Source: an uncultured Bacilli bacterium (GTDB taxonomy: Bacteria; Bacillota_I; Bacilli_A; RF39; UBA660). From it: a stretch of DNA of 64,000 bases. Shown here piece by piece: positions 1 through 64,000 of this stretch. The notes beneath the pieces are model-generated. The model was not told the origin of the DNA and ran no database searches. It was given only the letters and a program-made list of their open reading frames with translations. The stretch covers positions 34,469 through 98,468 of the forward strand of contig CAKPFM010000004.1 of assembly GCA_934153945.1 (NCBI GenBank), written 5' to 3'. Made by a program: the position numbers and the translations under genes. Position 1 is the stretch's first letter, and every line of letters begins with the position of its first letter.

Positions 1-3000
1 ACCTCTTATACAAGATCCAAATGATGAAGATGTAATTGTGGGTCATAGAATAGAAGAAAGTATAAGTAGATTAGATACACTAGCTTTACCAGGAGGTTCT
101 ATTACAATTGAAGCATATATATTTGGTAAAGATGTAAGAGAAGCAAAATCAGGATTAAAAATAATGTCACTTAAAATAAGTGATAATACAGATAGTATAT
201 ATGGTACTTTATTTATAAGAGATCCTGAAGAATTTAAAATAATTGATAAAAAAATTAAAGTAGGATCATGGTATAAAATAAGAGCAAAAGTAAAAGATAA
301 GGATCAATATTCACAAGATATATCACTACTAATAAATGATATAAATGTTTCTAATAAAGTATTTGAAAAAATAATTGATGATGCTCCAGTAAAAAGAGTA
401 GAATTACATGCTCATACTATGATGAGTCAAATGGATGGAGTAACAAAATTAGACTTAGGTAAACATACATGTGAACTAGTAGAAGAAACAATTCGTATGG
501 GATATAAAGGGGTAGCTATAACAGACCATAGTGGCTGCCAAGCATTCCCTATATCCTTTGGTATAATAAAAAATCATAATAAAAATATTAGAAAAGGTAT
601 TAAATCTAAAATAGAAGAAATAGAAAATAAATTAAATGAAGAAATAGATGAAAATACTAAAAAAGAACTACTAGAAGAACTAAATAAACAAAAAGAATTA
701 GAAAAAAATCCACCTATATTTAAAGGATTATATGGTACAGAATTGACATTAGTAGATGATACTGTAAATATTGTAGTTAGACCTAGTGATGAAGATTTGA
801 TAAATAGTGAATACGTAGTATTTGATACCGAAACAACAGGATTTAATGCCGGTGGAGCCGATCAAATGATTGAAATCGGTGCAGTTAAAATTAAAGAAGG
901 GGAAATAACTGATAGATTTGATGAACTAATCGATCCAAAAAGACATATTCCTGATAAAATAACAGAATTAACTTGTATTACAGATGAAATGGTAAAAGGT
1001 AAAGATGATGAAGAAACTGTAACAAAGAAATTCATAGAATGGGTAGGAAATTTACCTATGGTAGCTCATAATGCTAAATTCGATATTTCATTTATCGAAA
1101 TGGCAATGAAAAAATATAACTTAGGTGAATTTAAAAATACGGTTATTGATACATTAGAATTATCAAGAACACTAGATCAAGGATACGCTAGACATAGTTT
1201 GTCAGCATTAGTAAAAAGATACAATGTACCTTGGGAAGAAGATGCTCACCATAGAGCTGATTACGATGCTGAAGGAACTGCATACGTATTTGCTAAAATG
1301 TTAAAAAAACTAGAATCACAAAAATTTGAAAAAATTAGTGATTTAGATAAATTAGTATCAAAAGAAGAAATATATAAATTTGGTCGTACATATCATTTTA
1401 ATGCTATAGCGCTAAATAAAAAAGGTTTAAAAAATCTATTTGAAATAATCTCTTTAGCGAACACTGTATACATATATAAAACACCTAGAATACTAAGAAG
1501 TAAACTTGAAGAGTTAAGAGAAGGGTTACTAATAGGAAGTGGTTGCTATGAATCAGAAGTATTTACTGAAGCAAGAAGTAAAGAAGGACAAGAATTAACT
1601 AATATAATCAACTTTTATGACTATGTAGAAGTACAACCTCCAGAAGTATATGGTCACTTGTTACAATTAGGTGATTTTAAAGATGAAACAGAACTACAAA
1701 ATCATATCAAAAAAATAATAGATGCAACTGAATCAGCAGGTAAAATCATAGTAGCAACAGGTGATGTGCACCATTTCAAAAAAGAAGATAAAATATATAG
1801 ACAAATTATTGTCAATCAAAAAGTACCAGGAGGAGGAAGACATCCACTTGCTAAAAATGATATAAAAGAAATTCCTTCACAACACTTTAGAACAACTAGA
1901 GAAATGTTAGAAAATTTTAGTTTCTTAGGAACTGATCTAGCATATAAAATAGTAGTAGAAAATACTAATAAAATAGCTGATATGGTAGAAGAAATAGAAG
2001 TAATTCCAGATACAGGTGGAACACCATTCTCACCACGTGTAAAAAGTGATGATGGAACTTGTTATCTAGATTGCCCTAGAGTAGTAACAGACTTAGTATA
2101 CAATAAAGCAAAATTTTGGTATGGTGAACCATTACCACACTCAATAGAAGAGAGAATTGCTACTGAATTATATGGTGATATTGTTTTAAATACAATAAAA
2201 GCTGAATTAAGAGATAAACCTGTTAATAATTTAGAAGAACAAGCTTTTAAAGAATTACATGATGTAATTATTAAAGGATTTGATTCAGTAAAAGAACTAT
2301 TAATTAATCATATGAAAAAAGAAGAACCAGAACTATCAGATGATGAAATAAATAAAAAATTAAAAAAATCATTAGGTGGTGTAATAGGAGCAGGATTTGA
2401 TCCTATATACTTGATAGCTCAAAGACTGGTTAAACACTCAAATGACGAAGGGTTCCTAGTAGGTTCCCGTGGATCTGTTGGATCAAGCTTTGTAGCTACT
2501 TTAATGGGTATAACAGAGGTAAACCCTTTACCAGCACACTATAGATGTAGCGAATGTAAAATTAGTATTTTCGAAGAAAACGGTAAACCTTTAGGAGAAG
2601 ATTATTCATGTGGATTTGATTTACCTGATAAAATGTGTCCTAATTGTAATATACCTTTAATAAAAGATGGTCAAGATATGCCATTCGCAACTTTCCTAGG
2701 ATTTAATGCGGATAAAGTACCGGATATAGATTTAAACTTCTCAGATTTAAATCAAGCAAGTACCCATGCATATACTAAAGTCCTATTTGGAGCTGATAAT
2801 GTTTATAGAGCAGGAACAATTGGTACAGTTGCAGATAAAACAGCCTTTGGTTTTGTAAAAGGATATTGTGAAGATAAAAATATTGTAATGCGTACAGCTG
2901 AAGTAGAAAGATTAGCGCTTGGTTGTACAGGTGTAAAAAGAACTACGGGTCAACACCCAGGAGGAATAGTAGTTATACCTGATTATATGAATTGTTTTGA

Positions 3001-4159
3001 TTTTACACCATTTCAATTCCCAGCAGAAGATCCTAACTCTCCTTGGAGAACAACTCACTTTGATTATCACTCAATAGAAGAGTGCGTATTAAAACTAGAT
3101 ATATTAGGACATTCTGATCCAACTCAATTAAGATTAATTCAATTACAATCTGGAACTGATATTATGAAGGTTCCAATGGATGATAAAGAAACAATGAGTA
3201 TATTTACATCGACAAAAGCATTAGGAGTAACTAAAGAACAAATATTATGTAATACTGGTACATTAGGAATTCCAGAATTTGGTACACCATTTACTATTAA
3301 ATTAGTAGAAGATACAAAACCAACAACTTTTGCGGAATTAGTAAAAATATCAGGTTTATCACATGGTACTGATGTTTGGTTAGGAAATGCTCAAGAATTA
3401 ATTCAAAATAACGTTGTTCCATTTAAAGAAACAATAGGGTGTCGTGACGATATAATGGTTTATTTAATGTATCGTGGACTTGCTCCTATCAAAGCATTCA
3501 AAATAATGGAATTTGTTCGTAAAGGTAAAGCAAGTAAAGATCCAGAAACATGGAAAGAACATGTCAAAACAATGGAAGAAGCAAATATTCCAAAATGGTT
3601 TATAGATTCATGTCAAAAAATAAAATACATGTTCCCAAAAGCTCATGCTGCCGCATATGTAATAAGTGCATTTAGGATAGCTTGGTATAAAGTTCATATG
3701 CCAGTATATTTCTATGCATCATGGTTCTCATCAAAAGCAACAGATGTAGATGTTGAAGTAATGATTAAAGGATATGATGCTATTAAAAATAAGATAATTG
3801 AAATACAAAATAAAGGATATGATGCTACTAATAAAGAACTAGGTCAACTAGAAAGTTTAAAAGTAGCATTAGAAGCAACAGCTAGGGGTATTAAATTTGT
3901 TAATATTGATTTATACAAAAGTGAAGCCAAAGATTGGTTAGTTAAAAGTGATAATGAAATATATCCACCATTTAATTCAATAGATGGACTAGGTGAAGCA
4001 GTTGCTCAAGCTATAGTAGATGAAAGAAATAAAAAAGAATTTATGAGCATCGAAGATGCTTGGAAAAGAAGTAAAATTTCAGCAACCTTAGTTGAAAAAA
4101 TGAGATTTATGGGAATATTTGATGGTATGGATGAATCAAGTCAATTAAGTTTATTTTAG
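1..4159 (+). CDS. polC: DNA polymerase III PolC-type; the 5' end lies upstream of the window
   Basis: The reading frame is open from nt 2 (PLIQDPNDEDVIV...), so the GTG at 38 is only the first in-frame start, not the true start. Contains PHP motif ELHAHT, DEDDh exonuclease motif VVFDTETTG, and Zn-finger CSECK...CPNC. At least 1373 aa. Confidence 0.95.
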   Translation, partial: PLIQDPNDEDVIVGHRIEESISRLDTLALPGGSITIEAYIFGKDVREAKSGLKIMSLKISDNTDSIYGTLFIRDPEEFKIIDKKIKVGSWYKIRAKVKDKDQYSQDISLLINDINVSNKVFEKIIDDAPVKRVELHAHTMMSQMDGVTKLDLGKHTCELVEETIRMGYKGVAITDHSGCQAFPISFGIIKNHNKNIRKGIKSKIEEIENKLNEEIDENTKKELLEELNKQKELEKNPPIFKGLYGTELTLVDDTVNIVVRPSDEDLINSEYVVFDTETTGFNAGGADQMIEIGAVKIKEGEITDRFDELIDPKRHIPDKITELTCITDEMVKGKDDEETVTKKFIEWVGNLPMVAHNAKFDISFIEMAMKKYNLGEFKNTVIDTLELSRTLDQGYARHSLSALVKRYNVPWEEDAHHRADYDAEGTAYVFAKMLKKLESQKFEKISDLDKLVSKEEIYKFGRTYHFNAIALNKKGLKNLFEIISLANTVYIYKTPRILRSKLEELREGLLIGSGCYESEVFTEARSKEGQELTNIINFYDYVEVQPPEVYGHLLQLGDFKDETELQNHIKKIIDATESAGKIIVATGDVHHFKKEDKIYRQIIVNQKVPGGGRHPLAKNDIKEIPSQHFRTTREMLENFSFLGTDLAYKIVVENTNKIADMVEEIEVIPDTGGTPFSPRVKSDDGTCYLDCPRVVTDLVYNKAKFWYGEPLPHSIEERIATELYGDIVLNTIKAELRDKPVNNLEEQAFKELHDVIIKGFDSVKELLINHMKKEEPELSDDEINKKLKKSLGGVIGAGFDPIYLIAQRLVKHSNDEGFLVGSRGSVGSSFVATLMGITEVNPLPAHYRCSECKISIFEENGKPLGEDYSCGFDLPDKMCPNCNIPLIKDGQDMPFATFLGFNADKVPDIDLNFSDLNQASTHAYTKVLFGADNVYRAGTIGTVADKTAFGFVKGYCEDKNIVMRTAEVERLALGCTGVKRTTGQHPGGIVVIPDYMNCFDFTPFQFPAEDPNSPWRTTHFDYHSIEECVLKLDILGHSDPTQLRLIQLQSGTDIMKVPMDDKETMSIFTSTKALGVTKEQILCNTGTLGIPEFGTPFTIKLVEDTKPTTFAELVKISGLSHGTDVWLGNAQELIQNNVVPFKETIGCRDDIMVYLMYRGLAPIKAFKIMEFVRKGKASKDPETWKEHVKTMEEANIPKWFIDSCQKIKYMFPKAHAAAYVISAFRIAWYKVHMPVYFYASWFSSKATDVDVEVMIKGYDAIKNKIIEIQNKGYDATNKELGQLESLKVALEATARGIKFVNIDLYKSEAKDWLVKSDNEIYPPFNSIDGLGEAVAQAIVDERNKKEFMSIEDAWKRSKISATLVEKMRFMGIFDGMDESSQLSLF

Positions 4160-4170
4160 GGGGAATCAAT

Positions 4171-4923
4171 TTGAAACAACATGAGAATGAAAAATTATAT
4201 TGGGAAGAATATTGGAAAAAAGAAAATAGGAAAGAAGAAAAATTTCTATTTTCTGATATTCTAAAACAATGTAATATAAAAATAAATAATTATTTTGAAT
4301 TTGGATGTGCTCCAGGAAGTATTATGAGTTATATTAATAAAGAATATAATTCTAAAGTTAGTGGATTAGATTTAATAGATAAAAAAATAATAGAAGAATA
4401 TTTAAAAAAATATAATATTACTAATTATCAAATATTTGAGGGAGATATTAATAATTTTAAAACTGATAAAAAATATGATTTTGTTGGTTCATATGGATTA
4501 ATAGAACATTTTGAAAATCCAGAACAAATAATAGAAAAACACAAAGAAGTAGTAGATGAAGATGGTTATTTATGTATAACAGTTCCAAATATGAGGTATT
4601 TTAATTATTTATTTAATTACATATTTTCAAGAGAATTGTTAGAAACTCACAATTTATCAATAATGGATTTAAAATTATTAAAGAAATTAATAATTGATAA
4701 TGATTTTGAAGAAATATATGCATCATATTATTTAACATCTATGTTTCAAGCTAATAAAGATAGTCAAAGATTAAAGGAACATCCATATTTAAGTAAAATT
4801 TATAATGCTATAAACAATATTATGGAACGTTTAAATTTAGAAAATATTCCAAATAAATTTGCTTCACCATATATTGTTGTAATAGCAAAAAGAAAAAATA
4901 AACAAAAAAGTAAGGAGAAGTAA
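4171..4923 (+). CDS. Class I SAM-dependent methyltransferase
   Basis: TTG start preceded by a GGGGG RBS. Motif-I-like FGCAPGS and a D/E acidic loop. 250 aa. Confidence 0.5.
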
Positions 4924-4924
4924 T

Positions 4925-5467
4925 ATGGAATTAAAAGGAACAAAAACAGAGCAAAATTTAATGACAGCATTTGCTGGAGAATCACAAGCAAGAAATAAAT
5001 ATACATACTTTGCTAGTAAAGCTAAAAAAGAAGGATATGAACAAATAGCAGCTATCTTTGAAGAAACTGCAGGTAATGAAAAAGAACATGCTAAAATGTG
5101 GTTTAAATTACTACAAGGTGGCGAAATAAAAAGTACAAAAGAAAACTTACTACAAGCAGCTGAAGGTGAAAATTATGAATGGACAGATATGTATGATGAA
5201 TTTGCTAAAGTTGCCAAAGAAGAAGGATTTGATCATATAGCATTTCTATTTGAAGAAGTAGGAAAAATTGAAAAAAATCATGAAGAAAGATATCGTAAAC
5301 TACTTTCAAACTTAGAAAATGGTAAAGTATTTGTAAAAGAAGAACCAAAAATGTGGATTTGTCGTAATTGCGGACATGTTCATTATGGAGATAAAGCTCC
5401 AGAAATTTGTCCAGTATGTAATCATCCACAAAGTTATTTTGAGGTAAAAAACGAAAATTATCTATAA
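4925..5467 (+). CDS. rbr: Rubrerythrin
   Basis: Ferritin-like diiron N-terminal domain with paired E..EH motifs, and a C-terminal rubredoxin-like CRNCGHVH...CPVCNHP. Confidence 0.85.
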
Positions 5468-5490
5468 TAAAAAGATCAAAAATAATATAA

Positions 5491-5524
5491 AAGAAACAAT
5501 AATTTAAGTTATTGTTTTCTTTTG
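5491..5524 (+). terminator. Intrinsic terminator after rbr
   Basis: Hairpin gaaacaataa/ttattgtttc followed by a T-run. Confidence 0.6.
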
Positions 5525-5534
5525 CAAAAAAAAC

Positions 5535-5563
5535 TTGCATTATTTAATCATCTATATTATAAT
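5535..5563 (+). promoter_or_regulatory. SigA-type promoter
   Basis: TTGCAT, 17-nt spacer, TATAAT, upstream of the 5586 gene. Confidence 0.45.
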
Positions 5564-5585
5564 TATGCAGGTAAAGGAATATATT

Positions 5586-5912
5586 ATGTCAAAAGTAAAA
5601 TTAAGAATAAAATTAAATGAATATGAAGATATTATAGATGGTATATTTATTGATAATAAAATAAAATTTTTATTAGATAAAAAAATAGTAACAATAACTA
5701 TAAATGATAATAATATAATTATGGAACGAAGACATAATGATAATGAATATACATATATTTGCTTTGATGAAATAAATCCAAAAGCCTATTACTTTTATAA
5801 TAATGAATATCCTTTAAATATAGAATTAATAAATATGAATAAAAATAGTAATATTATAGAAATAAAATATAAAATAGAAGAAAATATATTTGATTTTAAA
5901 ATAGAATATTAA
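5586..5912 (+). CDS. Small hypothetical protein; possibly a DUF1934/YwiB-like protein, which precedes argS in Bacillus
   Basis: ATG at 5586 with an AAAGGA RBS 6 nt upstream. The track ORF extends 5' without an RBS. Immediately upstream of argS, as ywiB is in B. subtilis. Confidence 0.35.
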   Translation: MSKVKLRIKLNEYEDIIDGIFIDNKIKFLLDKKIVTITINDNNIIMERRHNDNEYTYICFDEINPKAYYFYNNEYPLNIELINMNKNSNIIEIKYKIEENIFDFKIEY

Positions 5913-5923
5913 GGAAGTGAAAT

Positions 5924-7612
5924 ATGATTCTAGAAGCACTAAATAATATATTTAAAAATGTATTAAATGAACTTAACTTAGATACAAATTCAAATGTTAT
6001 AAAGTCTAATAGACCTGAACTATGTGATTATCAATTTGATGGGGTTTTTAGACTAGCTAGTGCAGCACATGAAAATCCAGCTGTAATTGGTGAAAAAATA
6101 GTAAATAAAATAAAAGAATTACAAAACTATGATGACTACTTTAAAATAGTAGAATTTGTAAAACCAGGATTTATAAATATTACTGTATCAGACAAGTTAA
6201 TTAATAATTTAGTAACAAAAATAAATACTGAAGAACATTTAGGTATTAAACAACCAGAAAAAATAGAAACATTCTTTTTAGATTATGGTGGATATAATAT
6301 AGCAAAACCTCTTCATATCGGTCATTTAAGACCAACAATAATAGGTGAATCAATAAAAAGAATTATTAAATTTATGGGACATAATACTATTTCAGATGTA
6401 CATTTAGGTGATTATGGTTTACAAATGGGTCAAGTAATATATGGAATAAAAAGAGACAATATTACTATAGAAGAAATAGATATAGATTACTTAAACAAAA
6501 TATATCCGGAAATTAGTTCATTATGTAAAGAAAATGAAGAAGTAAAAGAAGAATGTGCTAGAATAACTAAAGAATTACAAAATAATAATCAAGAATATGT
6601 AAAAATTTGGAATAAAATAGTTGATGTATCAATAAAAGATGCTAAAAAACTATGTGATTATTTATCAGTTTCATTTGATTTATGGGAAGGTGAAAGTGAT
6701 GCTTGTAATTATCTAGAAAAAGTAGAAGAAATATTAAAAGAAAAAAACTTATTAGTTGAAAGTGAAGGAGCATTAGTAGTTAATGTAAAAAAAGAAGAAG
6801 ATAATAAACCAATGCCTCCAATGATGTTTAAAAAAAGTAATGGAGCATATGTTTATGACTCAACTGATTTAGCAACCATATATGAACGTATGATAAAATA
6901 CAATCCAGACCATATTATATATGTCACTGACTTCAGACAAAATCTTCACTTTGAACAAGTATTTAGAGCTAGTGAATTAGCTGGATTTCTTCCTTATAAA
7001 TCACTAGAACATGCGTACAATGGTACTATAAATGGTAGTGATGGAAAACCATTTAAAACAAGACAAGGAAATGCTCCAAAATTAGGAGAATTATTTGAAG
7101 AAGTAAAAGAAACATTTATAAATATGAAGGAAAGTAATAAGAATATGTCAGAAAATGATATTGATATTATTACAAATTCAATTATAAAATTTGCTGATTT
7201 ACAAAACAATAGAGAAAAAGACTATATTTTTGATATAGCTAAATTCTCTAATGTTGTAGGAAAAACTGGACCATATGTTTTATATACATATGTAAGAACA
7301 AATAAAATGATAAATGATAATGGATACTTAAATGATATCATTTATAATGAATTTGATAGAAACTTAAGAAAAAAAATCATAGAATTTGATTTAGAGGTAG
7401 AAAAAGCTTTCAAAGAAAGAATGCCTCACTATATTGCTGATTATATATATGATTTATGTCTTACTATGAATGCTTTCTATCAAAATAATCATATTAATAA
7501 TTTAGAAGATGAAGATAAGAAAAATAGTTGGATTTATGTATTAAATACTGCTAATAAAATATTAAAAGAAATGTTATATCTACTTATGATAGATATTCCA
7601 ACCGTTATGTAA
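5924..7612 (+). CDS. argS: Arginine--tRNA ligase
   Basis: Class I HIGH motif (PLHIGHLRP), 562 aa, ArgS-like domain order. Confidence 0.9.
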   Translation: MILEALNNIFKNVLNELNLDTNSNVIKSNRPELCDYQFDGVFRLASAAHENPAVIGEKIVNKIKELQNYDDYFKIVEFVKPGFINITVSDKLINNLVTKINTEEHLGIKQPEKIETFFLDYGGYNIAKPLHIGHLRPTIIGESIKRIIKFMGHNTISDVHLGDYGLQMGQVIYGIKRDNITIEEIDIDYLNKIYPEISSLCKENEEVKEECARITKELQNNNQEYVKIWNKIVDVSIKDAKKLCDYLSVSFDLWEGESDACNYLEKVEEILKEKNLLVESEGALVVNVKKEEDNKPMPPMMFKKSNGAYVYDSTDLATIYERMIKYNPDHIIYVTDFRQNLHFEQVFRASELAGFLPYKSLEHAYNGTINGSDGKPFKTRQGNAPKLGELFEEVKETFINMKESNKNMSENDIDIITNSIIKFADLQNNREKDYIFDIAKFSNVVGKTGPYVLYTYVRTNKMINDNGYLNDIIYNEFDRNLRKKIIEFDLEVEKAFKERMPHYIADYIYDLCLTMNAFYQNNHINNLEDEDKKNSWIYVLNTANKILKEMLYLLMIDIPTVM

Positions 7613-7623
7613 GGAGAATTTTT

Positions 7624-8049
7624 ATGAAATTAAAAGATATGCCAATAGAAGAATTGGAACTATTAAGTTATACAGATATTACTTATAAAATATTAAAAGA
7701 AAATAAAAAATCTATGACAACAGCAGCATTATTTAGAGAAATATGTGATCTATTAGAATTAACCGATAGTGATTTTGATTCTAAAATAGGTGATTACTAT
7801 ACATCATTAACCTTAGATAAAAGATTTGTACTATTAAAAAATAATGAATGGGATGTTAGAGATAATCATTCAGTAGAAATTATCATCGATGATGATGAAG
7901 ATGAAGAAGTAGAAGAAACTGAAGAAGAAGAGACAGAAGAAGTAGAAGAAACAGATGAAGATATAATTGATGATGATATGCTAGATGATGACTTAGATGA
8001 CGATATGGATGATCTATCAATTGTAGATGAAGAAGAAATAGAAGAATAA
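7624..8049 (+). CDS. rpoE: RNA polymerase delta subunit
   Basis: N-terminal HARE-HTH-like domain followed by a long poly-acidic D/E tail, as in Bacillus RpoE. Confidence 0.8.
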   Translation: MKLKDMPIEELELLSYTDITYKILKENKKSMTTAALFREICDLLELTDSDFDSKIGDYYTSLTLDKRFVLLKNNEWDVRDNHSVEIIIDDDEDEEVEETEEEETEEVEETDEDIIDDDMLDDDLDDDMDDLSIVDEEEIEE

Positions 8050-8078
8050 TATATTTAAAATAGTTTATATTAATACTG

Positions 8079-8573
8079 GTGATAACTATGTATTATATGG
8101 ACTATTTTTTTTTATTTTCATTATTAGGTCATATTATAGAATCTTTCTTTTATACATCTGGTGATGGTGGAATTTTATATGGTCCTTATACACCAGTATA
8201 TGGAATAGGTGTATGTATAGTACTTTTTGTAACAAATATTATTAATAAAAAAAATATTAAATTTAAACCTTTTTATATTTTTTTAACAGGTTTTATTATA
8301 TTAAGTTTTATTGAATATATAGGTGGAATTTTAATAGAAAAAATATTTAAAGTAGTATTTTGGAATTATAGTAGTATGAAATTTCACATAGGAAATTATA
8401 TTTCACTAGAAATGGCCCTAATATGGGGAATAGCTTCATTAGTAATAGCATATTTAATTAAACCTTTTTGTGATAAATGGATAAAAAAAATACCCAAAAT
8501 TATTACATGGGTATTAATAATATTATTTTGTATAGATATTTTATTAACTTTGTTTACTAAAGTATTCTTCTAA
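8079..8573 (+). CDS. Integral membrane protein, unknown function
   Basis: Four to five hydrophobic segments. Contains a T9 run in the coding sequence. Confidence 0.4.
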   Translation: MITMYYMDYFFLFSLLGHIIESFFYTSGDGGILYGPYTPVYGIGVCIVLFVTNIINKKNIKFKPFYIFLTGFIILSFIEYIGGILIEKIFKVVFWNYSSMKFHIGNYISLEMALIWGIASLVIAYLIKPFCDKWIKKIPKIITWVLIILFCIDILLTLFTKVFF

Positions 8574-9200
8574 AGTTAATTTGTTTTCATAAATATATTC
8601 AGCTACATCTTTACCAACATATCGGTAATGCCATGGTTCATACTTAAAACCAGTTATCTTTTGTTTATCTTCAGGATATCTCATTATAAAACCATATTTG
8701 TAAGCATTATTTTTCATCCATTCAAATTCATTGCTTTCGGCAAATAAATTATAATCATTATTAGAACCCATTACATCGATAGCTAAACCAGTTTGATGTT
8801 CAGAATGTCCAGGTTTAGCGCTACATTTTAGAGCATATTTTAAACCTTTATCTTGAGTATATCCATCAAATAATTTTTTTTGATAATCATAATCACGATA
8901 AGCTGATACTACAATAATTTTATATCCTAATTTTTGAGCATCATTGAACAAATTTTCAAAATTTTTTAAAACTTCTTCTCGAACCTTTTTACCATTATAG
9001 GCCATATTATTAGGAATTTCTACTAAATCACTAGGTACATAAACTGCCGGTAATTTGTTATTTTTATTTACTAAAGTTAATATATTATCAGGATTTTTAA
9101 TTAGTTTGATATTTTTATAAAATCTCTTTTGATTAATCTTTATAATAAAGAAGATAATTATTAATATAATAATTATAATAATTGATATAATTTTTTTCAT
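8544..9200 (-). CDS. D-Ala-D-Ala carboxypeptidase, VanY/M15 family, membrane anchored
   Basis: N-terminal TM segment and the SEHQTGLAIDV zinc-binding motif of peptidase M15B. Confidence 0.7.
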   Translation of the reverse strand: MKKIISIIIIIILIIIFFIIKINQKRFYKNIKLIKNPDNILTLVNKNNKLPAVYVPSDLVEIPNNMAYNGKKVREEVLKNFENLFNDAQKLGYKIIVVSAYRDYDYQKKLFDGYTQDKGLKYALKCSAKPGHSEHQTGLAIDVMGSNNDYNLFAESNEFEWMKNNAYKYGFIMRYPEDKQKITGFKYEPWHYRYVGKDVAEYIYENKLTLEEYFSKQS

Positions 9201-9300
9201 ACTTTCACCACTATAAAATATGCTTAAATTTAATAATTATTACATAATTCGACAAATATTGACATAAGAAAAATGTATTATATTGTCGAGAGGTGATAAT

Positions 9301-10476
9301 ATGAATTTATTTGATTCAGTATTATTTTTAATTATTTTAGCTATATTTCCTTTTACATTATATTTTTTATATTTAATTTATACAAAAACATTACAAATAG
9401 AAAAAAGTCGATTAATATTAGATTTTGTTATATTTAGTTCGTTTTATTTAATTTTAAAATATAATTTTAATTATGTAGTTTCTCTTATATTGATAAATGT
9501 TCCATTTATAATAGCATATTACGGTAATAGAAAATTATCAGTTTTTATACTATCAATTTTATCAATATATTATTATCATATTTACTTTGATATTAATTAC
9601 TTCTTTTTAATAGCTGAATACTTAATTTATTATGGTATATATCAATTAGATAAGGAAAAATTTTTTAATATTTTTATAATTATCAAATTTTTAATATTAA
9701 CTATATTTTTAATAAAAACAAACTATATTATTTTATTAAATGTTATATTATTTATAATAATTAAATTCTTATTATATTCATTTAAAAAAATTGAACAAGT
9801 TATTTCTTTACACAAATCTTTAGAACAAACAAATGAAAATAATAAAATGTATGAATCATTATTTAAAATAACTCATGAAATTAAAAATCCAATAGCAGTT
9901 ATAAAAGGTTACTTAGATATGTATGATGAAAATAACGAAAAACATAAAAAATATATACCTATAATAAAGAGCGAAACTAATAGAGTATTAGTTTTATTAG
10001 AAGATTTTTTATCTATAAATAGAATAAAAATTAATAAAGATATAATTGATATTTCTTTACTAATAGAAGAGGTAATAATAAGTTTTGAACCATTATTAAA
10101 AAATAGACATATAAAAGTAAACTTTGAACAAGATGAAATATATATTGAAGCAGACTATGATAGATTAAAACAAGTCTTTATAAATTTAATAAAAAATAGT
10201 ATAGAAGCTATTAATAATAATGGAATTATAGATATAGATATTGTTCCAAAAAATAAATATATATATATTAATGTTAAAGATAATGGTATAGGAATGAAAA
10301 AAGAAGAGATAGAAAAATTAAACTATCCATTTTATACAACAAAACAAAATGGAACAGGATTAGGATTATACTTATCAAAAGAAATAATAAAAAAACATGA
10401 TGGAACTATGTCTTTTGAATCAATTGATGGAATGAATATTGGTATTAAATTGCCATATGATGCTAGATTAAATTAA
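9301..10476 (+). CDS. Orphan sensor histidine kinase with a six-TM sensor domain
   Basis: ATG at 9301 after a GAGAGGTGA RBS. H-box THEIKNPI, N-box NLIKNSIEA, G1 VKDNGIGM, G2 GTGLGLYLS. No response regulator is adjacent. Confidence 0.8.
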   Translation: MNLFDSVLFLIILAIFPFTLYFLYLIYTKTLQIEKSRLILDFVIFSSFYLILKYNFNYVVSLILINVPFIIAYYGNRKLSVFILSILSIYYYHIYFDINYFFLIAEYLIYYGIYQLDKEKFFNIFIIIKFLILTIFLIKTNYIILLNVILFIIIKFLLYSFKKIEQVISLHKSLEQTNENNKMYESLFKITHEIKNPIAVIKGYLDMYDENNEKHKKYIPIIKSETNRVLVLLEDFLSINRIKINKDIIDISLLIEEVIISFEPLLKNRHIKVNFEQDEIYIEADYDRLKQVFINLIKNSIEAINNNGIIDIDIVPKNKYIYINVKDNGIGMKKEEIEKLNYPFYTTKQNGTGLGLYLSKEIIKKHDGTMSFESIDGMNIGIKLPYDARLN

Positions 10477-10509
10477 AAAAAAATAGTATAATACCATTAG
10501 GGTGATGAT

Positions 10510-11682
10510 ATGAAAAAAGTAACTATTCTAGCACTTCATTTAGGATATGGTGGTATAGAAAAATGTATAACTTCTCTAGCAAATTCATTATGTAGTGAAT
10601 ATAATGTAGAAATTATATCAACATATAAGTTAGATAATTCCCCAGCATTTCCATTAAATGAAAAAGTTGAAATTAAATATTTATTGCCTGGTAATATAAC
10701 AAAAAAAGTAGAAAAATATAAGATAGATATAAGAGGTTTAAATTTTATAAAATTAATTAAAGATATTTTTAATGATTATATAAAAAAGAAAAAAATAGGA
10801 GAATTATTTAAAGATATTAAATTAAGCTATAAAAATGTTAAAGATTGTAAAAAAGAGATGATAAAAGCTATTCAAAATTGTGATAGTGATATTATTATAT
10901 CAACTAGATATAAACATAATAAATTATTAGGAAAATATGGTAAAAGTAAATTAAAAATTGGATGGGAACACAATTATCATAATAATAATAAAAAGTATAT
11001 AAAAAATGTAGTATCATCAATTAAAAATTTAGATTATTTTGTTCTAGTAACAAAAGAACAACAAGAATTTTATCAAAAATTAACAAATACTAAATGTATC
11101 TATATACCTAATGGAATAGAAATAAAAGATAATAGATTTGCTGAATTAGATGGTAATAACTTAATATCAATAGGTAGGTTATCAAAAGAAAAAGGATTTC
11201 TAGATTTATTAGATGTTGTAGCTTATGTAAAAAAAATATATCCAGATGTTAAATTAAATTTAATTGGTGATGGACCAGAAAAAGAAAAAATAATAAAACA
11301 AATAAAACAATTAAATTTAGAAGATAATGTTGTATTACATGGATATAAAAATACAGAAGAAATAAATAATATTTTATTAGGTAGCTCTATATATGTAATG
11401 ACTTCCTTTACTGAATCCTTTGGCTTAGTATTATTAGAAGCAGCACAATTTAGAATACCATTAGTTTCTTTTAAAAATAGTGGCTCAAATGACATTATAA
11501 GTAATAATTGGGATGGATATTTAATAGAAGATAGAAATAAAGAAATAATGGCAAAAAAAATAATAGAACTATTAAAAAATAAAAATAGAAGAATAATAAT
11601 GGGTAACAATGCATATAAAAAATGTTTAAAATATGATTTAAGTAATATAATAAAAGAGTGGAAAAAACTAATAGAAAGATGA
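10510..11682 (+). CDS. Glycosyltransferase family 4
   Basis: GT-B fold with the E-x7-E motif ESFGLVLLEAAQFRIP. Confidence 0.75.
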   Translation: MKKVTILALHLGYGGIEKCITSLANSLCSEYNVEIISTYKLDNSPAFPLNEKVEIKYLLPGNITKKVEKYKIDIRGLNFIKLIKDIFNDYIKKKKIGELFKDIKLSYKNVKDCKKEMIKAIQNCDSDIIISTRYKHNKLLGKYGKSKLKIGWEHNYHNNNKKYIKNVVSSIKNLDYFVLVTKEQQEFYQKLTNTKCIYIPNGIEIKDNRFAELDGNNLISIGRLSKEKGFLDLLDVVAYVKKIYPDVKLNLIGDGPEKEKIIKQIKQLNLEDNVVLHGYKNTEEINNILLGSSIYVMTSFTESFGLVLLEAAQFRIPLVSFKNSGSNDIISNNWDGYLIEDRNKEIMAKKIIELLKNKNRRIIMGNNAYKKCLKYDLSNIIKEWKKLIER

Positions 11683-11686
11683 TAAT

Positions 11687-12256
11687 ATGGAAGAAATAAT
11701 TCATAGTATTACAGTATGGATTCAGAATTTTGTTTTAAATAATAATATATTTATTAGTTTATTTATAGGTTCTTTTATAGTTGTACTAGAATCAATTTTA
11801 CCATTTTTACCACTAGCTGTTTTTATAGCAATTAATGTGATTGCCTTTGGACCTGTTATAGGTTTTATCTTATCATACATTTCAACAATTATAGGTTGTA
11901 CATTAAGTTTTTATTTAGTGAGAAGTTTAAGAAAATATAATAATTCAGAATTTATTCAAAAATTAGTTGATAAATTTGAATCTATGAAATTTAGCAATTT
12001 AGTAATTATTACAGCTGTTCCATTTACTCCCGCTTTTTCAATTAATATAGCAGCAGGTCTATCTAAAATGGAATATAAAAAATTTTTAGGAGTATTAATA
12101 ATCGCTAAATTATCTACTATTTATTTTTGGGGATTTATAGGCACAACCTTACTAGAAAGTATTACTGATATAACAGTTATATCAAAAGTATTAGTATTAC
12201 TTCTAGCAACTTATATTCTTTCAAAAATGATAATGAAACATTTTGATATATGTTAG
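11687..12256 (+). CDS. DedA/TVP38 (SNARE-associated) family membrane protein
   Basis: Polytopic membrane protein of 189 aa with the DedA-type pattern. Confidence 0.6.
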   Translation: MEEIIHSITVWIQNFVLNNNIFISLFIGSFIVVLESILPFLPLAVFIAINVIAFGPVIGFILSYISTIIGCTLSFYLVRSLRKYNNSEFIQKLVDKFESMKFSNLVIITAVPFTPAFSINIAAGLSKMEYKKFLGVLIIAKLSTIYFWGFIGTTLLESITDITVISKVLVLLLATYILSKMIMKHFDIC

Positions 12257-13329
12257 GAGGATTTATGGAGTATTTAATAATAATTTTATTAATAGTAATT
12301 TTAATATTAGTTATATTATCTTTATCAAAAAATATAAATGAATCAAATATAACTGAAAGACTTGGAAAATTAGAAACAAATATGATAAAAGAAGTAAGTG
12401 AATTTAAAGGAGATATCAATAAAGATTTAAATGAAAATTTTATTAAAGTTAATGATAAATTAGAAGAAAGATTAAGATTAATTAATGATGCAGTAAATGA
12501 AAGATTAGATCAAAATTTTGAAAAAACAAATAAAACATTTAATTCTATACTAGAAAGAATTTCAAAAATAGATGAAGCTCAAAAGAAAATTGATAGTTTA
12601 TCTAATGATATAGTATCATTACAAGGAGTATTAACTGATAAAAAAACAAGAGGTATTTTTGGAGAAGTAAATTTACAAAATATTATGTCTAATGTATTTG
12701 GCGATAATAGCAAGGTATATAAAATGCAAGAAAAAATGCCTAATGGAACTATAGTAGATTGTGCACTATATGCTCCAGAACCATTAGGTTTAGTTGGAAT
12801 TGATTCTAAATTTCCACTTGAAAACTATCGTAATATGGTTGATAGAAATAATGATATTAAAAAAAGAGAAGAGTCAGTTAAATTATTTAAACTTGATATG
12901 AAAAAACATATAGATGCGATTGCTGATAAATATATTATTCCAGGAGTTACAAGTGATCAAGCAATTCTATTTTTACCAGCAGAAGCTATTTTTGCAGAAC
13001 TTAATGCATATCATACTGATATAATTGATTATGCTTATAAAAGAAGAGTTTGGATAACAAGTCCTACTACATTAATGAGTACTTTAACTACTATTCAAGT
13101 TATAATCAAAAATATTGAAAGAGATAAATATGCATCTATTATTCATAATGAATTGAAATTATTAGATATAGAATTCAAAAGATATAAAGATAGATGGGAT
13201 AAATTAGCTCATAATATTGATAATGTATCAAGAGATGTAAAAGATATATATACAACTACTGATAAAATTAGTAAAAGATTTGATTCTATTAATCAAGTAG
13301 AAGTAGAAAAAATTACTTATGAAGAATGA
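12250..13329 (+). CDS. rmuC: DNA recombination protein RmuC
   Basis: N-terminal TM segment, long coiled coil and C-terminal RmuC domain. Overlaps the dedA stop. Confidence 0.7.
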   Translation: MLGGFMEYLIIILLIVILILVILSLSKNINESNITERLGKLETNMIKEVSEFKGDINKDLNENFIKVNDKLEERLRLINDAVNERLDQNFEKTNKTFNSILERISKIDEAQKKIDSLSNDIVSLQGVLTDKKTRGIFGEVNLQNIMSNVFGDNSKVYKMQEKMPNGTIVDCALYAPEPLGLVGIDSKFPLENYRNMVDRNNDIKKREESVKLFKLDMKKHIDAIADKYIIPGVTSDQAILFLPAEAIFAELNAYHTDIIDYAYKRRVWITSPTTLMSTLTTIQVIIKNIERDKYASIIHNELKLLDIEFKRYKDRWDKLAHNIDNVSRDVKDIYTTTDKISKRFDSINQVEVEKITYEE

Positions 13330-13333
13330 AAAT

Positions 13334-13361
13334 TTAAGTTCATCAAATTAGATGAACTTAA
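13334..13361. terminator. Perfect 11-bp hairpin between the convergent rmuC and LysR genes
   Basis: ttaagttcatc-aaatta-gatgaacttaa. A short U-run follows on the minus strand. Confidence 0.4.
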
Positions 13362-13402
13362 AAATTAGTAAGAAATTAAATGTAGAAATTTTTACAAGAT
13401 AA

Positions 13403-14284
13403 TTAAGATATATTTTGCAATATATCAATAAATTTAGATGCAGTGAAACTAGGAATACTATTATTTTTAATGGCATATCCTAGTTTTCTTTTTGGTATTT
13501 CTATATCAGTTTTAATTTCATATAGTGTTTTATTCAATTTATTAATAATAAATTCTTTCGTTAAAAGAGCTATTCCAAAATCATTTTCCGCAAAATTACT
13601 TAATAAAATATGACTCACTACTTCTATTTTAGGTTTACATTCTAAATTATTTTTTATTAAAAATTCATCAAAATTATTTCTATTTACGGAAGGTTTTTTT
13701 TGAAGTAAAATATCTTCTTTCAATAATTCATTAATATTTTTAAATGATATATTTTTATATTTTTCTCCACCAACAAATATGTCATTTAAAGGTGTTATTA
13801 ATTTATAATTTATGTCATTTATTTTATAATTTGGAATAGCAGTAATAATAATATCCAATGAACCATCCCTTAACCTTTTTATTAAATTTTCGGTTAAATC
13901 ATTTGTAATACTAATATCAATTTTAGGGTATTTATTATGAAATTTTTTTAAATATGGTAATAAAAAATTTTCTGAAATAGTTGTAGTCGAACCGATATTT
14001 ATAATTCCTTCATCTAAATTTTTTAGTGCTGCAAATTTATTTGAACCATTAACAAAGTAATTCATACCATCCTTTATATAATTAAATAATATTTTTCCCT
14101 CATTTGTTAATATTACCCCTTTAGGTGTTCTTATAAATAATTTACCACCCAATTGTTCTTCTAATGTTTTAATTGATTGAGTTACTGCAGGTTGACTAAT
14201 CATAAGTTTTTCTGCACCCTTTGATATACTTTTTTCGATAGTGACTTCATAGAAAACTTTATATAATTCAAAATTTATATTCAT
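13403..14284 (-). CDS. LysR-family transcriptional regulator
   Basis: N-terminal wHTH (ISQPAVTQSIKTLEEQLG) and a substrate-binding domain. 293 aa. Confidence 0.9.
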   Translation of the reverse strand: MNINFELYKVFYEVTIEKSISKGAEKLMISQPAVTQSIKTLEEQLGGKLFIRTPKGVILTNEGKILFNYIKDGMNYFVNGSNKFAALKNLDEGIINIGSTTTISENFLLPYLKKFHNKYPKIDISITNDLTENLIKRLRDGSLDIIITAIPNYKINDINYKLITPLNDIFVGGEKYKNISFKNINELLKEDILLQKKPSVNRNNFDEFLIKNNLECKPKIEVVSHILLSNFAENDFGIALLTKEFIINKLNKTLYEIKTDIEIPKRKLGYAIKNNSIPSFTASKFIDILQNIS

Positions 14285-14299
14285 TTTATATCTCCTTCA

Positions 14300-14316
14300 T
14301 ATAAGTAATGCTTATA
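14300..14316. promoter_or_regulatory. LTTR-type T-N11-A box (tATAAG-taatg-CTTATa) in the divergent promoter
   Basis: Palindrome 16 bp upstream of the LysR start codon. It lies between LysR and the divergent 14388 gene. A half-site copy cataagtaat lies downstream. Confidence 0.4.
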
Positions 14317-14387
14317 TATGACATAAGTAATATATATTTGTATTATATATAAAAAAATACTATAATACAAGTGAAAGAAGGAAAAAT

Positions 14388-15467
14388 ATGAAAAAAAGAG
14401 ACATAATAAGATTAATAAAAAATATGGAAATAATTAATAATAGTGAATTGTTATCATTATATGAATATTGTATGCATAGTGATACTGCTTTAAACAATTT
14501 AAAACATTTAATAAAAAATAATAGTGAATTAAGGACTTTATATGATAAAGGAAAAAAAGCACAACAAGAATACAATGATTTCAAATTAAATTGTAATCAT
14601 CCAATAAGAATTAGAAAAGGAAATGAAGATGATTGGGATCCCTTTAATAGGTCATATTATTCATATAAATGCAAATGTATATTTTGTGGTCATGAAATTT
14701 TAGAAAAAAAATCAATTACTAACTGGATTGACTCATATTATTATAATGACTGTGTTTATATAAATGATCATAATTTAGGTGTATGGAATTACATATTAAA
14801 TATATTACTTAATAAAAAAGATGATGACGAAATTGATTTTGTTAAAGAATTTAAAAAACTAAATTTGGATTCTGGTATTTGTGAGATAAATGATAAAAAA
14901 AGAATAGAAAATAATATTTTGATAATCAATGATTGTGAACAGGATGAAGATGTTAATTCAAAGTTTATAAAGAAAGAACTATCTATATTAAAAAATCTTT
15001 TAAAAATAGATAATTTAAGAATTAAAATATTTTCTGATTGCATTTGTTCAGAAAGAAAATATAGAAAAAATATGTATGAATTATGTAGTAAAAAAGATCA
15101 ATTTTTATTTAATGAAAATTTTGATGCAGTTGGACAAGATTTTTGTACTTTAGAAGAGGAGTTAGAAGGAATTAAAGAAATGCATATTCCTGTTAAACTA
15201 GTAATCAATTTTTCTTCACATAATTACTACGACAATAATGGCAATGAGGTATTAATTGATAAGTTTATTAAGAATATGTTTCCTAATTGTACTATTATTA
15301 ATTTAAAAAAATCTGATTTAACAAAATTAAATTCAAAAATGATTCAAGAACTAACTAATTATATACAAAATGTAGTTAATTCTGAATTTGATTATAATCA
15401 AGAAGATATAAAAAAATTTGTAAAGAAATATGAGATGGAAAAAAATGGACAAATTACTAAAGGATAA
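14388..15467 (+). CDS. Hypothetical Cys-rich protein, divergent from LysR
   Basis: 359 aa. Contains the cluster CNH...CKCIFCGH, which may be a zinc ribbon. I do not recognise a family. Confidence 0.5.
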   Translation: MKKRDIIRLIKNMEIINNSELLSLYEYCMHSDTALNNLKHLIKNNSELRTLYDKGKKAQQEYNDFKLNCNHPIRIRKGNEDDWDPFNRSYYSYKCKCIFCGHEILEKKSITNWIDSYYYNDCVYINDHNLGVWNYILNILLNKKDDDEIDFVKEFKKLNLDSGICEINDKKRIENNILIINDCEQDEDVNSKFIKKELSILKNLLKIDNLRIKIFSDCICSERKYRKNMYELCSKKDQFLFNENFDAVGQDFCTLEEELEGIKEMHIPVKLVINFSSHNYYDNNGNEVLIDKFIKNMFPNCTIINLKKSDLTKLNSKMIQELTNYIQNVVNSEFDYNQEDIKKFVKKYEMEKNGQITKG

Positions 15468-16029
15468 GGTAGACAATTTAACTAATATAACTAAGGCAAA
15501 ATGTTTATCTTCTAAAATAATGTATTCCGGCAATTTCATAAATTTAATAGAGGAAAAATATTTACTTCCAAATGGTATTATAATGAAAAGAGAAAAAATT
15601 ATAAAAAATAAAAGTAAACAGGCAGTTATTATTGTGGCGGTAACGGATGAAAATAAATATATTTTGGTATCACAAAATAGAATTAATAATATGACAACAT
15701 TGGAATTTCCTTCTGGATATATAGAAAAAAATGAAAGTGTTAAAGATGCAAGTATTAGAGAATTATTAGAAGAAACTGGTTATATATCAAACAATATTGA
15801 ATTTATAGATAATTATTACGCACAAATTGGAATAGATAGTTCTATTATTAATATTGTTATTGCATATAATTGCAAAAGAACAAAACAACAAAATTTGGGA
15901 AAATATGAGTATATTAATTTCGATGAATTTACTTTTGAAGAATTAAAATCACTAATTGAATCAAATTATATAAAAAGTGTTGGAAATAAATTGGCATTTT
16001 ATGAATTATTAAATATTGGCAGGATTTGA
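15430..16029 (+). CDS. NUDIX hydrolase (ADP-ribose pyrophosphatase-like)
   Basis: Nudix box with RELLEETGY. Its start overlaps the upstream gene. Confidence 0.8.
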   Translation: MRWKKMDKLLKDKVDNLTNITKAKCLSSKIMYSGNFINLIEEKYLLPNGIIMKREKIIKNKSKQAVIIVAVTDENKYILVSQNRINNMTTLEFPSGYIEKNESVKDASIRELLEETGYISNNIEFIDNYYAQIGIDSSIINIVIAYNCKRTKQQNLGKYEYINFDEFTFEELKSLIESNYIKSVGNKLAFYELLNIGRI

Positions 16030-16040
16030 TTCCTGCCTTT

Positions 16041-16072
16041 AAAATAAAAAAATAACTTCTTTCGAAGTTATT
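16041..16072 (-). terminator. rpsD intrinsic terminator
   Basis: aataacttc-tttc-gaagttatt hairpin, followed by a U-run on the minus strand (an A-run at 16041-16050 on plus). Confidence 0.6.
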
Positions 16073-16670
16073 ATCTATTGTAGAATTCAACTATTAATGA
16101 TTCATTAATTTCTTGGTTAAGTTCACTTCTTTCTGGAAGTCTAACATAAGTACCAGATAATTTATTTTCATCAAATGTAACAAATTCAACACGGTTATGA
16201 GTTGCTTCTAAAGCAGCTTTAATTGCTGGATGATTAACTGATTGTTCTTTAACAGCTATAACATCTCCAACTTTACATCTGTAAGATGGAATATCTACTT
16301 TTTTACCATTTACAGTAATATGTCCATGATTAACTAGTTGTCTAGCTCCTCTTCTTGTAGTAGCAAATCCTAAACGATATACTAAATTGTCTAAACGACT
16401 TTCTAGTAATCTTAAGAAGTTTTCACCGTGAACACCTTTAATTTTACCAGCATCTTCAAATATTTTTTTGAATTGTTTTTCATTAACACCATACATGAAT
16501 CTAACTTTTTGTTTTTCTTGTAATTGTGTTCCATAATCTGATAATTTCTTTCTATCATTACCATGTTGTCCTGGAGCATAAGCTCTCTTAGCTAAATCTT
16601 TACCGTTTTCTAATACTGAAAATCCTAAACGACGTGATTTTCTATTAATAGAACCAGTGTATCTTGCCAT
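16071..16670 (-). CDS. rpsD: 30S ribosomal protein S4
   Basis: Starts MARYTGS...RRLG. 199 aa. Confidence 0.95.
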
Positions 16671-16862
16671 ATAAATTTCCTCCTTTTATATTTACAAAAC
16701 ATCTGGCCTGTTTACCAAGTATTAGGGTGTTTATTTGAATATCTTCGCTTTGCAGCTGAAAGTTACACAATAACCTTTATAGTAATAAACACGTTAACAC
16801 TTTTAAACAGTGCTGCTAGATGAATGCACTAGTATTATAGAAAAATATTATTATTTTGTCAA
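16671..16862 (-). promoter_or_regulatory. rpsD promoter and roughly 155-nt leader
   Basis: Minus-strand TTGACA (16857-16862), 17-nt spacer, TATAAT (16834-16839). The long untranslated leader fits S4 autoregulation. Confidence 0.5.
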
Positions 16863-16949
16863 TGTTTTAGAACTAATTTGTGATAAAATCTAAAAAAATA
16901 TTTCAAAAAACAAATATATATGATAAAATTGTAATAGAATAAAGTCGAG

Positions 16950-18674
16950 GTGGATAAAGTGGATACAATAATACTGATTATGGTGAGTTTTGTAATTCTA
17001 GCAACTATTATAATTGTTACAGTATTAGTACTACTTACTAAGGGCAAGAATAATCAATATAAAAAGCAATTGGAAAACTTAGAAATAGAAAAAAATAAAT
17101 TGGATAGTGTTCCAATAATACCAGAATTAACCAAGGTAGAATCTTATTTAAATAATGAAAAGCTAGAATCTATGTATAATAATTGGAAAGATAGATTAGA
17201 TGTTATTAGAACTAATCAGATTCCTAAAATAACTGATATGTTACTAGAAGCAGATTATTCATTATCACAAAAAGATTATAAAGCTACAATATATAAAATA
17301 GCTAAACTTGAAATGGAAATATATAAAGTAAGAACTAATTCTGATTTTTTATTAAAAGAAATAAAAGAAATAACTAGTAGTGAGGAAAGAAGTAGAACAT
17401 TAATTACTAAATTAAAAACTGAATATCGTGATTTATATGAAAAATATAATAAAGATAGAGAATCATATGGTGAGTTAGCTGAACCAGTTGAATTACAGTT
17501 TGAAACAATTGCTAAAAGATTTGAAGATTTTGAGGCTGTAATGGAATCAAATGAATTTTTAGAGGTTAATGATTTAATAAAAGCAATTGATGAAATGATT
17601 AAACATATGAGTAATGTTGTAGAAGAATTACCAAGTATAATATTAATGTGTAAGACAATATTACCTAAAAAAATAGAAGAAGTACAAAATGAATATAATA
17701 GAATGGTTAAGGAAGGATATCCACTAGACTATTTAAATATTGAGTACAATATTGATGAAGCAAATAAAAAGATAAGTGATATTTATGATAGAGCAAAAGT
17801 TTTAAATTTAGAAGATAGTTTATTTGAACTTAAGATATTAGCAGAATATTTTGATTCAGTATTTAATGATTATGAAAAAGAAAAAGTTGATAAATCTGAA
17901 TTTGAAGATATTGAAAAATTAATTGTTAAAAAATTAAAAAAATTAAATAAAATTGTAAATGAAATTTTTAATCAATTAGATGAAATAAGAAATGTATATA
18001 ATTTATCTAATGAAAATATTAATGTTTTATATCAAATTAAAGAAGAAGTTGAAAAATTAAATGAAGATTACAAAACTTTAGTAGATCATACTTCTAATAA
18101 TACATTTGCTTATTCTAAGTTATCTAACGAAATGGAAAATTTAAATTTACGAGTAGCTAGTGTTGAACAAAGTCTAGATTCAGTATTAGATTCATTAGGT
18201 AATATGCAAGATGATGAACAAAGAGCTAGACAACAATTAGAAGAAATTAAAACAATATTGAAAGATTCTAAAAATAAAATTAAAGAATATAATTTACCTA
18301 TTATACCAAGTAATTATTTTGTAGAATTAAATGAAGCTCAAGTAGCTATTAAAGAAATAATAAAAGAACTTGATAAAAAACCAATTACAATAGAAGTTTT
18401 AAATACAAGAGTTGATACAGCTCGTGATTTAGTTTTAAAATTGTATAAAACAACAAAAGAAATGACAAAAACTGCTATGTTTGCTGAATTAGCTATCGTA
18501 TATGGTAATAGATATCGTAGTGAAGAAAATGAATTAGATAAATACTTAACATATGCTGAAAAATTATTTTATAAAGGTGAATATCAAAAATCTTTAGAAA
18601 TAAGTATTAATTCATTAAATAGAGTAGAAAAAGGAATATATGATAAATTATTAACTTTATATTCTGATAAATAG
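16950..18674 (+). CDS. ezrA: Septation ring formation regulator EzrA
   Basis: N-terminal TM segment followed by about 540 aa of coiled-coil repeats. 574 aa. GTG start after a GAGGTGG RBS. Confidence 0.75.
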   Translation: MDKVDTIILIMVSFVILATIIIVTVLVLLTKGKNNQYKKQLENLEIEKNKLDSVPIIPELTKVESYLNNEKLESMYNNWKDRLDVIRTNQIPKITDMLLEADYSLSQKDYKATIYKIAKLEMEIYKVRTNSDFLLKEIKEITSSEERSRTLITKLKTEYRDLYEKYNKDRESYGELAEPVELQFETIAKRFEDFEAVMESNEFLEVNDLIKAIDEMIKHMSNVVEELPSIILMCKTILPKKIEEVQNEYNRMVKEGYPLDYLNIEYNIDEANKKISDIYDRAKVLNLEDSLFELKILAEYFDSVFNDYEKEKVDKSEFEDIEKLIVKKLKKLNKIVNEIFNQLDEIRNVYNLSNENINVLYQIKEEVEKLNEDYKTLVDHTSNNTFAYSKLSNEMENLNLRVASVEQSLDSVLDSLGNMQDDEQRARQQLEEIKTILKDSKNKIKEYNLPIIPSNYFVELNEAQVAIKEIIKELDKKPITIEVLNTRVDTARDLVLKLYKTTKEMTKTAMFAELAIVYGNRYRSEENELDKYLTYAEKLFYKGEYQKSLEISINSLNRVEKGIYDKLLTLYSDK

Positions 18675-18682
18675 GAGAGATT

Positions 18683-19021
18683 ATGAAAAAATATGTAGTA
18701 ATTTTGTTATCAATTATCTGTTTAACTGGTTGTGGAAAGAAGAAAGTTGATCCACTATTAGGAATATGGGAAACTAATTATGAACTAGGATCATTTGGTA
18801 TTATAACTGAAAAATATGAATTTAAAGAAAATGGATTATGTACTAAGACATTAGATATGGGATCAACCATTGTTGAAGATTGTACTTATGAATTTAATGA
18901 AGATAAGACTCAGATAAAGATGGTTTGGGATAGCAAACAAAATAAAAATGAGTATATAAATTTTTCATTGAATGATAATATATTGATAATAGGTACAAGG
19001 GAATATCAAAAAAAAGATTAG
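18683..19021 (+). CDS. Small lipoprotein
   Basis: Signal peptide with lipobox LTGC. Confidence 0.6.
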   Translation: MKKYVVILLSIICLTGCGKKKVDPLLGIWETNYELGSFGIITEKYEFKENGLCTKTLDMGSTIVEDCTYEFNEDKTQIKMVWDSKQNKNEYINFSLNDNILIIGTREYQKKD

Positions 19022-19032
19022 TTTAATATAAA

Positions 19033-19058
19033 GGTACTTGAAAAAAGTATCTTTTTTT
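19033..19058 (+). terminator. Intrinsic terminator
   Basis: ggtactt-gaaaaa-aagtatc followed by T7. Confidence 0.6.
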
Positions 19059-19155
19059 GATAGACTGATAATGTAAATAAAAATAGTAATATAGTTTCAT
19101 GTAGTGATAAGATAGAAAATTAAATCAAAAAATAACGAGTATGCTATATGTAAAC

Positions 19156-19165
19156 GGGGGGGGGG
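19156..19165. repeat. G10 homopolymeric tract in the pilin-like gene promoter
   Basis: Ten consecutive G in a genome that is otherwise extremely AT-rich, about 50 bp upstream of the 19216 start. Confidence 0.9.
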
Positions 19166-19215
19166 TAATTTTACTAACCCTTTTTTTATTGCTTAAAATA
19201 GAAGGAGAATGAAAA

Positions 19216-20292
19216 ATGAAAAGAAAAGGATTTACGCTTGTGGAGTTATTAGCGGTAATAGTAATATTATCGGTAATAGCGTTAATCGCAACACCAATGA
19301 TATTAAACATAATAGAAGAAACCAAAAAAAGAAGCCTCGAAAATAGTGTTAAAGGACTATTAGAAGCATCAAATTATTTTGCAATAGAAAATAATGGAGT
19401 ATATGAATTTATATTTGATGAAACACATAAAGGAACAACAAAACAAGGAGAAAGATTAGATTATAAAGGAGAACTAGATGCAAAAGGAAAACTATATATA
19501 GATGAAGAAGGAGATATAAGTTTATGTGTATATAATGATAAATACTATGCATATAAAAATTATAATAGTGGAGTAATAATAGGAGAAAAAAGTAAAGATA
19601 ATTGTAATATAGATTATGATGGATTAACAAATAAGTATGTAGCTTACTTAGAAAGCGAAGGAATGAGTAGTAATGTATATACGAAAGAAGAAGTAAATGA
19701 ATTAGTTAGTAATTTAACAACAGAAATAAGTAGTTTAAAAAATAAAATTGAAGAATTAGAAAGCAATAATTATGCAACCAAGGAAGAATTAACAAATACA
19801 AGTGATAATTTAACAAATACAATTAATGAAAATAAAGCAAACATTGATAGTGTAAAAAATGGTTTAAATGAATATGCATTAAAAAGTGAATTAAGTAATA
19901 CAAATAATAATTTGATAACTACTAACAGTAATTTAGATGCTTTGACTAGTATTGTTAATAATAATAAATCTAATATAAATAATTTATCTACAAGCATTAA
20001 TAGTATAAAAGCACAAATTGGAACAAATTTTTATTCATTTAGTTATGATACCGGAGTACGTGGTTCAGAAATAACAAATGATATGATTATCAATGCATTA
20101 AAAATGGTTCCAGCCTCTTCAACATTTTTTGTTGTATATTTTAAATGTTTAGAAGGACAAAATGCTTCCTTAATTGGTTATAATTTGGGTAAGGAATATG
20201 GAACAGGATTATACTTTAATTACTATACTTCATCTTTAGTTTATAAATGGAAAAGTGAACTATATAATATAACATTAACTGAAGTTAAATAA
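19216..20292 (+). CDS. Prepilin-type (class III signal) N-terminal domain protein, paralog 1
   Basis: MKRKG|FTLVELLAVIVIL... with G-1/F+1/E+5 and a hydrophobic helix. AAGGAGA RBS. 358 aa, with an Asn-rich coiled region and a C-terminal globular part. Confidence 0.75.
   Translation: MKRKGFTLVELLAVIVILSVIALIATPMILNIIEETKKRSLENSVKGLLEASNYFAIENNGVYEFIFDETHKGTTKQGERLDYKGELDAKGKLYIDEEGDISLCVYNDKYYAYKNYNSGVIIGEKSKDNCNIDYDGLTNKYVAYLESEGMSSNVYTKEEVNELVSNLTTEISSLKNKIEELESNNYATKEELTNTSDNLTNTINENKANIDSVKNGLNEYALKSELSNTNNNLITTNSNLDALTSIVNNNKSNINNLSTSINSIKAQIGTNFYSFSYDTGVRGSEITNDMIINALKMVPASSTFFVVYFKCLEGQNASLIGYNLGKEYGTGLYFNYYTSSLVYKWKSELYNITLTEVK
19250..19319 (+). repeat. 70-nt segment that is near-identical (1 mismatch) to 62488-62557
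   Basis: By direct comparison, the 5' coding region of pilin-like paralogs 1 and 3 is almost the same. Confidence 0.85.
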
Positions 20293-20310
20293 ATCTAATT
20301 ATAATTTATA

Positions 20311-20342
20311 AAAAAATATATTGTTAATTCAATATATTTTTT
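20311..20342. terminator. Bidirectional terminator between the pilin-like gene and clpP
   Basis: A-run, atatattg-ttaatt-caatatat, T-run. Confidence 0.6.
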
Positions 20343-20910
20343 ATAATATTTTATCAATTATTCCATAATTTACTGCTTCATCAGGTTCCATATAATAGTC
20401 TCTTTCTGTATCCTTTTCAACTTGTTTTAAATCCTTTTTTGTATTGATAGACAATATTTTATTTAATTTGTCTTTTAATTTTAAAATCCTTTCGGCAGCA
20501 ATTTTAATTTCAGTAGCTTGACCTTGAACACCACCTAGAGGTTGATGAATCATTATTTCACTATTTTTTAATGAATATCTTTTTCCATTCGTACCACTAC
20601 TAAGTAAAAATGCCGCCATACTTGCTGCCATACCAACACATATAGTAGAAACATCACTTTTAATAAAATTCATTGTATCATAAATGGCCATTCCCGCTGT
20701 AACAGATCCTCCTGGAGAATTAATATAAATACTAATATCATTATTGTTAACTGAATCAAGATATAATAATTCAGCAACTATAGCATTAGAAACTTCATCT
20801 GTAATTTCACCACTTAAAATGATAATTCTATCTTTAAGCAATCTAGAATATATATCATAAACCCTTTCACTATGATTGTTTTTTTCAATAACTGTTGGTA
20901 CTAAATTCAT
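20341..20910 (-). CDS. clpP: ATP-dependent Clp protease proteolytic subunit
   Basis: Ser-His-Asp triad context ([15 protein letters not shown]). 189 aa. Confidence 0.95.
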
Positions 20911-21020
20911 ATTATCACCTCTAATTTTATATTAGTAAAAAAATAAATAAATATTCATTAAAAAATGTGACAAAATACTTAATATTTGATAAAATGGTAT
21001 TAGAGTAAGAGAGGGATAAA

Positions 21021-22682
21021 ATGGCTAGAATTATAAAAATAAATTACAAAGACTTGGAAACAAAAGAATTTGAAGCAGGATTAACATTAAAAGAAATAAG
21101 TAAATCATTCAAAAATCATTTTAATTATCCTATATTGGTAGGAAAAGTAGATAATAATATTGAGGAATTGAATGAAGTAATTAATAGAAGTTGTGATGTA
21201 GAATTTTTTGATAGAAGTACAGGTTTAGGAAATGGTATATATGGTAGAACTCTACAATTCATGATAATAGTAGCAGTTAAGAGATTATATGGAAAAGATA
21301 CTGAAGTTTTAATACATTATTCAATAGATAAAGGATTTTTTTGTGAAGTAATTGGCGTAGAAATAGATAAATCATCAGTAAAAGAAATAGAAAATGAGTT
21401 AAAAAAATTAAATAAAGAAGATTTAATTATAAATAAGGTGAGTGTATCTAGATTTGATGCTATTAAATACTTTAAGAAAAATAAACAAATTGATAAAGTT
21501 AAAGTATTGAAATATATTAGTAATTCTTATATTAATTTATATCGTATAGATAATATATATGATTATTTTTATGGAGAATTAGCTTATTCAACAAGAGATA
21601 TTGATGATTTTGCTTTAACATACATAAGTGGTAATGGTTTTGTAGCAAGTTATCCAGATACATATAACCCAGAATGTACTTTAAGTTATAAACATCATGA
21701 AATGTTGTTTAATACATTCTATGATTATACAAAATGGGGTAGTGAAATAGGAATTAATAATGCAGCTGATTTAAATGAAGTTGTATCTAAGGGTGAATAT
21801 AATAGATTAATTCATGTTGCAGAAACATATTATAATAATCAATTATCTAAAATAGCAGATGAAATATATAATAATAGAAAAAGAATTAAAATTGTTTTAA
21901 TTGCTGGACCTTCATCAAGTGGTAAAACTACAACTAGTAAAAAGTTAGAAATGCATTTACAAAGTAAAGGTATAAAAACTCATCAAATTTCAATAGATGA
22001 TTATTTCTTAGATAGAGATAAAACACCTAAATTAGAAAATGGAGAATTAGATTTAGAATCATTAAATGCTGTTGATGTAACTTTATTTAATAAACATCTA
22101 ACAAAATTATTAGAAGGAGAAAGAGTAGAATTACCAGAATATAATTTTGTTTTAGGGAAAAGGGAATATAAAGGAAAAAATTTATTATTAGGTGATAATG
22201 ATATGATTATTATTGAAGGATTACATGGATTAAATGAAGATTTAACTAGTTCGATAGAAAGAAATAAAAAATATAAAATTTATATAAGTCCATTAACTCA
22301 ATTAAATATAGATAATCATAATCGTATACATACAAGTGATACAAGAAAATTAAGAAGAATTATAAGAGATAATAAATATCGCTCATATTCAGCTAGTGAA
22401 ACATTAAGTATGTGGAAAAATATAAGAGAAGGGGAAGAAAAATATATATTCCCTTATCAAGATGATGCTGATACTATAATAAATTCAGCACTTATATATG
22501 AATTAGGTATTTTAAAAACATATGCAGAACCATTATTATTCTCAGTAGAAGAATCTGATCCAATGTATAGTGAAGCATTAAGATTAATCAATTTCTTAAG
22601 AAACTTCTTACCTATACCTAGTGAAGAAGTGCCATCAGATTCAGTTTTAAGGGAATTTATTGGTGGAAGTTGTTTTAAATAG
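21021..22682 (+). CDS. Uridine kinase-family (PRK/Udk-like) protein with an N-terminal TGS/ThrRS-like domain
   Basis: P-loop LIAGPSSSGKTT in the central domain. The N-terminal MARIIKINYKD... resembles a TGS domain. Confidence 0.5.
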   Translation: MARIIKINYKDLETKEFEAGLTLKEISKSFKNHFNYPILVGKVDNNIEELNEVINRSCDVEFFDRSTGLGNGIYGRTLQFMIIVAVKRLYGKDTEVLIHYSIDKGFFCEVIGVEIDKSSVKEIENELKKLNKEDLIINKVSVSRFDAIKYFKKNKQIDKVKVLKYISNSYINLYRIDNIYDYFYGELAYSTRDIDDFALTYISGNGFVASYPDTYNPECTLSYKHHEMLFNTFYDYTKWGSEIGINNAADLNEVVSKGEYNRLIHVAETYYNNQLSKIADEIYNNRKRIKIVLIAGPSSSGKTTTSKKLEMHLQSKGIKTHQISIDDYFLDRDKTPKLENGELDLESLNAVDVTLFNKHLTKLLEGERVELPEYNFVLGKREYKGKNLLLGDNDMIIIEGLHGLNEDLTSSIERNKKYKIYISPLTQLNIDNHNRIHTSDTRKLRRIIRDNKYRSYSASETLSMWKNIREGEEKYIFPYQDDADTIINSALIYELGILKTYAEPLLFSVEESDPMYSEALRLINFLRNFLPIPSEEVPSDSVLREFIGGSCFK

Positions 22683-22732
22683 TATTAAATTAAAAAAATT
22701 AAACAATATAGTAATTAGAAAAGAGGGATTAT

Positions 22733-23737
22733 ATGATAAAAGTAGCAATTAACGGATTTGGAAGAATTGGTAGATTAGTATTTAGAATTATGGAAGAAGA
22801 TCCTAATTTTGAAGTAGTAGCAATTAATGATTTAACTGATGCAGAACAATTAGCTTATTTATTAAAATATGATACATCACATAGAAGTTATAGAGTAAAT
22901 GAAATATCTAGTGAAGGAAATGAATTAATAGTAGGTTCAAGAAGAATTAAAGTATTTGCTGAAATGGATCCAAAAAATTTACCATGGAAGGGATTAGGTA
23001 TAGACGAAGTATTTGAATGTACTGGTAAATTTACTGATAAAGATAGTGCATATTCACATATAATAGCAGGAGCTAAAAAAGTAATTATTTCAGCACCAGC
23101 TAAAGGTGATTTAAAAACTATAGTTTATAATGTAAATCAAGATACTTTAGATGGGACTGAAGAAATAATAAGTGCCGCTAGTTGTACAACTAATTGTCTA
23201 GCTCCAGTACTAAAAGTATTAAATGATAATTTTGGTATTGAAAAAGGTTACATGACAACAGTTCATGCATATACAAATGATCAATCAGTATTAGATGTAG
23301 CTCATAAAAAAGGAGCAAAATCTCGTCGTGGTAGAGCATCAGCTGCTAACATAGTTCCATCATCTACAGGAGCAGCTACTGCTATTGGAAAAGTAATACC
23401 AGATTTAAATGGTAAATTGAGTGGTAATGCATTAAGAGTTCCAACTACTACAGGTTCTGTAATTGATTTAACTTTAGAATTAAAGAAAAATGTAACTGTA
23501 GAAGAAATAAATAATGCATTTAAAAATAATACAAATGAAACTTTAGGTTATACAGAAGATCCAATTGTATCAAGTGATATTATAGGTTCACATTTAGGAG
23601 CGCTAGTAGATTCTTTATTAACAGAGGTATTAGATGTAGATGGAAAACAATTAGTAAAAGTTGTAGCTTGGTATGATAATGAAATGGGTTATTCAGCACA
23701 AATGGTAAGAACAGCCAAATATTTAGATAATAAATAG
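22733..23737 (+). CDS. gap: Glyceraldehyde-3-phosphate dehydrogenase
   Basis: NGFGRIGR Rossmann motif and active-site SCTTNCLAP. Confidence 0.95.
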
Positions 23738-23742
23738 AAGAG

Positions 23743-23769
23743 TAAGTCTTGAAAAAGACTTATTTTTTT
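23743..23769 (+). terminator. Intrinsic terminator; the 27-nt sequence is identical to 35231-35257
   Basis: taagtctt-gaaa-aagactta followed by T7. Confidence 0.7.
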
Positions 23770-23851
23770 GTTAAAATAAAAGTATAAATAGTAAATGAAA
23801 GATTTATAATGATACTAAATTCATTATTTTTATATTGAAAGGGTGTTAATA

Positions 23852-26800
23852 ATGAAAAGAAATGGATTTACGTTGATAGAATTATTAGCTGTTATAGTAA
23901 TATTATCGGTAATATCATTAATAACGATACCAATTGTAACAGGTGTGATAGATACATCAAGAAGAAATAGTTTTAAAGTAACATGTATGGAAATATATGA
24001 TTCATATGATACCTATGTTGTTGCAAATGATTCAATAGGAAAAAATAATTCAAATATTATATTTGATTTTTCAAGTAAAAGGCAAAATACAGAAATAATA
24101 GGGGATATTAAATATGAACCAGTAAGTAAATTGTATTTAAAAGGTGAATTACCTAATAATGGAAAATATCAAATAAAAAATGATAAAAGAACACTAAAAG
24201 CAGATAATGGAAGATATACATGTGTAATTGATGAAAATAGAAGTGAGATATTAGGTGGAACTGTAGAAGAAAATGATACAACAGCTCCAGTAATAAATGA
24301 TGTAGTAATAACAAGTACAACAAATAGTATAAAAGTAGTAGTGGATGCTATAGAAGAAGATGGAGTGATTGCTAAATATTATTATAAATTTAATGGAGAA
24401 GAAATAGTAAGTGAAAATAATAGTAAAACATACACTAATTTAAAAGCAAATGAAGAGTATGAGATAGAAGTAGTAGTAGAAAATAAAAGTGGATTAAAGA
24501 GTAATAAAGTAGTTAAAAAGATAATGACAAAAAGTGTTTCAAATCCAACAATCAAACAGACAGTGCAAACACCAAGTAGTGGATATAGTTATGCACAATC
24601 AAGAACAATTCAAATTACATATAGTAATACAAATGTAAATAGTCCAGTATATTACTTCAAATCAAGTGTAGGAGCAACAGTAGCTAGTGGAGTAGTAACA
24701 GCATCATGTGGAACAGGAACAAATCCAGGAACATGTACAAGTTCAAGTGTAACAACAATAGTAGCTAATACATGGTATAAAACAACAAGTACAACACCAA
24801 GTGTAATATATAAAGCAAATGGAACATTGTATGCGTTAACAAGTGATGGAGCAAATATATCAGGAACAAGTACATTTACAATAAGTAAGATAGATACAAG
24901 TGCCCCAAGTGCAAGCATGAGTGTAGGAAGTATCAAAACAGATAGAGCAACAATAACAGCGACATGTAGTGATGCACAGTCAGGAATAACAAAATATGAA
25001 TATAGTAAAGATAATGGAACAACATGGATAACAAATGGAACAACAAATAGTTATACATTTACAGGCTTAACAAAAGAAACAAGTTATAAATACAAAATAA
25101 GATGTACGAATGGAAGTGGCTTGACAAAAGAAGCAAGTAGTACAAGTAGTACATTAGGATTTACAAATCCAACAATAAAACAAACGAGTCAAACACCAAC
25201 AAGTGGAACATGGGCAACAAGTAGAACAATTCAAATTACATATAGTAATACGAATGTAACAAGTCCAGTATATTACTTCAAATCAAGTGTAGGAGCAACA
25301 GTAGCTAGTGGAGTAGTAACAGCTGCGTGTGGAACAGGAACAAATCCAGGAACATGTACAAGTTCAAATATAACAACATTAGTAGCTAATACATGGTATA
25401 AAACAACAAGTACAACACCAAGTGTAACATATAAAGCAAATGGAACATTGTATGCGTTAACAAGTGATGGAGCAAATATATCAGGAACAAGTACATTTAC
25501 AATAAGTAAGATAGATACAAGTGCCCCAAGTGCAAGCATGAGTGTAGGAAGTATCAAAACAGATAGAGCAACAATAACAGCGACATGTAGTGATGCACAG
25601 TCAGGAATAACAAAATATGAATATAGTAAAGATAATGGAACAACATGGATATCAAATGGAACAACAAATAGTTATACATTTACAGGCTTAACAAAAGAAA
25701 CAAGTTATCAATACAAAATAAGATGTACAAACGGAAGTGGCTTAACAAAAGAAGCAAGTAGTACAAGTAGTACATTAGGATTTACAAATCCAACAATAAA
25801 ACAAACGAGTCAAACACCAAGTAGTGGAACATGGGCAACAAGTAGAACAATTCAAATTACATATAGTAATACAAATGTAAATAGTCCAGTATATTACTTC
25901 AAATCAAGTGTAGGAGCAACAGTAGCTAGTGGAGTAGTAACAGCTGCGTGTGGAACAGGAACAAATCCAGGAACATGTACAAGTTCAAATATAACAACAT
26001 TAGTAGCTAATACATGGTATAAAACAACAAGTACAACACCAAGTGTAATATATAGAGCAAATGGAACATTGTATGCATTAACAAGTGATGGAAAGAATAT
26101 ATCAGGAACAAGTACATTTACAATAAGTAAGATAGATACAAGTGCCCCATCAATATATGCATATTCTGGAACAATGTTATATCAGGATCCATATTTCACT
26201 TTGGGAACTAATAGTACTAGTATTTATAATAATTTAGGAAATGGAACAGTAACAATTACTAGAAAAGAAATGTCAGGAACATATTATGGATATGGAATTG
26301 AAATATCAACAACAGGAACAGCAAGTCCAGGACATGGTGGTTTCACTTTCTATACAGTATCAGCTGCCAATAAGGAACTTATTACAATAATAAATGCGAA
26401 AATACCAGTAGGATATCAAATAAACTGGGCTTCAAATGAAGTAGGTAATGGTGGAGTATTTGAATGGTTAACCAGTCAAGCAGGAACCGGAAATTGGCAA
26501 ACATATATATTTAGATTAAAATGCGGTTCAAGTGGAACATTTGCAACAACAAATTTCTTCTATTTAACAGGTGGATCAACAGCAACAACATCTTCCCCAG
26601 TAACATGGCAAGTCCAATTAGCAACAACAATAGATACAACAAAATATGGAGCAAGTAATTTTATAGTATTTGCAGGAAAAGATACAGAAAGCGGAGTAGC
26701 AGCATTTGGGGTAAATCAAAGTAGTACTACAGAACCATCATGGACAGCAACAAATGTTGGATGGTGGGCAGGTGGATATACATCAAATAGAACATATTAT

Positions 26801-28105
26801 GTATGGATAAAGGATGCACTAGATAATGTAAGTAAAGTACCTGTGACATTAAGTTATATAGATAATGTAACAACTCCAACAGTAACATACAATGGAGGAA
26901 GTAATAGTCATAGTTGGAAGAACAACTATAATATAACATTAACATCAACAGCTACAAGTGGAATACATCATTATGAAGTAGATTGGGATGGAGATGGAAT
27001 AGCAAATCAAACTATAACTAGTAATTTTATACCATGGGATGGATATTCATCATGTAATAATAGATTTAGAGCAGTAAGTAATAATGGTGTAGAAAGCGCT
27101 TGGACAAGTTCTCATGATATCCACATGGATACAAGCGCACCAGGAGCAACAACAATAACGTATAATGGTGGAGCAAATACATGTATATGGAAAAATAACT
27201 ATAATTTGACATTAACGTCAACGGATAATGTAGGAGTTTCATATTATCAAATAGATACAAATAATGATGGAGTGGCAGATACAACAGTAGGAAGTAGTTT
27301 TATTCCAACAAATGGATGGAGTACATGTACTGCAAGATTTAGAGCAGTAGATGGTGCTGGAAATGTTGGACCATGGACAGAAAAGCAACATATCCACATG
27401 GATACAGAAAAACCAGTACATACAAATTGGTGGTGGGGAGAAGTTACTAAAGATGTGGCAAGATTATATGTTCAAGCAACAGATAATGTAGGATTACCAG
27501 CTAATGCAACAACATACGATGGACATAATGCAGGAGTGTACTGTCCAACCTCAACACAAAGTGGCGGATATACAAACTTTGTATGGTTTAAAGGAAATTG
27601 GGACGCGAGTGCAAATGCATATAGATGTGATATAACGCCAAGTACTTTTGGACACTATGGACAAACATATAGAACACATTTATACATATATGATTATGTA
27701 GGAAATGGTGGATACTATAATGCAACATCAGTAAATATACCAACACCTAGTTATGCAGCAACAAATTCAAGTTATGCGGCAACTCCTAATACAACAACTT
27801 ATCCAACACAACCTACTGGAGAAACATATCGTTGTTGTTGGCATATAAGTAGTGCTAATGCATCAAAGAGTCAATGTGCTAGTGATACTATTGTAGATTA
27901 TGAAGATGGAAGTGGAAGATGGGAATGCGATCAATGTAGTACCTGTCCTAGAAAAGCATGTACAAATGGAGGAACGCAAAATGGTGATATTTGTACAAAG
28001 ACTGAATATACATGTCCAAATGGAGGAACTTTAAGTGGAACGACATGTGTCTTATATACATGTCCAAATGGAGGAACCTTAAGTGGAACAACATGTGTCA
28101 AATAA
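23852..28105 (+). CDS. Giant prepilin-type N-terminal domain protein, paralog 2, with FN3-like and tandem repeat modules and a Cys-rich C-terminus
   Basis: ATG at 23852 after an AAGGGTG RBS. MKRNG|FTLIELLAVIVIL. About 1417 aa, very rich in Thr/Ser/Gly/Asn. Confidence 0.8.
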   Translation: MKRNGFTLIELLAVIVILSVISLITIPIVTGVIDTSRRNSFKVTCMEIYDSYDTYVVANDSIGKNNSNIIFDFSSKRQNTEIIGDIKYEPVSKLYLKGELPNNGKYQIKNDKRTLKADNGRYTCVIDENRSEILGGTVEENDTTAPVINDVVITSTTNSIKVVVDAIEEDGVIAKYYYKFNGEEIVSENNSKTYTNLKANEEYEIEVVVENKSGLKSNKVVKKIMTKSVSNPTIKQTVQTPSSGYSYAQSRTIQITYSNTNVNSPVYYFKSSVGATVASGVVTASCGTGTNPGTCTSSSVTTIVANTWYKTTSTTPSVIYKANGTLYALTSDGANISGTSTFTISKIDTSAPSASMSVGSIKTDRATITATCSDAQSGITKYEYSKDNGTTWITNGTTNSYTFTGLTKETSYKYKIRCTNGSGLTKEASSTSSTLGFTNPTIKQTSQTPTSGTWATSRTIQITYSNTNVTSPVYYFKSSVGATVASGVVTAACGTGTNPGTCTSSNITTLVANTWYKTTSTTPSVTYKANGTLYALTSDGANISGTSTFTISKIDTSAPSASMSVGSIKTDRATITATCSDAQSGITKYEYSKDNGTTWISNGTTNSYTFTGLTKETSYQYKIRCTNGSGLTKEASSTSSTLGFTNPTIKQTSQTPSSGTWATSRTIQITYSNTNVNSPVYYFKSSVGATVASGVVTAACGTGTNPGTCTSSNITTLVANTWYKTTSTTPSVIYRANGTLYALTSDGKNISGTSTFTISKIDTSAPSIYAYSGTMLYQDPYFTLGTNSTSIYNNLGNGTVTITRKEMSGTYYGYGIEISTTGTASPGHGGFTFYTVSAANKELITIINAKIPVGYQINWASNEVGNGGVFEWLTSQAGTGNWQTYIFRLKCGSSGTFATTNFFYLTGGSTATTSSPVTWQVQLATTIDTTKYGASNFIVFAGKDTESGVAAFGVNQSSTTEPSWTATNVGWWAGGYTSNRTYYVWIKDALDNVSKVPVTLSYIDNVTTPTVTYNGGSNSHSWKNNYNITLTSTATSGIHHYEVDWDGDGIANQTITSNFIPWDGYSSCNNRFRAVSNNGVESAWTSSHDIHMDTSAPGATTITYNGGANTCIWKNNYNLTLTSTDNVGVSYYQIDTNNDGVADTTVGSSFIPTNGWSTCTARFRAVDGAGNVGPWTEKQHIHMDTEKPVHTNWWWGEVTKDVARLYVQATDNVGLPANATTYDGHNAGVYCPTSTQSGGYTNFVWFKGNWDASANAYRCDITPSTFGHYGQTYRTHLYIYDYVGNGGYYNATSVNIPTPSYAATNSSYAATPNTTTYPTQPTGETYRCCWHISSANASKSQCASDTIVDYEDGSGRWECDQCSTCPRKACTNGGTQNGDICTKTEYTCPNGGTLSGTTCVLYTCPNGGTLSGTTCVK
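24542..26150 (+). repeat. About 2.6 tandem copies of a 621/624-bp near-identical unit inside the CDS
   Basis: Copies start at 24542, 25166 and 25787. The antisense ORFs 24652-24936 and 25273-25557 translate almost identically. Confidence 0.85.
26868..27410 (+). repeat. Two divergent copies of a roughly 270-bp module
   Basis: Repeated TYNGG.N..W.NNYN.TLTST...RFRAV...HMDT pattern. Confidence 0.5.
28004..28096 (+). repeat. Two 45-48-nt direct repeats encoding YTCPNGGTLSGTTCV
   Basis: At the extreme C-terminus; a degenerate third copy lies upstream. Confidence 0.8.
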
Positions 28106-28126
28106 AAATAAAGAAAGGAAAAAAAT

Positions 28127-28534
28127 ATGAAAAGAACAATAAAAACATTATTAATAGGAATATTCACAATCAGTTTAATAACTGGTTGTGGATGTAGTAA
28201 AAAAGAGGAAGAACCAAAAGAAGAAATAAAAGCAAATACAAATGAAGAAGTAATAAAAGATCAAAAAGTAGAAGAATTTGAGCTAAAAAATACATCTTTA
28301 ATATATGAAGATGGAAATACAACATTAGAAACAACAGTAACAAATACATCAGAAAAAGATACATACTTAAAAGAATTTGATATCCAAGTATTAGATAAAG
28401 ATGGAAATGAAGTGGTAGTATTAAAAGGATTTGTTGGAGAACAAATGAAAGCAGGAGAATCAAGAGTAATAAATAGTTACTATAATGAAGATTTAAGTAC
28501 TGCTACTAAAATAGTTTATACAGTTATAAGATAA
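28127..28534 (+). CDS. Small lipoprotein, probably cotranscribed with the giant pilin-like gene
   Basis: 22-bp gap after the pilin-like gene. Lipobox LITGC. Confidence 0.6.
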   Translation: MKRTIKTLLIGIFTISLITGCGCSKKEEEPKEEIKANTNEEVIKDQKVEEFELKNTSLIYEDGNTTLETTVTNTSEKDTYLKEFDIQVLDKDGNEVVVLKGFVGEQMKAGESRVINSYYNEDLSTATKIVYTVIR

Positions 28535-28620
28535 AACTTAAAAGCCTTTAAATAAAAGGAAAAATTAATAAAACCTTTTACACAAGGCTTTTTTTTTGAT
28601 ATAATAAAGTAGGTGATGGT

Positions 28621-31119
28621 ATGCAAAAGATAATAAGCAAAATAGAAGATTATTCACTAGAGTTTATGATGGAAAAAAGTTTTGGAAGATACTCTAAAAG
28701 TATTATACAAGATAGAGCTCTTCCAGATGTGAGAGATGGATTAAAACCAGTACAAAGAAGAATCTTATATGGTATGTATATAGAAGGACATACATTCGAT
28801 AAACCTCCAGTAAAATCAGCTCGTAGTGTTGGAGATATAATGGGTAAATTTCATCCACATGGTGATTCAAGTATATATGAAGCAATGGTTCGTATGAGTC
28901 AATGGTGGAAACAAAATGAATGTTATATTGATATGCAAGGTAATAATGGTTCAATGGATGGTGATGGTGCTGCTGCAATGCGTTATACAGAAGCAAAACT
29001 ATCTAAAATAAGTAATGAATTAATGAAAGATATAAAAAGAGGAACAGTAGACTTTGTTCCAAATTTTGATGATTCAAGAAAAGAACCTTTAGTTTTACCA
29101 GCAAAATATCCAAATTTACTAGTAAATGGTGCTGTAGGAATAAGTGCTGGATATGCTACAAATATTCCACCACATAATTTAGGAGAAGTAATAGATGCTA
29201 CTATAAAAAGAATAGATAGTCCAAACTGCTATCTAGAAACAATTATGGATATTGTTAAAGGGCCAGACTTTCCAACAGGTGGTATAGTGGAAGGTAAAAA
29301 TGGAATAATTGATGCATTTAAAACTGGTAGAGGAAAAGTAGTAGTAAAACCTAAATATGAAATAATAACAGATAAAACTAAAACAAGCATTATAATTTCA
29401 CAAATACCATTTGAAGTAAATAAACTATTATTAGTTTCTAAAATGAATGAAATTAGAATAGATAAAAAAATCGATGGAATAATAGATGTAAGAGATGAAT
29501 CAGATAGACAAGATCCTGTAAGAATAGTAATAGAAATAAAAAAAGATGCCGATCCAAATTTTATACTAAATTACTTTTATAAAAATACAGATTTAATGAT
29601 TAACTACAATTATAATATGGTTGCTATAGTAAATAAAAGACCAGTAACAATAGGTATTTTAGGTATATTAGATGCTTATATTAGTCACTTAAGAGAAGTA
29701 ATAGTAAGAAGAACTAAATTTGATTTAGAATTCAATAGAAATGAATTACATATTGTAGAAGGTTTAATAAAGGCACTATCTATACTAGATGAAGTAATTA
29801 AAACTATTAGAGCAAGTAAAGATAGAAGTGATGCTATAAATAATTTAGTAAAAGAATTTGATTTTACATTTAAACAAGCAGAAGCTATTGTAGTTTTACA
29901 ATTATATAGATTAACTAATACAGATGTAACAGAACTAGAAGAAAAAGCTAAAAACTTAAAACTTGTAATAGCAGCTCTAGAAGCAATACTAAATGATGAA
30001 AATAGATTAAAAACAGTTATGAAAGAAGAATTAAAAGATATTAAGAAAAACTATGCTACTGAAAGAAAGACCATAATAAAAGATGAAGTAGAAGAAATTA
30101 AAATAGATACTGTAAGTATGATACCTAAAGAAGATGTAATAGTAGTTGTAACAAATGAAGGATATGTAAAAAGAGTATCCCTTAGAAGTTATGATAAAGA
30201 AACAGAAACTACATTAAAAGATGGAGATTATGTAATAGGAAGATATAAAATATCTACTTTAGATACTATATTAATGTTTACTAATAAAGGTAATTATCTA
30301 TATGTACCAGTTTATGAATTACCAGATTTAAAATGGAAAGAAATGGGTAAACATATAAGTAATATTATAAATATTAGTTCTGATGAAAATATTGTATCAG
30401 TATTCCCAGTATATAATTTTAATGCGGAATTATATGTTACAATTTTCACAAAAAATGGTATGGTAAAAAGAACAAAACTAAGTGAATTTGTTGTTCAAAG
30501 ATATTCAAAACCAGTATGTTCTATAAAATTAAAAGACGATGATGAAGTTGTAAGTGTTGATTTAAGTAATAATCCATTTACATTTATAGTAACATCTTTA
30601 GGTTATGCTTTAACATATAAAACTGAAGAAATACCAGTAGTTGGTGTAAAAGCAAGTGGTGTAAAAGCTATTACTTTAAAAAATGATATAGTTGTTTCAG
30701 GAATTTTATATAATGAAAATGCTGAATATTTAACAATTATAACTGATAAAAAAACAGCTAAAAGAGTAAAACTACAAGAATTTGAAATAACTTCAAGAGC
30801 TAGAAGAGGTATTCAAGTAGTAAGAGAAGTTAAAACAAATCCTTATGCAATAATAAAAGCATTTATAATTCACTATAAAGAAATGTTAAATATTAAAACT
30901 GCTAGTGAATTAATTGAAATAAAATTAACAGAAATACCTATAGCTGAAAGACTATCTACAGGAAGTACTATAGCTAAAACAAAAATTTTAGATGTATATC
31001 CAAACTATGAACTAGTTAGTAGTGTAGTAGAAGAAAAACAAGAAAAAGAAAATATTTCATTAGAAGAAATTGATAAAAAAATGATGACTATTGATGATTT
31101 TTTAGATAATATAGAATAA
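28621..31119 (+). CDS. parC: DNA topoisomerase IV subunit A
   Basis: GyrA/ParC N-terminal breakage-reunion domain with [12 protein letters not shown]. No GyrA box (QRRGGKG) in the C-terminal domain. No adjacent B subunit. Confidence 0.7.
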
Positions 31120-31168
31120 TAGTTGTAAATATAACTATATTATAGTAATATTAATAAAGGAGGAAAAT

Positions 31169-31384
31169 ATGGAATTTTTATTTGATATATTAAAAATATT
31201 AGGTGGAGTATTAATAGGAGCTGTAATAGGATTTCTATTAGCTAAAAAATATATGCAAAAATATATGAAACAAAATCCACCAATTAATGAACAAATGATT
31301 AAAACTATGATGATGCAGATGGGTAGAACACCTAGTCAAAAACAAGTTAATCAAATGATGAAACAAATGAACAAATTTATGTAG
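31169..31384 (+). CDS. UPF0154/YneF family small membrane protein
   Basis: N-terminal TM segment then [24 protein letters not shown], typical of YneF. Confidence 0.55.
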
Positions 31385-31405
31385 AGTACTTATGTACTCT
31401 TTTTT
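31383..31405 (+). terminator. Intrinsic terminator
   Basis: agagtac-ttat-gtactct followed by T6. Confidence 0.6.
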
Positions 31406-31998
31406 AATTCATAACTATTATCAGTAATTATACCTATATTATCAGGTAATTTATCAAGTAATTTATAATTATTAACAGTCCATATAAATAAATCTTTATT
31501 AAAATTTTTTTTGACATTATAATGTACTGATAAAAAATCAAATAGATTGATATCTTTATTAATATTCATATTATATCCTATAATAAGACCAACTTTTAAT
31601 GATTTATAATTATTTTTTAAAGTATAAACAAAATCATAATTAAAACTACAAATATAGATATTTAAATACTTATATTTTTTAATAAATTTATAAAATTTAT
31701 CTATATCTATATTATCTTTAATATCAAGTATTATTATTTTATCAGTATTAATATTACTTAAAAGATATTCTAAAGTAGTAAGATTTAAATCTTTAGAATT
31801 AGTTTTTGAAATAAAATAAATATTATGATTTTTTTTAATAAAAGAATTATGATTTAAAACTAATACATTATCTAGAGAATTTCTAACATCTATTTCTATA
31901 CCATATATATAGTCATAATTGATAATAGTTTTTAAACATTCAAATTTATTTTCACAACTTCCACTATTATTACCTCTATGAGCTATAAATTTATACAT
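31390..31998 (-). CDS. Glycerophosphodiester phosphodiesterase family protein
   Basis: MYKFIAHRG catalytic His-Arg motif. 202 aa. Confidence 0.7.
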   Translation of the reverse strand: MYKFIAHRGNNSGSCENKFECLKTIINYDYIYGIEIDVRNSLDNVLVLNHNSFIKKNHNIYFISKTNSKDLNLTTLEYLLSNINTDKIIILDIKDNIDIDKFYKFIKKYKYLNIYICSFNYDFVYTLKNNYKSLKVGLIIGYNMNINKDINLFDFLSVHYNVKKNFNKDLFIWTVNNYKLLDKLPDNIGIITDNSYELKKST

Positions 31999-33157
31999 TT
32001 CTTAATTTCTCTATTTCTTTAAGTTCAGGAATAGTAACAAGTTCAAAACCTTGTTTTTTTATTTCAGTAATTATTTTGTCAACAGCTAATGCACTAGTTT
32101 TATAAATATCATGCATTAAAATAATATCGCCATCTTTTAACTTTTTAGTTGCTCTAGATACAATAGTACTAACATTTCGATATTTCCAATCCATAGTATC
32201 GACTGTCCATAAGACTATATCCATATTTAAATGTTTCACTTTATTATTAACAGAACCATAAGTAGGTCTAAGTAAAGTAGGTGTAAATCCTGTGTATAAT
32301 TTGATTTCTTCATTAGTTTTAATTATTTGATTATTTAATTCATCTTCGTTTAATTTAATTAACCATTTATGATTATAAGAATGATTACCTAATATATTAC
32401 CATTATTTAAAGATTGATTTAATAGTTCTTGATAAGGTTTTACTTTATTACCAAGTATAAAGAAAGTAGCATTTACTTCATGTTTTTTTAAAGTATCAAT
32501 AATTTCTTTAGTATAAATACTAGGGCCATCATCAAAAGTAAGTGCTACATATTTTTTGTTTATATCAAGTACTTTATTATTTATTTTATAACTATTAACT
32601 TTTGCATAATTATTTTTAATATTTAAATCAATTTTATAATCTATATTACTATAATTTTTTCTAATAGTCTTATTATTAGAATTTATATATATATTCAAAT
32701 CATTATCAATAAAGAATGGTAATTTATTAATATAATTATCAAGATAATGAATATTAATATTTTCTTTTACTAAATTATTTTTAATTTGATAAATAGAATT
32801 ATTATCAACTATATCATTAATATTTAAAAAATTATTATTATTTATATCAAAAAAATAAGTTTTAACATAATTACTAGAATTGAGACTTATATCAAGTAAT
32901 ATATTAATAAATCCATCAAATTCATTTATTTTATAATCAATATTTAATTCATCTTTGTTATTGTATTTATTTTTAAAATCGTTATATATATTATCAATAT
33001 CTAATTTAATAATATCATTTAGTTTTTTATAATCAGTGTTAGGGTAATTTATACAAATTAAATTATTATCATTTTCTTCTATAATAGTTGTTATTAATTC
33101 CTTGTTAGTACAACCTATACATAAAAATAAAAAAATAGTCATTAATATTCTTTTCAT
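31991..33157 (-). CDS. Polysaccharide deacetylase (NodB-homology) lipoprotein
   Basis: Lipobox CIGC, VALTFDDGP motif 1, and later His motifs. Its stop overlaps the GDPD start by 8 bp. Confidence 0.8.
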   Translation of the reverse strand: MKRILMTIFLFLCIGCTNKELITTIIEENDNNLICINYPNTDYKKLNDIIKLDIDNIYNDFKNKYNNKDELNIDYKINEFDGFINILLDISLNSSNYVKTYFFDINNNNFLNINDIVDNNSIYQIKNNLVKENINIHYLDNYINKLPFFIDNDLNIYINSNNKTIRKNYSNIDYKIDLNIKNNYAKVNSYKINNKVLDINKKYVALTFDDGPSIYTKEIIDTLKKHEVNATFFILGNKVKPYQELLNQSLNNGNILGNHSYNHKWLIKLNEDELNNQIIKTNEEIKLYTGFTPTLLRPTYGSVNNKVKHLNMDIVLWTVDTMDWKYRNVSTIVSRATKKLKDGDIILMHDIYKTSALAVDKIITEIKKQGFELVTIPELKEIEKLRNV

Positions 33158-33258
33158 AACTTCACCTATTAAATTGTATGTAAAAATTAAAAAATAATAA
33201 GAAAAAAGTAATTACAGTATTTATTAAAAGTTCATATACCATAGTAGGAGGAGATAAT

Positions 33259-33603
33259 ATGGAAAACTTTTTCCCAGAGCATCTTTTAGAACTATTAGTA
33301 ATAAGTATGACTTTTAGTGTTATTTTAATGATGTTAATTCAAAAATTAAAAAAATTAAGTTTTATTACTAAATCATGGCAAGTATGGTTTTTAAATTTGA
33401 TATTCTCATTTGCTATAGGTATACCATTTACAATAGCCTTCTATAAATTAACTATATATGATGGAATATGGGTAGGATTATTTAGTTTTATTGGAGCTGC
33501 AAGTATCTATCAAACTTTAAAAAAACAAAATTTAATTAATTATAATCCAACATCAGTATCAGATACTGTAACTATTTCTAAAGATAAGGAGATTAAAAGA
33601 TGA
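33259..33603 (+). CDS. Holin-like small membrane protein
   Basis: 114 aa with three predicted TM segments and a charged C-terminus. Its stop overlaps (ATGA) the start of the M23 peptidase. Confidence 0.4.
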   Translation: MENFFPEHLLELLVISMTFSVILMMLIQKLKKLSFITKSWQVWFLNLIFSFAIGIPFTIAFYKLTIYDGIWVGLFSFIGAASIYQTLKKQNLINYNPTSVSDTVTISKDKEIKR

Positions 33604-34508
33604 ACTATTTGGGTAGTAGTCGTGTTGTTACCAATCCTTTTTCATCGCATATTACCGCAGAAGACTACGCAGGTGAGCATAAATCAAAAGTGTCAATGTA
33701 TGGAAAGGGAAAAGTTACTAAAATAATTAATAAATTTAAAAGTCATGAAGACAGCATAAATTACAATACCTTTTTAGAATCAAAAAATAATTGGCGAGAT
33801 GGAAATTATTACAATTGTATTTCAATAACTGGTAAATCAGTTAGAATGCATTATGAAGAATTAGGCGGTAATCAAGTTTTTGTAGAAACATATGATAAAG
33901 AAAAAGTTTTATGTTTTAGATTTGCTCATTTAGATACAGTATGTGTTAATGTTGGTGATATAGTTGATGAAAATACCATATTAGGTTATCAAGGTAACAC
34001 AGGACTTGTTTTATCAAATAAAAGCTATAGTGATCCAACATATGCTAGTCATGTTCATTTAGAAATAACGGATTCGCTAGGCAATTATCAAAATCCAAGA
34101 AGTTATGCGGATGGTAGTACGTACACAACTTATGTAGAACAAACTAATGTGTTTGATCCTAAAAAATTTCAATTTAAAGTAAATGTTGACCAAATAAATA
34201 TAAGAGAACAACCTACAGTAAATTCAAAAGATATTGGTGATGTTTATTTAAATGAAGTTTATGATATACTAGATGAAGTAGATTCAAGTGAATATCATTG
34301 GTATAAAATTACAACAACAAGAGGAGTAACTGGATATGTAGCAAACTTAAAAAATAGTAATTGGATGACTTTATATTATCCTGATGAAGATATTAACCCA
34401 GATGTAGAAGTAGATGAATCAAAAGATGATAATATAATATTTGAGTGTAATGAAGAAGGATACTATTATATTTACTTATATAAAGGTGAAAAATTAGTAA
34501 TAAAATAA
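33600..34508 (+). CDS. Peptidase M23 (lysostaphin-like) with a C-terminal SH3b cell-wall binding domain
   Basis: FAHLD...VGDIV...GYQGNTG...HVHLE motifs. The C-terminal part is SH3_3-like (YHWYKITTTRGVTGYV). Confidence 0.75.
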   Translation: MNYLGSSRVVTNPFSSHITAEDYAGEHKSKVSMYGKGKVTKIINKFKSHEDSINYNTFLESKNNWRDGNYYNCISITGKSVRMHYEELGGNQVFVETYDKEKVLCFRFAHLDTVCVNVGDIVDENTILGYQGNTGLVLSNKSYSDPTYASHVHLEITDSLGNYQNPRSYADGSTYTTYVEQTNVFDPKKFQFKVNVDQINIREQPTVNSKDIGDVYLNEVYDILDEVDSSEYHWYKITTTRGVTGYVANLKNSNWMTLYYPDEDINPDVEVDESKDDNIIFECNEEGYYYIYLYKGEKLVIK

Positions 34509-34595
34509 TAAAAAATATAAAAATGTATTGATTTTGCTTTTAAAAAATGATATTCTTTAAATGTAAGCAAGATAGCTTATTTATGAGGAGGTTAT

Positions 34596-34874
34596 TTGAA
34601 AATGTCAAAAGCAGAATTAGTTAATTTTATAGCAGAAGAAGCAGGATTATCAAAAGCAGATGCTACTCGTGCATTAGACGCTATGAATAAAGGTGTAATT
34701 AAAGGATTAAAAGAATCAGGAAAAGTAGCATTAACAGGATTTGTTACTTTTACAGCTAAAAATAAAGAAGCTTCTACAGCTCGTAATCCAAAAACTGGAG
34801 AAGTTGTACCAGTTCCTGCAAGAGTTGCAGTTACTATTAAAGCTGGTTCTAAATTAAAAGATGCTTTAAACTAA
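34596..34874 (+). CDS. hup: DNA-binding protein HU
   Basis: MSKAELVNFIAEEAGLSKADA...; 92 aa. Confidence 0.9.
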   Translation: MKMSKAELVNFIAEEAGLSKADATRALDAMNKGVIKGLKESGKVALTGFVTFTAKNKEASTARNPKTGEVVPVPARVAVTIKAGSKLKDALN

Positions 34875-34900
34875 GAAACTAGAAATAGTTTCTTTTTTTT
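34874..34900 (+). terminator. Intrinsic terminator
   Basis: agaaacta-gaaa-tagtttct followed by T8. Confidence 0.7.
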
Positions 34901-34966
34901 CTTGTTTTTTTGCAAATAGTATTATATAATTAAATTGTATATGATAACTGAAGGGAGAGTGTACAC

Positions 34967-35230
34967 GTGAAAATAACATCAGTAAATGTACGTATAACAG
35001 AAAAAGAAAATAATAAAATGAAAGGATTAGCATCAGTTTTAATAGATAATTGTTTTGCAATTCATGATATTAGAATCATTGAAGGTGAAAATGGTCTATT
35101 TGTAGCAATGCCAAGTAGAAAAACAGCTACAGGTGGTTATAGAGATATAGCTCATCCAATTTCTAGTGAATGTAGAAAAATGTTTGAAGACGCTATATTA
35201 GAAGAATATAATAAAGAATTAAATAATTAA
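34967..35230 (+). CDS. spoVG: Septation protein SpoVG
   Basis: GTG start. MKITSVNVRI...GLFVAMPSRK. 87 aa. Confidence 0.9.
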   Translation: MKITSVNVRITEKENNKMKGLASVLIDNCFAIHDIRIIEGENGLFVAMPSRKTATGGYRDIAHPISSECRKMFEDAILEEYNKELNN

Positions 35231-35258
35231 TAAGTCTTGAAAAAGACTTATTTTTTTT
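35231..35258 (+). terminator. Intrinsic terminator; identical 27-mer to 23743-23769
   Basis: taagtctt-gaaa-aagactta followed by T8. Confidence 0.7.
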
Positions 35259-35440
35259 AAATTTTTATTTTTTATAATTTTATTATTTCGTAGTGCATTT
35301 TTATTATAAATTTTAATTTTATTTTATGAAACTATAGTCATTATATATAATTTAAGTTATAATTGAAGTAGAAGTTTTATTCTGTAAAATTATTTAGAAA
35401 ATAGATTAGTGTAAACTTTACAAATAAGAAATTCAATAGT

Positions 35441-35617
35441 GGAATTTTTAATTTTTACAAAACAAAATAAAGAGAAAACATTTGAAGTAATAGTAGACGA
35501 TGAATCAGTTTGGTTAAATCAAAAGCTAATTGCTGAAAGTTTTGCTTTATCGAAACTTGAAAAATATAGAATTATACAAGATAAATTATTTGAATTTGAT
35601 TTTGATAAGTTTTTATA
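35441..35617 (+). pseudogene. Remnant of a RhuM-family (virulence-protein-like) gene
   Basis: The reading frame encodes ...KTFEVIVDDESVWLNQKLIAESFALSK..., matching the conserved RhuM N-terminus (TVWLTQKQMAELF). There is no proper start, and a stop follows after about 57 codons. Confidence 0.4.
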
Positions 35618-35663
35618 GATATTAAAAATGAAGATATAAATGATAAAAAAGGAGATAGATAGT

Positions 35664-36617
35664 ATGAATAATAAATTTAATGAAATTTTAGAAACAAATA
35701 AATTTGTAGTTGATAATGCAAAACATGTTAAAATTAATTATGATAATGTTGATATTTTGATAGATGAATTATTAAAATTTAATAATGTTCATTATTTAAC
35801 TAAAGTTCCTTATAGTGTTTATAAAATGAGTACAAAAAATTTAATTAATTTTTTACTTATATATGATTCAATAGACTTTTCTTTTTGGGGTAATCCTAAA
35901 TGGACAATTGATGCAAATGGAAAAAACTTAGATGGTGGAATGGCACTTTTGCATTGTATATTCAATTTATTTAATGGTCGCGATAGTGAAGAAGTATATG
36001 AACAATTAGAAAATATGTCATTAGATGAATTTAAAAAAATTTTAGAAGGTAATATAGATATTCCTCTTTTAGAAGAAAGATATAGAATTGTTACAAAAAT
36101 AGCAAAAATAGTAAATGTGAAAATGAATGGTAATTTCTATGGATATATTAATGCAATGAATAGTGATCAAGAAATATTTGGTACTATACTAAAGTATTTT
36201 GATAACTTTGAAGATACTAGAACATATGAAGGAAAAACAATATACTTTTATAAATTAGCTCAATTATTAACATCAGATATTCTACATGTAATTGAAAATA
36301 AAGAACAAAAAGACGTGGATTATTCTAATCTTTTAGGTTGTGCAGATTATAAAATACCGCAGGTAATGCATGGATTTGGAATTTTAGAGTATGATGAAGA
36401 ACTGTCTTTATTATTAGATACTAAAACTGAGATTGATGAAAATAGTGAATATGAAGTTGAAATTAGAGCAAGTCAGATTGTAGCAATAAATTATATTTGG
36501 GAGAAGATAGATAAATGTATTGATAGAATTGATATAAATGATTTTATATGGTGTAAAGGACAGGATAAGACTAAGAAATATAAACCTTATCATCTAACTA
36601 GAACAACGTCTTATTAA
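35664..36617 (+). CDS. Hypothetical protein; possibly the queuosine-salvage Qng1/DUF2419 family
   Basis: ATG at 35664 after an AAAGGAGA RBS. ADYKIPQVMHGFGIL resembles the Qng1 signature. Confidence 0.4.
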   Translation: MNNKFNEILETNKFVVDNAKHVKINYDNVDILIDELLKFNNVHYLTKVPYSVYKMSTKNLINFLLIYDSIDFSFWGNPKWTIDANGKNLDGGMALLHCIFNLFNGRDSEEVYEQLENMSLDEFKKILEGNIDIPLLEERYRIVTKIAKIVNVKMNGNFYGYINAMNSDQEIFGTILKYFDNFEDTRTYEGKTIYFYKLAQLLTSDILHVIENKEQKDVDYSNLLGCADYKIPQVMHGFGILEYDEELSLLLDTKTEIDENSEYEVEIRASQIVAINYIWEKIDKCIDRIDINDFIWCKGQDKTKKYKPYHLTRTTSY

Positions 36618-36717
36618 AATCTAATTTACTAATTTTTAACTATTTAAATTGTATTTAGGTGTATCCTTAATACTAAGTTGGCAATACTTTTCGTGTTGTA
36701 CTATTTTTTTAATTCTA

Positions 36718-36742
36718 AAACTGATTAAAATATCAGTTTTTT
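36718..36742 (+). terminator. Intrinsic terminator
   Basis: aaactgat-taaaat-atcagttt followed by a T-run. Confidence 0.6.
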
Positions 36743-36766
36743 AAATAATTAAAAAATTTTTATTTT

Positions 36767-36840
36767 TTAGCACTCATATATTGACAATGCTAACATATAA
36801 TACTATAATGTAGATAGCACTTAAGAAGAATAAGTGCTAA
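36767..36840 (+). promoter_or_regulatory. hrcA operon promoter with two CIRCE-like inverted repeats
   Basis: TTGACA (36781-36786), 17 nt, TATAAT (36804-36809). CIRCE-like TTAGCACTC-N9-CAATGCTAA (36767-36793) overlaps the -35. ATAGCACTT-N9-AAGTGCTAA (36814-36840) lies just downstream of the -10. Confidence 0.7.
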
Positions 36841-36851
36841 GAGGTGATTTA

Positions 36852-37853
36852 GTGATTAATAAAAGACAAACAGAAATATTAAAAATGATTGTTGAAGAAT
36901 ATATTAAAACAGCTCGTCCAATAGGTTCTAAAGCTATATGTGAATCATTAAATTGTTCTAGTGCCACAGTAAGAAATGAAATGAGTGAGCTAGAAGATTT
37001 AGGATTACTAGAAAAGACACATATTTCTTCAGGTAGAGTTCCAAGTGAAAAAGGATATAGATATTATGTTGATAATATAATGAAACCAAAAGAATTAACT
37101 GGAGAAGATATGTTAAATCTACAAACAATATTCCAAAATCAATCACTTGCGCTAAGTGACGTAATAATTAAAAGTATGGAAATTGTGTCAGAACTTACAA
37201 ATTATACTTCTATTGTACTAGGTAGTAGTAGTAATCAAAATAAAATAAGTAAAGTAGAAGTAGTACCAATAAGTGAAAAAAATCTAGTCGCAATAGTTAT
37301 AACTGACACAGGTCATGTAGAACATAGAAATATGCAATTGGAAGAAAGAGTTTCATTAAGTGAAATAAAACAAACAGTAGATTTAATAAATAAATTTATA
37401 ATAGGTACACCTCTTAATGAAGTTAGCATGAAGTTAGAATATGAAGTAAAACCTAAAATAGCTTCATCGCTAAAAGAACAACAAGCAATATATGAAGCAT
37501 TATACAATGCATTTAATGAATTTAAAACAGAAGAAGAAAATATGGTAAAGGTAAATAAACCAAGTAATATATTAAGAGAACCAGAATTTGATGATACAAG
37601 TAAAATGCGTTCTATATTGAAAAAGTTTGAAGACAAAGAATTGATCAAAAATATTGAAGAACAAGATAGTGGTATTAATGTTTATATTGGTAGTGAGTCA
37701 GAATTTGATGATGATGTATCAATAATAAAAACAAAATACAATATCGATGGAGAAGAGGGAACTATCGCTTTAATAGGCCCAAAAAGAATGGAATATGATA
37801 GAGTAATGACTCTTCTAAAATATATTAAAGATAATATAGAAGAAAATGAATAA
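36852..37853 (+). CDS. hrcA: Heat-inducible transcription repressor HrcA
   Basis: GTG at 36852 after an AAGAGGTGA RBS. INKRQTEILKMIVEEYIKTARPIGSKAI aligns to the HrcA N-terminus. Confidence 0.9.
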   Translation: MINKRQTEILKMIVEEYIKTARPIGSKAICESLNCSSATVRNEMSELEDLGLLEKTHISSGRVPSEKGYRYYVDNIMKPKELTGEDMLNLQTIFQNQSLALSDVIIKSMEIVSELTNYTSIVLGSSSNQNKISKVEVVPISEKNLVAIVITDTGHVEHRNMQLEERVSLSEIKQTVDLINKFIIGTPLNEVSMKLEYEVKPKIASSLKEQQAIYEALYNAFNEFKTEEENMVKVNKPSNILREPEFDDTSKMRSILKKFEDKELIKNIEEQDSGINVYIGSESEFDDDVSIIKTKYNIDGEEGTIALIGPKRMEYDRVMTLLKYIKDNIEENE

Positions 37854-37889
37854 AATTAATTATTTGAATAATAATTAAATGGAGGTAAC

Positions 37890-38531
37890 ATGGAAGAAAA
37901 AGAAATACATAATGAGGAACAAAATTGTAATTGTGATGAATCATGTGAATGTAAAGATTGCAATTGCAATGAAGCATGTGAATGCAAAGAATGTGAATGT
38001 GATTCATGCAATTGTGATGAATTAGAGCATAAACACGAGAAACATGAAAAACATGATAACAAAAAAATAAAAAAACTAGAAAATAAAATAGATGAATTAG
38101 AAAAAAAACTAAAAGAATCAGAAAATAAAGTCCTTTTAGCAAAAGCAGATTCTATTAATTATAGAAAAAGAAAAGATGAAGATGTAATGCGTATTATGAA
38201 ATATGCAAATGAGGATATTGTAACAGAAATGTTGATAATTATTGATAATTTTGAAAGTGCTATCAAAATGGATGATGATAATTTAGATGATGAAGTTTCT
38301 AAATTTTTATCAGGATTTAAAATGATTTATTGCAATTTAGTTACTGTTTTAGAACGATTTGATGTCAAGGCAATTGATGGAGCCAATAAACCATTTGATC
38401 CAACTTATCATCAGGCAGTTATGACTGAAAAATGTGATATGGCTCCTGGTATGGTAATAGAAGTCCTTAGAAAAGGATATATATTAAAAGATAAAGTAAT
38501 TAGACCAGCTATGGTCAAAGTTAGTGAATAA
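37890..38531 (+). CDS. grpE: Nucleotide exchange factor GrpE with a Cys/His-rich N-terminal extension
   Basis: C-terminal GrpE core. Residues 13-45 read NCNCDESCECKDCNCNEACECKECECDSCNCDE, followed by HKHEKHEKH. Confidence 0.9.
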   Translation: MEEKEIHNEEQNCNCDESCECKDCNCNEACECKECECDSCNCDELEHKHEKHEKHDNKKIKKLENKIDELEKKLKESENKVLLAKADSINYRKRKDEDVMRIMKYANEDIVTEMLIIIDNFESAIKMDDDNLDDEVSKFLSGFKMIYCNLVTVLERFDVKAIDGANKPFDPTYHQAVMTEKCDMAPGMVIEVLRKGYILKDKVIRPAMVKVSE

Positions 38532-38546
38532 GGAAAGGTGATAAAT

Positions 38547-40370
38547 ATGAGTAAAATAATAGGTATTGATTTAGGTACAACAAATAGTTGTGTTGCTGTA
38601 CATGAAGGTGGAGAAACAAAAGTAATTGCAAATGCAGAAGGAAATCGTACAACTCCATCTGTAGTAGCATTTGGAAAAGATGGAGAAATCATTGTTGGTT
38701 TGAAAGCTAAAAATCAAATGATTACAAATCCAAATGTTGTATATTCTATAAAAAGAGATATGGGAACTGACAAAAAAGTTCATATCAATGGTAAGGATTA
38801 TACACCACAAGAAATTTCAGCAATGATTTTAAGTGATTTAAAGAAAACAGCAGAAGATTATTTAGGAGAAAAAGTAACAAAAGCAGTTATTACTGTTCCT
38901 GCTTACTTTAATGATTCACAAAGACAAGCTACAAAAGATGCAGGTAAAATTGCAGGACTTGAAGTAGAAAGAATTATCAATGAACCAACAGCTGCAGCTT
39001 TAGCTTATGGCCTTGATAAACAAGATAAAAATGAAAAAGTTCTTGTATATGATTTAGGTGGAGGTACATTTGATGTATCCATTCTAGAACTTGGTGATGG
39101 TGTATTTGAAGTATTATCAACTAGTGGTAACAACCATTTAGGTGGTGATGATTTTGATCAAAGAATTATGGATTATTTAGTTAATGAATTTAAACGTGAG
39201 AATGGTATCGACTTGTCTAATGATAAAATGGCTATGCAAAGAGTAAAAGATGCTGCTGAAAAAGCTAAAAAAGACTTAAGTGGTATGACTTCAACAGAAG
39301 TATCTATTCCATTTATTACACAAAGCGAAGCAGGACCATTACACTTATCTGTTACTTTGACAAGAGCAAAATTTGAAGATTTAATTGGCGATTTATTAGA
39401 TTCTACTTTAGAACCAGTAAGAAAAGCATTAAAAGATGCTAATTTAACTAAAAATGATATTGATAAAGTATTATTAGTTGGTGGATCTACACGTATTCCA
39501 AAAGTAGTAGATTTAATAAAAAATGAATTAGGAAAAGAACCATCAAAAGGAGTAAATCCTGATGAAGTAGTTGCTATGGGAGCTGCTATTCAAGGTGGTG
39601 TATTAACAGGTGAAGTAGAAGATATAGTTTTACTAGATGTAACACCATTATCACTTGGTATTGAAACTTTAGGAAATGTAATGACAGTGTTAATTCCAAG
39701 AAATACAACAATTCCAACAAGTAAATCACAAGTATTCTCAACAGCTGCAGATAATCAACCTGCTGTAGACATTCATGTATTACAAGGTGAAAGAACAATG
39801 GCTGCAGATAACAAAACTTTAGGAAGATTCCAATTAACAAATATTCCTGCTGCTCCTAGAGGGGTTCCACAAATTGAAGTTACATTTGATATAGATGCCA
39901 ATGGTATTGTTAATGTAAAAGCTAAAGATTTAGGAACTAGTAAAGAACAATCTATCACAATTACTTCTTCAACTAACTTAAGTGATGAAGAAATTGATAA
40001 AATGGTAAAAGAAGCAGAAGCAAATAGAGCTGCTGATGAAAAACGTAAAGAAGAAGCAGATACTAAAAATGAAGCAGAACAAATGATATTTACTTGTGAA
40101 AAATCATTAAAAGATTTAGGAGATAAAATATCAGATTCTGAAAAGAAAGAAGCAGAAGAACAAATTAAAGATTTAAAAGATGCTCTAGAAAAAGATAACT
40201 TAGAAGATATTAAAACTAAAAAAGATAAATTACAAGAAACAGCTTATAAATTTGCTGCTAAAGTATATGAAGAAGCATCTAAAAATGCTCAAACTGAAGA
40301 AAATAAAGAAACATCAAATGATAAAAAAGATGATGATGTTATTGATGCAGAATTCGAAGAAGGTAAATAA
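38547..40370 (+). CDS. dnaK: Chaperone DnaK
   Basis: [22 protein letters not shown]. 607 aa from the ATG at 38547. Confidence 0.97.
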
Positions 40371-40374
40371 TATA

Positions 40375-40398
40375 GAAGTTCTAGGTGACTAGGACTTC
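40375..40398 (+). other. Strong 10-bp hairpin (GTGA loop) right after dnaK, with no U-run
   Basis: gaagttctag-gtga-ctaggacttc with one G-U pair. May be an mRNA stability or processing element. Confidence 0.4.
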
Positions 40399-40420
40399 TC
40401 ACTTTAATAAAGGAGAATAT

Positions 40421-42208
40421 ATGGAAAAACAAAAACTAAGAGATGAAGTAAGTAATGATTATAAATGGGATTTAACAAAAATATATAAAACAGACGAAGA
40501 ATGGAATAATGATTATCAAAAATTAGAAAGTGAAATAACAAAGATAAAAGACTATACTAATTTTATAGAAAGTTCAGAAAATTTATATAAGTTTTTAACT
40601 TTTAATGAAAAGATAGAAAGATTATTAAATAAATTATATTACTATGCACATTTAAACTTTGATGTTGATACTTTAAATGATAAATATCAAGAAATGAATC
40701 AAAAAATGGTAGATATGTTAGACTATTTTAATGAACTTACTTCATTTGTTATTCCAACATTTTTAAAAATAGATTATAGCAAAATACAACAATATATAAA
40801 TGAATTACCATCTTTAAAAGAATATGAATTTACTCTAGAACAAATATATAGAGAAAAAGAGCATACATTAGATGAAGAAAAAGAACATATGCTGGCACTT
40901 CTAGGTAAAAATTTATCAAATCCAGGATCTACATTTGAAGCACTAACAGATTCAGATTTAACGTTTGGTAATATAACAGTAGATGGTAAAGAAGTAGAAT
41001 TAACTGAAAGTAATTATGGAAAATATATTTCTTCATTTGATAGAGATATAAGAAAAAAAGTATTTGAAAGATTATTTACAACCTATAGCAATTTTAAAAC
41101 AACTATAACTTCAATATATAATGGAGATATAGATGCCAATATAAGTGTAGCTAAAATAAGAAATTTTAATAGTGCATTAGAAGCCTCTTTATATAATGAT
41201 AATATAGAAAAAACAGTATATGAAAATTTAATTAAAACAGTACATAATAATTTAAATGTTTTATATGATTATTATGATTTAAAGAAAAAAGTTTTAAATT
41301 TAGATGAATTACATATATATGATATTTATACACCAATGATTAAAGTTGATAAACAAGATTATAGTTTTGAAGAAGCTAAAAATTTAGTATTAGATACAAT
41401 AAGTATATTTGGTGAAGAATATAAAGAAAATGCATTAAAAGCATTCAATGAAAAATGGATTGATGTATATAATAATAAAGGTAAAAGATCAGGAGCATAT
41501 TCTTCAGGATTCTATGATACAGCGCCTTATATGTTATTAAATTTTGAAAATAGAATAAATGATGTATTTACTTTAGCTCATGAATTAGGTCATTCAATGC
41601 ATACTTATTTTTCTTGTAAAAATAATTCATATAATAATTCAGGCTATAAAATTTTTGTAGCTGAGGTTGCTTCAACAGTAAATGAATTATTACTAGCAAA
41701 AAACTTATTAAAAAAATCTAATTCAAAAGAAGAAAAATTAAATATATTAAATAGATTATTGGAATTATTTAAATCAACTATATATAGACAAACTATGTTT
41801 GCTGAATTTGAAAAGAAAATATATGAATTAAGAGAAAGTGGTAATGTTTTAACAAGTGAAACAATTTGTAAAGAATATTATGAATTAAATAAACTATATT
41901 TTGGTAATAATGTAGTAGTAGATGATTTAATTAAATATGAATGGGAAAGAATACCACATTTCTATTATAATTTCTATGTATATAAATATGCTACTGGGTT
42001 ATCAGCTGCATGTTATATAGTAAAAAATATACTAGATAATAAAGGAAATGCTAAAGAAAACTATTTAAAATTCTTAAAATCAGGTGGAAGCATGTATCCT
42101 TTGGATGAGCTTAAATTAGCTGGTGTAGATATGAATAAGCCTGAAGTAGTAGAGAGTGCTATAAGCATGTTTAAGGAAACAATAGAAGAATTTAAAACAT
42201 TAATTTAA
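40421..42208 (+). CDS. pepF: Oligoendopeptidase F (M3B family)
   Basis: ATG at 40421 after an AAAGGAGA RBS. Zinc motif HELGHSMH. About 595 aa. Confidence 0.85.
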
Positions 42209-42212
42209 GGAA

Positions 42213-43328
42213 GTGAGTTTAATGAATAAACGTGATTATTATGAAGTTTTAGGAGTAGATAAAAATGCTAGTGAAGCAGATATCAAATCGGCTTTCCGTA
42301 AACTAGCTAAAAAATATCACCCTGATGTATCTAAAGAACCAGATGCAGCAGAAAAATTTAAAGAAGCGCAAGAAGCTTATGCCGTTTTATCTGATAAAGA
42401 TAAAAGAGCTCAATATGATCAATATGGTCATGCAGCATTCCAAAATGCTAATGGTGGAGCAGGATACGATTTTAGTGGATTTGATTTTTCTGATATATTT
42501 AGTGATATCTTTGGTGGATCTTTTGGAGGATTCAGTGGATTTTCTAATTTTGGATTTGGTTCATCTTCTAAAGCAAGAAAAGGTAGTGATACTTTAGTTA
42601 GAATGAATCTAACTTTTGAAGAAGCTTGTTTTGGATGCAAAAAAAGTGTTGAAATCAATGAATCAAAAACTTGTACTGAATGTAGTGGAAAAGGTGGATT
42701 TGGAGAAAAAACTTGCCCAGATTGTAATGGAAAAGGTCAAGTAACTCAATCTGTATTTGGTGGTGCTTTTGTAAGCAGAACAACTTGTTCAAGATGTTCT
42801 GGTACAGGACATGTATTTGAAAACAAATGTAGTACTTGTAGAGGAACAGGAACTATTAATGAAAGAAAAACAAAAGATGTTAAAGTTCCAGCAGGAGTAG
42901 ATACAGGTAATAGATTAAGAGTACCAAATGCCGGTAATCCAGGAAGTAATGGAGGACCAAATGGAGATTTATACATTGAATTTAATGTAAAAGAACATCC
43001 AATATTTAAAAGAGAAGAAAATGATATTTATTTAACTTTACCAATATCTATAACAGATGCAGTATTAGGTGCTAAAGTAGATGTTCCAACTTTATATGGT
43101 AATGTTAAACTAACTATTCCTGCAGGTAGTTCATCAAATGATAAACATCGTTTAAAAGGTAAAGGAATAGAGGATGTAAGAACAGGTAGAATAGGAGATA
43201 TGTATGTTGTATTAGATATATATGTACCTAAAAAATTATCAAGAGATCAAAAGAAATTATTTGAAGAATTAAGTAAAACTGATTTATCTAATAGTTCTGA
43301 CTTTGATAAAATTAAAAAATATTTATAA
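42213..43328 (+). CDS. dnaJ: Chaperone DnaJ
   Basis: J-domain with HPD, G/F-rich region, and four CxxCxGxG zinc-finger repeats. Confidence 0.95.
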
Positions 43329-43350
43329 GAGCTTATGCTCTTTTTGTTTT
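43327..43350 (+). terminator. Intrinsic terminator after dnaJ
   Basis: aagagc-ttat-gctctt followed by a T-run. Confidence 0.65.
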
Positions 43351-43434
43351 TAAAAATAATATATAGTAAAAGAATATATTAAATAATTAAGCACAATAAT
43401 GCTTTTTTTGATATAATTTATATAGGTGATAATT

Positions 43435-44082
43435 ATGTATCAAACAGCTATAGACATCTTAAAGAAAATAAAAAAACTAGGATATAATGGATATATAATA
43501 GGTGGATATCCAAGAGACATATACTTAGGTATCACAAATAGCGATATAGATATTTGCTCAAATATAAAAGAAAATGTATTAAATGAAAACTTTAATGTAA
43601 TAAAATCAACAAAATTTGGAAGTTTTATTATATTAGAAAATAACTATAATTATGAAATTACTTTATTTAGAAATGAAATTTATAAAGATAATAGATATCC
43701 TATAATTAATTATGTTGATACATTAGAAGAAGACCTAAAAAGAAGAGATTTTACAATAAATACTTTGTGTATAGATTATAATGGTGATTATGTAGATTTA
43801 ATGAACGCAAAAAAAGATATAGATAATAAAATCATTAAAGTAGTAGGTGATATAAATCAAAAGATAAAAGAAGATCCACTTCGTATTATAAGAGCTTTAA
43901 GATTCTCTTCTGATTTAAATTTTAATATAGAAATAAACTTAAAAAACTATATTATAAACAATAAAGAACTATTAAATACTTTAACAAAATCAAGAATAAA
44001 TAAAGAAATAAAAAAAGTAAAAAATAAAACAAATTTTTACAATTTAATTAAAATGCTTGATTTAGAAAATTATATTAAGTAA
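43435..44082 (+). CDS. Short nucleotidyltransferase of the CCA-adding/poly(A) polymerase head-domain family
   Basis: GGYPRD and DIDI motifs, RRDFTIN, DPLRIIRALRF. Only about 215 aa, covering head and neck and lacking body and tail domains. ATG at 43435 after a TAGGTGA RBS. Confidence 0.55.
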   Translation: MYQTAIDILKKIKKLGYNGYIIGGYPRDIYLGITNSDIDICSNIKENVLNENFNVIKSTKFGSFIILENNYNYEITLFRNEIYKDNRYPIINYVDTLEEDLKRRDFTINTLCIDYNGDYVDLMNAKKDIDNKIIKVVGDINQKIKEDPLRIIRALRFSSDLNFNIEINLKNYIINNKELLNTLTKSRINKEIKKVKNKTNFYNLIKMLDLENYIK

Positions 44083-44105
44083 AATAGAAAATTAAGGTGA
44101 TTAAA

Positions 44106-44735
44106 ATGGTCGAAAAAATAGTTAATGTAATAAAAGAAAAAGATGCAACTTTTCCTAGATTATTACTATTACATTATAAAGATTTAAAATTAGATGATTT
44201 AGAATTAATTATAGTAATATATATACTAAATAGTTCATTAGAATTCAATCCTAAAAAAATAAGTGAAGATTTAAAAATAACTTTACAAGAAGTCTTAATG
44301 AAAATGGATAGTTTAAGTAATAAAGATATATTAAAAATAGAACTAAAGAAAATAAATAATATTAGACAAGAATTTATTAATATAGATCCACTATATAATA
44401 AATTGTCTTATTTTATTATAAATGAAGAAACGAAAGAAAATACAAACATATATGATACTTTTGAAAAAGAATTTGGAAGAACTTTATCACCTATGGAATA
44501 TGAAATAATAAATGGTTGGTTAAATGATGGAATGAATGAAGAAATAGTTGTACAAGCATTAAAAGAAGCTATTTATAATGGTGTTTCTAATCTAAGATAT
44601 ATTGATAAAATATTATATGAATGGAAAAATAAGGGATTAACAACTACTCAAAAAATAGAACAAAATAGAACTAACTTTAATAAAAAAGAAAAGAAAGAAT
44701 TATTTGATTATAATTGGTTAGATGATGAAGAATGA
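44106..44735 (+). CDS. dnaD: DnaD-domain replication initiation protein
   Basis: C-terminal DnaD/DDBH2 motif YIDKILYEWKNKGLTT. Adjacent to nth, as in Bacillus. Confidence 0.65.
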   Translation: MVEKIVNVIKEKDATFPRLLLLHYKDLKLDDLELIIVIYILNSSLEFNPKKISEDLKITLQEVLMKMDSLSNKDILKIELKKINNIRQEFINIDPLYNKLSYFIINEETKENTNIYDTFEKEFGRTLSPMEYEIINGWLNDGMNEEIVVQALKEAIYNGVSNLRYIDKILYEWKNKGLTTTQKIEQNRTNFNKKEKKELFDYNWLDDEE

Positions 44736-45336
44736 AATTATTAATTATTTAGATGAAATTATACCAAATCCTAAATGTGAATTAAATTATAATAAAGACT
44801 ATGAATTATTAATTGCTACTATGTTAAGTGCTCAAACTACTGATAAAAGAGTAAATAGTGTAACAAATGTCCTATTTAAAAAATATCCTACTTTAGAAGC
44901 TTTAAGAGATGCGAATATTGAAGATATTAAAAAAATTATTAAACCTATAGGAACTTATAATAAAAAAGCATTAAATATTAAAAGCATTGCAAATGATTTG
45001 ATATTACATGGTGGTATAACTAATGATAGAAAATTTTTAGAAAGTTTAGATGGAGTCGGAAGAAAAACAGCAAATGTAGTGCTAAGTAATATTTATAATG
45101 AACAACTTATTGCTGTTGACACTCATGTAAGTAGAGTTAGTAAAAGGTTAGGAATTGCTAGAAAAAATGATGATGTTTTAACTATTGAAAAAAAATTAAA
45201 TAAATTTTTTAAAGGAAATGATTTATCAAGATTACATCATCAATTAGTTCTATTTGGTAGATATTATTGTAAAGCATTAAATCCAAATTGTGAAAATTGT
45301 AAACTAAAAAATATATGTAAAAAGGATAAAGTTTAA
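44722..45336 (+). CDS. nth: Endonuclease III
   Basis: HhH-GPD motif (LDGVGRKTANVVL) and C-terminal 4Fe-4S Cys ladder. Confidence 0.9.
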   Translation: MMKNEIINYLDEIIPNPKCELNYNKDYELLIATMLSAQTTDKRVNSVTNVLFKKYPTLEALRDANIEDIKKIIKPIGTYNKKALNIKSIANDLILHGGITNDRKFLESLDGVGRKTANVVLSNIYNEQLIAVDTHVSRVSKRLGIARKNDDVLTIEKKLNKFFKGNDLSRLHHQLVLFGRYYCKALNPNCENCKLKNICKKDKV

Positions 45337-48251
45337 TCAGCTTTATCCTTTTTAATTATAACTTTTCTTGTTAATGTTTTTGAAAAATCTTTATATGAAA
45401 TGTTGTATGTAATAGTGTATGTTTCTTCTTTAGTTGTATCAATACTTTTAACAGTTTCGTTTTTAGAATTTTTAATTATTGTTGTTAAATCTTTTTTATC
45501 TAAAGTAACTGTCTTTGTACCTTCTTTAACAATTACACCTTCATCAGTAAATTTGTCATTAACTTTTAAATTAATTGTTTCATTTCCTTTTAAAGTAGCA
45601 GTTATTTCTTCTTTAAGAGATGTTAAATCAATTTTTACTTCTGTACCATCACTCATATTTGAAGTAAATTTTTCATAAGATGATTTTACAACATAAGTAG
45701 TAGGTGATGAAGTAGTTATATTTTCTATTTTAACACTTGTTTCACTAGTAGTTTTAATTAATTTTAATCCACTACTATCTTTTGAATAAACTTTATAAAC
45801 TAAGTTTCCAAATATTGAATTATTATAACTGATTAATTTATTTTTAGCTGTTTCCCTAAATTTATCACTACTATATAAACTATTTAAATATTCATTAATT
45901 TTAGTTTCATTTATAGCGTATGGAGTTTCAATTGCTTTCCAAGTTAATGTAATAGTTTTATCTTTTAATTCACCTTTAAGTTCAGTAACGTCAGCTAATT
46001 TATCATATCTTTCAGATATTTCAGTAGGTTCTGTACCTTTTTTAAATAATTCAGTTATTTTTTTATCAGCTGGAGTATATGCACTAGGAAGTTTAGCTGG
46101 ATATGATTCATATTCGACCTCTACTTCAACAACACCTTCAGGTTTAGTCCATTTACTACTTCTACTAAATACCCCTTTAGCGACTGCTTGGAATATCTTT
46201 CTATGGGCTATGGTATTAACTGTACTAGTATATCCATCATAATTTTGTTTATATCCATACCAAACAGCTATTGAGTAATCAGGAGAAACACCTGCAACCC
46301 ATAAATCATTTACAGCATTTGATGGATAGCCTTTAGCTTTTATAGTTGCATCACTATAATTAGATGTACCAGTTTTAGCTCCATATATAGCACCATTAAC
46401 GTAAGATTGACCACCTAAACCATATTTAGCAGATGATTGTAATAAACTTGTCATCATATATGCTGTTTCTTCACTCATAACACGAGTAGTTTTTATTTCT
46501 TTTTCATATGTTTTATTTGTATCTCTAAATACAACTTTTGTATAACTATGTGGAGTAATATAATATCCTCCATTAGAGAAAGCTGCATAAGCTGCTGATA
46601 AAGTTAATGGTGATTCACCTGTATATCCTCCAATAGCATGTGCTTCATGAACTATTCCATTATTTTCTTCTGGTGATAAACCTACTGATTTAACAAAATT
46701 ATAAATATCAGAATTTTTATTTGCTTGGAATGCCTTTAATGCTGGTATATTTCTTGATTGAGCCATAGCAGTTCTTAAAGTCATGAATGTTTCACCTGTT
46801 ATAGTATTTCCATATCTTCTATCCCAGTTACTCATACCAGTACCATTTGAGTAGCTATGTTCCTCATCAGTAAATGGTGTATAAGTTGACCAATTTTGAT
46901 ATTCAATGCCTACGGCATAATCAAATAATGGTTTAGAAGTTGATCCTATTTGTTTATTAATCATAGTTGCAAAGTTATATTGTCTTTCACCTTTGTTTCT
47001 ACCAGCACCAACAGCTACTATAGCACCAGATTTTGATTCTATAACGCTAATTCCGGCTTGAATGTATTCATTTTCCCAATTAAAAGTTTCACCAGTCATT
47101 ATGCTATTTATTAGTTCTTGTTTATCTGGATTTAATGTAGTATATATTTCCATAGGAGTTTTATATGGATCCATTCCAGTATCTTTAAGTACTTCTTCTA
47201 CAACAGTATCAATAAATCCTTGATATACATTTGAACTATTTGTATTATTATGTTCTATTAATATTTTATCAACTGTTAGTTTTAATGCAATATTATATTC
47301 TTCTTCTGTTATATATCCATGTCTTTTCATTAAATATAGAACTGTTTGTCTTCTTGCTTCAGTTAATTCAGGATTGTTAGCTGGATCATATGAAACTGGT
47401 GATTGGAATAATCCTGCAATCATGGCAGCTTCAGATACATTAATGTCTTTAGCACTTTTTCCAAAATAGTTTAAGCAGGCTTGTTCAACACCATAAGCTC
47501 CACTACCTAGATAATTTGAATTTACATAAAATTCGATAATTTCTTTTTTTGTATATCTTTTTTCTATTTGAAATAAAGACATATATATATCAGTAAATTT
47601 TCTTTTTATAGTTTGTGATGTATCAGTAAAGTTGTTTTTAGCAACTTGCATTGTTAATGTAGATGCACCACCACCACCTTTATGTAGTACTTGATTTAGA
47701 CTGGCAACTAAAAATCTTGGTAAGTCAAATCCATTATGTTCAAAAAATCTTGAATCTTCAGTAGCTACTATAGCATTTACTAATACTTCAGGTAATTGAT
47801 CATAAGTAATTTTTTCTCTTTTTTCAGCACCTAATTTAGCTCTAATAACGCCATTAACATCATATATAATTGTTGATTCACTACGATATAGATTTTTTTC
47901 ATCAAATTCTGGGGCAGTATCAACTATTTTTTTCCAAAATATGATTGCTGCTATCATAGCGATAATAAACATAATTAATCCTAAAATAACTATACCTTTT
48001 ATTATGTTTATTACTATTTTTTTCTTTTTACTTGAATTTTGTTTAGAACTTTGTTTATTAGTTTTAGTATTTACTTTTTTATTTTTTCCCATAATAATAC
48101 TCCCAACATATATCATATCTGCTATTCCTATAATTAAAAATGATTTAATAAATCCTACTGCCATAAAACCGACAATAAAAGCTATTAAACTTATAATTCC
48201 AATCATTATTTCTTCACGATACTTATTTATCACATTTTTCAACTTTATCAC
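45333..48251 (-). CDS. ponA: Penicillin-binding protein 1A (bifunctional transglycosylase/transpeptidase)
   Basis: GT51 motifs EDSRFFEHNG. TP motifs STSKP and KTGT. 972 aa. Confidence 0.9.
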   Translation of the reverse strand: MIKLKNVINKYREEIMIGIISLIAFIVGFMAVGFIKSFLIIGIADMIYVGSIIMGKNKKVNTKTNKQSSKQNSSKKKKIVINIIKGIVILGLIMFIIAMIAAIIFWKKIVDTAPEFDEKNLYRSESTIIYDVNGVIRAKLGAEKREKITYDQLPEVLVNAIVATEDSRFFEHNGFDLPRFLVASLNQVLHKGGGGASTLTMQVAKNNFTDTSQTIKRKFTDIYMSLFQIEKRYTKKEIIEFYVNSNYLGSGAYGVEQACLNYFGKSAKDINVSEAAMIAGLFQSPVSYDPANNPELTEARRQTVLYLMKRHGYITEEEYNIALKLTVDKILIEHNNTNSSNVYQGFIDTVVEEVLKDTGMDPYKTPMEIYTTLNPDKQELINSIMTGETFNWENEYIQAGISVIESKSGAIVAVGAGRNKGERQYNFATMINKQIGSTSKPLFDYAVGIEYQNWSTYTPFTDEEHSYSNGTGMSNWDRRYGNTITGETFMTLRTAMAQSRNIPALKAFQANKNSDIYNFVKSVGLSPEENNGIVHEAHAIGGYTGESPLTLSAAYAAFSNGGYYITPHSYTKVVFRDTNKTYEKEIKTTRVMSEETAYMMTSLLQSSAKYGLGGQSYVNGAIYGAKTGTSNYSDATIKAKGYPSNAVNDLWVAGVSPDYSIAVWYGYKQNYDGYTSTVNTIAHRKIFQAVAKGVFSRSSKWTKPEGVVEVEVEYESYPAKLPSAYTPADKKITELFKKGTEPTEISERYDKLADVTELKGELKDKTITLTWKAIETPYAINETKINEYLNSLYSSDKFRETAKNKLISYNNSIFGNLVYKVYSKDSSGLKLIKTTSETSVKIENITTSSPTTYVVKSSYEKFTSNMSDGTEVKIDLTSLKEEITATLKGNETINLKVNDKFTDEGVIVKEGTKTVTLDKKDLTTIIKNSKNETVKSIDTTKEETYTITYNISYKDFSKTLTRKVIIKKDKAD

Positions 48252-48810
48252 CCTTACTTATTAATTTATCTACAATTTTTAAATAGTCAATTCTTGGATT
48301 CCATTTCATATCTATTAAATATCCATTTTCTTCAAAATAATTAACAGGAATTGATTTCCTATTTGAATTATTTAAAAAATCAGTTAATTTATTTTCTTCT
48401 AATAGAAATGTTTTATCATACTTATTAAATCTTACTATTAAAAAACCAATACCACCATGTTCAACTATTTTTTGTAAGTGAACTATTTGATGTTTATGAA
48501 TATTTGATAATGGGAAAGATTCTAATTTAGTTTCTTTTGCTTCAAAATCAATATATTTTCCTTTATATACACCATTATAATCTGTAGTAGACGGAATTTT
48601 GAAATGTGCTTCTTTTATAGTAGCGTCCATTCTTGACTTAAAATCTACTTGATTAATAGTAATTGGAGTAGGTTTTTTATGTATAACGGCAATATTTTCT
48701 AGTAAGTATTGCTCATTAGTAATATTTAAATCACTTTCTAGTGACATACCTCTATTTCCATAATTTATAAGTTTTTGAACTTCTTTTTTTGTACCTGTAG
48801 GATATTTCAT
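48223..48810 (-). CDS. recU: Holliday junction resolvase RecU
   Basis: MKYPTGTKK... with a RecU fold. Overlaps ponA as in the B. subtilis recU-ponA operon. Confidence 0.8.
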   Translation of the reverse strand: MKYPTGTKKEVQKLINYGNRGMSLESDLNITNEQYLLENIAVIHKKPTPITINQVDFKSRMDATIKEAHFKIPSTTDYNGVYKGKYIDFEAKETKLESFPLSNIHKHQIVHLQKIVEHGGIGFLIVRFNKYDKTFLLEENKLTDFLNNSNRKSIPVNYFEENGYLIDMKWNPRIDYLKIVDKLISKGDKVEKCDK

Positions 48811-49098
48811 TATATCACCATTATCATTATACTATAAAAGTTATATTTTTACCATATGAAAATGATAGGTTCTAATTTTTTCTAATTTTGTCGAATCTAT
48901 ATTAATTATATATAAAAAGTGTTAGTATTTATTCAGGTGATTTTATGAAATATTATACACATATTAATAGTGTAGTTGATAGTATGATTGATGATATAAC
49001 ATATATTAAAAGAGAAAGAGTTGTAAATAAATTATTAAACAAAAATAGTTCTAATTAGGACTATTTTTTCATATATTTAAATAGATATAGGAGGAAAT

Positions 49099-49383
49099 AT
49101 GGACAAGGATATAATAAGTACAAATCATAGTATTAGTATAACAGAAAGAAAAAACATAATGCTTACAGGTGTTAAAAAGATTGAAAGTTTTGATGATGAA
49201 GAATTTTTACTTGAAACAAATATGGGATATATAGTTATTAAAGGAAAAGGTTTAGAAATAATAAAATTAGATACTTATCAAGGTAATGTATCAATAAAAG
49301 GGGTATTAAACAGTTTATCTTATATGGAGGGTGTTAATAAAAAACAAAAAAAAGATAATATGTTTAGTAAATTATTTAAATGA
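49099..49383 (+). CDS. yabP: Sporulation protein YabP
   Basis: SITERKNIMLTGVKKIESFDDEEFLLETNMGYIVIKGKGLEI matches YabP. Confidence 0.8.
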   Translation: MDKDIISTNHSISITERKNIMLTGVKKIESFDDEEFLLETNMGYIVIKGKGLEIIKLDTYQGNVSIKGVLNSLSYMEGVNKKQKKDNMFSKLFK

Positions 49384-49664
49384 GTTTAGAAACACAAATT
49401 TTATTGGTAATTATTTCCTTTTTATTTGGAATCTTTTTTGAATTTATTCACACTATAAGTTACAAAATAATATATTGTAAAAAAATATTTATTCGAATAA
49501 TTTTTACATTTATATTAATATTGTTACAATCACTTTTATATTTCTATATACTACTTAAGATAAATAATGGAATTATTCACATATATGGAATAATATCTTT
49601 ATTAGTTGGAATGATATCATTTTATTATTTGAAATTGCTATTTTACAAAAAACGTAAAAAATGA
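49380..49664 (+). CDS. yabQ: Spore cortex biosynthesis protein YabQ-like
   Basis: Small 3-TM protein overlapping yabP. Bacillus-like yabP-yabQ-divIC order. Confidence 0.5.
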   Translation: MSLETQILLVIISFLFGIFFEFIHTISYKIIYCKKIFIRIIFTFILILLQSLLYFYILLKINNGIIHIYGIISLLVGMISFYYLKLLFYKKRKK

Positions 49665-49689
49665 TATACTTCTAAATAGGAGAGTAGTT

Positions 49690-50103
49690 ATGAAAAAGAA
49701 AAAGAGAAAAATTAAAGGATCAAAAATTCGTATGTTAATATTAATACCAATTTCTCTTACTATAATTGGCTACTTTTTCTATTTATTAATTTCATATCCT
49801 TATAATATTATGAGATTAAAAAATGAAGAAAAAAAATATGAACAAGAATTATTAGATTTAGAAATAGATGAAAAAAATTTAAAAAATGAAATAGAAAAAT
49901 TGAAGGATCCTGATTATTTAGCTAGATATGCTAGGGAGAATTATCAATATTCCAAGAATGGTGAAATAATACTTAAAATAGATAAGAAAAATAAAACAAC
50001 TGTAGAAGAAACTAATAATGAAGATTTTAATCACTTATTAGTAATTGGAATATCTATATTTGCTTTAATTGGAATATACATATTTATAAAAAGTATCAAA
50101 TAA
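49690..50103 (+). CDS. divIC: Septum formation initiator (DivIC/FtsB family)
   Basis: N-terminal TM segment, coiled coil, and a conserved C-terminal ARENY motif. Confidence 0.55.
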   Translation: MKKKKRKIKGSKIRMLILIPISLTIIGYFFYLLISYPYNIMRLKNEEKKYEQELLDLEIDEKNLKNEIEKLKDPDYLARYARENYQYSKNGEIILKIDKKNKTTVEETNNEDFNHLLVIGISIFALIGIYIFIKSIK

Positions 50104-50124
50104 CTATATTTATATAGTTTTTTT
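50102..50124 (+). terminator. Intrinsic terminator after divIC
   Basis: aactata-ttta-tatagtt followed by T7. Confidence 0.6.
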
Positions 50125-50128
50125 GTTC

Positions 50129-50152
50129 AAAAAAATAACGGTTTCCCGTTAT
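50129..50152 (-). terminator. Intrinsic terminator after lemA
   Basis: ataacgg-tttc-ccgttat, followed by a U-run on the minus strand. Confidence 0.55.
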
Positions 50153-50712
50153 AATTTAAAGTCTTTAATATCTTCATCTTCCATATCTTTTCCATCAAAA
50201 TATGTTCTAATTTTATATCTTGATATTTTAGCTACTATATTTGAAGGAAATCTTCTAACTAGTGCATTGTAATCAGTAATTATATCATTATAATATTTTC
50301 TAGCTGCTACAATTTCTGCTTCTGATTCAACTAAACCTAGTTCTATTTTTAGAAAATCTTCACTATTTTTAAGTTCTTTTATTGATTCTTTATACTCGTT
50401 AAACTCATTTATTGCTTCATATAATTTTCTATCTAATTCAAAATTGGAAAATTTTTGACTTCTTAATTCTTTAATCATTGGTAAAATATCTTTTTTGGTT
50501 TTTAAATTTGATTTAATGATACCAACAGATTTATTTAGTAAATCAAATCTTTTTCTAAGCGTTGTATCTATAAAAGCTTCAGCTTCATTGATTCTAATAA
50601 TATATGATTGAAAATGATTATAGATATTTATATACCAAATAAGCAATAAACAAATAGCTATAATACAAATTGTTATATACATGAATACGTTCATATCATC
50701 ACCTAGCATCAT
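50149..50712 (-). CDS. lemA: LemA family protein
   Basis: N-terminal TM segment and LemA-like conserved core. Confidence 0.7.
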   Translation of the reverse strand: MMLGDDMNVFMYITICIIAICLLLIWYINIYNHFQSYIIRINEAEAFIDTTLRKRFDLLNKSVGIIKSNLKTKKDILPMIKELRSQKFSNFELDRKLYEAINEFNEYKESIKELKNSEDFLKIELGLVESEAEIVAARKYYNDIITDYNALVRRFPSNIVAKISRYKIRTYFDGKDMEDEDIKDFKL

Positions 50713-50736
50713 TATAACAAATTTCTACAAAAAGTG

Positions 50737-51114
50737 CTATAGATTTGGTATAAATTCTGGACTATAATTTATTTTTTCATCAAAAGTGATAAAATCTACA
50801 TAAATCATTAACAATAAAAACCATTTTCCAGTAACAGGATCACTTAAAATTATATGGTCTCTTCCTGATTGTTCAATTATCCCAATAAATTCTCTATCTT
50901 TAAATTGTTCTGAATCAGGGAATGTCATATGTATTGTTACTTGTTTTCCTTTATTTAATCTTAAAATATTTTCAATATACGATTGTTCTAATGGTAAGTT
51001 ATCTGTATAATTTGACATTGGTATATTTGTTTGATTTGGGATATTTTGAATATTATTGATAGGTACATTTGGCACATTAGAATTTAAATTAGGATTAAAA
51101 AATGTATTATTCAT
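50737..51114 (-). CDS. gerQ: Spore coat protein GerQ-like
   Basis: Asn/Gln/Pro-rich N-terminus, then QSYIENILRLNKGK...GRDHIILSDPVTGKWFLLLMIYVDFITFDEKINY, which matches the GerQ C-terminal domain. Confidence 0.5.
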   Translation of the reverse strand: MNNTFFNPNLNSNVPNVPINNIQNIPNQTNIPMSNYTDNLPLEQSYIENILRLNKGKQVTIHMTFPDSEQFKDREFIGIIEQSGRDHIILSDPVTGKWFLLLMIYVDFITFDEKINYSPEFIPNL

Positions 51115-51206
51115 AAATCAACCTCTTTCCAATTAATTTTATTTAAGTAATTATTAAAATATAACAAAAAATAAAAATTTAATGATATAATTAAATAGGT
51201 GATGAT

Positions 51207-51767
51207 ATGAAAATAAGTGTGGGTATATCAAATCGACATATACATTTAAAAGAAGAAGATTATATAAAATTATTTGGTAATAATGAAATTGAAAAAGAAT
51301 ATGATTTACATCAAAAAGGTGAATTTGCGTCAAAATCATTTGTCAACATAGAAGGACCTAAAGGAATAATAGAAAATGTTAGAATTATAGGACCTTTTAG
51401 AAATTATAGTCAAGTTGAAATATCTAAATCAGATTCTTATAAATTAGGACTAAAACCACCTATAAGAAAATCGGGAGATATAAGTGATAGCCCTAGCATA
51501 ACTATAATAGGACCAAACGATAAGTTAGAGTTAGAAAATGGAGTAATTATACCTGAAAGACATATTCATATAACTAAAGAACAAATAGATTATTATAAAT
51601 TGGATGAAAATAAACCTTTAAATATTGTTGTTAAAGGAGAAAAACCAACTATTTTAGGTAATGTTAAATTAAAGGTAAGTGATAATGCATATTTTGAACT
51701 TCACTTAGATACAGATGACGCTAATGCATGTAATTTAAAAAATGGCGATATTGTGGATATACTATAA
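51207..51767 (+). CDS. pduL: Phosphate propanoyltransferase PduL-like
   Basis: GISNRHIHL and a second RHIHI repeat motif. 186 aa. Confidence 0.7.
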   Translation: MKISVGISNRHIHLKEEDYIKLFGNNEIEKEYDLHQKGEFASKSFVNIEGPKGIIENVRIIGPFRNYSQVEISKSDSYKLGLKPPIRKSGDISDSPSITIIGPNDKLELENGVIIPERHIHITKEQIDYYKLDENKPLNIVVKGEKPTILGNVKLKVSDNAYFELHLDTDDANACNLKNGDIVDIL

Positions 51768-51838
51768 ATATATCAATTTTGTAAAAAAATATCGAAATAA
51801 GTAAAAAAGTATTTTAATATATATTAAGAGTACTAGAG

Positions 51839-51960
51839 GATAGAATGACATCGTCTATCGCGGATGAAAGTCTTAAGGGTAGGGTTTTAAACCTGATGAG
51901 ATGTTGGAAGTGATGCCCAACCTTTTACTCATATGAACCTGTATACAGGTTCTTTATTTT
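51839..51960 (+). ncRNA. Candidate small structured RNA or leader-peptide transcript ending in an intrinsic terminator
   Basis: Stem gataga-N9-tctatc, hairpin ggttt-taa-aacc, and terminator gaacctgta/tacaggttc followed by a U-run (51935-51960). Alternatively a 22-codon ORF from 51845 with an AGAGGA RBS. Confidence 0.25.
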
Positions 51961-51993
51961 TAACTAATAATATTTATTATTTTTTATTATATT

Positions 51994-52034
51994 TTAGCAC
52001 TCATACTTGACAAGTGCTAAAATAGTGGTATAAT
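51994..52034 (+). promoter_or_regulatory. clpB promoter overlapped by a CIRCE element
   Basis: TTAGCACTC-N9-AAGTGCTAA (51994-52020). TTGACA (52007-52012) lies inside the inverted repeat, then 16 nt, then TATAAT (52029-52034). Confidence 0.65.
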
Positions 52035-52073
52035 GTATATATGTAGAGAAATCTACGAAAAGGAGGGGATAAT

Positions 52074-54182
52074 ATGAATATAGGAAATATTTATGATAAT
52101 CAAGAAGAAGATGTTTTAAGTAAATATGGACGTAATATTATAGAACTTGCTAAAGCGGGGAAAATTGATCCAGTTATTGGTAGGGATGAAGAAATAAGAA
52201 GTATTACAAGAGTTTTATCCCGTAAAACAAAAAATAATCCAGTACTAATAGGTGAAGCTGGAGTAGGTAAAACCGCTATAGTAGAAGGTTTAGCTTTACG
52301 TATCGTAAAAGGTGATGTACCAGAATCATTAAAAAATAAAACAATCTGGGAACTAGATATGGGTGCTTTAATAGCAGGAGCTAAATATAGAGGAGAATTT
52401 GAAGAAAGACTAAAAGCAGTACTAAAGAAAATAAAAGAATCAGATGGTAATATCATTATGTTTATTGATGAAATCCACATGATTGTTGGAAATAGTGCTG
52501 AAGGTAGTGTAGATACATCAAATATGTTAAAACCACTTCTAGCTAGGGGTGAAATAAAAGTAATTGGTGCTACCACATTAAATGAATATAGAAAATACAT
52601 AGAAAAAGATAGTGCTCTAGAAAGAAGATTTGAAAGAGTATTAGTAAATGCTCCAAGTGTTGAAGATACTATTACAATTTTAAGAGGTTTAAAACCAAGA
52701 TTTGAATTATTCCATGGAGTAACTATTAAAGATAAAGCATTAATAGCAGCAGCAACTTTATCAGATAGATATATAACAGATAGATTTTTACCAGATAAAG
52801 CAATTGATTTAGTAGATGAAGCTTGTGCTACTATAAAAGTTCAAATGGATTCAGTACCTTTTGAACTAGATAGTTTAACAAGAAAAATAATGGGACTTGA
52901 AATAGAATTAGAGGCAATCAAAAAAGATAAAGATGAAATGTCTAAAAAAAGAGTTTTAGCTATAAAAGATGAAGTAGCTATTTTAAGAAAAAAAGAACAA
53001 GAATTAAAAGGATCTTGGGAAGAAGAAAAGAAATTAAAAGAAACAATTAATAAAAAGAAAGATGAATTAGAAAGAAATAAGTTTTTACTTGAACAAGCTG
53101 AAAATAATTATGATTTAGAAACAGCAGCTCGTATTAAACATGGTGTAATACCTACTTTAGAACAAGAATTAGAAAATTTGAAAAAACAAGATAATTATAA
53201 ATTATTAAGTGATTCAGTAACAGAAGAAGATATAGCAAAAGTAATATCTAAAATGACAAATATTCCAATTCAAAAATTAGTAGGTGGAGAAAGAGAAAAA
53301 TTATTACATTTAAAAGAAAACATGGAAAAAAGAGTAATGGGTCAAGATGAAGCTATAAGTAAAGTAAGTTCAGCTATAATAAGAGCAAGAGCAGGTATTA
53401 AAGATCCAAATAGACCAATTGGTTCATTTATCTTTTTAGGTCCAACTGGAGTAGGTAAAACAGAAGTAGCTAAGACACTAGCAAGCGAACTATTTGATGA
53501 TGAAAGACACATTATAAGAATTGATATGAGTGAATACATGGAAGCTTACAATGTTTCAAGATTAATTGGTGCTCCTCCAGGATATGTAGGATATGATGAA
53601 GGTGGACAATTAACTGAAAAAGTAAGAAGAAATCCATATAGTATAGTTTTGTTTGATGAAATAGAAAAAGCCCATCCAGATGTATTTAATATATTGTTAC
53701 AAATACTAGATGATGGTAGAATAACTGATTCACAAGGTAGAACAGTAGACTTTAAAAATACGATTATTATAATGACATCTAATTTAGGTAGTGAATATAT
53801 TTTAGATAATAAAGAAAATAGTAATGAATTAGTAATGAATGAATTAAAACATACATTTAAACCAGAATTTATAAATCGTATAGATGAAATAATTATATTT
53901 AATCCATTAGCTAAAAAAGTAGTTTATAATATTGTTGATAAATTATTAAATGAATTAGAATTAAGATTAAAAGATAAATTAATTAAAATAGATATAACTG
54001 ATAAAGCTAAAGACTTTATTGTAGATAATGCTTATGATGAATCATTTGGTGCTAGACCTATAAAAAGATATATTGTAAGTAATATCGAAAACTTAATTGC
54101 AAGTAAAATAATTAATGATGAAATTAAATATAATAGTACTATTTTAATAGATATAGAAAATGATAAATTCATAATAAAATAA
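52074..54182 (+). CDS. clpB: ClpB-type AAA+ disaggregase lacking the N-terminal domain
   Basis: Two Walker A motifs ([18 protein letters not shown]), a long coiled-coil M-domain, and no ClpP-docking IGF loop. 702 aa, starting where canonical ClpB NBD1 begins. Confidence 0.8.
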
Positions 54183-54213
54183 GTTAGTATTAATTTACTA
54201 GCTTTTTTGTTTT
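54182..54213 (+). terminator. Intrinsic terminator after clpB
   Basis: agttagta-ttaatt-tactagct followed by a T-run. Confidence 0.6.
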
Positions 54214-54286
54214 CACTTAGTTTACGTTTCTATCTTTACAAATGTATAAATTTCATGTATAATGAACTAAGTTATAGAGGTGCGCT

Positions 54287-54907
54287 ATGAAAGAAAAATT
54301 ATCATTATTATATAAAATTATTATTGTTATTGTATGTGGATTTGGAATTTATTTAAATTTTAAGGCATTTACAGTAGGTGGAGCAATAATATATTATACA
54401 GTACAAAGTAATGTAATGTGTTTTATATTTTATTTAGTAACTGTTATATTAAAAATAGCAGGAAAACTAAAGAAAAATTCAAATTATTATATTTTAAAAG
54501 GTATGGTAACAATGGCTATTACTGTTACAATGGTAGTATTTCAATTTGTAATTACTGACTCAGGAATGACAGCATATGCTGGCAATGAACTAGCAAGTAT
54601 AATGGCCCATATAGTAGTTCCATTATTAGTTATGAGCGATTATGTAATATTTGGAGAAAAAGGAAATTTAAAAAGAAATTATCCATTTATATGGAGTGCT
54701 ACATTGGTATTTTATGTAATATTTGATTTTGTCTATGTAGCTTTAGGTGGTAGATTTGGTGATGGTAGTATATATCCTTATTTATATATGAATATAGAAG
54801 TAAATGGATTATTAAAAGTAATAATTAGTTGCATAACAATATTTATTTTATTTATAGGATATGGAACAATTATTCAAACTATAGACCAAAAATTAGGTAA
54901 GAAATAG
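54287..54907 (+). CDS. Polytopic membrane protein, unknown function
   Basis: Six hydrophobic segments. 206 aa. Confidence 0.45.
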   Translation: MKEKLSLLYKIIIVIVCGFGIYLNFKAFTVGGAIIYYTVQSNVMCFIFYLVTVILKIAGKLKKNSNYYILKGMVTMAITVTMVVFQFVITDSGMTAYAGNELASIMAHIVVPLLVMSDYVIFGEKGNLKRNYPFIWSATLVFYVIFDFVYVALGGRFGDGSIYPYLYMNIEVNGLLKVIISCITIFILFIGYGTIIQTIDQKLGKK

Positions 54908-54915
54908 GTGGTATC

Positions 54916-56703
54916 ATGAAAAATAATGTTAAAGGAATCAATAATAAAGTAGTAAGTAATTTAATTACAAATTTTCTATTAATAAAAAATCTTCCTACTC
55001 ATTATAAATTTGTTAGAGAAAATAAAAAAGGAAATCTATTAGGTAAAAAAGTTAAGTTTTCCCCATATTTAAATTTAATTGACCTTATGGAAAATAATCC
55101 AGAAATTAAAAATAAGGTTGCAATTAAACAAAATAGAGAAGTAACTTATTTAGAATTTCGAAAAGAAATAGATAAATTAGGTCAATTTTTACATTATGAA
55201 ATAGGTACATTAAAAGGAGAAAATATAACTATATGTGCTGAAAGTTCTATTGAAGGAATTGAGGCATTCTTTGCTTTTAACAAATTAGGATTAGTAAATG
55301 CTAGAGCATTTAATGGAGCAAAAAAAGATAAATTAAATCACAGTATAATTGATTTTGATTCAAGAATAGTATTTACCGATGATAATAATTTAGATGAGTT
55401 AAGTATTTCATTAGATGGTACAAGAGTAGAAAATGTTATTGTAATGTCTGAAGCAAAAGAAGAAAAAATAAATAATTTTAAACAAAAAAATCCAAATGTA
55501 AATATATATTTGTGGAGTGAAATAATATCTAAAGAATATCCATATGATGATTATATTGAAAAAGTAGGAATAAATGATATGGCATCAATTTTATATACAA
55601 GTGGTTCAGGTGGAGAACCAAAGCCAATTTCTATTACTAATAAAGTTTATGTAAATATGCCAAATATCGTGGAAACTACAGCTAATCAAAAAATATGTGA
55701 TGATGAAAAAGTAGTAGGTGTAGTATCACACGAATATCCATATGCTGCTATCAATAGTACAGTAATGATTTTATTGATGGGAAAAACGTTAATTTTACCA
55801 AAAACTGTTGAAAATAATGCATTAGATTTTCATGATTTAATTAAAAATCATCCAGATAAAATACAAGCAATTCCAAATTTTTATAAATTATTAGAAAGCG
55901 CTATTTCTAATGGAGAAGTAGATACAAACGATTTAAAACATTTAAAAAACATTGTATCTGGAGGAGAAACATATTTATTAAAAGAAAAAATAGATATAAT
56001 AAATTTCTTAAATAAATTTTTAGCTGATCCATTATTGATAGATGGATTTGGATTTGGAGAGTTAGGAAGTGCTACAGCACTAAAATTTGGATTAAGTAAT
56101 TATTTTCTACTCATGAATGGTATAGTTGCTAAAGCAATAGATGAAGAAACAGGTGAAGATTTAAAAGCTGGAAAAGAAGGAGTTTTATGTATATCAAGTC
56201 CTAGTATTTCTAAATGTTATTACAATAATGAAGAAGCAACTAAAGAATCTTATATAACTGATGAAAATGGAAATTACTGGTTTAAATCAGATACATATGG
56301 TTCAGTTCACGGTATGTTTAATAGATTAGTAAAATTAGGTGGTAGAATAAGGGAATACTTTATTACTGGAGATGGACATGGAAATTTTGTAAAAGTCTAT
56401 GCAGGAAATGTCGAAAATGCTATAATGGAAACAAATATAGTAGAAAATTGTATAGTTGTACCATCTGATTCAAGTGCTCTTCCAACAGCAGTAGCTTATA
56501 TTTCTATAAAAGAGGATTGTTTCTTAACTCCTGATGAAATAGAAAATAAAATAAAGGAATCTTGTAAAACACTAGAAGAATTTGCCCAACCTACTGAAAT
56601 TATAATAGAAAAAGAAATTAAAAGAACAGCTGCCCAAAAAAAGGATTATAAATATTATAGGCAATTACAATTAAATAAAGATAAGGTAAAAACACTTGGT
56701 TAA
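54916..56703 (+). CDS. AMP-dependent synthetase/ligase (adenylate-forming enzyme)
   Basis: AMP-binding signature YTSGSGGEPKP. 595 aa. Confidence 0.7.
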   Translation: MKNNVKGINNKVVSNLITNFLLIKNLPTHYKFVRENKKGNLLGKKVKFSPYLNLIDLMENNPEIKNKVAIKQNREVTYLEFRKEIDKLGQFLHYEIGTLKGENITICAESSIEGIEAFFAFNKLGLVNARAFNGAKKDKLNHSIIDFDSRIVFTDDNNLDELSISLDGTRVENVIVMSEAKEEKINNFKQKNPNVNIYLWSEIISKEYPYDDYIEKVGINDMASILYTSGSGGEPKPISITNKVYVNMPNIVETTANQKICDDEKVVGVVSHEYPYAAINSTVMILLMGKTLILPKTVENNALDFHDLIKNHPDKIQAIPNFYKLLESAISNGEVDTNDLKHLKNIVSGGETYLLKEKIDIINFLNKFLADPLLIDGFGFGELGSATALKFGLSNYFLLMNGIVAKAIDEETGEDLKAGKEGVLCISSPSISKCYYNNEEATKESYITDENGNYWFKSDTYGSVHGMFNRLVKLGGRIREYFITGDGHGNFVKVYAGNVENAIMETNIVENCIVVPSDSSALPTAVAYISIKEDCFLTPDEIENKIKESCKTLEEFAQPTEIIIEKEIKRTAAQKKDYKYYRQLQLNKDKVKTLG

Positions 56704-56741
56704 AAGTGTTTTTGTGTTATAATAGTATAGAGGTGTATAAA

Positions 56742-58571
56742 ATGTTTAACATGTATTTTCAATTTTTTGGATTATTAGATATTATTTTACTTACAATTGT
56801 ATATTTTACAAAGACTACTTTTAAAAGTGAGGAAAATAAAATATATGGGTGGTTAATAATAACAAGTTTTATAGGTCAAATATTGCATATTTTGAGTTAT
56901 ATAACAATTTATAATATGGAATATATTCCATTAATTAATATTATTGTAACAAAATCATATTTGATATACTTAGTGGTATGGATATCATTACTTTTTGTTT
57001 ATATATGTATAGTTACATATAAATATTCAAATCAAAAAGGAATTAAAAAGAAAATAAGAAAAATTAGTTTATATACATTTCTAATAGATGTAATAGTATT
57101 AATACTATTATTAATGTTACCAACATATTGTTTTTGTGATGGTAGTGTGGTATATACATATGGTGCAAGTGTAAATTTAATTTATTTAATATCAATTATG
57201 TATATTACTATATCATTATTAATGTTTATAACTCATTTTAAATTAATAGTTAATGCTGGATTAAAAAAATATATTCCACTTTTTGCATTTGTTTTAATAG
57301 GTAGTGTAGTTATGGTTATTCAATATACTAATCCAAGTTTATTATTAATAACATCTTGTGAAACTTTTATAACATTTTTGATGTATTTTACAATAGAAAA
57401 TCCAGATTTACAAATGCTAAAAGAATTTCATAAAGCAAGAAAATTTGCTGATGAAATAAATAATGAAAAAACAGAATTTTTATTTAATATGTCAAATGAA
57501 ATAAAAAATCCAATAAAAAATATTAATTTATTAAGTAAAGATATATTATCTAGTAATGAAAATACAAAAAAAGATGCATTAGAAATAAGTAGATTATCAT
57601 CACACTTAATTCAAATTGTCAACAATATTCTTGACATAACAGATTTAGAAGCTAGAAAAATAGTTATTCAAGGAACAAAATATAATGTTTCAAATTTGTT
57701 TCAAAGTATTAATAAACAATTTGAATCAAAATTGAATGAAGAAATTAAATATAATTTTAAATATGATAATAGTATACCAGAATATTTATATGGTGATTCT
57801 ATACGTATAAAGCAAGTTATGAATATTTTATTAGATAATGCTAAAACGTATACTAAAAATGGTTTTATTGATGTAAATATTAATTCTATAATTAAGCATG
57901 ATATTTGCCGATTAATAATAACAGTAGAAGATTCTGGTATAGGTATGACATTAGAAGAACAAGCTCATCTATTTGATAAACAAAAAATATATAGTGATGA
58001 GACACTAAAAATAATTGATGACAATCAAAATAATTTAGGAATAGCTAAATCATTAATTAATTTAATGAATGGAAGTATTATGGTAAATAGTGAATATGGA
58101 AAAGGAACTACATTTACTGTTGTATTAGATCAAAAGGTAACAAAAGAAGAAAAATCAAAACAAATAGAAGTTGTAGAAAAATATGAAGAGGTATATGTTA
58201 ATAATGATAAATTACTACTTGTTATTAATGATGCTGATTTAAGTAAAAAGGTTAATAAGCTTTTAAAAAAATATTCTATTGATATTGTAGAGGTAAAAGG
58301 TGGACAAGCCTGCTTAGAAAGATTAAGAAATAAGGAAAAATATAATTCAATTATTATTGAAGAGGAGTTAGAAAAATTAAGTTGTGAGGATACTTTAAAT
58401 AAAATAAAAGATACTCCAGGATATAAAATACCAGTAATAATAATGACTAAAAATAAAGAATTTGGATCAAAAGAAAAATATTTAGATAAAGGATTTAAAG
58501 ATGTAATATATTTGCCAATAAAAAAGGAAGATTTTATAAAAACTTTAGATAAGTATATAGAATTAAATTAA
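56742..58571 (+). CDS. Hybrid sensor histidine kinase-like protein with substituted phospho-sites (probable pseudokinase)
   Basis: ATG at 56742 after an AGAGGTG RBS. Six-TM sensor domain. H-box reads FNMSNEIKNPI, with AAT (Asn) at 57495-57497 where His is expected. N-box and G1 are present. The C-terminal REC-like domain has ...NSIIIEEE... where the phospho-Asp is expected. Confidence 0.6.
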   Translation: MFNMYFQFFGLLDIILLTIVYFTKTTFKSEENKIYGWLIITSFIGQILHILSYITIYNMEYIPLINIIVTKSYLIYLVVWISLLFVYICIVTYKYSNQKGIKKKIRKISLYTFLIDVIVLILLLMLPTYCFCDGSVVYTYGASVNLIYLISIMYITISLLMFITHFKLIVNAGLKKYIPLFAFVLIGSVVMVIQYTNPSLLLITSCETFITFLMYFTIENPDLQMLKEFHKARKFADEINNEKTEFLFNMSNEIKNPIKNINLLSKDILSSNENTKKDALEISRLSSHLIQIVNNILDITDLEARKIVIQGTKYNVSNLFQSINKQFESKLNEEIKYNFKYDNSIPEYLYGDSIRIKQVMNILLDNAKTYTKNGFIDVNINSIIKHDICRLIITVEDSGIGMTLEEQAHLFDKQKIYSDETLKIIDDNQNNLGIAKSLINLMNGSIMVNSEYGKGTTFTVVLDQKVTKEEKSKQIEVVEKYEEVYVNNDKLLLVINDADLSKKVNKLLKKYSIDIVEVKGGQACLERLRNKEKYNSIIIEEELEKLSCEDTLNKIKDTPGYKIPVIIMTKNKEFGSKEKYLDKGFKDVIYLPIKKEDFIKTLDKYIELN

Positions 58572-58671
58572 AAATACTTTAAAAAGGTATTTTTAATTTT
58601 ATCTTTAATTTAGATTGACAAAATAAACTAAAAATGTTAACATATACGCTACGTTAAGAGGGGATTTATAC

Positions 58672-59889
58672 ATGAATATAAATGAATTAATAGAAATATT
58701 ATACGAGTATATAATGGAAAAAAAGATAATTCAGGCAAAAGAATTAATTAAATATATGGTAAAAAATAATGTATGTGAAAAACTAACCATTTTAGAAAAA
58801 GTAAGAAATTATAGTAGAGAGAAACTTTCTTCAATAGATGATATAAAAAAGTTTGATTTAAATTATATGATTTTGATAAATTACAAATTAAGAGAAGTTT
58901 CCTATATTATTGAAAGATATATAAAGTTTGGAAGTTTAAAGATAAACCAACAAAATTATTTATTACTAATCAACTTCAAAAACTATGGTAAAGATTTTAC
59001 AGAATTAAAATTAGTAGTAGATGAAATATTAGAAAAGTTTAAAGATGATTTAAGTTTTTTACTTATTAATGAACAAATTATGAGAAGTACATATGAAGAA
59101 GAATTTAAACAATTATTGAAATCTAAAAATCCAGTAGAATTATTTAGAAAATTTAATTGGGACGATAAAAATTTCTATTTCAAATTATCATTATTTAGAA
59201 AAAAATATTATTGTAAAAAAGATCAAGAATATGCAGATTATTTAGAAAAAAAATATCAAGAATATTTAAAATTGTATAAATTTAATAATAATAGCTCAAG
59301 TTCAACTAATAATTATTTTCCATTGGAAGCAATAAAAGATTTATTTGCTAGTGGTTGTTCAATATATGAATATTGTGATAGACATCTTGAATATAATGTT
59401 TCAGACTTGGTAAAAACTATCAAAGCAACTTGTGGAGAAAAAGCTAAATCAGTTTTACAAAATTTACAAAATTTAGAGTCTCAAGAATTTAAACAAAAAT
59501 TAAATAATTTATTATTTCAAATTATTAATGATCCAGAATTTACAATTCTAGATTATTATTCGATAACAAAATTAAGTATAAATGATTTTAAAGCAAAGGT
59601 TGAATGTCATAATATTAATTTTTGTGAATTTATAACACATAACAGTGAGAAAAATTTCAATTATAGTAAAAAATCTTATTCACGTTTTAATAAAGAACAA
59701 GAAATGAAAATAAAAAGAATTATACATGGAATAGAAATTACAGAAGAAGATAAAATTAATATATTTAATTATTTAGAAAGTAATGAAGTACCGGTAAATA
59801 AATTTACTTATAGAGCCTGTATAAATAAATTAATAAATGGTACTTTAGATTTTAAACAAAAAAATAAATATTTAAAAGGTTCATTTTAG
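58672..59889 (+). CDS. Hypothetical protein
   Basis: 405 aa. Has its own promoter (TTGACA at 58613). No recognisable motifs. Confidence 0.5.
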   Translation: MNINELIEILYEYIMEKKIIQAKELIKYMVKNNVCEKLTILEKVRNYSREKLSSIDDIKKFDLNYMILINYKLREVSYIIERYIKFGSLKINQQNYLLLINFKNYGKDFTELKLVVDEILEKFKDDLSFLLINEQIMRSTYEEEFKQLLKSKNPVELFRKFNWDDKNFYFKLSLFRKKYYCKKDQEYADYLEKKYQEYLKLYKFNNNSSSSTNNYFPLEAIKDLFASGCSIYEYCDRHLEYNVSDLVKTIKATCGEKAKSVLQNLQNLESQEFKQKLNNLLFQIINDPEFTILDYYSITKLSINDFKAKVECHNINFCEFITHNSEKNFNYSKKSYSRFNKEQEMKIKRIIHGIEITEEDKINIFNYLESNEVPVNKFTYRACINKLINGTLDFKQKNKYLKGSF

Positions 59890-59900
59890 AACCTTTTTTT
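59876..59900 (+). terminator. Intrinsic terminator
   Basis: aaggttc-atttta-gaacctt followed by T7. Confidence 0.65.
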
Positions 59901-59926
59901 GATATAATGTTATTAGGTGATTAAAA

Positions 59927-60172
59927 ATGGATATAGCAGAAATTGTTAATGATATGGATTTAGTATTAGAAGGAATACCGTTTAGTAGTGACAATAAAAA
60001 TATTCAAAAGGGATTATCTATTTTAGAACACAATGTTCCAAATTTTGAATATTCAAAAAATAATTTAAATCTTTTACAAAAAATAGAAGAAATAAAAAAC
60101 TATTACTATAGTTTAGGATATAATAATAGTTCAATTTTAGAGATTTTATCAATTGGACAAAAAGTAAGATGA
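59927..60172 (+). CDS. Small hypothetical protein
   Basis: 81 aa. Its stop overlaps the hemW start. Confidence 0.3.
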   Translation: MDIAEIVNDMDLVLEGIPFSSDNKNIQKGLSILEHNVPNFEYSKNNLNLLQKIEEIKNYYYSLGYNNSSILEILSIGQKVR

Positions 60173-61248
60173 AATCAGTATATATACATATACCTTTTTG
60201 TAATACAATATGTAGTTATTGTGATTTTCCTAAGGTATATAGTAATGTATGTAATAAAGATTTATATTTAGATTCTTTAAAAAAAGAAATTCAAAATAAT
60301 TATAAAAATGAAATAATAAATACAATATATATAGGTGGAGGAACACCTAGTATATTATCAATTAAAGAATTAGAAAAATTACTAGAAATAACTAATTTAT
60401 TAAAAAAAAATGATAATATAGAATTTACTATAGAATGTAATGTAGAATCAATAGATGAAGAAAAATTAAAATTATTAAAAAAATATAATGTAAATAGAAT
60501 TAGTATTGGTATAGAATCATTTGATAAGAAAATAATCTCTTATTTAAATAGATTTCATACTAAAAAAGAAGCTATAAAAAAAATAAAATTAGTAAAAAAG
60601 TATTTTGATAATATAAATATTGATTTGATGTATGCTGTACCTAATCAGAGTATAAAATCATTAAAAAAAGATATAAATACATATCTTAAATTGAAAATAC
60701 CACATATATCATATTATTCATTAATAATAGAACCTCATACTAAACTATATAATGAAAATACTAATTATATTGATGAAGATATAGATTATAAAATGTATAA
60801 AATAATAACCCAAAAATTAAAAAAATATCATCATTATGAAATAAGTAATTTTTCATTTAGAGGTTATGAATCTAAACATAATTTAGTTTATTGGAACAAT
60901 GAAGAATATTATGGTTTTGGTGTAGGTGCTAGTGGATATATAAATGGTATTAGATATAATAATACAAAGAATATTCATAAATATATGAGTGGTAATTATA
61001 AATTAGAAGAAACTAAACTAACTGAATTAGAAAAAATGCAAGAAGAAATGTTTTTAGGACTTAGAAAATTAGATGGTGTTAATATAGAAAATTTTGAAAA
61101 AAAATATCATAAAAAAATAGAAGAAGTTTTTGATATTAATGATTTGTTAGAAAAAAATATTTTAGTAAAAAAAGATGGATATATATTTATAAATAAAGAT
61201 AATATATATACATCAAATGATATTATGATTAGATTTGTAGGTGATTAG
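60169..61248 (+). CDS. hemW: Radical SAM heme chaperone HemW (HemN-like)
   Basis: CxxxCxxC radical-SAM motif (FCNTICSYCDF). 359 aa. Confidence 0.85.
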   Translation: MKSVYIHIPFCNTICSYCDFPKVYSNVCNKDLYLDSLKKEIQNNYKNEIINTIYIGGGTPSILSIKELEKLLEITNLLKKNDNIEFTIECNVESIDEEKLKLLKKYNVNRISIGIESFDKKIISYLNRFHTKKEAIKKIKLVKKYFDNINIDLMYAVPNQSIKSLKKDINTYLKLKIPHISYYSLIIEPHTKLYNENTNYIDEDIDYKMYKIITQKLKKYHHYEISNFSFRGYESKHNLVYWNNEEYYGFGVGASGYINGIRYNNTKNIHKYMSGNYKLEETKLTELEKMQEEMFLGLRKLDGVNIENFEKKYHKKIEEVFDINDLLEKNILVKKDGYIFINKDNIYTSNDIMIRFVGD

Positions 61249-61824
61249 ATGGATAAAGTATCAAAATTTGAAACAGAAATTAATTATATTAAAAATAAAA
61301 AATATCAAGATAATTTAAAGATATTAATAAATTTATTACCAGATTATTTCTTTAGTGTACAAGCATCTTCTACTGGTAAATATCATCCAGCTTTTACATT
61401 AGGTGAAGGCGGTTTAGTAAGACATACAAAAGCTGTAGTTAGAATTGCTTATGAATTATATAATGATGAATCAATTACAGGATGTTTTAATCAAGATGAA
61501 AAGGATTTAATGATAGTTGCTTTAGTTTTACATGATGGATTAAAACATGGGTTAGAAAAATCAGAATATGTAGTATTTGAACATCCACTTATTATGGGTG
61601 AATATATAAAAAATAATAAAGATAAATTAACATTAACTGATAATGAAATAGAATTTTTAGTCAATGTAATATCATCACATATGGGACCTTGGACTAAGGA
61701 TTATAAAGGAAATGAAGTATTACCAAAACCTGTAAACAAATACCAGAAATTTGTACATATGTGTGATTATTTAGCAAGTCGTAAGTTTTTAAATATTAAT
61801 TTTGAAAATGATGAGATAGTTTAG
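61249..61824 (+). CDS. HD-domain phosphohydrolase
   Basis: H...HD...H...D metal-binding pattern (VLHDGLKH). Confidence 0.65.
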   Translation: MDKVSKFETEINYIKNKKYQDNLKILINLLPDYFFSVQASSTGKYHPAFTLGEGGLVRHTKAVVRIAYELYNDESITGCFNQDEKDLMIVALVLHDGLKHGLEKSEYVVFEHPLIMGEYIKNNKDKLTLTDNEIEFLVNVISSHMGPWTKDYKGNEVLPKPVNKYQKFVHMCDYLASRKFLNINFENDEIV

Positions 61825-61855
61825 AAGAAATTATAAAGCGATTTCTTCTTTTTTT
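61823..61855 (+). terminator. Intrinsic terminator
   Basis: agaagaaat-N9-atttcttct followed by T6. Overlaps the 3' end of the convergent XRE gene. Confidence 0.55.
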
Positions 61856-62289
61856 CTACATATATCATTAATTGAAATGTTAAAATGTTTACAAAAAATG
61901 TATAGTACTGGTATTGAAATCATAATTTTACCTTTTTCATATTTATTAATACATGCTTGTGTTACACCAATTAGTTTTGCCATTTCTTCTTGTGATAAAT
62001 GATTTGAAATCCTGACATTTCTAATATTATTTCCTAATTCTTTTAGATCAATATTTCCAATACTATCTTTATTATCCTTACAATTTGATATATTTAAAAT
62101 GTAATCTATATTTATATTAAAATAATCCGAAAATTTACATAATGGCTTTAGTGGAATAATATTAATTCCGAGTTCCCACAAAGAGTACGTAGAACGACTA
62201 ACTTCCAAAATATTAGCCATTTGTTGTTGTGTTAAATCATGATCTTCTCTTATTTCTTTTATTTTTTTAAAATTTAACATCAATATCAC
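61831..62289 (-). CDS. XRE-family transcriptional regulator with two HTH domains
   Basis: Two HTH_XRE repeats: LTQQQMANILEVSRSTY and LSQEEMAKLIGVTQACI. Confidence 0.8.
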   Translation of the reverse strand: MILMLNFKKIKEIREDHDLTQQQMANILEVSRSTYSLWELGINIIPLKPLCKFSDYFNINIDYILNISNCKDNKDSIGNIDLKELGNNIRNVRISNHLSQEEMAKLIGVTQACINKYEKGKIMISIPVLYIFCKHFNISINDICRKKEEIAL

Positions 62290-62393
62290 CTATAATAATT
62301 GTTACACTTTAGATACAAAAAAAATGAAAATTGCTATTATGAGTTATAAAAAATACTATTTTGTGTTATAATTGAGATACAGTAGAGAATAGA

Positions 62394-62430
62394 TTATGTA
62401 TTTTAATAATTTTTCATTTAAAATACATAA
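62394..62430. promoter_or_regulatory. 13-bp perfect inverted repeat with an 11-nt spacer; candidate operator
   Basis: ttatgtattttaa-taatttttcat-ttaaaatacataa, located 24 nt upstream of the pilin-like gene RBS. Confidence 0.45.
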
Positions 62431-62453
62431 TAAGAGTAGTGAGGAGTTTTAAT

Positions 62454-64000
62454 ATGAAAAGAAAAGGATTTACGTTGATTGAACTACTAGCGGTAATAGT
62501 AATATTATCGGTAATAGCGTTAATCACAACACCAATGATATTAAACATAATAGAAGAGACAAGAAAGAAAGCATCAATAGAAAGTGTAAACGGAATATTA
62601 GATGCAGCAGAGAAATATGAAATAACAAGCATGTTAGAAGGAGAAGAAACAAGAAGGTTTGAGTTTCCAAATGAGAAATTACAATATAAAGGAACAAAAC
62701 CAGAAAGTGGAACACTAATAATAGATGAAGAAGGAAATACAAGTATAACAGTATTAATAAATGGATACTGTGTAAGAAAGAGATTTAATGAAACAACACC
62801 AAGTGTAATAGAAGAAAAAAATTGTACAATAGAAGATAGTGAATTAATATATGCAGAAAGATATAAAGAAGAAATATTAAATGGAGCATATCCAGAAATA
62901 AAGAATGAATTAATACCAGTAACAATAGAAAGTAATGGAACAGTAACATATGCAGATATAAGAAAAGAATGGTATAGTTATAAAAATAAGATATGGGCAA
63001 ATGCCGTAATATTAAAAGATAATGTAACACATAGTGTAGGAGAGGTAATACCAGAAAGTGATATAAAACAATATTATGTATGGATACCAAGATATAAATA
63101 TGAATTATGGAATGTAAATGGAGAAAATAAATATCCAAATGGAACAAGTTCAGAAAGTGCGATAAATATAGTATTTGAAAGTAAAGATAAAGAAACAAGT
63201 AATGGAACTGAAAATGGAGAATGGTTAACACATCCAGCGTTTACATCATTTAATACGAATGGAATATGGGTAGGAAAATATGAAACAAGTTATGATGAAG
63301 AAACATATACAGATTCAAGTAAGTTTCTAACTACAAATCCAAATTATGCAGCAGCTACAAATGCTTCAAATATAATAATAAAACCAAATGTAAGAAGTTT
63401 AACAAACAAAAAAGTAAGTGAATTTTATACATTAGGAAGAGGAATAAATGAAGGATTAAACTCACATATGATGAAAAATAGTGAATGGGGAGCAGTATCA
63501 TATTTAACATATTCATTATTCGGAAAATGTACAGAAACAGGATGTGAAGAAGTATATCTAAATAATATCAATACAGGGTATTTAAATAGTACAGCAACAT
63601 TTACAGGACAGTGGCAATATAGCGGAAGTATAACAGGATGTAGTGCATCAAGTACTTCGGCAACTGTAAATAGTAATCAATCATCATGTTCAAGTGGCTA
63701 TGCATATAATGAAGCAAATAATAAAGCAAGTACAACAGGAAACATAAGTGGAATCTATGATATGAGTGGAGGAAACTGGGAATATGTAATGGGAGTAATA
63801 AAAGATGCATCAGGTAATCCAATGAGTGGAATAAATAGTACATACAATTCAGGATTTAATGGAACATATGGATGTCCAACATGTAATAGTGATACATCAG
63901 GATTAACAAGTTTAACAACAGGAATAAATTTTCCAACAGATACAAGATATTATGATTTATATGCACCAAACTCAACAGAGTTAGGTGATGATACATGGTA
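62454..64000 (+). CDS. Prepilin-type N-terminal domain protein, paralog 3; runs off the 3' end of the window
   Basis: MKRKG|FTLIELLAVIVIL. GAGGAG RBS. More than 515 aa. Internal motifs WLTHPAF, GIWVGKYE, EWGAVSYL, GIYDMSGGNWEY. Confidence 0.75.
   Translation, partial: MKRKGFTLIELLAVIVILSVIALITTPMILNIIEETRKKASIESVNGILDAAEKYEITSMLEGEETRRFEFPNEKLQYKGTKPESGTLIIDEEGNTSITVLINGYCVRKRFNETTPSVIEEKNCTIEDSELIYAERYKEEILNGAYPEIKNELIPVTIESNGTVTYADIRKEWYSYKNKIWANAVILKDNVTHSVGEVIPESDIKQYYVWIPRYKYELWNVNGENKYPNGTSSESAINIVFESKDKETSNGTENGEWLTHPAFTSFNTNGIWVGKYETSYDEETYTDSSKFLTTNPNYAAATNASNIIIKPNVRSLTNKKVSEFYTLGRGINEGLNSHMMKNSEWGAVSYLTYSLFGKCTETGCEEVYLNNINTGYLNSTATFTGQWQYSGSITGCSASSTSATVNSNQSSCSSGYAYNEANNKASTTGNISGIYDMSGGNWEYVMGVIKDASGNPMSGINSTYNSGFNGTYGCPTCNSDTSGLTSLTTGINFPTDTRYYDLYAPNSTELGDDTW

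What the first reader, a model, noticed from the sequence alone, without database searches (positions are those of the whole stretch)
19141..19215. G10 homopolymer in the promoter region of pilin-like paralog 1
Ten consecutive guanines (19156-19165) sit about 50 bp upstream of the start codon, in a genome where G/C runs longer than 4-5 are otherwise absent. Homopolymeric G/C tracts in promoters or 5' UTRs are classic slipped-strand phase-variation switches for surface structures. The tract is followed by ccc and a T7 run (gggg...taattttactaaccc ttttttt), which could form a tract-length-dependent attenuator hairpin.
Basis: seen in the sequence. Interest (0 to 1): 0.7.

Follow-up and report, generated by a model that had tools for sequence, protein, structure and literature searches.

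The report
Hypervariable poly-G switch before pilin-like gene
A run of ten guanines just upstream of a pilin-like surface-protein gene in an uncultured human-gut bacterium changes length from sample to sample. The same run recurs in front of many related genes in sister species, which marks it as a probable mutational on/off or dimmer switch for surface structures.

Summary
The G10 at 19156-19165 is real. It is the only G/C run longer than 5 in 64 kb (about 0.0006 expected). It lies 50 nt upstream of a type-IV-pilin-like ORF (19216-20292).

In 15 independent gut-metagenome assemblies of the same locus the tract is G8 (1), G9 (6), G10 (6) or G11 (2). Length varies within three of the four flank haplotypes (the fourth was sampled once). 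Fifteen neighbouring A/T runs of 7-8 nt never vary.

The tract belongs to a conserved upstream cassette found before many paralogous pilin-like genes:
- a second locus in this species
- at least 16 loci in one metagenome
- other species, including one with an interrupted "locked" allele (GGGGAGGGGG)
- one MAG where a G9 sits inside the prepilin leader codons and only G8 or G11 is in frame

In every copy the G-run can pair with a C/U-rich stretch that is followed by a U-run, giving a terminator-like hairpin. A promoter-like element lies 65-70 nt upstream.

Best reading: a slipped-strand contingency locus acting in the 5' leader as a length-tuned attenuator or SD-access hairpin. A -35/-10 spacer switch is the main rival. 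Dependence of expression on tract length is untested.

The parts
19033..19058 (+). Intrinsic terminator of the preceding lipoprotein-like gene (GGTACTT-gaaaa-AAGTATC followed by T7). It shows that the G-tract hairpin is not that gene's terminator.
   Evidence: Read from the sequence. An equivalent terminator precedes the cassette in most other copies.
19065..19092 (+). Promoter-like element inside conserved block A: -35-like CTGATA (19065-19070), a 16-nt spacer, and -10-like TAATAT (19087-19092). An alternative reading is TTGATA (19057-19062), 16 nt, AAAAAT. The predicted start site is about 19098-19100.
   Evidence: ATGTAAATAAAAATAGTAATATAGTTT is identical in the window, L012 and L024. TAATATAGTTT is kept in nearly all copies. 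TTGATA-16-AAAAAT was listed by the scan. The start site is inferred, not measured.
19095..19155 (+). 5' part of the putative leader. Its last 14 nt are conserved block B (TGCTATATGTAAAC, 19142-19155), which abuts the tract. In the L012-type copies block B is the 3' arm of a 14-bp hairpin with the 5' end of the leader.
   Evidence: 96% of cells are paired, and variation is by G-U-compatible transitions only. In the window itself this hairpin is weak.
19156..19165 (+). G10 homopolymer, the hypermutable tract.
   Evidence: Lengths G8-G11 were found across 15 assemblies. Control homopolymers are invariant.
19157..19182 (+). Terminator-like hairpin. G19157-19161 pair with CCCUU (19178-19182). The inner stem GGUA (19164-19167) pairs with UACU (19172-19175). 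The loop is AUUU.
   Evidence: The hairpin appears in both the MFE and the centroid structures. G10 plus the native downstream sequence gives -9.5 kcal/mol, against -3.6 +/- 3.0 for G10 plus random window 34-mers.
19181..19187 (+). T7 run directly after the hairpin, in the position of a terminator U-tract. It is itself polymorphic (T7, T5, CT4).
19201..19207 (+). Shine-Dalgarno sequence GAAGGAG of the pilin-like gene, 8 nt before the ATG. It can alternatively pair with the U/C-rich stretch.
   Evidence: Read from the sequence.
19216..20292 (+). Regulated gene, a 358-aa type-IV-pilin-like protein. It has an N-terminal methylation motif and alpha-1 helix, a beta-sheet head (residues about 60-145), a long coiled coil (about 157-271) and a strain-variable C-terminal domain.
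19141..19212 (+). Upstream ORF running through the tract (MLYVNGGGVILLTLFLLLKIEGE* in the G10 frame), with its stop 3 nt before the pilin ATG. It was considered for a leader-peptide attenuation model and judged unlikely.
   Evidence: Read from the sequence. It has no usable SD. The start is ATG only in the window type (TTG elsewhere) and lies inside hairpin 1.

Best explanation
The G10 is a hypermutable homopolymeric tract, that is, a simple-sequence contingency locus. It lies in the 5' leader of a type-IV-pilin-like surface-protein gene of an uncultured, 24%-GC human-gut bacterium. NCBI labels MAGs of this lineage 'Tenericutes/Mycoplasmatota' or 'Bacilli bacterium'.

The tract is one module of a conserved upstream cassette of about 130 nt that heads many paralogous pilin-like genes in this lineage. 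The order is: terminator of the preceding gene, a promoter-like -10 (TAATAT, 19087-19092), a leader with a 5' hairpin, AAAC, G(n), an A/U-rich inner stem-loop, a C/U-rich stretch, a U-run, the SD and the ATG.

In the RNA the G-run forms the 5' arm of a hairpin. Its 3' arm is the C/U-rich stretch, and the U-run follows directly, which gives the shape of an intrinsic terminator or attenuator. The same C/U stretch can instead pair with the purine-rich SD.

Slipped-strand mispairing during replication adds or removes G residues (G8-G11 are seen). This changes how far the stem reaches into the U-tract and how well it competes with SD pairing. The expected result is a change in the amount of full-length, translatable mRNA, either as a heritable, reversible dimmer or as an ON/OFF switch.

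Shown here: the tract, its length polymorphism, its conservation in front of pilin-like genes, and the hairpin potential.

Inferred: the transcription start, termination at the hairpin, and any effect of tract length on expression.
For: (1) Uniqueness. It is the only G/C run longer than 5 in 64 kb, with about 0.0006 expected.

(2) Hypervariability. The tract is G8 x1, G9 x6, G10 x6 and G11 x2 in 15 independent assemblies of the same EzrA-lipoprotein-pilin-ClpP locus. At least 2 lengths occur in three of the four flank haplotypes (the fourth was sampled once), which requires at least 5 independent length changes. In the same contigs 15 A/T runs of 7-8 nt are invariant. Three assemblies break exactly at the tract (L001, L011/L167, L017).

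(3) Conservation with the gene family.
- The same cassette with G10 heads a second pilin-like locus of the species (L162).
- At least 16 loci of one metagenome carry G10 (15) or G9 (1), nearly all 30-125 nt before KGFTLIELLAV genes.
- GTDB representatives of other species carry it: L012 G10, L024 G9, L017 G9.
- Two further loci do too: P0075 with G9, G10 and an interrupted GGGGAGGGGG allele, and P0028 with G8.

(4) Independent proof of principle in the lineage. In L047 a G9 lies inside the prepilin leader codons. G8 or G11 gives a 560-aa ORF, while G9 stops after 15 codons.

(5) Hairpin.
- All 22 sequence-distinct copies fold with G(n) paired to a C/U-rich arm, followed by U4-7 in most types, at -8 to -14 kcal/mol.
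- The inner stems differ but stay complementary: GGUA/UACU, GGUAUU/AAUACC, GGUAA/UUACC, GUGUAU/AUACAC.
- G10 plus random window sequence gives -3.6 +/- 3.0, and only 6% reach -9 or lower.
- A C-rich stretch followed by T4 or more has a base rate of 0.8% in the window.

(6) The tract is transcribed.
- The conserved promoter-like block lies upstream of the tract.
- In L114 an unrelated upstream region has a near-consensus promoter, TTGAAA-17-(TG)TACAAT, 32-38 nt before block B and G10.
- In the P0075 locus the hexamer that a spacer model would need as -35 is ACACTA, yet the hairpin and U-run are kept.

(7) Length-dependent folding. Folding of G7-G12 variants of the L024-type leader switches between an SD-sequestering hairpin (n <= 9) and a long G:CU hairpin with a free SD (n >= 10).

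(8) Precedents. The G(n) tract upstream of M. catarrhalis uspA1 changes mRNA about 20-fold (PMC7302503). In S. gallolyticus pil1 a repeat controls a leader terminator (PMC3894217).
Against: - No transcript data are available, so the start site and any termination at 19187 are inferred.
- The consensus terminator scan did not call the hairpin, because the stem has an internal loop and G-U pairs.
- Whole-leader folding is not more stable than dinucleotide shuffles (z = -0.7, -0.9 and -0.35).
- The energy differences between tract lengths are small (about 0.4-0.7 kcal/mol), so a sharp switch is not predicted by thermodynamics alone.
- Hairpin 1 shows no double compensatory changes, and its 3' arm was fixed by my search pattern.
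- Four copies (L105a, L113, L120, L135) have a good promoter (TTTACA-17-TGaTAAACT) between the cassette and the gene. There the cassette may not control the gene.
- Tract lengths cluster tightly (15 of 16 are G10 in one metagenome), which could also mean selection for a fixed structural length.
- Length calls come from assembled consensus sequences, not from reads.
Confidence: 0.5

Rival explanations
1. Promoter-spacer switch. The tract lies between a -35 (ATGCTA 19141-19146, which is TTGCTA in most other copies) and a -10 (TAATTT 19166-19171, or TATTTT elsewhere). The spacer is 9 + n nt, so G8, G9, G10 and G11 give 17, 18, 19 and 20 nt, and only the shortest alleles are efficiently transcribed. 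This is the mechanism of Bordetella fim, Neisseria porA/opc and Mycoplasma hyorhinis vlp.
For: The hexamers and the spacing arithmetic can be read. The observed lengths (G8-G11) straddle the 17-nt optimum. TTGCTA is conserved in all L012-type copies. A +/-1 change would give a sharp switch. A modal G10 (19 nt, OFF) fits a multigene family that is mostly silent.
Against: - Both hexamers are weak in the window: ATGCTA matches 3 of 6 and TAATTT 3 of 6.
- The -35 position is ACACTA in the P0075 locus, although the tract, hairpin and U-run are kept.
- The -10 position is TAAATC (L145), TTACAT (L113), CATTTT (L104, L137) or offset by AG (L012).
- The model does not explain the conserved C-rich stretch and U-run after the tract, the complementary inner stems, or the conserved promoter-like block 65-70 nt upstream.
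- TTGCTA is equally explained as the 3' arm of hairpin 1.
- The scan did not list this pair.
Confidence: 0.2
2. Structural element without switching function. The G-run is simply the G-rich arm of a terminator or stem (for example of a short leader RNA or sRNA made from the cassette), kept at about 10 nt by selection. The +/-1 length differences are neutral or slightly deleterious slippage noise.
For: Lengths are tightly clustered (G10 in 15 of 16 loci of one metagenome; a range of only 8-11 overall). The hairpin and U-run are the most conserved features. Four loci have their own promoter downstream of the cassette. Folding energies barely depend on n.
Against: No other terminator in the window uses a G/C run. 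In a 24%-GC genome a 10-nt mutable run is a costly way to build a stem. The L047 tract is in coding sequence and is out of frame at G9, a configuration known only from phase-variable genes. The interrupted allele GGGGAGGGGG and the association with strain-variable, sometimes nonsense-mutated or deleted surface genes match the pattern of contingency loci.
Confidence: 0.17
3. Leader-peptide attenuation, of the S. gallolyticus pil1 type. A short upstream ORF (19141-19212) reads through the tract. The number of G residues sets its frame, and therefore where the ribosome stops relative to the hairpin. With G10 it stops 3 nt before the pilin ATG. With G9 it stops right after the tract. With G8 or G11 it stops before the SD. 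This would control termination or translational coupling.
For: The ORF and its three frame outcomes can be read from the sequence. A precedent exists in PMC3894217.
Against: There is no Shine-Dalgarno at a workable distance before the ATG at 19141. In the L012-type copies the equivalent start is TTG, or a different ATG in another frame, and it lies inside the 14-bp hairpin 1. The polymorphic T-run shifts the frames again between haplotypes.
Confidence: 0.05
4. Sequencing or assembly artefact, either a poly-G artefact of two-colour chemistry or homopolymer miscalls that produce apparent length variation.
For: Three contigs end at or in the tract. Some contigs have low coverage (4-8x by their names). 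The lengths are consensus calls.
Against: The tract is internal, with identical unique flanks on both sides, in more than 15 assemblies from several projects and two assemblers. It is also found in other species and other loci. Lengths differ by up to 3 nt. Contig breaks are equally expected at a multi-copy cassette.
Confidence: 0.03

Closest known systems
Moraxella catarrhalis uspA1 G(n) tract upstream of the ORF (PMC7302503 and the work it cites)
   Same: A poly-G of about 8-12 nt lies upstream of the ORF of a coiled-coil surface adhesin. Length changes of +/-1 alter mRNA level in a graded way. The gene also shows modular antigenic variation between strains, as does the C-terminal domain here.
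   Different: That organism is a Gram-negative pathogen and the gene is a single locus. No terminator-like pairing partner has been described for that tract, and its mechanism is still unclear. Here the tract is part of a cassette shared by a multigene family in an uncultured gut Firmicute-type lineage. No expression data exist for it.
Streptococcus gallolyticus pil1 phase variation by attenuation (PMC3894217)
   Same: A Gram-positive pilus locus in which a hypermutable repeat lies in the leader upstream of a premature stem-loop terminator, and repeat number sets read-through.
   Different: There the repeat is GCAGA inside a translated leader peptide and acts through the ribosome. Here the repeat is a homopolymer that is itself one arm of the hairpin, and a translated leader peptide is unlikely because no SD is present. 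The pili there are sortase-assembled, not type-IV-pilin-like.
Promoter-spacer homopolymer switches: Mycoplasma hyorhinis vlp poly-A, Bordetella fim poly-C, Neisseria porA/opc poly-G/C (from my own knowledge of the literature)
   Same: A homopolymer lies just upstream of variable surface-protein genes. For vlp, a multigene family shares a conserved 5' expression region in a Mollicutes-related organism, and each copy switches independently.
   Different: In those systems the tract lies between recognisable -35 and -10 hexamers. Here the flanking hexamers are weak or not conserved, and a complementary C/U arm with a U-run follows the tract.
Intragenic poly-G contingency genes of Campylobacter, Helicobacter, Haemophilus and Neisseria (own knowledge)
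   Same: G8-G11 tracts, length polymorphism between isolates, surface or host-interaction genes, and interrupted 'locked' alleles. The L047 homologue uses exactly this translational mode.
   Different: In the window the tract is non-coding, 50 nt upstream of the ATG.
Bacillus subtilis pyrG attenuation by reiterative G addition (own knowledge)
   Same: A run of G residues in the leader RNA pairs with a pyrimidine-rich strand of a terminator hairpin and thereby decides termination.
   Different: In pyrG the extra G residues are added by RNA polymerase in response to CTP, and they prevent terminator formation. Here the G residues are encoded in DNA, vary by mutation, and form the terminator-like stem.

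Membership tests
Simple-sequence-repeat contingency locus (phase variation by slipped-strand mispairing) | A homopolymer or short repeat long enough to slip (G/C of at least about 7-8 nt) | tested here: met
   G10 at 19156-19165. It is unique in the window, with 0.0006 expected.
Simple-sequence-repeat contingency locus (phase variation by slipped-strand mispairing) | Location in the ORF or the 5' control region of a surface or host-interaction gene | tested here: met
   It lies 50 nt upstream of an N_methyl pilin-like ORF. The same arrangement is seen in more than 30 other loci, and the tract is inside the ORF in L047.
Simple-sequence-repeat contingency locus (phase variation by slipped-strand mispairing) | Tract length differs between closely related strains far more often than the flanking sequence changes | tested here: met
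   G8-G11 in 15 assemblies, with at least 2 lengths in three of the four flank haplotypes. Fifteen control A/T runs are invariant. At the P0075 locus the tract is G9 or G10.
Simple-sequence-repeat contingency locus (phase variation by slipped-strand mispairing) | Within-population heterogeneity and reversible high-frequency switching | not testable with these tools
   This needs raw reads or cultures. Contig breaks at the tract (L001, L011/L167, L017, L174) are only suggestive.
Simple-sequence-repeat contingency locus (phase variation by slipped-strand mispairing) | Expression of the gene depends on tract length | not testable with these tools
   There are no transcript or protein data. Only thermodynamic modelling is available.
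Promoter-spacer homopolymer switch (fim / porA / vlp type) | Tract flanked by conserved -35 and -10 hexamers with a 16-18 nt spacing in the ON state | tested here: inconclusive
   ATGCTA/TTGCTA, then 9 + n nt, then TAATTT/TATTTT gives 17-20 nt for G8-G11. However, the hexamers are weak, are not called by the scan, and the -35 is lost in the P0075 locus.
Intrinsic terminator / transcription attenuator in a 5' leader | Stable stem-loop immediately followed by a U-run on the sense strand | tested here: met
   The hairpin spans 19157-19182 and T7 spans 19181-19187. All 22 distinct copies fold alike, and most types carry a U4-7 run. They are far more stable than G10 plus random sequence. The strict consensus scan did not call it.
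Intrinsic terminator / transcription attenuator in a 5' leader | Located between a transcription start and the regulated ORF | tested here: inconclusive
   A conserved promoter-like block (-10 TAATAT 19087-19092) lies upstream in this locus, and L114 has a near-consensus promoter upstream. The start site is not measured.
Intrinsic terminator / transcription attenuator in a 5' leader | An alternative structure or factor that allows regulated read-through | tested here: inconclusive
   The C/U arm can pair with either the G-run or the SD, and the balance shifts with n. The energy differences are small and the z-scores are not significant.
Leader-peptide attenuation (S. gallolyticus pil1 type) | A translated leader ORF containing the repeat, with its own ribosome-binding site | tested here: not met
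   A uORF exists at 19141-19212. It has no SD, its start is not conserved, and the start is buried in hairpin 1 in other copies.
Type IV pilin / pseudopilin (the regulated gene) | Class III signal peptide: a short basic leader, G-1, F+1, E+5 and a hydrophobic alpha-1 helix | tested here: met
   The sequence begins MKRKG|FTLVELLAVIVILSVIAL. Pfam N_methyl scores 31.7 bits, above the 21.2 cut-off. Helix 8-58 is followed by a beta-sheet head with pLDDT 85-90.
Type IV pilin / pseudopilin (the regulated gene) | Fold match to solved pilins, and an assembly machinery (prepilin peptidase, ATPase, platform) in the genome | tested here: inconclusive
   Foldseek against the PDB gave no significant match for the three-domain model. 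The best pilin hit was 8tum_a at E = 1.4. No machinery genes were found among the 28 window ORFs scanned. The rest of the genome was not available.
Known RNA families (Rfam 15) | Match at or above the gathering score | tested here: not met
   There were only chance-level hits at the site, with E = 1.5-10.

The most novel reading that the evidence does not exclude
A lineage-wide RNA-level homopolymer switch. In uncultured, Mollicutes-related gut Bacilli a portable leader cassette of about 130 nt places a DNA-encoded, slippage-prone poly-G as one arm of a terminator / anti-anti-SD hairpin. A replication error would then be read out directly as a change in RNA folding. The cassette heads a large family (at least 16 loci in one metagenome) of pilin-like proteins with interchangeable C-terminal domains. 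That would give these commensals a combinatorial, phase-variable repertoire of pilus-borne adhesins, comparable to the variable lipoprotein systems of mycoplasmas.
Probability: 0.3. Interest if true: 0.75.

Novelty: new variant of a known kind. Interest (0 to 1): 0.58.

Why it matters
Phase variation by simple repeats is textbook biology for a handful of cultured pathogens. It has hardly been documented in the uncultured majority of the human gut microbiota.

This case gives a concrete, sequence-defined example. A conserved poly-G cassette sits in front of a large, strain-variable family of pilin-like surface proteins in a reduced-genome gut lineage known only from MAGs.

Three consequences follow:
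- Surface structures of these organisms are probably heterogeneous within a host, which is relevant to immune (IgA) targeting, phage receptors and adhesion.
- Assemblies will tend to break, or mis-join, at these loci.
- If the G-run really works as a hairpin arm in the leader RNA, it adds a mechanistic variant to the known ways in which a repeat tract controls a gene, and may shed light on unexplained cases such as uspA1.

It is also directly testable on existing read archives.

Tried and rejected
- Rfam search of the site and of the whole window found no family at the tract.
- The consensus terminator scan did not call the hairpin. Promoter-like hits in the region are no more frequent than in shuffles (20 against 18.2 expected), so the scan alone is uninformative.
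- Whole-leader folding z-scores are not significant. I therefore relied on comparative conservation of the hairpin instead.
- The covariation test of hairpin 1 gave 96% pairing but no double compensatory change, and the shuffle control was not exceeded. The 3' arm had been fixed by my own search pattern, so I count this as compatible, not as proof.
- The MAFFT alignment of hairpin 2 (A3) was not structurally coherent enough for pair counting. I used per-sequence folds instead.
- The structure prediction of the pilin-like protein was moderate (pLDDT 69) and had no significant PDB match. The pilin assignment rests on the N-terminal motif and the secondary structure.
Taxonomy rests on the names of close homologues, 'Tenericutes/Mycoplasmatota bacterium' and 'Bacilli bacterium'.
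- In the metagenome pattern scan, the 42 matches with only G3-G5 were unrelated chance hits (GC up to 69%) and were discarded. One G9 match in a 48%-GC contig (L140) is probably also unrelated.
- The leader-peptide model was examined and set aside because there is no SD.
- A G-quadruplex was rejected because a single G-run cannot form an intramolecular G4.
- No copy of the cassette precedes the other two pilin paralogs in the window.
- The literature search found no description of this system.
Full report
**Observation**

The window is about 25% GC. Positions 19156-19165 are ten consecutive G. A census of all runs shows one G5, twenty G4, no C run above 4, and this single G10. The expectation for a G10 is 0.0003 (iid) to 0.0006 (first-order Markov).

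The tract lies in the 194-nt spacer between a small lipoprotein-like ORF (18683-19021) and a 358-aa ORF (19216-20292). That ORF begins MKRKG|FTLVELLAV and matches the Pfam prepilin N-terminal methylation motif above threshold. The stated coordinates, the 50-nt distance to the ATG, and the CCC and T7 that follow are all correct.

**Organism and context**

The neighbours are housekeeping genes: PolC, ArgRS, RpsD, EzrA, ClpP, GAPDH, a GyrA/ParC-like topoisomerase subunit, DnaK and a class A PBP. Exact or near-exact copies of these proteins occur only in human-gut metagenome assemblies. The closest named homologues are from MAGs labelled 'Tenericutes/Mycoplasmatota bacterium' or 'uncultured Bacilli bacterium'. 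EzrA, PBP and VanY-type genes indicate a walled, low-GC Firmicute-type organism related to Mollicutes.

**Is the tract hypervariable?**

I looked up contigs that encode exactly the flanking lipoprotein, ClpP or pilin variants. This gave 15 independent assemblies that span the tract at this locus.

Their tract lengths are:
- G8: 1 (L004)
- G9: 6 (L003, L006, L008, L009, L010, L153)
- G10: 6 (window, L002, L005, L007, L152, L165)
- G11: 2 (L154, L163)

The rest of the spacer is almost identical and defines four flank haplotypes. Three of the four show at least two tract lengths (the fourth was sampled once), so at least five independent length changes are needed.

As a control, 15 A/T homopolymers of 7-8 nt between 15.7 and 22.7 kb have the same length in every contig where they could be scored. 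Only the G tract and the T7 next to it (T7/T5/CT4) vary. Three assemblies break at the tract (L001 starts with G9; L011 ends after G3, while L167 from the same sample starts 12 nt before the ATG; L017 starts with G9). The lengths are consensus calls, so within-sample heterogeneity is not shown. The between-sample pattern is what a hypermutable tract predicts.

**The tract is part of a conserved cassette**

A search with an alignment of pilin homologues in species-representative genomes, followed by a scan of all fetched low-GC loci for G runs of 8 or more, found the same feature elsewhere:
- L012 has G10 and L024 has G9. These are two loci of MAG MGYG-HGUT-02248, whose protein is 51% identical.
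- L017 has G9 at a contig start.
- L047 has G9.

A 27-nt block, ATGTAAATAAAAATAGTAATATAGTTT, and a 14-nt block, TGCTATATG(T/C)AAAC, which abuts the tract, are shared between the window and these loci. Scanning metagenome contigs for block B plus GGG returned 60 stretches. The 42 with G3-G5 are unrelated chance matches. Of the 18 with G9-G10, 17 are the element and one (L140, 48% GC) is probably unrelated. Sixteen of them come from one assembly (OIZF01: G10 x15, G9 x1). Wherever enough sequence follows, the next ORF, 30-125 nt downstream, is a KGFTLIELLAV pilin-like gene. L114 is the exception, where a sugar-transferase-like gene follows.

The window's own species has a second cassette-headed locus (L162: DUF87, pilin, 433 aa, 128 aa, PolC; G10). 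Because the window starts inside PolC, this locus must lie just 5' of the window.

Two more loci were examined in other species:
- P0075 locus: G9, G10, G10, and twice GGGGAGGGGG, an interrupted and presumably locked allele.
- P0028 locus: G8, plus a contig that starts at the tract.

In L047 the tract is inside the prepilin leader codons (ATG GAC AAA ATA ACG ATT C-G9-TTA...). G8 or G11 gives a 560-aa prepilin-like ORF with a good SD, whereas the deposited G9 stops after 15 codons. That is a classical translational phase-variation configuration in the same gene family.

**The regulated protein**

About 2,240 homologues were found, almost all from metagenomes. The first 160 or so residues are highly conserved. 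They are followed by a coiled coil of variable length and by unrelated C-terminal domains of about 100 aa. AlphaFold gives an N-terminal helix (8-58), a beta-sheet head (pLDDT 85-90), a long helix (157-271) and a small alpha/beta C-terminal domain. No significant PDB match was found.

Within the species, P0002 is 93% identical over the first 73% and then unrelated. Some strains carry a nonsense codon at position 314 (L152, L154). One strain (L157) lacks the lipoprotein-pilin module altogether. These are properties of a variable, dispensable surface gene.

**Anatomy around the tract (window coordinates)**

- 19033-19058: terminator of the preceding gene.
- 19065-19092: promoter-like CTGATA-16-TAATAT, or alternatively TTGATA (19057)-16-AAAAAT. 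The TAATATAGTTT core is kept in nearly all copies.
- 19095-19155: leader.
- 19156-19165: G10.
- 19157-19182: hairpin, with G19157-61 paired to CCCUU and inner stem GGUA/UACU.
- 19181-19187: T7.
- 19201-19207: SD.
- 19216: ATG.

All 22 sequence-distinct copies fold the same way. G(n) pairs with a C/U-rich arm (CCC, CCCC, CCUC, CCUCUUC, CUCCC), followed in most types by U4-7, at -8 to -14 kcal/mol. The inner stems differ but remain complementary: GGUA/UACU, GGUAUU/AAUACC, GGUAA/UUACC, GUGUAU/AUACAC. G10 joined to random 34-mers of the window folds at -3.6 +/- 3.0 kcal/mol, and 6% reach -9 or lower. A C-rich stretch followed by T4 or more at the right distance has a base rate of 0.8% in this C-poor genome.

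In the L012-type copies the 5' end of the predicted leader forms a 14-bp hairpin with block B. Of its cells, 96% are paired. The variation consists of one-sided changes, most of which keep pairing through G-U wobble, which is compatible with pairing on the sense strand. There is no double compensatory change, and the 3' arm was fixed by my search pattern, so this is only suggestive. In the P0075 locus a different hairpin (GUACGCAUA/UAUGUAC) occupies the same place.

**Mechanism**

Two placements of the promoter are possible.

(a) Upstream promoter, with the tract in the 5' leader as one arm of a terminator-like hairpin. Several observations favour this:
- The conserved promoter-like block lies upstream.
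- L114 has an unrelated upstream region with a near-consensus promoter, TTGAAA-17-(TG)TACAAT, 32-38 nt before block B and G10.
- The C/U arm and U-run are conserved.
- In every copy the run is G, never C, on the sense strand. This is weak support, because the copies are homologous.

Folding G7-G12 variants of the L024-type leader gives two nearly isoenergetic states. With n <= 9 the C/U stretch pairs with the SD region. With n >= 10 the whole G-run pairs with CCUCUUC(U), which frees the SD and gives a long stem abutting the U-run. Tract length can therefore plausibly tune termination and/or ribosome access. The energy steps are small, however, so a graded effect, as reported for uspA1 (PMC7302503), is more likely than a sharp switch.

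(b) A -35/-10 spacer switch, ATGCTA/TTGCTA-(9+n)-TAATTT/TATTTT. The observed G8-G11 give 17-20 nt, which is attractive. Against it:
- The hexamers are weak.
- The -35 is ACACTA in the P0075 locus.
- The -10 is not kept in L145, L113 and L017.
- The model leaves the hairpin arm, the U-run and the upstream block unexplained.

I also considered a leader-peptide model, based on the uORF at 19141-19212 whose frame depends on n. It lacks an SD and a conserved start. A purely structural role for the G-run cannot be excluded, since lengths cluster at 9-10 and four copies have their own promoter downstream of the cassette.

**Comparison with known systems**

In kind, this is simple-sequence-repeat phase variation, and the sequence-level criteria for that class are met. 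The functional criteria are untestable here.
- It most resembles the uspA1 G(n) tract: non-coding, about 9-12 G, a coiled-coil adhesin, and a graded effect on mRNA.
- In logic it resembles the S. gallolyticus pil1 repeat-controlled leader terminator (PMC3894217). It differs in that the repeat itself appears to be a hairpin arm and no translated leader peptide is evident.
- As a multigene family with a shared 5' expression cassette in a Mollicutes-related organism, it parallels the Mycoplasma vlp system, which uses a promoter-spacer poly-A.

No Rfam family matches, and my literature searches found no description of it.

**Verdict**

The likely mechanism is a leader-RNA hairpin or attenuator tuned by a hypermutable G-run (about 0.5). 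The promoter-spacer switch (about 0.2) and a non-switching structural element (about 0.17) are the main rivals.

I rate the novelty as a new variant of a known kind, and the interest as moderate to good (0.58). The phenomenon is familiar, but three things are new and immediately testable on existing reads: its lineage-wide cassette form, its association with a large pilin-like family in an uncultured gut clade, and the possible RNA-level read-out.

Noticed in passing
window 51829-51929 (+): This is the only Rfam match above gathering score in the window: skipping-rope RNA (RF02924, 39.3 bits against a cut-off of 36.7). It lies between a 186-aa ORF and the ClpB/ClpC-like gene at 52074-54182.
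   Followed up: no
window 23843-28105 (+): Giant pilin-like paralog of 1420 aa. It contains three near-identical repeats of about 200 aa (TIKQT.QTP.SG...ISKIDTSAPSASMSVGSIKTDRATITATCSDAQSGITKYEYSKDNGTTW...) and a Cys-rich C-terminus. No G tract lies upstream, and a weak fn3 hit is present.
   Followed up: partly
window 62454-64000 (+), runs off the end: Third pilin-like paralog. Its first 35 or so residues are almost identical to those of the 19216 gene. It has a canonical extended -10 (TGTTATAAT, about 62365-62373), no G tract and no copy of the cassette.
   Followed up: partly
window 19181-19187: The T7 run right after the hairpin is itself polymorphic between samples (T7, T5, or C-substituted CCCCTTTT / CCTCTTTT). 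All 15 other A/T runs of 7-8 nt nearby are invariant. It would change the U-tract of the putative terminator.
   Followed up: partly
L152 and L154 (same locus as window 19216-20292): Two samples with different flank haplotypes carry a nonsense codon at position 314 of the pilin-like gene (CLE*QNAS), which truncates the variable C-terminal domain.
   Followed up: partly
L157 (corresponds to window 18675-20340): One assembly lacks the whole lipoprotein, G-tract and pilin module. EzrA is followed after 33 nt (a small hairpin terminator) by ClpP. The module therefore looks like an accessory insertion or deletion.
   Followed up: partly
L162 and L003; just 5' of window position 1: A second cassette-headed pilin locus of the same species (DUF87, pilin P0002, 433 aa, 128 aa, PolC) shares its upstream region and 73% of its coding sequence with the window gene but has an unrelated C-terminal domain. 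Contig L003 joins the EzrA-side upstream region to this locus's downstream genes, which is either recombination between paralogs or an assembly chimera.
   Followed up: partly
L047 1843-1930: In a rabbit-gut MAG a G9 lies inside the prepilin leader peptide codons of a 560-aa pilin-like gene. G8 or G11 is in frame, and the deposited G9 is out of frame.
   Followed up: yes
L169 and L171, about 60 nt upstream of the P0075 gene: An interrupted tract, GGGGAGGGGG, occurs in two samples where other samples have G9 or G10 at the same locus. This is a presumably 'locked' allele.
   Followed up: partly
L114 5016-5160: Block B, G10 and the hairpin also occur downstream of a near-consensus promoter (TTGAAA-17-TGgTACAAT) and 118 nt upstream of a sugar-transferase-like gene (MNETNAAEETKDIGRGLSYLIPKRILD...). 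This suggests the module is also used for a surface-polysaccharide locus.
   Followed up: partly
L105, L113, L120, L135: In four loci the cassette is separated from the pilin-like gene by about 120 nt that contain a good promoter (TTTACA-17-TGaTAAACT). L024 and L120 share an identical 125-nt upstream region but differ downstream of the hairpin. This points to recombination, or assembly switching, at the cassette.
   Followed up: no
L090 746-753: A G8 lies between a perfect TTGACA and a TATAGT at a 21-nt spacing, upstream of a secreted or membrane protein gene in another 'Bacilli' MAG. It may be an unrelated promoter-spacer tract.
   Followed up: no
OIZF01 contigs (L094, L100, L103, L104, L108, L130, L135): Many contigs of this assembly end within 10-100 nt after the tract. 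This is expected for a multi-copy cassette of about 130 nt followed by a conserved N-terminal coding region. It warns that MAGs of this lineage are fragmented, and possibly mis-joined, at these loci.
   Followed up: no

Follow-up and report, generated by a model that had tools for sequence, protein, structure and literature searches.

Antigenic variation in Neisseria proceeds through segmental, non-reciprocal transfer between paralogous pilin sequences (pilE/pilS), with silent cassettes as donors. For the type IV pilins of S. sanguinis, modular forms have been described in which the added module is of vWA type in PilB and a lectin in PilC (Raynaud et al. 2021, PMC8179133). PilB has a mass of 50.5 kDa, the largest modular pilin noted in that paper has 860 residues, and FN3 (IPR003961) is among the top 15 extra domains of its modular-pilin survey (PMC8179133). 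Periscope Proteins, for example SasG, Rib and Sgo_0707, were treated in a paper from which pilins are absent (Whelan et al. 2021, PMC8201768). The fibrillar adhesins of Firmicutes usually carry their adhesive domain N-terminally and their anchor C-terminally (Monzon et al. 2021, PMC8286594). Both ingredients of the locus described here, modular pilins and stalks of variable length, are already known.

The window analysed here, 64,000 nt of DNA from an uncultured Bacilli bacterium, holds a gene for a prepilin-type protein with features of each of these systems. As in modular pilins, a class III signal and a small pilin module form the N-terminus and functional modules follow C-terminally, the host is a monoderm, and glycan binding is predicted for a module of lectin or CBM type. 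Unlike in these, 11 further beta-domains and a Cys-rich tail extend the protein to 1417 aa, a long repetitive stalk shows copy-number polymorphism, and the gene lies outside a pilus locus, has many cassette-sharing paralogues per genome and is known from sequence alone. With Periscope Proteins it shares tandem repeats, highly identical at the DNA level, which encode folded beta domains and vary in number between strains, a presumed functional region at the far end and, with SasG in particular, a di-domain alternation resembling the G5-E repeats. However, its anchor is an N-terminal pilin module instead of a C-terminal LPXTG, so that the topology is reversed, it has only 2.6 units, and its variation is known from metagenome assemblies only. 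Like fibrillar adhesins it is a single-chain, presumably extracellular protein with an Ig/FN3-like stalk and a terminal putative binding region, but no catalogued adhesive or anchor domain was found in it, and its layout with the anchor at the N-terminus is opposite to that of the Firmicutes members (PMC8286594).

The gene and its domains

The features around and within the gene are the following (window coordinates, strand in brackets):

23749..23777 (+) promoter-like site TTGAAA-17-TAAAAT, TG-extended; consensus match only
23837..23845 (+) ribosome binding site GAAAGGGTG, 6 nt 5' of ATG 23852; read directly
23852..28105 (+) CDS, stop included, of the 1417-aa modular prepilin-type protein; from homologue starts and ribosome binding site
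23852..24277 (+) Module N, aa 1-142, pilin module: class III signal peptide, hydrophobic alpha-1 helix, small beta-sheet
24278..24541 (+) Module f, aa 143-230, divergent FN3-like beta-sandwich; weak fn3/PKD matches, AF2, Foldseek
24542..24910 (+) unit A, domain X1, aa 231-353, beta-sandwich, CGTGTNPGTC loop invariant, without Pfam family
24652..24936 (-) antisense ORF in unit A, 94 aa, TTG start, wholly within a sense frame that is conserved and backed by structure
24911..25165 (+) unit A, domain F1, aa 354-438, FN3/Big_7-like
25166..25531 (+) unit B, domain X2, aa 439-560
25273..25557 (-) antisense ORF in unit B, 94 aa, TTG start, duplicate of that in unit A
25532..25786 (+) unit B, domain F2, aa 561-645
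25787..26152 (+) partial unit C, aa 646-767, consisting of domain X3
26153..26656 (+) Module L, aa 768-935, jelly-roll beta-sandwich, CBM4/CBM22-like fold
26657..26869 (+) Module I, aa 936-1006, small Ig-like beta domain, follows L invariably in relatives
26870..27142 (+) Module U1, aa 1007-1097, 91-aa Ig-like unit
27143..27415 (+) Module U2, aa 1098-1188, diverged U1 copy; weak Big_3_2 match
27416..27742 (+) Module G, aa 1189-1297, weak GBS Bsp-like repeat similarity; PF08481 E 0.0044, below cut-off
27743..28102 (+) tail rich in Cys, aa 1298-1417, with 12 Cys among its final ~90 residues
28127..28534 (+) lipoprotein gene, 135 aa, lipobox LITGC, 21 nt 3' of the pilin stop

The domain order is thus N-f-[X-F]-[X-F]-X-L-I-U-U-G-Cys tail. 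A list of open reading frames gives the start of the gene as GTG 23843 (to 28105). The true start is ATG 23852; from there, with a ribosome binding site upstream, the protein has 1417 aa, the same length as in an earlier note on this DNA. All homologues have the N-terminus MK(R/K)xGFTLIE in common, and an identical protein (P0001) is held in public collections. The promoter-like site overlaps a low-GC hairpin and T-run 3' of the GAPDH stop. The order at the locus is ClpP-PRK-GAPDH-pilin-lipoprotein-ParC, and the same synteny is found in four other loci (L001, L010, L011, L012). The lipoprotein gene is probably co-transcribed with the pilin gene and moves along with it to another locus (L014). 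Motif and Pfam scans found no gene for a prepilin peptidase, an assembly ATPase or a platform protein in the 64-kb window or the fetched loci; the Pfam scans returned housekeeping genes only, and the pilin gene lies outside any pilus operon.

The class III signal of Module N is canonical, MKRNG/FTLIE with the slash at the predicted cleavage point, after which the sequence reads FTLIELLAVIVILSVISLITIPIV: a short basic leader ending in Gly is followed by F/M-T-L-I-E with Glu at +5 and by ~20 hydrophobic residues. The module scores 26.8-30.4 bits against PF07963 (cut-off 21.2) and 28.9 against TIGR02532 (cut-off 16.3), and phmmer matches it to S. sanguinis PilE1 (8pfb_G, E 3.4e-4). AF2 predicts a helix over residues 8-58 and then 6-7 strands up to residue 135 (pLDDT ~82-89), that is, the long alpha-1 helix packed on a beta-sheet domain which defines the pilin fold. 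C-terminal to it stand FN3-like, CBM-like and Ig-like modules, the arrangement of a modular pilin. The bona fide class III signal and the predicted pilin fold had been missed in the earlier note.

Module f is predicted to be all-beta (pLDDT ~87-93) and is placed by Foldseek within triple-FN3 arrays. According to structure prediction each 621-nt unit encodes two beta-sandwich domains, X and FN3. The reading of the second half as FN3-like, made before from the sequence, is supported by profile matches and Foldseek, its score against Pfam fn3 (PF00041) lying under the gathering threshold. That the first half forms a beta-sandwich domain of its own, almost confined to the pilin family, had escaped notice. 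Every domain of the stalk has an FN3/Ig-like fold whose termini lie at opposite ends, and alignments by Foldseek extend over ~300-335 columns against linear, triple-FN3 arrays, SiiE and GhpA.

Downstream of the stalk, the predicted fold of Module L is the beta-jelly-roll of CBM4/CBM22, with CBMs of xylanases, cellulases and a laminarinase as best structural matches, although the identity to CBMs is only 6-16% and no sequence match exists in Pfam or PDB. Conserved W/Y columns are present, and we regard it as a putative glycan-binding module. The two divergent units of about 270 bp given in the earlier note were recovered as U1 and U2, 273 nt each, with 63.4% nucleotide identity and 46 of 91 aa (51%) in common. 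For Module G, precomputed PF08481 assignments exist on relatives; this family is known from wall-associated streptococcal proteins. The tail is without sequence match in Pfam or PDB. It ends with two YTCPNGGTLSGTTCV hairpin motifs (28007-28051 and 28055-28099, a 48-nt period), preceded by a degenerate copy ACTNGGTQNGDIC (from 27956), and the protein stops 2 residues past the last Cys. The claim that the two 45-nt repeats are exact holds for the peptide and fails for the nucleotides, of which 43 of 45 agree, the two changes being synonymous. Of the 366 relatives collected, 26 have the hairpin motif at their very C-terminal end, and with 12 Cys in ~90 residues a disulfide-rich tail is plausible. 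From the architecture and the CBM-like fold an adhesin role is plausible too.

Repeat units, alleles and paralogues

The count of about 2.6 copies given in the earlier note was reproduced, with units starting at 24542 (624 nt), 25166 (621 nt) and 25787, the third spanning only the first 366 nt. Units A and B differ at 32 of 621 nt and by one 3-nt indel (94.8% identity); 9 codons are changed synonymously and 13 non-synonymously, and the longest identical run is 223 nt. F1 and F2 are 98.0% identical and X2 and X3 96.2%. With ~95-98% identity in tandem, chance is excluded as source of the repeat; Tandem Repeats Finder missed the array because its longest period is 500. As in Periscope Proteins, highly identical DNA (98% for the FN3 halves) encodes confidently predicted folds, here in only 2.6 copies. 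The antisense ORFs, to whose near identity weight had been given, exist but are uninformative, representing the reverse strand of duplicated DNA. As genes they were rejected as a by-product of the repeat within a conserved sense frame.

Stalk length appears to vary by recombination among related strains. Length variation had been anticipated, and orthologous alleles in identical synteny, from human-gut samples, indeed fall into 1417/1415-aa and 1210/1208-aa forms, the latter shorter by exactly one 621-nt unit, all known from metagenome assemblies. In the 1210-aa allele 621 nt are cleanly deleted; the 1208-aa allele keeps an X2-type first domain and hence represents a separate event, so that two different deletion registers are seen. 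The 3X/2F architecture occurs in at least six separate records. In some alleles from other gut metagenome assemblies a Gly-rich module replaces the Cys tail. One locus (L012) is 100% identical to the window in its sampled flanking genes and most of the pilin gene; all 103 differences fall within 24747-25948 and 26999-27517. There F1 equals F2, whereas the two differ at 5 nt in the window, and the U1-U2-G segment, which holds the second cluster, is 98.6% identical to a paralogue in L013. A transfer as in Neisseria would explain this patch in an otherwise identical strain, but here the donors are full-length, apparently expressed paralogues, and the patch could be an assembly artefact. The identity of 95-98% between units and the equality of F1 and F2 in one strain bear out the proposed recent duplication or concerted evolution. 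Altogether the earlier interpretation is partly supported, in duplication, length variation and FN3 fold, and fails in the exactness of the 45-nt repeats and the value of the antisense ORFs.

Among 1.84 billion representative clusters, 182 contain domain X. A prepilin N-terminus is present in 75 of the 105 representatives first recovered with it (72 strictly, 3 by eye), and most of the others resemble fragments; judged by these searches, domain X is nearly restricted to prepilin proteins. Family members are built as N-(f)-[X-F]n-X-variable C-terminus, where n ranges from 1 to about 7, and recent unit duplications recur in other branches. Paralogues at other loci carry cassettes in common with the window pilin, and modules are apparently exchanged with such giant pilin genes elsewhere in the genome, a sharing not mentioned in the earlier note. 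Relatives are as long as 2.4-3.5 kaa.

Proposed display and variation of the protein

We favour, with a probability of about 0.62, a giant modular type IV pilin of which the region studied forms the stalk and distal part, with gain and loss of units and reshuffling of cassettes by recombination. The best reading is a fibrillar adhesin of the "periscope" kind, anchored by its pilin module and made diverse through unequal recombination and gene conversion, whose function we infer. A prepilin peptidase would cleave the signal, leaving the hydrophobic alpha-1 helix to hold the protein either in the membrane or on the tip of a type 4 filament. The beta-sandwich rod would then hold the CBM-like and Ig-like modules and the disulfide-stapled C-terminal hairpins far from the cell, where the distal modules may bind a ligand that bears glycans. 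Because neighbouring units share ~95% DNA identity and contain identical runs of up to 223 nt, unequal homologous recombination could gain or lose whole X-F units; going by how large FN3 domains typically are, each such unit would shift the reach by ~7-8 nm. Gene conversion, among units as well as among paralogues, would shuffle stalk and tip cassettes, and the alternation of two domain types would keep identical domains from ever being adjacent, as in the G5-E repeats of SasG. Against the pilin part of this reading stand the failure to find pilus machinery genes in the 64-kb window or the fetched loci and the mass of ~150 kDa, well above the modular pilins compared; against the periscope part stand the 2.6 copies, far below classic Periscope Proteins, and against glycan binding a CBM likeness confined to the fold.

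The mass is also one of the arguments for a stand-alone anchored fibril instead of a pilus subunit, an alternative that is possible though on balance doubtful. The class III signal and alpha-1 helix would here do no more than fix the protein in the membrane independently of sortase, or tag it for export, for which sugar-binding proteins of Sulfolobus with class III signals are a model, and a monomeric fibrillar adhesin would reach through the wall, the logic of stalk length and cassette exchange being the same. It agrees with this that the gene and its paralogues stand singly among housekeeping genes and never beside pilus genes, that three prepilin ORFs lie within 64 kb, and that published surveys of fibrillar adhesins, in which prepilin signals were not tested, found no known anchor for nearly half of the candidates. 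On the other hand, the signal matches the canonical form throughout, down to Glu5, a residue linked to filament assembly, a related MAG (L003) has a conventional-size 123-aa pilin gene, and characterised modular pilins sit on filaments. Rather unlikely is a role in glycan capture or wall association instead of host adhesion, with the CBM-like and GBS-Bsp-like modules tethering dietary or mucin polysaccharide or polymers of the cell's own wall, in the service of foraging or of organising the envelope, and the stalk as a spacer. The enzymes whose CBMs resemble Module L, the wall-associated proteins with PF08481 and the gut habitat would fit, but neither the protein nor the neighbouring genes contain a catalytic domain, and the swaps of Cys tail and Gly-rich tip between strains suit diversifying surface recognition better than a fixed metabolism.

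It is very improbable that array, copy-number difference and mosaic patches all stem from metagenome assembly and that the true gene structure is different or fixed. The comparison sequences are apparently all metagenome assemblies, with contig names suggesting short-read assemblers (read type unconfirmed), so that this worry is reduced, not eliminated. Some of the related contigs have only 6.7-9.8x coverage, and the mosaic differences fall exactly in paralogue-shared segments; such cassettes and a 95%-identical 621-nt repeat are the places where such assemblers collapse copies or swap paths. However, the 32 differences between full units, with no identical run beyond 223 nt, allow paired reads to resolve them, the 3X/2F form was assembled at least six times and the short form three times, every one carrying SNPs of its own, the registers differ between the two short alleles sequenced, the ORF is intact in every allele, and the unit number varies in the wider family.

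Meaning for the family

More tentatively, the pilin module may be a general N-terminal anchor for a large family of paralogous giant fibrillar proteins (0.8 to over 3 kaa) in an uncultured human-gut lineage of 25% GC, which public records assign to Bacilli, Tenericutes or Mycoplasmatota. X-FN3 stalk units and CBM-like, Ig-like, Cys-hairpin and Gly-rich tips would be duplicated, deleted and copied among paralogues in a cassette-based system of surface variation, in concept a merger of modular pilins, Periscope Proteins and gene conversion of the pilE/pilS type. New are the stalk domain X, almost exclusive to pilin-like proteins, the conserved C-terminal Cys-hairpin cap and a pilin-type anchor for which published fibrillar-adhesin screens did not search. 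In human gut metagenomes both strain-level variation and assembly error are likely to be concentrated at this locus. It becomes testable how a type 4 filament system, or the signal peptide alone, displays a cargo of ~150 kDa and more on a monoderm cell, and whether gut commensals that were never cultured vary their surface through stalk length and cassette exchange.

Architecture of the protein and its repeats

The ORF table lists the focal gene as 23843 (GTG)–28105 on the plus strand. The real start is the ATG at 23852, giving a protein of 1417 aa; it is preceded by a ribosome-binding site, GAAAGGGTG, and, further upstream, by a promoter-like TTGAAA-17-TAAAAT at 23749–23777. Directly past the GAPDH stop a low-GC hairpin (AAGTCTT-GAAAA-AGACTT, 23738–23777) with a T-run resembles a terminator; it was not picked up by the terminator scan and overlaps the -35 element of the promoter-like site.

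The protein starts with a canonical class III (prepilin) signal, MKRNG|FTLIELLAVIVILSVISLITIPIV, for which PF07963 and TIGR02532 each exceed their cut-off scores; phmmer matches this region to the helix at the N-terminus of S. sanguinis PilE1. An AlphaFold2 model of residues 1–438 (mean pLDDT 89.7) predicts the pilin fold, with a helix (8–58) packed against a small beta-sheet, and then three beta-sandwich domains. Each 621-nt unit therefore codes for two different beta-sandwich domains; this structure prediction of the unit, proposed as a check in the earlier note, gives a domain X followed by an FN3-like domain F. X comprises 122–123 aa with an invariant CGTGTNPGTC loop and has no Pfam match, while F, with 85 aa, resembles FN3/Big_7. 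From the N-terminus onward the modules are N, f, X-F, X-F, X, L, I, U, U, G and a Cys-rich tail, where N is the pilin module, f is FN3-like, L a CBM4/22-like jelly roll, I, U1 and U2 are Ig-like and G has a weak similarity to GBS Bsp-like repeats. Within the C-terminal half (aa 646–1417) structure prediction covers L-I alone, and a PDB sequence search with the Cys-rich tail was without match.

The repeat search found three in-register copies at 621-nt spacing. A period of 621 nt is beyond the limit of Tandem Repeats Finder (500), which for that reason did not report the array; it was defined by the repeat search together with our own alignment:

24542–25165, plus strand: unit A, 624 nt
25166–25786, plus strand: unit B, 621 nt
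from 25787, plus strand: third, partial copy, homologous for only 366 nt

Two full units and a 366-nt partial one amount to approximately 2.6 copies, which bears out the 621-bp repeats that had been described within the 1417-aa protein. Units A and B are 94.8% identical, with 32 substitutions and one 3-nt indel; of the codon changes, 9 are synonymous and 13 non-synonymous. The differences are concentrated in the first ~100 nt, and the longest identical run is 223 nt. The FN3 halves F1 and F2 share 98.0% and X2 and X3 96.2% of their nucleotides. Further downstream, U1 (26870–27142) and U2 (27143–27415) are 63.4% identical in DNA and in 46 of 91 amino acids. The 45-nt tail repeats (28007–28051 and 28055–28099, 48-nt period, with a degenerate copy directly upstream) had been called exact; they agree at 43 of 45 nt and are identical as peptides only, the two changes being synonymous. 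Two antisense ORFs noticed earlier do exist, with 94 aa each, but were rejected as genes, being no more than the complement of a coding frame that is duplicated, conserved and structurally supported.

Alleles and paralogues

The gene is located between GAPDH and a lipoprotein gene, with parC next downstream and ClpP, a PRK-family kinase and EzrA upstream:

28127–28534, plus strand: lipoprotein gene, 135 aa, lipobox LITGC, its start 21 nt beyond the pilin stop

The order ClpP-PRK-GAPDH-pilin-lipoprotein-ParC is common to four other contigs (L001, L010, L011, L012) from Hadza and other gut metagenomes, one of which stops within the lipoprotein gene. A phage or plasmid origin was set aside, the context being housekeeping and syntenic in five contigs. 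The flanking genes of the four contigs are 96–100% identical to those of the window, and the pilin alleles between them differ in a modular fashion.

Pilin alleles at the orthologous locus (number of X and F domains in the stalk; C-terminal module; length)
Window and L012: 3X/2F; Cys tail; 1417 aa
L001: 2X/1F; Cys tail; 1210 aa
L011: 2X/1F; Cys tail; 1208 aa
L010 (5001–9629, protein P0123): 3X/2F; 245-aa Gly-rich module, PF12810-type; 1542 aa
P0128 (protein, contig not fetched): 2X/1F; Gly-rich module; 1336 aa

Aligned to the window, the 1210-aa allele shows a clean 621-nt deletion. Since the first stalk domain is of the X1 type in L001 and of the X2 type in L011, the two short alleles that were sequenced do not go back to one event. 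The 3X/2F form occurs independently in three further protein records (P0121, P0122, P0126). The Gly-rich module (PF12810, ALK_LTK_GRD-type), which stands in place of the Cys tail in L010 and P0128, is a tip-module swap between alleles.

Giant pilin genes closely related to the focal one were also found at four other loci:

L008: TopA-pilin-MutS
L009: near PriA, with a second, 900-aa pilin close by
L013: PPDK-Abi2-pilin-DUF2207-SpoVA
L014: Ddl-pilin-lipoprotein-ApbE

The X-F cassettes of these paralogues share ~88–96% DNA identity with the window, whereas alignments from the pilin module onward average only 81–84% in L008, L009 and L013. L014 is 91.6% identical from N to X3, and its homology to the window begins at the start codon and reaches as far as the end of the lipoprotein gene (L014 9709–10116), the Cys tail and lipoprotein gene being 98.5% identical. 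The flanking genes, Ddl and ApbE, are different from those in the window. Pilin and lipoprotein gene appear to have moved as one unit.

L012 is 100% identical to the window in those flanking genes that were sampled and over most of the pilin gene, and its 103 differences are confined to 24747–25948 and 26999–27517. The first cluster covers the X/F repeats, and F1 equals F2 within L012; the second falls in U1-U2-G, a segment that in L012 is 98.6% identical to the L013 paralogue. These patches stem either from gene conversion or from a path swap in the assembly.

The same doubt applies more widely, as repeats and paralogue-shared cassettes are where assemblers go wrong, and the differences in copy number and mosaic structure might be assembly errors. 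The comparison sequences are apparently all metagenome assemblies of unconfirmed read type, some with 7–10x coverage, and it is with this qualification that alleles one 621-nt unit shorter support the copy-number variation for which the earlier note had proposed a check among related strains. Against such errors, however, the units are separated by 32 diagnostic positions, both stalk forms were assembled repeatedly, each with its own SNPs, and the deletions fall in two registers. Moreover, the ORF is intact in all of these alleles; the interruption considered earlier was not seen in them.

Distribution of the family and of domain X

A first homologue search yielded 203 relatives from gut and other metagenomes, nearly all of 0.8–2.4 kaa and with a prepilin N-terminus. 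The few that have a name are annotated as 'prepilin-type N-terminal cleavage/methylation domain-containing protein' in Firmicutes or Bacilli MAGs. Mapping the window modules onto the relatives gave a common plan, N-(f)-[X-F]n-X, in which n ranges from 1 to ~7 and the C-terminal region that follows is variable. Recent unit duplications (X copies at least 90% identical to each other) occur in several branches and have independent origins; in the longest members the units are diverged. In the genome collection all relatives are at most 57% identical to the focal protein, and the nearest species representatives are 'uncultured Bacillales/Bacilli' MAGs, one with three paralogues. A search with L-I as the query returned one protein. 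Set against P0014, the proteins P0132 (807 aa) and P0133 (1013 aa) look like a 1895-aa relative apparently split within the repeat region; this comes from one assembly, a JGI contig of 47 kb, and could reflect a sequencing error, or else a frameshift or stop, which might allow on/off switching.

When X alone served as the query of an exhaustive HMMER search, no more than 182 of 1.84 billion representative clusters were hit. Among the 105 newly recovered representatives, 72 fit a strict pattern for a prepilin N-terminus, three more carry GFTL[AF]E, which we read as prepilin variants, and most of the remainder look like fragments. As a stalk domain, X is thus all but confined to proteins of the pilin type.

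The motif Y-x-C-P-x-G-G-x-L-x-G-x-x-C (28007–28099 in the window) occurs in 26 of 366 collected proteins. In 25 of these, divergent ones included, it is located 2–3 residues from the C-terminus; the sole exception has it 22 residues before the end. The motif has the look of a conserved cap or recognition tag at the terminus.

Two further prepilin-type genes with an architecture unlike the focal one are present in the window (GC content 24.8%):

19216–20292, plus strand: 358 aa, canonical MKRKG|FTLVE signal, coiled-coil at about aa 150–270, then a C-terminal domain; conserved in L010 and L012, where it also precedes the focal gene
62454–64000, plus strand, cut by the window end: >515 aa, a different, Pfam-less body with WIPRYKYE and IWVGKYE motifs

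The source organism is an uncultured inhabitant of the human gut, and NCBI labels the GAPDH cluster as 'Tenericutes/Mycoplasmatota bacterium' MAG. The literature search gave nothing specific on prepilin proteins in RF39-type lineages. Elsewhere in the window, a skipping-rope RNA (RF02924, 51829–51929, plus strand; 39.3 bits, gathering score 36.7 in Rfam) lies upstream of a ClpB-like gene (52074–54182).

Proposed mode of display and of stalk variation

A prepilin peptidase would cleave the protein, as the prepilin signal implies. Thereafter the alpha-1 helix would remain in the membrane or else sit at the base or the tip of a type 4 filament, and the string of beta-sandwiches would form a rod of ~11 domains, keeping the CBM-like, Ig-like and Cys-hairpin modules at a distance from the cell. 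Display on a filament tip is the reading we favour, the analogy being the S. sanguinis modular pilins PilB and PilC (PMC8179133). A serious rival is a stand-alone anchored fibril rather than a filament subunit, for which the scattered, machinery-free contexts of the pilin genes speak. Pilus machinery is absent from the window and from every fetched locus, where scans for the GspE/PilB Walker A and A24 peptidase motifs were negative, and none of the three modular pilins within 64 kb adjoins it. In a related Bacilli MAG, a conventional-size prepilin gene (L003 1078–1449, plus strand, 123 aa) adjoins rpmF and is likewise apart from machinery genes; its product is a candidate for the major pilin of the lineage. 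Adhesion, glycan binding, disulfides and surface exposure of the focal protein we infer entirely.

Unequal homologous recombination would be possible because adjacent X-F units are highly identical in DNA, and could change the stalk in steps of one di-domain unit; the same logic, recombination between DNA-identical repeats, was proposed for the stalk length of Periscope Proteins (PMC8201768). As with the G5-E repeats of SasG, the X/F alternation would prevent identical domains from adjoining one another. The mosaics would be explained by conversion between units as well as between paralogues.

Modular pilins, Periscope Proteins and fibrillar adhesins have all been described. The former are widespread (>1,200 proteins in 264 architectures, FN3 being among the common extra domains), but the largest noted has 860 residues (PMC8179133), compared with 1417 here. 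Pilin anchors go unmentioned in the descriptions of Periscope Proteins and fibrillar adhesins (PMC8201768, PMC8286594), whose Firmicutes topology is opposite to that of the focal protein. Thus, the locus brings together known principles in a combination for which we found no description: a stalk of variable length, built from a pilin-specific domain and anchored by a pilin module, in a multi-paralogue, cassette-sharing family. Tentatively, with a probability of about 0.3, it may represent a cassette-based system of surface variation in which the pilin module serves as a general anchor.

Follow-up and report, generated by a model that had tools for sequence, protein, structure and literature searches.

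Two overlapping genes on the plus strand form the centre of the locus, which lies within a stretch of 64 kb (the window, that is, the whole of the DNA analysed). The first of them (33259..33603) is an open reading frame for a holin-like protein of 114 aa, while the second (33600-34508) encodes an M23 endopeptidase with an SH3b domain, 302 aa long. As read from the sequence, they overlap by ATGA, the TGA of the holin-like gene (33601-33603) sharing two nucleotides with the ATG of the enzyme gene (33600-33602), and the coordinates and overlap described in an earlier reading of this DNA (the sequence-only reading) are thereby confirmed. Each gene has its own Shine-Dalgarno sequence on the plus strand, AGGAGG (33246..33251) before the holin-like gene and AAGGAG (33586..33591) within its 3′ end for the peptidase gene. 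Pfam also agrees with the neighbours named in that reading, with GDPD and a polysaccharide deacetylase lipoprotein upstream and HU and SpoVG downstream. The deacetylase gene (31991..33157, minus strand, Pfam Polysacc_deac_1) is divergently transcribed, and the promoter motif scan assigned it its own −10 element, CATACAAT, on the minus strand (plus-strand coordinates 33173-33180). Its N-domain is PdaC-N/DUF3298-like and can be aligned with a DUF3298/PdaC protein encoded ahead of the cassette in a different synteny group, and its NCBIfam matches were of the PgdA and PdaB types, every one below cut-off. It adjoins the cassette in 15 species-level loci, all of them belonging to a single synteny group, and is a conserved neighbour there, at most a possible part of the mechanism; the idea of a universal partner was dropped for this restriction to one group. 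The Pfam-annotated housekeeping ORFs of the window include PolC, ArgRS, VanY, EzrA, GAPDH, a ParC-like protein, PBP1, hrcA-grpE-dnaK and a Clp ATPase, and no sporulation-specific gene was found among the annotated ORFs, spoVG being present but non-specific. A search of Rfam at E<=0.1 over positions 30000-37000 returned no match.

Hydropathy analysis identified three hydrophobic segments in the small protein, and the AF2 model likewise consists of three helices (residues 7-30, 39-62 and 66-89) followed by a tail that is disordered and carries a net positive charge. The corresponding membrane segments are encoded on the plus strand at 33277-33348, 33373-33444 and 33454-33525, and the charged tail, predicted to be cytoplasmic, at 33526-33600. 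The class I holin topology (three membrane segments and a charged C-terminus) proposed in the sequence-only reading is thus borne out, with an orientation that is predicted to be N-out/C-in, in keeping with a K-rich loop 1 and C-tail under the positive-inside rule. A comparison with holin profiles, which had been suggested in the same reading, came out positive in PHROGs, where the window protein matches the holin family phrog_1299 (E=2e-6), and negative in Pfam, where it has no match even at E<=0.1. Among its relatives, 25 of 27 match phrog_1299 (best 1.6e-9) and 10 of 27 match PF06946 Hol118 (best 4.4e-6). The protein is a distant relative of the A118/Hol118-type phage holins rather than a clear member, since it matches phrog_1299 but lacks a Pfam match, and a fold search of its AF2 model against viral structures gave nothing significant (best E=0.3). 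The Hol118-type holins of Listeria phage A118 (PF06946 Phage_holin_5_1; PHROG 1299), to which similarity is detectable at the profile level, are likewise small three-TM proteins with a charged C-tail, encoded directly upstream of a gene for a signal-less hydrolase. In Hol118, a second in-frame start yields an inhibitor isoform. No conserved internal Met near TM1 was found in an alignment of 27 sequences, M17 of the window protein being Ile in close relatives, and a dual-start antiholin was therefore rejected. The pair described here further differs from Hol118 in being chromosomal and vertically inherited instead of residing in a phage, and in its predicted sporulation-type promoter.

The enzyme begins directly with its M23 (LAS) catalytic domain (residues 1-180, 33600..34139), followed by a wall-binding SH3b (SH3_3) domain (residues about 190-255, 34167..34364), which is all-beta in the AF2 model and reaches 39.5 bits against the cut-off of 27 for SH3_3 (PF08239, residues 199-249). 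This domain is optional among the enzymes of relatives. The subsequent acidic linker (34365..34436, plus strand as are all features of the enzyme) varies in length in the alignment and has low model confidence, with a pLDDT below 50 at residues 266-276 in a model of pLDDT 90.8. In the window enzyme Peptidase_M23 (PF01551) scored 27.9 bits, just under the cut-off of 28.7, and nearly all of its orthologues carry a precomputed match to this family. Catalytic and zinc-binding residues are kept as H17-x4-D22, H110 (within AHL) and H151-V-H153; among 23 orthologues, only H153 varies at all, and rarely. Lysostaphin (4lxc) was the best match in the fold comparison (E=1.6e-8), followed by EnpA, LytM, zoocin A and ShyA, and together with the conserved residues and the SH3_3 score this upholds the earlier lysostaphin-type interpretation. 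Lysostaphin, LytM and the prophage-encoded EnpA have in common with the window enzyme the M23 fold and the zinc-site residues HxnD...H...HxH, and lysostaphin also the two-domain M23+SH3b layout. The window enzyme differs from all three by an additional residue in the first motif, which makes it one longer than the canonical HxxxD, by an insertion before the HxH motif, by a unique LIFTC tail, and by the lack of a signal peptide or pro-region. Indeed no N-terminal hydrophobic segment is present (maximum hydropathy 1.16), and all 52 partner peptidases scored lack a signal peptide, so the alternative of an M23 protein exported by its own signal, raised against the lysis module from the outset, fails. 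We thus regard the protein as a signal-less, endolysin-type M23+SH3b enzyme whose activity is predicted from its residues and model.

Beyond the linker, positions 34437..34508 (plus strand) encode a family-specific C-terminal tail, IIFECNEEGYYYIYLYKGEKLVIK, and then the stop codon. Its motif, LIFTCxKxGxYxIxLxxGxKLY, is recognisable in the 52 listed partner peptidases, whatever their catalytic subtype, and degenerate in a few of them. It is rare, being carried by only 51 cluster representatives in a set of 1.84 billion proteins, and it lies at or a few residues from the C-terminus except in three long matches with multiple stretches; an M23 domain is present in 8 of 10 full-length matches. A separate homologue search with the C-terminal motif returned only 8 contig-end fragments. 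The tail of the holin-like protein has a conserved end as well, and the regular expression describing it was found in 50 of 53 holins with an adjacent enzyme vs. 12 of 27 without one, the three misses among the enzyme-paired holins being near-variants of the motif by eye. The length of the holin tail did not correlate significantly with the presence of the enzyme (p=0.056). The rare LIFTC tail and the matching holin tail could define a new mechanism of holin-endolysin recognition.

The holin-like gene was found in 80 species-level gut MAGs and in several different syntenies, with flanking genes that are housekeeping wherever annotated (some of the related loci carry precomputed Pfam labels, and the others were judged by clustering into recurrent families). 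At about two thirds of these loci (54/80; 58 with a partner gene before removal of duplicates) it is followed by a translationally coupled, signal-less metallopeptidase gene, with the overlap conserved as ATGA or −1 to −26 nt and a few short gaps of up to +5. The remaining third has kept the holin-like gene without an adjacent enzyme, so that the enzyme can be dispensed with. Strong purifying selection acts on both genes: at unsaturated dS, dN/dS is 0.05 for the holin-like gene, compared with its counterpart at a related locus (L012), and 0.075 for the M23 gene, and holins without an adjacent enzyme still gave 0.07-0.22. The genomes of this clade encode GerAC, SpoIID and YunB, and we consider them to represent uncultured, endospore-forming gut Bacilli in which the pair is a stable chromosomal operon.

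Apart from the pair, the annotated ORFs of the window contained no phage genes, as the sequence-only reading had stated for integrase and structural genes; of 63 crude ORF calls roughly 39 were scanned with Pfam, the rest, including the dnaK-dnaJ stretch, being unscanned or without a Pfam match. The comparison with PHROGs covered the pair alone, and the gene lists of related loci with precomputed Pfam labels contained no phage genes either. A search for att-like repeats flanking the pair yielded AT-rich noise only. Close relatives were absent from the phage and viral collections: tblastn against 50,697 phage records (INPHARED) gave nothing for the holin and, for the M23 protein, a single match that was weak and partial, protein P0077 matched phage records no better than E=0.6, and the IMG/VR scans yielded a single holin, a distant one (L092), but no relatives of the M23 protein. 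That the pair is instead what is left of a decaying prophage, without present function, is hardly credible to us: phage-family relatives do exist for both genes, and an extra upstream gene in 17 loci also belongs to a phage family (phrog_4105), but the ORFs are intact in 80 species-level genomes, dN/dS lies at 0.05-0.08 at unsaturated dS, synteny, promoter and translational coupling are all conserved, and 64 kb are free of phage genes among the annotated ORFs. The data on selection and conservation already contradict such a remnant. The homologies support a domesticated, probably phage-derived lysis cassette outside any prophage, and the domesticated lysis module foreseen in the sequence-only reading has gained substance from the holin relationship, the signal-less M23+SH3b enzyme, the occurrence in 80 genomes and the purifying selection.

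Upstream of the cassette, on the plus strand, lies a −10-like element of the sigma-E/sigma-K type, CATATACC (33233..33240), 26 nt before the start codon, and a −35-like element TTACAG (33212..33217) whose AC (33214-33215) precedes the CATA of the −10 element by 17 nt. The same arrangement, AC-N16/17-CATATAnn, is found just upstream of the ribosome-binding site of the cassette in at least 9 different gene neighbourhoods. CATA occurs 14-34 nt before the start in 45 of 79 cassettes (57%) vs. 67 of 467 other genes (14%; p=4e-15), AC at such a spacing in 16 of 45 non-redundant cassette promoters vs. 10% of CATA[TAC]A sites in the background (p=6e-6), and C at −17/−18 in 30 of 45 vs. a background of 28.5% (p=1e-7), all three p-values being inflated by the phylogenetic relatedness of the loci. 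The cassettes themselves served to train the position matrix, and the motif is short and AT-rich. In these genomes the same −10 architecture precedes yunB, cwlD-like, spoIID, cotJC-like, bclA-like and spoVT genes. No enrichment of TATAAT was seen before the cassettes, and a scan for sigma-70 promoters and terminators gave fewer sites than in shuffled sequences and nothing useful around the pair. The consensus for sigma-K in C. difficile consists of a −35 AC and a −10 CATATAAT, from which sigma-E differs by an ATA in the −35 region (PMC3789822). The promoter of the window, AC-N17-CATATACC, matches this published sigma-K form, and we infer a putative dependence on sigma-K, which would imply late expression. 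The −10 elements of sigma-E and sigma-K are nearly identical. Forespore sigma factors are possible as well, since the spoVT gene shares the motif.

Taken together, we tentatively favour, at a little short of even confidence, a phage-derived holin-endolysin cassette that has been wired into sporulation and most likely serves the lysis of the mother cell. Late in sporulation, a mother-cell sigma factor would transcribe the two translationally coupled genes. The M23/SH3b enzyme, a predicted DD-endopeptidase type that should stay in the cytoplasm for lack of an export signal, would build up in folded form in the mother cell, while the three-helix, Hol118-like protein would accumulate in the membrane and form lesions upon reaching a critical level. 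The enzyme could then reach the peptidoglycan of the mother cell, cut its peptide cross-links and free the spore, and its C-terminal tail and the conserved end of the cytoplasmic holin tail may couple the two proteins. More guardedly, we put forward as possible that the holin is a dedicated timing device of sporulation, which opens the mother-cell membrane late and lets signal-less wall hydrolases reach the wall to free the spore, these being here a co-evolved M23 enzyme with a private C-terminal docking tail and elsewhere, where the M23 gene was lost, other enzymes. Mother-cell lysis had been among the options listed in the sequence-only reading, and it gains from the sigma-K-like promoter that the cassette has in common with known sporulation genes.

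Mother-cell lysis has been described as incompletely understood, and the players named are hydrolases only, CwlB, CwlC and CwlH (PMC13599503, PMC6403190). The Bacillus enzymes CwlB/LytC, CwlC and CwlH do the same job at the same time as proposed here, i.e., that of a late mother-cell hydrolase that frees the spore, but they are amidases instead of M23 peptidases and show no homology to the window enzyme, and no holin was linked to them in the mother-cell lysis literature retrieved. Nugroho is said to have reported in 1999 that CwlH is sigma-K-dependent. Small or three-TM proteins of holin character with roles in sporulation do have precedents in B. subtilis, where the holin-like YwcE acts in coat assembly (PMC11599450), and in SpoIISA, a membrane toxin of holin character with a role in sporulation (PMC4526809); both are from unrelated families, and neither is coupled to a gene for a signal-less hydrolase.

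The main rival to mother-cell lysis is a non-lytic, sporulation-specific role in cortex maturation, in which the enzyme, as an analogue of LytH (YunA) or a cortex-lytic enzyme, would be produced by the mother cell, pass the outer membrane of the forespore via the holin-like protein and trim or mature the cortex. We consider this unlikely, if well worth weighing. LytH of B. subtilis is an M23 endopeptidase as well, produced only in sporulation, acting on spore-associated peptidoglycan and needed for cortex structure (PMC9662197). It has no holin partner, and no specific sequence link between it and the window enzyme was detected, NCBIfam yielding just a weak match to SpoIIQ. The promoter speaks for a cortex role as much as for mother-cell lysis. 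Three synteny groups have spore-cortex peptidoglycan genes near the cassette, for the deacetylase, a PdaC-N/DUF3298 protein and a CwlD-like amidase, the amidase gene at a distance of two genes, and yunB lies about 5 kb from the cassette at two loci (L014 and L016). These neighbours speak against lysis in so far as they fit a role in the cortex at least as well, yet their adjacency amounts to synteny within related genomes and therefore is not independent evidence. Moreover, other cortex enzymes at these loci, such as the deacetylase, have signal or lipoprotein sequences of their own. The membrane lesions for which the holin family is known are non-selective and lethal, and they suit a terminal event better than ongoing synthesis of the cortex.

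Two further functions were considered. Vegetative autolysis (for cell separation or the release of DNA or nutrients) or a bacteriolysin directed against neighbours, as with lysostaphin and zoocin, would have no relation to sporulation at all, and we judge either to be quite unlikely. Lysostaphin-type bacteriocins have the same M23+SH3b architecture, the M23 genes of the window and L012 are separated by a dS of 0.73, higher than in the flanking genes (0.05-0.32), and CATATAAT includes the hexamer TATAAT, so that a housekeeping sigma factor might use the promoter. Against this, neither the conserved C of the CATA element nor an AC at −17/−18 is a feature of housekeeping promoters, TATAAT is unenriched as noted above, most of the genes with this motif belong to sporulation, and the low dN/dS gives no sign of arms-race diversification. 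Neither an immunity gene (Fem-like) nor a regulator is conserved beside the pair, and the fratricide suggested in the sequence-only reading gains no support. Non-lytic secretion of a type 10-like kind, a local opening of membrane and wall for signal-less cargo, seems improbable to us. There are precedents for protein secretion driven by pairs of holin and endopeptidase (PMC4259817, PMC3369941), and a distant branch includes at least 14 species in which an EssC-like ATPase gene, accompanied by small WXG-sized genes, follows the pair directly or lies no more than about 3 kb away, so that the pair might there serve the adjacent type VII locus. This adjacency is limited to one related synteny block, however, and may reflect inherited gene order only. 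For the window, a link to type VII secretion was dropped, as EssC is absent from the 64 kb. ChiW/ChiX of Serratia and TcdE/TcdL of C. difficile (type 10 secretion) are also phage-derived, chromosomal pairs of holin and hydrolase in the use of the host, but the present holin is from a different family, its promoter is predicted to be of the sporulation type, and the pair belongs to the core genome throughout the clade instead of to a pathogenicity island. The window and most synteny groups lack a candidate cargo gene beside the pair, and none is conserved in any synteny group, which is not what type 10 secretion calls for and leaves the TcdE-type cargo release considered in the sequence-only reading without support.

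If the cassette does act in mother-cell lysis, no holin-endolysin system would have been assigned to this process before it, and a developmental programme would have captured a lysis clock of phage origin. The timing and the export step that have been missing from the opening of the mother cell would then come from a holin expressed late from a mother-cell promoter. In addition, the promoter motif can be used for predicting which genes belong to the sporulation regulon in this clade. Its members are abundant but uncultured Bacilli of the gut, and the release of their spores bears on transmission between hosts.

Both open reading frames proposed by the sequence-only reading were found at exactly the positions it gave: a holin-like gene of 114 aa (ORF1, 33259-33603, +) and a peptidase gene of 302 aa (ORF2, 33600-34508, +), which overlap by ATGA. 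Good Shine-Dalgarno sequences precede both, AGGAGG (33246) for ORF1 and AAGGAG (33586) for ORF2. The three transmembrane segments and charged C-terminus ascribed to the small protein are borne out by its three hydrophobic segments in hydropathy analysis and by an AlphaFold2 model (27 homologues as input), with helices at residues 7-30, 39-62 and 66-89 followed by a tail that is disordered and carries a net positive charge. The predicted topology is N-out/C-in, which would fit the basic tail, the acidic N-terminus and a first loop rich in K. A profile search against holin families, proposed as a check, returned PHROG 1299 (holin, E=2e-6), yet ORF1 alone had no match in Pfam or NCBIfam. As 25 of 27 diverse homologues also match PHROG 1299 and 10 of the 27 match PF06946, the family of the Listeria phage A118 holin Hol118, ORF1 is classified by profile as a putative distant member of this holin superfamily. 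Fold comparison of the model was uninformative.

ORF2 scores over the Pfam threshold for SH3_3 and slightly under that for Peptidase_M23 (27.9 bits vs 28.7), and its first zinc-site motif is one residue longer. The zinc site nevertheless appears intact, because H17, D22, H110 and H151 do not vary among 23 orthologues and H153 hardly does. Its model (pLDDT 90.8) best matches full-length lysostaphin, followed by EnpA, LytM and zoocin A. The earlier reading had the M23 protein acting through the holin rather than through a signal peptide of its own; no hydrophobic N-terminal segment was found in ORF2 (maximum hydropathy 1.16), and a signal peptide is likewise absent from all 52 partner peptidases scored. 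The partner enzymes downstream of the holin genes form a single family. Some members have a canonical M23 catalytic domain and others a divergent, LAS-like one; an SH3b domain or coiled coil is optional, and the linkers vary. All share the C-terminus [KR]LIFTCxKxGxYxIxLxxGxKLY[LI], degenerate in a few. A search of 1.84 billion proteins with a profile of this tail gave no more than 51 cluster representatives, matched at the C-terminus or a few residues from it save for three long multi-stretch matches, and eight of ten full-length matches carry an M23 domain. That the enzyme requires some non-Sec route to the wall is well supported.

The placement of the pair outside any prophage also held. Pfam confirmed the neighbours named before, GDPD and a deacetylase lipoprotein on one side and HU and SpoVG on the other, and a queuosine-salvage protein also lies nearby. 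From 63 crude ORF calls in the window, about 39 were scanned with Pfam and are housekeeping genes (among them PolC, ArgRS, VanY, a histidine kinase, EzrA, GAPDH, a ParC-like protein, PBP1 and a Clp ATPase); the others, including the dnaK-dnaJ stretch, were unscanned or had no Pfam match, and the PHROGs scan covered the pair only. No tRNA, composition break or Rfam element was found, and no repeats flank the pair. Elsewhere in the window, a 1420-aa protein (23843-28105, +) has a prepilin-type N-terminus (MKRNGFTLIELLAVIVILSVISL), a ~210-aa repeat in three almost identical copies and, at its C-terminus, a Cys-rich unit (CPNGGTLSGTTCV) that is present twice. Upstream of its gene is another pilin-like one, which has an N_methyl motif (19216-20292, +).

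Homologues of ORF1 were found only in metagenomes and MAGs. A scan of one genome per species gave 94 matches, of which 80 were kept, all from gut MAGs labelled uncultured Bacilli, Bacillales, Tenericutes or Mollicutes. Locus L012 comes from the same or a sister species as the window genome (94-98% nucleotide identity in housekeeping genes). Housekeeping genes surround the holin-like gene at every locus, and several types of gene order occur: between the divergent deacetylase and hup as in the window, after pyruvate:ferredoxin oxidoreductase, after rplM-rpsI, and in further arrangements. After removal of duplicate loci, a downstream gene overlaps or abuts the holin gene (-26 to +5 nt) at 54 of 80 loci, and about one third of loci have no enzyme inside 6 kb; the holin-like gene as the more persistent partner is well supported. 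At 17 loci (e.g., L001 7680-8000 and L008 3499-3828, with 15 others), though not in the window, an extra gene of 106-109 aa with an N-terminal TM helix lies directly 5' of the holin-like gene, making a three-gene cassette; its product belongs to PHROG 4105, a family label without function (E=1e-14), and could be an antiholin or lysis regulator.

Both genes are under constraint, with dN/dS between the window and L012 of 0.05 for the holin (dS 0.45) and 0.075 for the M23 gene (dS 0.73), which excludes a decaying remnant. Other pairs gave 0.08-0.37, and holin genes without an adjacent enzyme are likewise constrained (0.07-0.22). In the same comparison, dS of the deacetylase-holin-M23 block (31991-34508) is 0.50, 0.45 and 0.73, and lower in the flanks (0.27 for the parC-like gene, 0.05 for hup, 0.23 for spoVG, 0.14 for hrcA); possible causes are weaker codon bias and recombination between alleles. 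No close relatives of the pair were found in phage collections. The sole viral relative found is a distant holin in L092 (IMG/VR UViG 3300045988_132578, 6245-8279). There the Hol118-like gene lies 3' of an XhlA-like gene, an amidase endolysin and a further holin gene of 75 aa, which gives the phage two genes of holin type; just upstream is a 378-aa ORF resembling a reverse transcriptase. The view of the pair as a phage-derived operon of the holin-endolysin type that is functional and inherited vertically is well supported.

The main new finding is the predicted promoter. Alignment of all loci upstream of the first cassette gene revealed a conserved element with the consensus CATAtAnnATAgT, ~8-12 nt 5' of the ribosome-binding site, represented in the window by CATATACC (33233-33240) and accompanied by TTACAG (33212-33217), whose AC lies 17 nt 5' of CATA. 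The genes that precede the element differ, with nine or more distinct contexts represented. CATA is found 14-34 nt 5' of the start codon in 45 of 79 cassettes vs 67 of 467 other genes with an upstream gap (p=4e-15), and AC with its C at -17/-18 in 16 of 45 non-redundant cassette promoters vs 10% of all CATA[TAC]A sites (p=6e-6), p-values that overstate independence since the loci are related. Any C at -17/-18 occurs in 30 of the 45 vs 28.5%, and TATAAT in 28% of cassettes and other genes alike. The -10 of C. difficile sigma-K promoters is common to those of sigma-E, which differ by an ATA -35; a mapped sigma-K promoter of that species has CATATAAT as -10 and AC as -35 (PMC3789822).

Among ~950 other locus genes the architecture of CATA[TAC]A followed by the ribosome-binding site is rare and its cases are mostly sporulation genes, with identities confirmed by Pfam or NCBIfam: YunB, a CwlD-like amidase (188 bits on the CwlD equivalog), a CotJC-like Mn-catalase/ferritin protein, SpoVT, a collagen-like BclA-type protein, the deacetylase lipoprotein and a PdaC-N/DUF3298 protein. 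The spoIID genes of loci L007 and L010 carry CATACTAAT at the matching position. By reading, the C at -17/-18 is absent from the yunB, cwlD and spoIID promoters and present in the bclA-like one, a pattern that agrees with the published sigma-E/sigma-K split, though it comes from very few cases. Only three of the 63 window genes show the architecture, namely the holin gene, the divergent deacetylase (CATACAAT) and a VanY/LdcB-type D-Ala-D-Ala carboxypeptidase (8544-9200, -; GCATATTTTATAGTGGTG 22 nt before the start), which suggests that the last may be another sporulation-expressed wall enzyme. In locus L082, a 306-aa collagen-like protein with GPxGPxG repeats (5564-6484, -) has a sigma-K-like promoter and is probably a BclA-type exosporium protein. 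The promoter matrix was trained on the cassettes themselves, for a motif of short length and AT-rich composition; the most economical account of the promoter evidence would be that a mother-cell sporulation sigma factor, of the sigma-K type, transcribes the pair, with forespore sigma factors as a formally admissible alternative.

The two proteins may also be in contact. The cytoplasmic tail of the holin ends in a motif such as KENEIKR, KENIINK or DEIIGE, matched in 50 of the 53 holins paired with an enzyme vs 12 of 27 unpaired ones, by a pattern set after the data were seen and in counts that ignore phylogeny; the three misses among the paired holins are near-variants by eye. This suggests, in an exploratory way, that the holin tail and the private enzyme tail might recognise each other.

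If a sigma-K-type factor transcribes the pair late, the mother cell would then contain a hole-forming protein together with an enzyme that cuts cross-links, a combination that points to mother-cell lysis and spore release. We hold this role tentatively, at somewhat under even chances. The main rival, a LytH-like or cortex-directed role (PMC9662197), draws on the cortex-type neighbours of the cassette in three synteny groups, the known cortex-modifying pair being CwlD and PdaA (PMC6021603), and we consider it unlikely. Concerning such neighbours, residues 36-116, in the N-terminal half of the deacetylase (31991-33157, -), align (E=3e-5) with a stand-alone DUF3298/PdaC-N protein (L073 5230-5928) that precedes the cassette in a synteny group other than that of the window; a DUF3298/PdaC-N domain therefore lies beside the pair in two unrelated gene orders.

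Vegetative autolysis or bacteriolysin release is still less likely and lacks positive support, and the same holds for type-10-like secretion, including a link to the EssC locus of a distant branch. In that branch the pair lies directly 5' of, or up to ~3 kb from, a type VII secretion ATPase resembling EssC (1530 aa, FHA+FtsK/SpoIIIE), followed by small genes of 85, 91 and 69 aa (L007 10001-16528; L010 10001-16456; also L011, L055, L065, L067, L069-L071, L075-L078, L081, L090). In L081 EssC directly follows the holin gene, and the EssC genes of L007 and L010 also have a CATATAG element.

Domesticated holin-hydrolase pairs (ChiW/ChiX, TcdE/TcdL) and holin-like proteins with sporulation roles (YwcE, SpoIISA) are already known. 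What is new here is a clade-wide core holin/M23 operon, the predicted sporulation-type promoter ahead of it and the private C-terminal tail on the enzyme. The literature consulted on mother-cell lysis names hydrolases only (CwlB, CwlC, CwlH) and calls the mechanism incompletely understood (PMC13599503; PMC6403190; PMC6016235); with this pair, the question of mother-cell lysis becomes testable.

Follow-up and report, generated by a model that had tools for sequence, protein, structure and literature searches.

A cysteine- and histidine-rich N-terminal tail, predicted to bind metal, on the GrpE co-chaperone of uncultured gut Bacilli

The window considered here, which is the whole 64-kb stretch of DNA that was analysed, encodes a GrpE co-chaperone in which a predicted disordered, metal-ligand-rich tail of ~58 residues precedes an otherwise ordinary GrpE; this tail probably binds metal ions and would serve as a stress-inducible metal buffer or store. 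Such Cys/His-rich tails are a trait of a whole clade, in which they are kept in essentially all species. GrpE belongs to the best-studied co-chaperones of bacteria. The literature searched yielded no report of a GrpE tail rich in Cys or His, and a 2025 review of GrpE-like factors mentions neither zinc nor any other metal.

The grpE gene and its operon

The grpE gene occupies positions 37890..38531 of the forward strand, stop codon included, and codes for 213 aa with the N-terminus MEEKEIHNEEQNCNCDESCECKDCNCNEACECKECECDSCNCDELEHKHEKHEKHDNKK. The Pfam GrpE family (PF01025) matches residues 50-213 with an E-value of 4e-46 and 157 bits, compared to a curated cut-off of 25.8, and the match covers profile positions 3-165 of 165, spanning the stalk, the helical bundle, and the beta-wing. 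GrpE chains of solved structure are also matched in the PDB (4ANI, 1DKG, 3A6M, and 8GB3; E 9e-33 to 1e-6), the nearest being 4ANI from G. kaustophilus (E 9e-33). From the Pfam, AF2, and PDB data, the conserved core could be placed at residues 56-213 (38055..38528, + strand), comprising a Lys-rich linker, the long helical stalk, the helical bundle, and the beta-wing. The ORF is a true GrpE, for which a nucleotide-exchange role on DnaK is predicted.

A Shine-Dalgarno (SD) sequence, GGAGGT, can be read at 37881..37886 (+), 3 nt 5′ of the grpE ATG. Among the first 100 codons, in-frame ATG, GTG, or TTG is found only at codon 1 and at codon 100, the latter of which falls within the conserved core. 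It could be deduced from the strong SD and from the lack of any other in-frame start before codon 100 that the N-terminal tail must be translated; a downstream alternative start is excluded on the same ground. An artefact, either of annotation with the true start lying downstream or of mis-assembly of the repeat, is extremely improbable. Short-read assemblies are error-prone at low-complexity repeats, but the SD before codon 1 has the consensus sequence, the whole-gene DNA of five independent assemblies, including one from a Hadza gut metagenome, is identical to that of the window, the identical protein is found on 64 contigs, and in ~200 homologues from AT-rich genomes no stop codon interrupts the frame of the tail. 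The concern raised in the preliminary description of this DNA, that the segment might be a sequencing artefact, is thus ruled out by the five assemblies.

The gene lies in a heat-shock operon of the order hrcA-grpE-dnaK-pepF-dnaJ with CIRCE operators 5′ of hrcA. The first CIRCE-like operator (36767..36793, +) is located upstream of hrcA and reads TTAGCACTC-N9-caATGCTAA, with 2 mismatches to the CIRCE consensus, and the second (36814..36840, +), with 3 mismatches, overlaps the earliest possible hrcA start; three CIRCE matches are present in the window, compared to 0.03 expected. The heat-shock repressor gene hrcA (36834..37853, +) is identified by Pfam HrcA (1.6e-49) and HrcA_DNA-bdg, and in public gene calls for contigs with an identical grpE, its start corresponds to position 36852 (333 aa). 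Downstream of grpE, dnaK (38547..40370, +; 607 aa; Pfam HSP70) starts 16 nt past the grpE stop on the identical contigs; the mechanical dnaK ORF begins at a GTG at 38538, and the ATG is at 38547. Between dnaK and dnaJ sits a gene for a PepF-like M3 zinc oligopeptidase (40385..42208, +; Peptidase_M3 8.7e-78, Peptidase_M3_N), and dnaJ itself (42213..43328, +; DnaJ, DnaJ_CXXCXGXG, DnaJ_C) encodes the canonical CxxCxGxG zinc-finger domain. The same gene order, with pepF inserted, is also found in 73 of 80 related loci.

Composition and predicted structure of the tail

The tail begins with an acidic cap, MEEKEIHNEEQN (residues 1-12; 37890..37925, +), in which a single hydrophobic residue, I6, lies between acidic residues. 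It is followed by a Cys-rich module at residues 13-45 (37926..38024, +), the proposed site of a metal-thiolate cluster, which holds 12 Cys among its 33 residues, at positions 13, 15, 19, 21, 24, 26, 30, 32, 35, 37, 40, and 42. These are arranged as six CxC pairs with 2-3 residues between pairs, in roughly three repeats of 11 aa (33 nt), and the remainder of the module comprises 7 E, 4 D, 5 N, 2 K, 2 S, and 1 A, aromatic residues being absent. The 44 other long ORFs in the window have a background Cys content of 1.05%, at which a 33-residue stretch would hold 12 or more Cys with a probability of 5e-16; the runner-up 33-residue stretches among the window proteins, in the DnaJ zinc finger and at the C-terminus of ORF 23843, contain 6 Cys. 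After the module comes HKHEKHEKH, a (KHE)3 stretch at residues 47-55 (38028..38054, +), which is conserved among close relatives and predicted to form the first turns of a long helix.

The DNA encoding the tail is repetitive. TRF detects a period of 33 nt at 37920-37990 (2.2 copies, 82% matches, score 100) and a period of 9 nt in the His stretch (2.9 copies), a repeat search of the tail DNA yields copies of 31-33 nt with 71-82% identity, 33 and 15 nt apart, and TGTGAATGYAAAGA is present at both 37944 and 37977. The preliminary description, which had reported the Cys-rich extension before the core, the HKHEKHEKH stretch behind it, and an origin by expansion of a short DNA motif, agrees with these data.

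In the AF2 monomer model, residues 1-48 are disordered, like apo-metallothioneins, and a helix runs from residue 45; the Cys module has a pLDDT below 50 and no secondary structure. AF2 cannot model metals, and the monomer model is therefore silent on metal sites. The suggestion that the disordered GrpE tail acts as a thermosensor has to be corrected, since in bacterial GrpE this role belongs to the long alpha-helical stalk (PMC12987570).

The tail of E. coli GrpE (residues 1-33) binds the DnaK substrate site via a small hydrophobic motif with acidic residues on either side, and transient binding of the canonical tail to the substrate-binding domain (SBD) of DnaK promotes substrate release (PMC12915176). 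The window tail is similar to the canonical one in its position before the helical stalk, its disorder, and its Glu-rich composition, and it retains an acidic cap with one Ile (EEKEIHNEE), whereas the 33-residue Cys module and the His stretch are inserted between cap and stalk. Judged by sequence, the cap with I6 may be the counterpart of the canonical SBD-binding motif. Hydrophobic residues are enriched 3-fold at positions 2-10 of homologous tails (7.9% vs 2.7%); a hydrophobic residue of any kind is present there in only 66% of tails, which makes the idea of a tether to an SBD-binding motif weak. For an IIM-like motif that would bind DnaK and be conserved in the cap, the homologues offer no more than a weak preference of lone hydrophobic residues for these positions, and such a motif is kept at low confidence.

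Distribution across the clade

Full-length GrpEs from 76 distinct related species were surveyed, all of them known from MAGs of uncultured RF39-like gut Bacilli/"Tenericutes", groups that we take to be the GTDB order RF39. A Cys/His-rich tail is found in 75 of the 76, and what had been presented as a single-gene curiosity is therefore common to these bacteria. By composition, 53 tails are Cys-dominant, 16 are mixed Cys/His with His at least as frequent as Cys, 6 are His-only with no Cys and 20-23 His per tail, and 1 is neither. One species, L031, has lost the Cys/His feature and kept its GrpE, indicating that the feature is dispensable for GrpE core function. The best 120 database homologues all have 6-25 Cys within their first 80 residues.

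When only the core was used as a query, clusters with a tail C+H content of at least 15% made up 5 of 5 at core identities of at least 55%, 3 of 6 at 50-55%, 2 of 14 at 45-50%, 2 of 47 at 40-45%, and 1 of 28 below 40%, showing that the trait fades under ~50% core identity. The median tail C+H content is 23% in the clade, compared to 0% in 88 distant GrpEs, the tails of which are E/K-rich. Among 1197 ORFs from the window and 80 related loci, which comprise ~12-kb neighbourhoods and the one 64-kb window, 30-residue stretches that contain 6 or more Cys are confined to GrpE, one large protein, and spurious ORFs on the antisense strand. The closest genome representative is only 79% identical.

Within the clade, the cores have diverged to ~50-60% identity between species and the tail sequences are unalignable; tail length ranges from 20 to 133 residues, and the number of Cys lies anywhere between 0 and 39, at positions that are not conserved. 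Neighbouring Cys pairs are spaced as CxC in 49% and as Cx3C in 22% of cases, the pattern CxCx3CxC is present in 102 of 120 homologues, Cys accounts for 18.5% of tail residues, and aromatic and hydrophobic residues are almost absent. Cys-rich, mixed, and His-only tails replace one another on the core tree, a neighbour-joining (NJ) tree on which tails of the His-rich or mixed kind are scattered over several distinct positions.

Variation within the species

Alleles with differing tails have cores that are identical or one residue apart. In the alleles compared, the tail carries 3-4 synonymous and 4-6 nonsynonymous changes and 0-8 indel codons per 58 codons, while for the 155 codons of the core the figures are 1 synonymous and 0-1 nonsynonymous. 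Whole CxCxxx units are gained or lost between alleles; tail sequence and length thus turn over rapidly via duplication and loss of such units. The repeat-number polymorphism between strains that the preliminary description proposed to look for is therefore present, and its comparison of related genomes came out in its favour in that the segment is present in every strain or relative whose core is identical.

No Cys was lost among the alleles compared at the DNA level, and alleles P0004 and P0013 have single Cys-to-Tyr losses. Of the 6 unique synonymous changes, 3 are TGT<->TGC. Synonymous and nonsynonymous changes number 3 and 0 in Cys codons and 3 and 7 in non-Cys codons, a difference that is suggestive only (hand-calculated, Fisher-type one-sided p ~0.07). 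Since synonymous change is also raised in the tail, part of its variability is mutational, reflecting repeat instability, rather than selective.

Comparison with known systems

The closest analogue is HspA, the GroES of Helicobacter pylori, which is also an essential heat-shock co-chaperone whose fold is ordinary and which carries at one terminus a short His/Cys-rich appendage, restricted to a lineage and dispensable for chaperone function. The GrpE tail, like an HspA-type extension, is terminal, His/Cys-rich, attached to a heat-shock co-chaperone, lineage-restricted, and absent from most orthologues, and in composition the likeness is seen in the mixed tails of related GrpEs (HEHKHEECKCHEH...). 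The HspA extension binds Ni, its deletion lowers the cellular Ni content and raises Ni sensitivity, and it serves in Ni storage or sequestration and in hydrogenase maturation (PMC3856676). The two are analogues, not homologues: one belongs to GroEL/ES and is C-terminal, the other to DnaK/GrpE and is N-terminal. Moreover, the HspA tail is short and confined to one genus, whereas the GrpE tails, for which metal binding is predicted, consist mostly of Cys-dominant tandem CxC units, are hypervariable in length, and extend over an order-level clade.

The module shares with metallothioneins (MTs), such as the vertebrate MT beta-domain and the bacterial SmtA/BmtA and MymT, a Cys content of ~36%, the dominance of CxC/Cx3C spacing, the absence of aromatics, and a predicted disordered apo form. 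The only PDB chains aligning with the tail are mammalian MT beta-domains; in these alignments, seven tail Cys (residues 24-40) line up in register with Cys of the MT-1/MT-2 beta-domain, at E-values of 0.5-7 that are not significant. Because the exact MT-beta skeleton is found in just 4 of 120 homologues, all alleles of the window species, the resemblance is convergent or coincidental, and homology to vertebrate MT was dismissed. The tail alone matches no Pfam family at E<=10, hence no MT family (e.g., vertebrate PF00131 or prokaryotic PF02069) and no other curated metal-binding or zinc-finger family. The earlier label "metallothionein-like" is accordingly apt for the Cys pattern, with every module Cys in a CxC pair, and not for family membership. 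In contrast to the small free-standing MTs, the GrpE module is the N-terminus of a 213-aa protein, fused to 155 residues that fold, with strongly acidic E/D/N spacers and a variable number of units.

Vertebrate GrpEL2 (Cys87 disulfide), yeast Mge1 (Met155 oxidation), Hsp33, and Ruc give an environmental chemical input to the Hsp70 system via sulfur chemistry (PMC12987570), as the GrpE tail may. These proteins rely on one conserved residue or on a fixed Cys4 Zn centre that lies within folded protein, whereas the GrpE tail is multi-Cys, variable, disordered, and replaceable by His, and no Cys4 site is conserved across its homologues.

Metal-binding Cys/His elements also occur elsewhere in chaperone machinery, in the DnaJ CxxCxGxG domain and in the C-terminal His/Cys tail of SlyD. 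The DnaJ domain combines fixed motifs with a conserved fold, and the DnaJ of this operon has it in normal form, whereas the GrpE tail lacks CxxCxGxG and has no match to PF00684. SlyD is a PPIase, not an Hsp70 co-chaperone, and its C-terminal tail is disordered and variable.

Proposed role and alternative explanations

The tail is most likely a metal-binding module, as predicted from its ligand content. Metal ligation, by Zn or by Ni/Cu, is favoured over disulfide chemistry or thiol redox sensing because related species repeatedly swap Cys for His; the scattered placement of His-rich and mixed tails on the core tree would be expected if ligand density were selected and unexpected for a disulfide switch. 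The tail would hold soft or borderline metal ions, with Zn(II), Ni(II), Co(II), and Cu(I) as candidates, among which Zn(II) is the most parsimonious because all-Cys, Cys/His, and all-His sites all bind it. By analogy to the Cys:metal ratios of MT domains, 12 Cys per chain could accommodate roughly 4 divalent ions, and twice that per GrpE dimer. A role as a stress-inducible buffer or store is suggested because GrpE is expressed from an HrcA/CIRCE heat-shock operon; in this role, the tail could sequester thiol-reactive metals that cause misfolding and possibly pass Zn on to DnaJ and PepF, both of them Zn proteins that are co-expressed with it. The metal or redox input into the DnaK cycle suggested in the preliminary description is a hypothesis. 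Such a regulatory effect is conceivable as a secondary role, in which metal would collapse the Cys module between the acidic/hydrophobic cap and the stalk, thereby altering the reach of the tail and tuning substrate release. It is unlikely that the tail is a metal/redox gate on the Hsp70 cycle, in which metal loading or oxidation-driven metal release would fold or unfold the module and so change its reach into the DnaK substrate-binding domain.

The 12 closely spaced thiols could instead form a redox switch or a sacrificial thiol buffer, in which, in these oxygen-sensitive gut anaerobes, the tail would be oxidised to disulfides, possibly freeing Zn as in Hsp33 or M. tuberculosis Ruc, and would thereby alter GrpE activity or absorb oxidants and electrophiles. 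Redox control is documented for the GrpE-like factors GrpEL2 and Mge1 (PMC12987570), mycobacteria are reported to have a Zn-ribbon redox chaperone that partners DnaK (PMC7448276), and uncultured gut species, RF39 most clearly, are reported to be depleted in oxidative-stress protection functions (PMC6784871). Such a switch is nevertheless unlikely in view of the 6 species without any Cys and the 16 in which His equals or exceeds Cys, as His binds metals and forms no disulfides, and in view of a Cys number that varies from 4 to 39 without fixed positions, unlike the conserved Cys4 centres of Hsp33 and Ruc. A redox reading and a metal reading are not exclusive of each other, a Zn-thiolate cluster being redox-labile as well. 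Within metal binding, a narrower function is quite unlikely, namely that of a dedicated metallochaperone for one enzyme, as SlyD and HspA are for [NiFe]-hydrogenase, or of an Fe-S or structural Zn domain for protein-protein contact. Mixed tails such as HEHKHEECKCHEHHEHKH (L058, L065) resemble the His/Cys composition of HspA and Hpn, and deletion of the HspA tail specifically impairs hydrogenase maturation (PMC3856676); however, the scanned regions of the window revealed neither a Ni enzyme nor an accessory gene, and a domain of fixed fold is hard to reconcile with the range of lengths, the variable unit number, the AF2 disorder, and the absence of CxxCxGxG or another known finger motif from the tail.

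Alternatively, slippage-prone repeats rich in TGT, GAA, and AAA could drift in a disordered tail that accepts nearly any polar sequence and leave a Cys/His richness without a role. Consistent with such neutral expansion, the tail is made of tandem 15-33-nt units, it is a hotspot of synonymous and nonsynonymous change and of whole-unit indels, the genome has ~25% GC and every tail codon is AT-rich, and one lineage, L031, lacks the feature. Neutral drift is nonetheless decidedly improbable, given that the feature persists in 75 of 76 species despite the divergence of cores and tails, that Cys rises from 1% of the proteome to 18.5% of the tails, and that Tyr and Phe, the single-step AT-biased products of TGT, make up just 0.3% and 0.2% of tail residues. 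Furthermore, the canonical tails of distant relatives are rich in E/K and have a median C+H of 0%, and the residue to which Cys switches is His, which also ligates metal, and not just any residue.

Conclusions

If the tail binds metal, GrpE would be a second heat-shock co-chaperone, after Helicobacter HspA, that doubles as a metal store or buffer, and a far more widespread one. It would also provide RF39-type gut bacteria, an uncultured group with reduced genomes that is prevalent in humans, with their first candidate for a metallothionein-like function, and research with a natural set of Cys-only, mixed, and His-only tails with which signalling from the disordered GrpE tail to DnaK could be probed. 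The hypervariable unit number between strains may serve as a strain marker. Should the tail instead prove to act as a gate, substrate release by DnaK would be tuned by the intracellular Zn/Ni/Cu status across an order of reduced-genome gut bacteria, and this would be a new kind of input to bacterial Hsp70 beside the known thermosensing by the stalk.

The GrpE protein and its Cys-rich tail

The grpE gene (37890..38531, + strand) encodes a protein of 213 aa and carries the Cys-rich segment at the 5′ end of its ORF. Residues 50-213 match the Pfam GrpE family (E 4e-46, 157 bits, cut-off 25.8), and the nearest solved structure is the Geobacillus kaustophilus GrpE (4ANI, E 9e-33), with an alignment from residue 59, both of which place the protein in the GrpE family. 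Ahead of the core, it reads MEEKEIHNEEQN-CNCDESCECKDCNCNEACECKECECDSCNCDE-LE-HKHEKHEKH-DNKK. Residues 13-45 contain 12 Cys, every one within a CxC pair; the other positions are taken by E, D, N, K, S, and A, and aromatic residues are absent. In the remaining long ORFs of the window the Cys frequency is 1.05%, at which the probability of at least 12 Cys in 33 residues is ~5e-16; by the same 33-residue count, the other window proteins reach a maximum of 6. In the tail DNA, TRF detects a 33-nt period with 2.2 copies at 82% matches; the KHE stretch has a period of its own, of 9 nt. A repeat search gave 31-33-nt copies at spacings of 33 and 15 nt. It can therefore be concluded from the sequence, Pfam, composition, and repeat results that the preliminary description, which reported a Cys module, a GrpE core, and repeats, was right in every particular.

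In an AF2 model (118-sequence alignment; metals are outside the model), residues 1-48 have pLDDT <50 and no secondary structure, and a long helix begins at residue 45, which would place HKHEKHEKH in the stalk's opening turns.

Both an artefact and a wrong start are excluded as explanations. The ATG is preceded, at a distance of 3 nt, by a GGAGGT consensus, and up to codon 100 an in-frame ATG, GTG, or TTG occurs only at codon 1 and at codon 100 itself, the latter within the conserved core beyond the NYRKRK motif. The identical protein is found on 64 contigs, and five independent metagenome assemblies, a Hadza gut sample among them, equal the window over the entire grpE, by which the sequencing artefact envisaged earlier is not borne out.

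Distribution among related genomes

The first 80 residues hold 6-25 Cys in every one of the best 120 database homologues (down to ~55% identity), and several of these also have 12-16 His. Scanning GTDB at one genome per species yielded 80 loci, each of which comes from an uncultured gut MAG. The MAGs are labelled Bacilli, Bacillales, Tenericutes, or Mycoplasmatota, a few bins being evidently mislabelled. Among them are Acholeplasma sp. CAG:878, Ca. Pelethosoma (Mycoplasmatota incertae sedis in NCBI), Ca. Faecisoma, and two closed genomes of ~1.2 Mb, and we take these groups to be the GTDB order RF39. RF39 has been described as a prevalent uncultivated order of Bacilli whose genomes are strongly reduced and whose members have numerous auxotrophies (PMC6784871). 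Among the species representatives, the best match reaches 79% identity, which means that the window's own species is not represented.

Rebuilding the ORFs with GTG and TTG starts allowed gave 76 full-length GrpEs, whose tails measure 20-104 residues (median 60) with a median Cys+His content of 23%. Cys dominates in 53 of the 76 species, including the window GrpE; 16 have mixed tails with at least as many His as Cys, such as HEHKHEECKCHEHHEHKH repeats; six have His/Pro-only tails with 0 Cys and 20-23 His (e.g. L060 and L075); and one (L031) has a tail rich in neither. In one subclade (L035, L060, L064, L075, and L078) the tails lack Cys altogether and combine 20-23 His with many Pro, as in HPHHEHEKHHEHHEEHKHHPHEEHGPHEHHEHPRPPHEKHH; they apparently begin at GTG or TTG, and a first-ATG gene call would miss the whole tail.

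A core-only search of 1.84 billion cluster representatives was used to avoid bias from the tail, with full-length matches scored as Cys/His-rich at 15% Cys+His or above. Such tails occur in 5/5 clusters at core identities of at least 55%, 3/6 at 50-55%, 2/14 at 45-50%, 2/47 at 40-45%, and 1/28 below 40%; in more distant GrpEs the tail is of the usual E/K-rich kind, its median Cys+His content being 0%. The Cys/His-rich tail is a clade-wide trait, and the comparison of grpE across related genomes proposed at the outset finds the extension in 75/76 species. The most extreme expansion seen is a metagenomic GrpE on a 3.3-kb contig (P0148), whose 133-residue tail has 39 Cys in near-perfect CEDGKCTCEDCECECG-type repeats. 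Seven database GrpEs (P0139, P0239, P0190, P0235, P0260, P0195, and P0247) have core identities of only 40-47%, yet their tails are Cys- or His-rich, some in a different style with CCC/CC clusters (EEGCCCNHEH...CCGGGCCH), which hints at independent origins in other lineages.

Variation and composition of the tail

Three alleles (P0005, P0006, and P0007; DNA in contigs L086-L088) have cores identical to that of the window or different by 1 residue. Relative to the window, their tails (58 codons) carry 3-4 synonymous changes, 4-6 nonsynonymous ones, and 0-8 indel codons, compared to 1 synonymous and 0-1 nonsynonymous changes in the core (155 codons). In P0007, the adjoining TGT AAT TGT GAT GAA TCA (CNCDES) unit has been duplicated in tandem to give an 18-nt insertion, and thus the repeat-number polymorphism anticipated between strains is seen. 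All three retain 12/12 Cys, and TGT<->TGC accounts for 3/6 of their unique synonymous changes; single Cys-to-Tyr changes occur in two other alleles, P0004 and P0013. A sister species has 10-18 Cys over near-identical cores through whole-unit indels. These changes make the tail a repeat-driven hotspot, and the raised synonymous change points to a mutational component.

Across the clade, the ligand content is kept though the tail sequence becomes unalignable. The common grammar is tandem CxC-x(2-4) units, with CxC and Cx3C making up 49% and 22% of neighbouring Cys pairs and CxCx3CxC present in 102/120 homologues. The tails consist of 22% E, 18.5% C, 15.5% K, and 8% each of D, N, and H, with 0.3% Y and 0.2% F. 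His-rich and mixed tails take several separate positions in an NJ tree of the cores. Among 1197 ORFs of the window and the 80 neighbourhoods, Cys-dense segments are confined to GrpE, spurious antisense ORFs, and one large protein. The window itself has two very large ORFs, 38-4159 (1373 aa) and 23843-28105 (1420 aa), of which the latter lies in a block of GC 0.33, against ~0.24 around it, and ends C-terminally in a Cys-containing segment, CDQCSTCPRKACTNGGTQNGDICTKTEYTC.

Relation to known proteins

The term metallothionein-like holds for composition and motif class and fails for family membership: the tail has no Pfam match at E<=10, and its PDB alignments are limited to the beta-domains of mammalian MT-1/MT-2, which at E 0.5-7 are not significant and whose 7 Cys in register recur in only 4/120 homologues. 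The tail is not homologous to metallothioneins. The closest precedent for a metal buffer or store is HspA, the Helicobacter pylori GroES, which is alike in architecture and not homologous; its His/Cys-rich extension binds Ni, and deletion lowers Ni content, increases Ni sensitivity, and impairs hydrogenase maturation (PMC3856676). The suggestion that the disordered tail serves as the thermosensor was inaccurate, because GrpE thermosensing maps to the helical stalk (PMC12987570).

In the literature searched, whose coverage is incomplete such that an earlier mention elsewhere is possible, there was no description of Cys-rich, metallothionein-like, His-rich/metal-binding, or zinc-binding GrpE tails, and a search on bacterial metallothionein fusions to chaperones gave none either. 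The words 'zinc' and 'metal' are both absent from a 2025 review of GrpE-like factors (PMC12987570). Metal-binding tails on chaperones are already known as a principle; what is new here is an accessory module on a standard co-chaperone.

Operon and heat-shock control

The window grpE lies in an hrcA-grpE-dnaK-pepF-dnaJ cluster, an order found in 73/80 related loci, the remainder being interrupted by contig ends. To our knowledge, the classical Firmicute operon has no pepF-like gene; here an M3 zinc oligopeptidase gene of this type (40385-42208) lies between dnaK and dnaJ, and the operon encodes two Zn proteins, DnaJ and PepF. Two CIRCE-like operators (36767-36793 and 36814-36840) precede hrcA, the second overlapping its first possible start, GTG 36834; on identical contigs, gene callers place the start 18 nt downstream (333 aa). 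The window has 3 CIRCE matches against 0.03 expected. The best one (51994-52020, 1 mismatch) lies ~65 nt downstream of a skipping-rope RNA (RF02924, 51829-51929; 39.3 bits, gathering score 36.7) and is followed by a ClpB/ClpC-type double-AAA+ ATPase of 702 aa (52074-54182). Between spoVG and hrcA, a queuosine-salvage gene (Pfam Q_salvage, 35640-36617) is present in the window and contig L081 and missing from three assemblies with identical grpE (L082-L084), in which 128 nt separate the end of spoVG from hrcA; the difference is an insertion/deletion between strains.

Possible function of the tail

The decisive observation from the comparison is that Cys and His, chemically different residues that are both metal ligands, substitute for each other in these tails, whereas other residues do not take their place. 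This pattern speaks for metal coordination rather than for disulfide chemistry or neutral drift. GrpEL2 and Mge1 (PMC12987570) are precedents for a thiol redox switch or buffer, a reading weakened by the existence of His-only tails and by Cys positions that are not fixed. Neutral low-complexity drift would agree with the repeat instability and with the single lineage that lost the tail, but it does not fit the retention in 75/76 species, the 18-fold enrichment of Cys, or the rarity of Tyr and Phe, each a mutational neighbour of the TGT codon. A role as a dedicated metallochaperone, or as a structural domain of fixed form, is less probable, since it agrees poorly with the variable length and the predicted disorder.

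The tail could conceivably regulate DnaK. In E. coli, GrpE tails are acidic with a small hydrophobic motif, and their transient occupancy of the DnaK substrate site promotes release (PMC12915176). The window GrpE has an acidic cap with one Ile (EEKEIHNEE) and the Cys module between cap and stalk; hydrophobic residues are 3-fold enriched at positions 2-10 of homologous tails, although only 66% have at least one. Metal-induced compaction could, speculatively, change the reach of the tail.

On balance, it seems reasonably likely that the tail binds metal. Zn(II) would be the simplest common denominator for all-Cys, Cys/His, and all-His sites, with Ni(II), Co(II), and Cu(I) as possible alternatives. 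By the established Cys:metal ratios of metallothionein domains, the 12 Cys of one chain could hold ~4 divalent ions, and a GrpE dimer double that number. Taken with the heat-shock regulon and the Zn proteins of the operon, the mutual replacement of Cys and His leads us to rank first a role as a stress-inducible metal buffer or store. Because grpE belongs to the HrcA/CIRCE regulon, more ligand would become available during proteotoxic stress, a condition that thiol-reactive metals themselves bring about.
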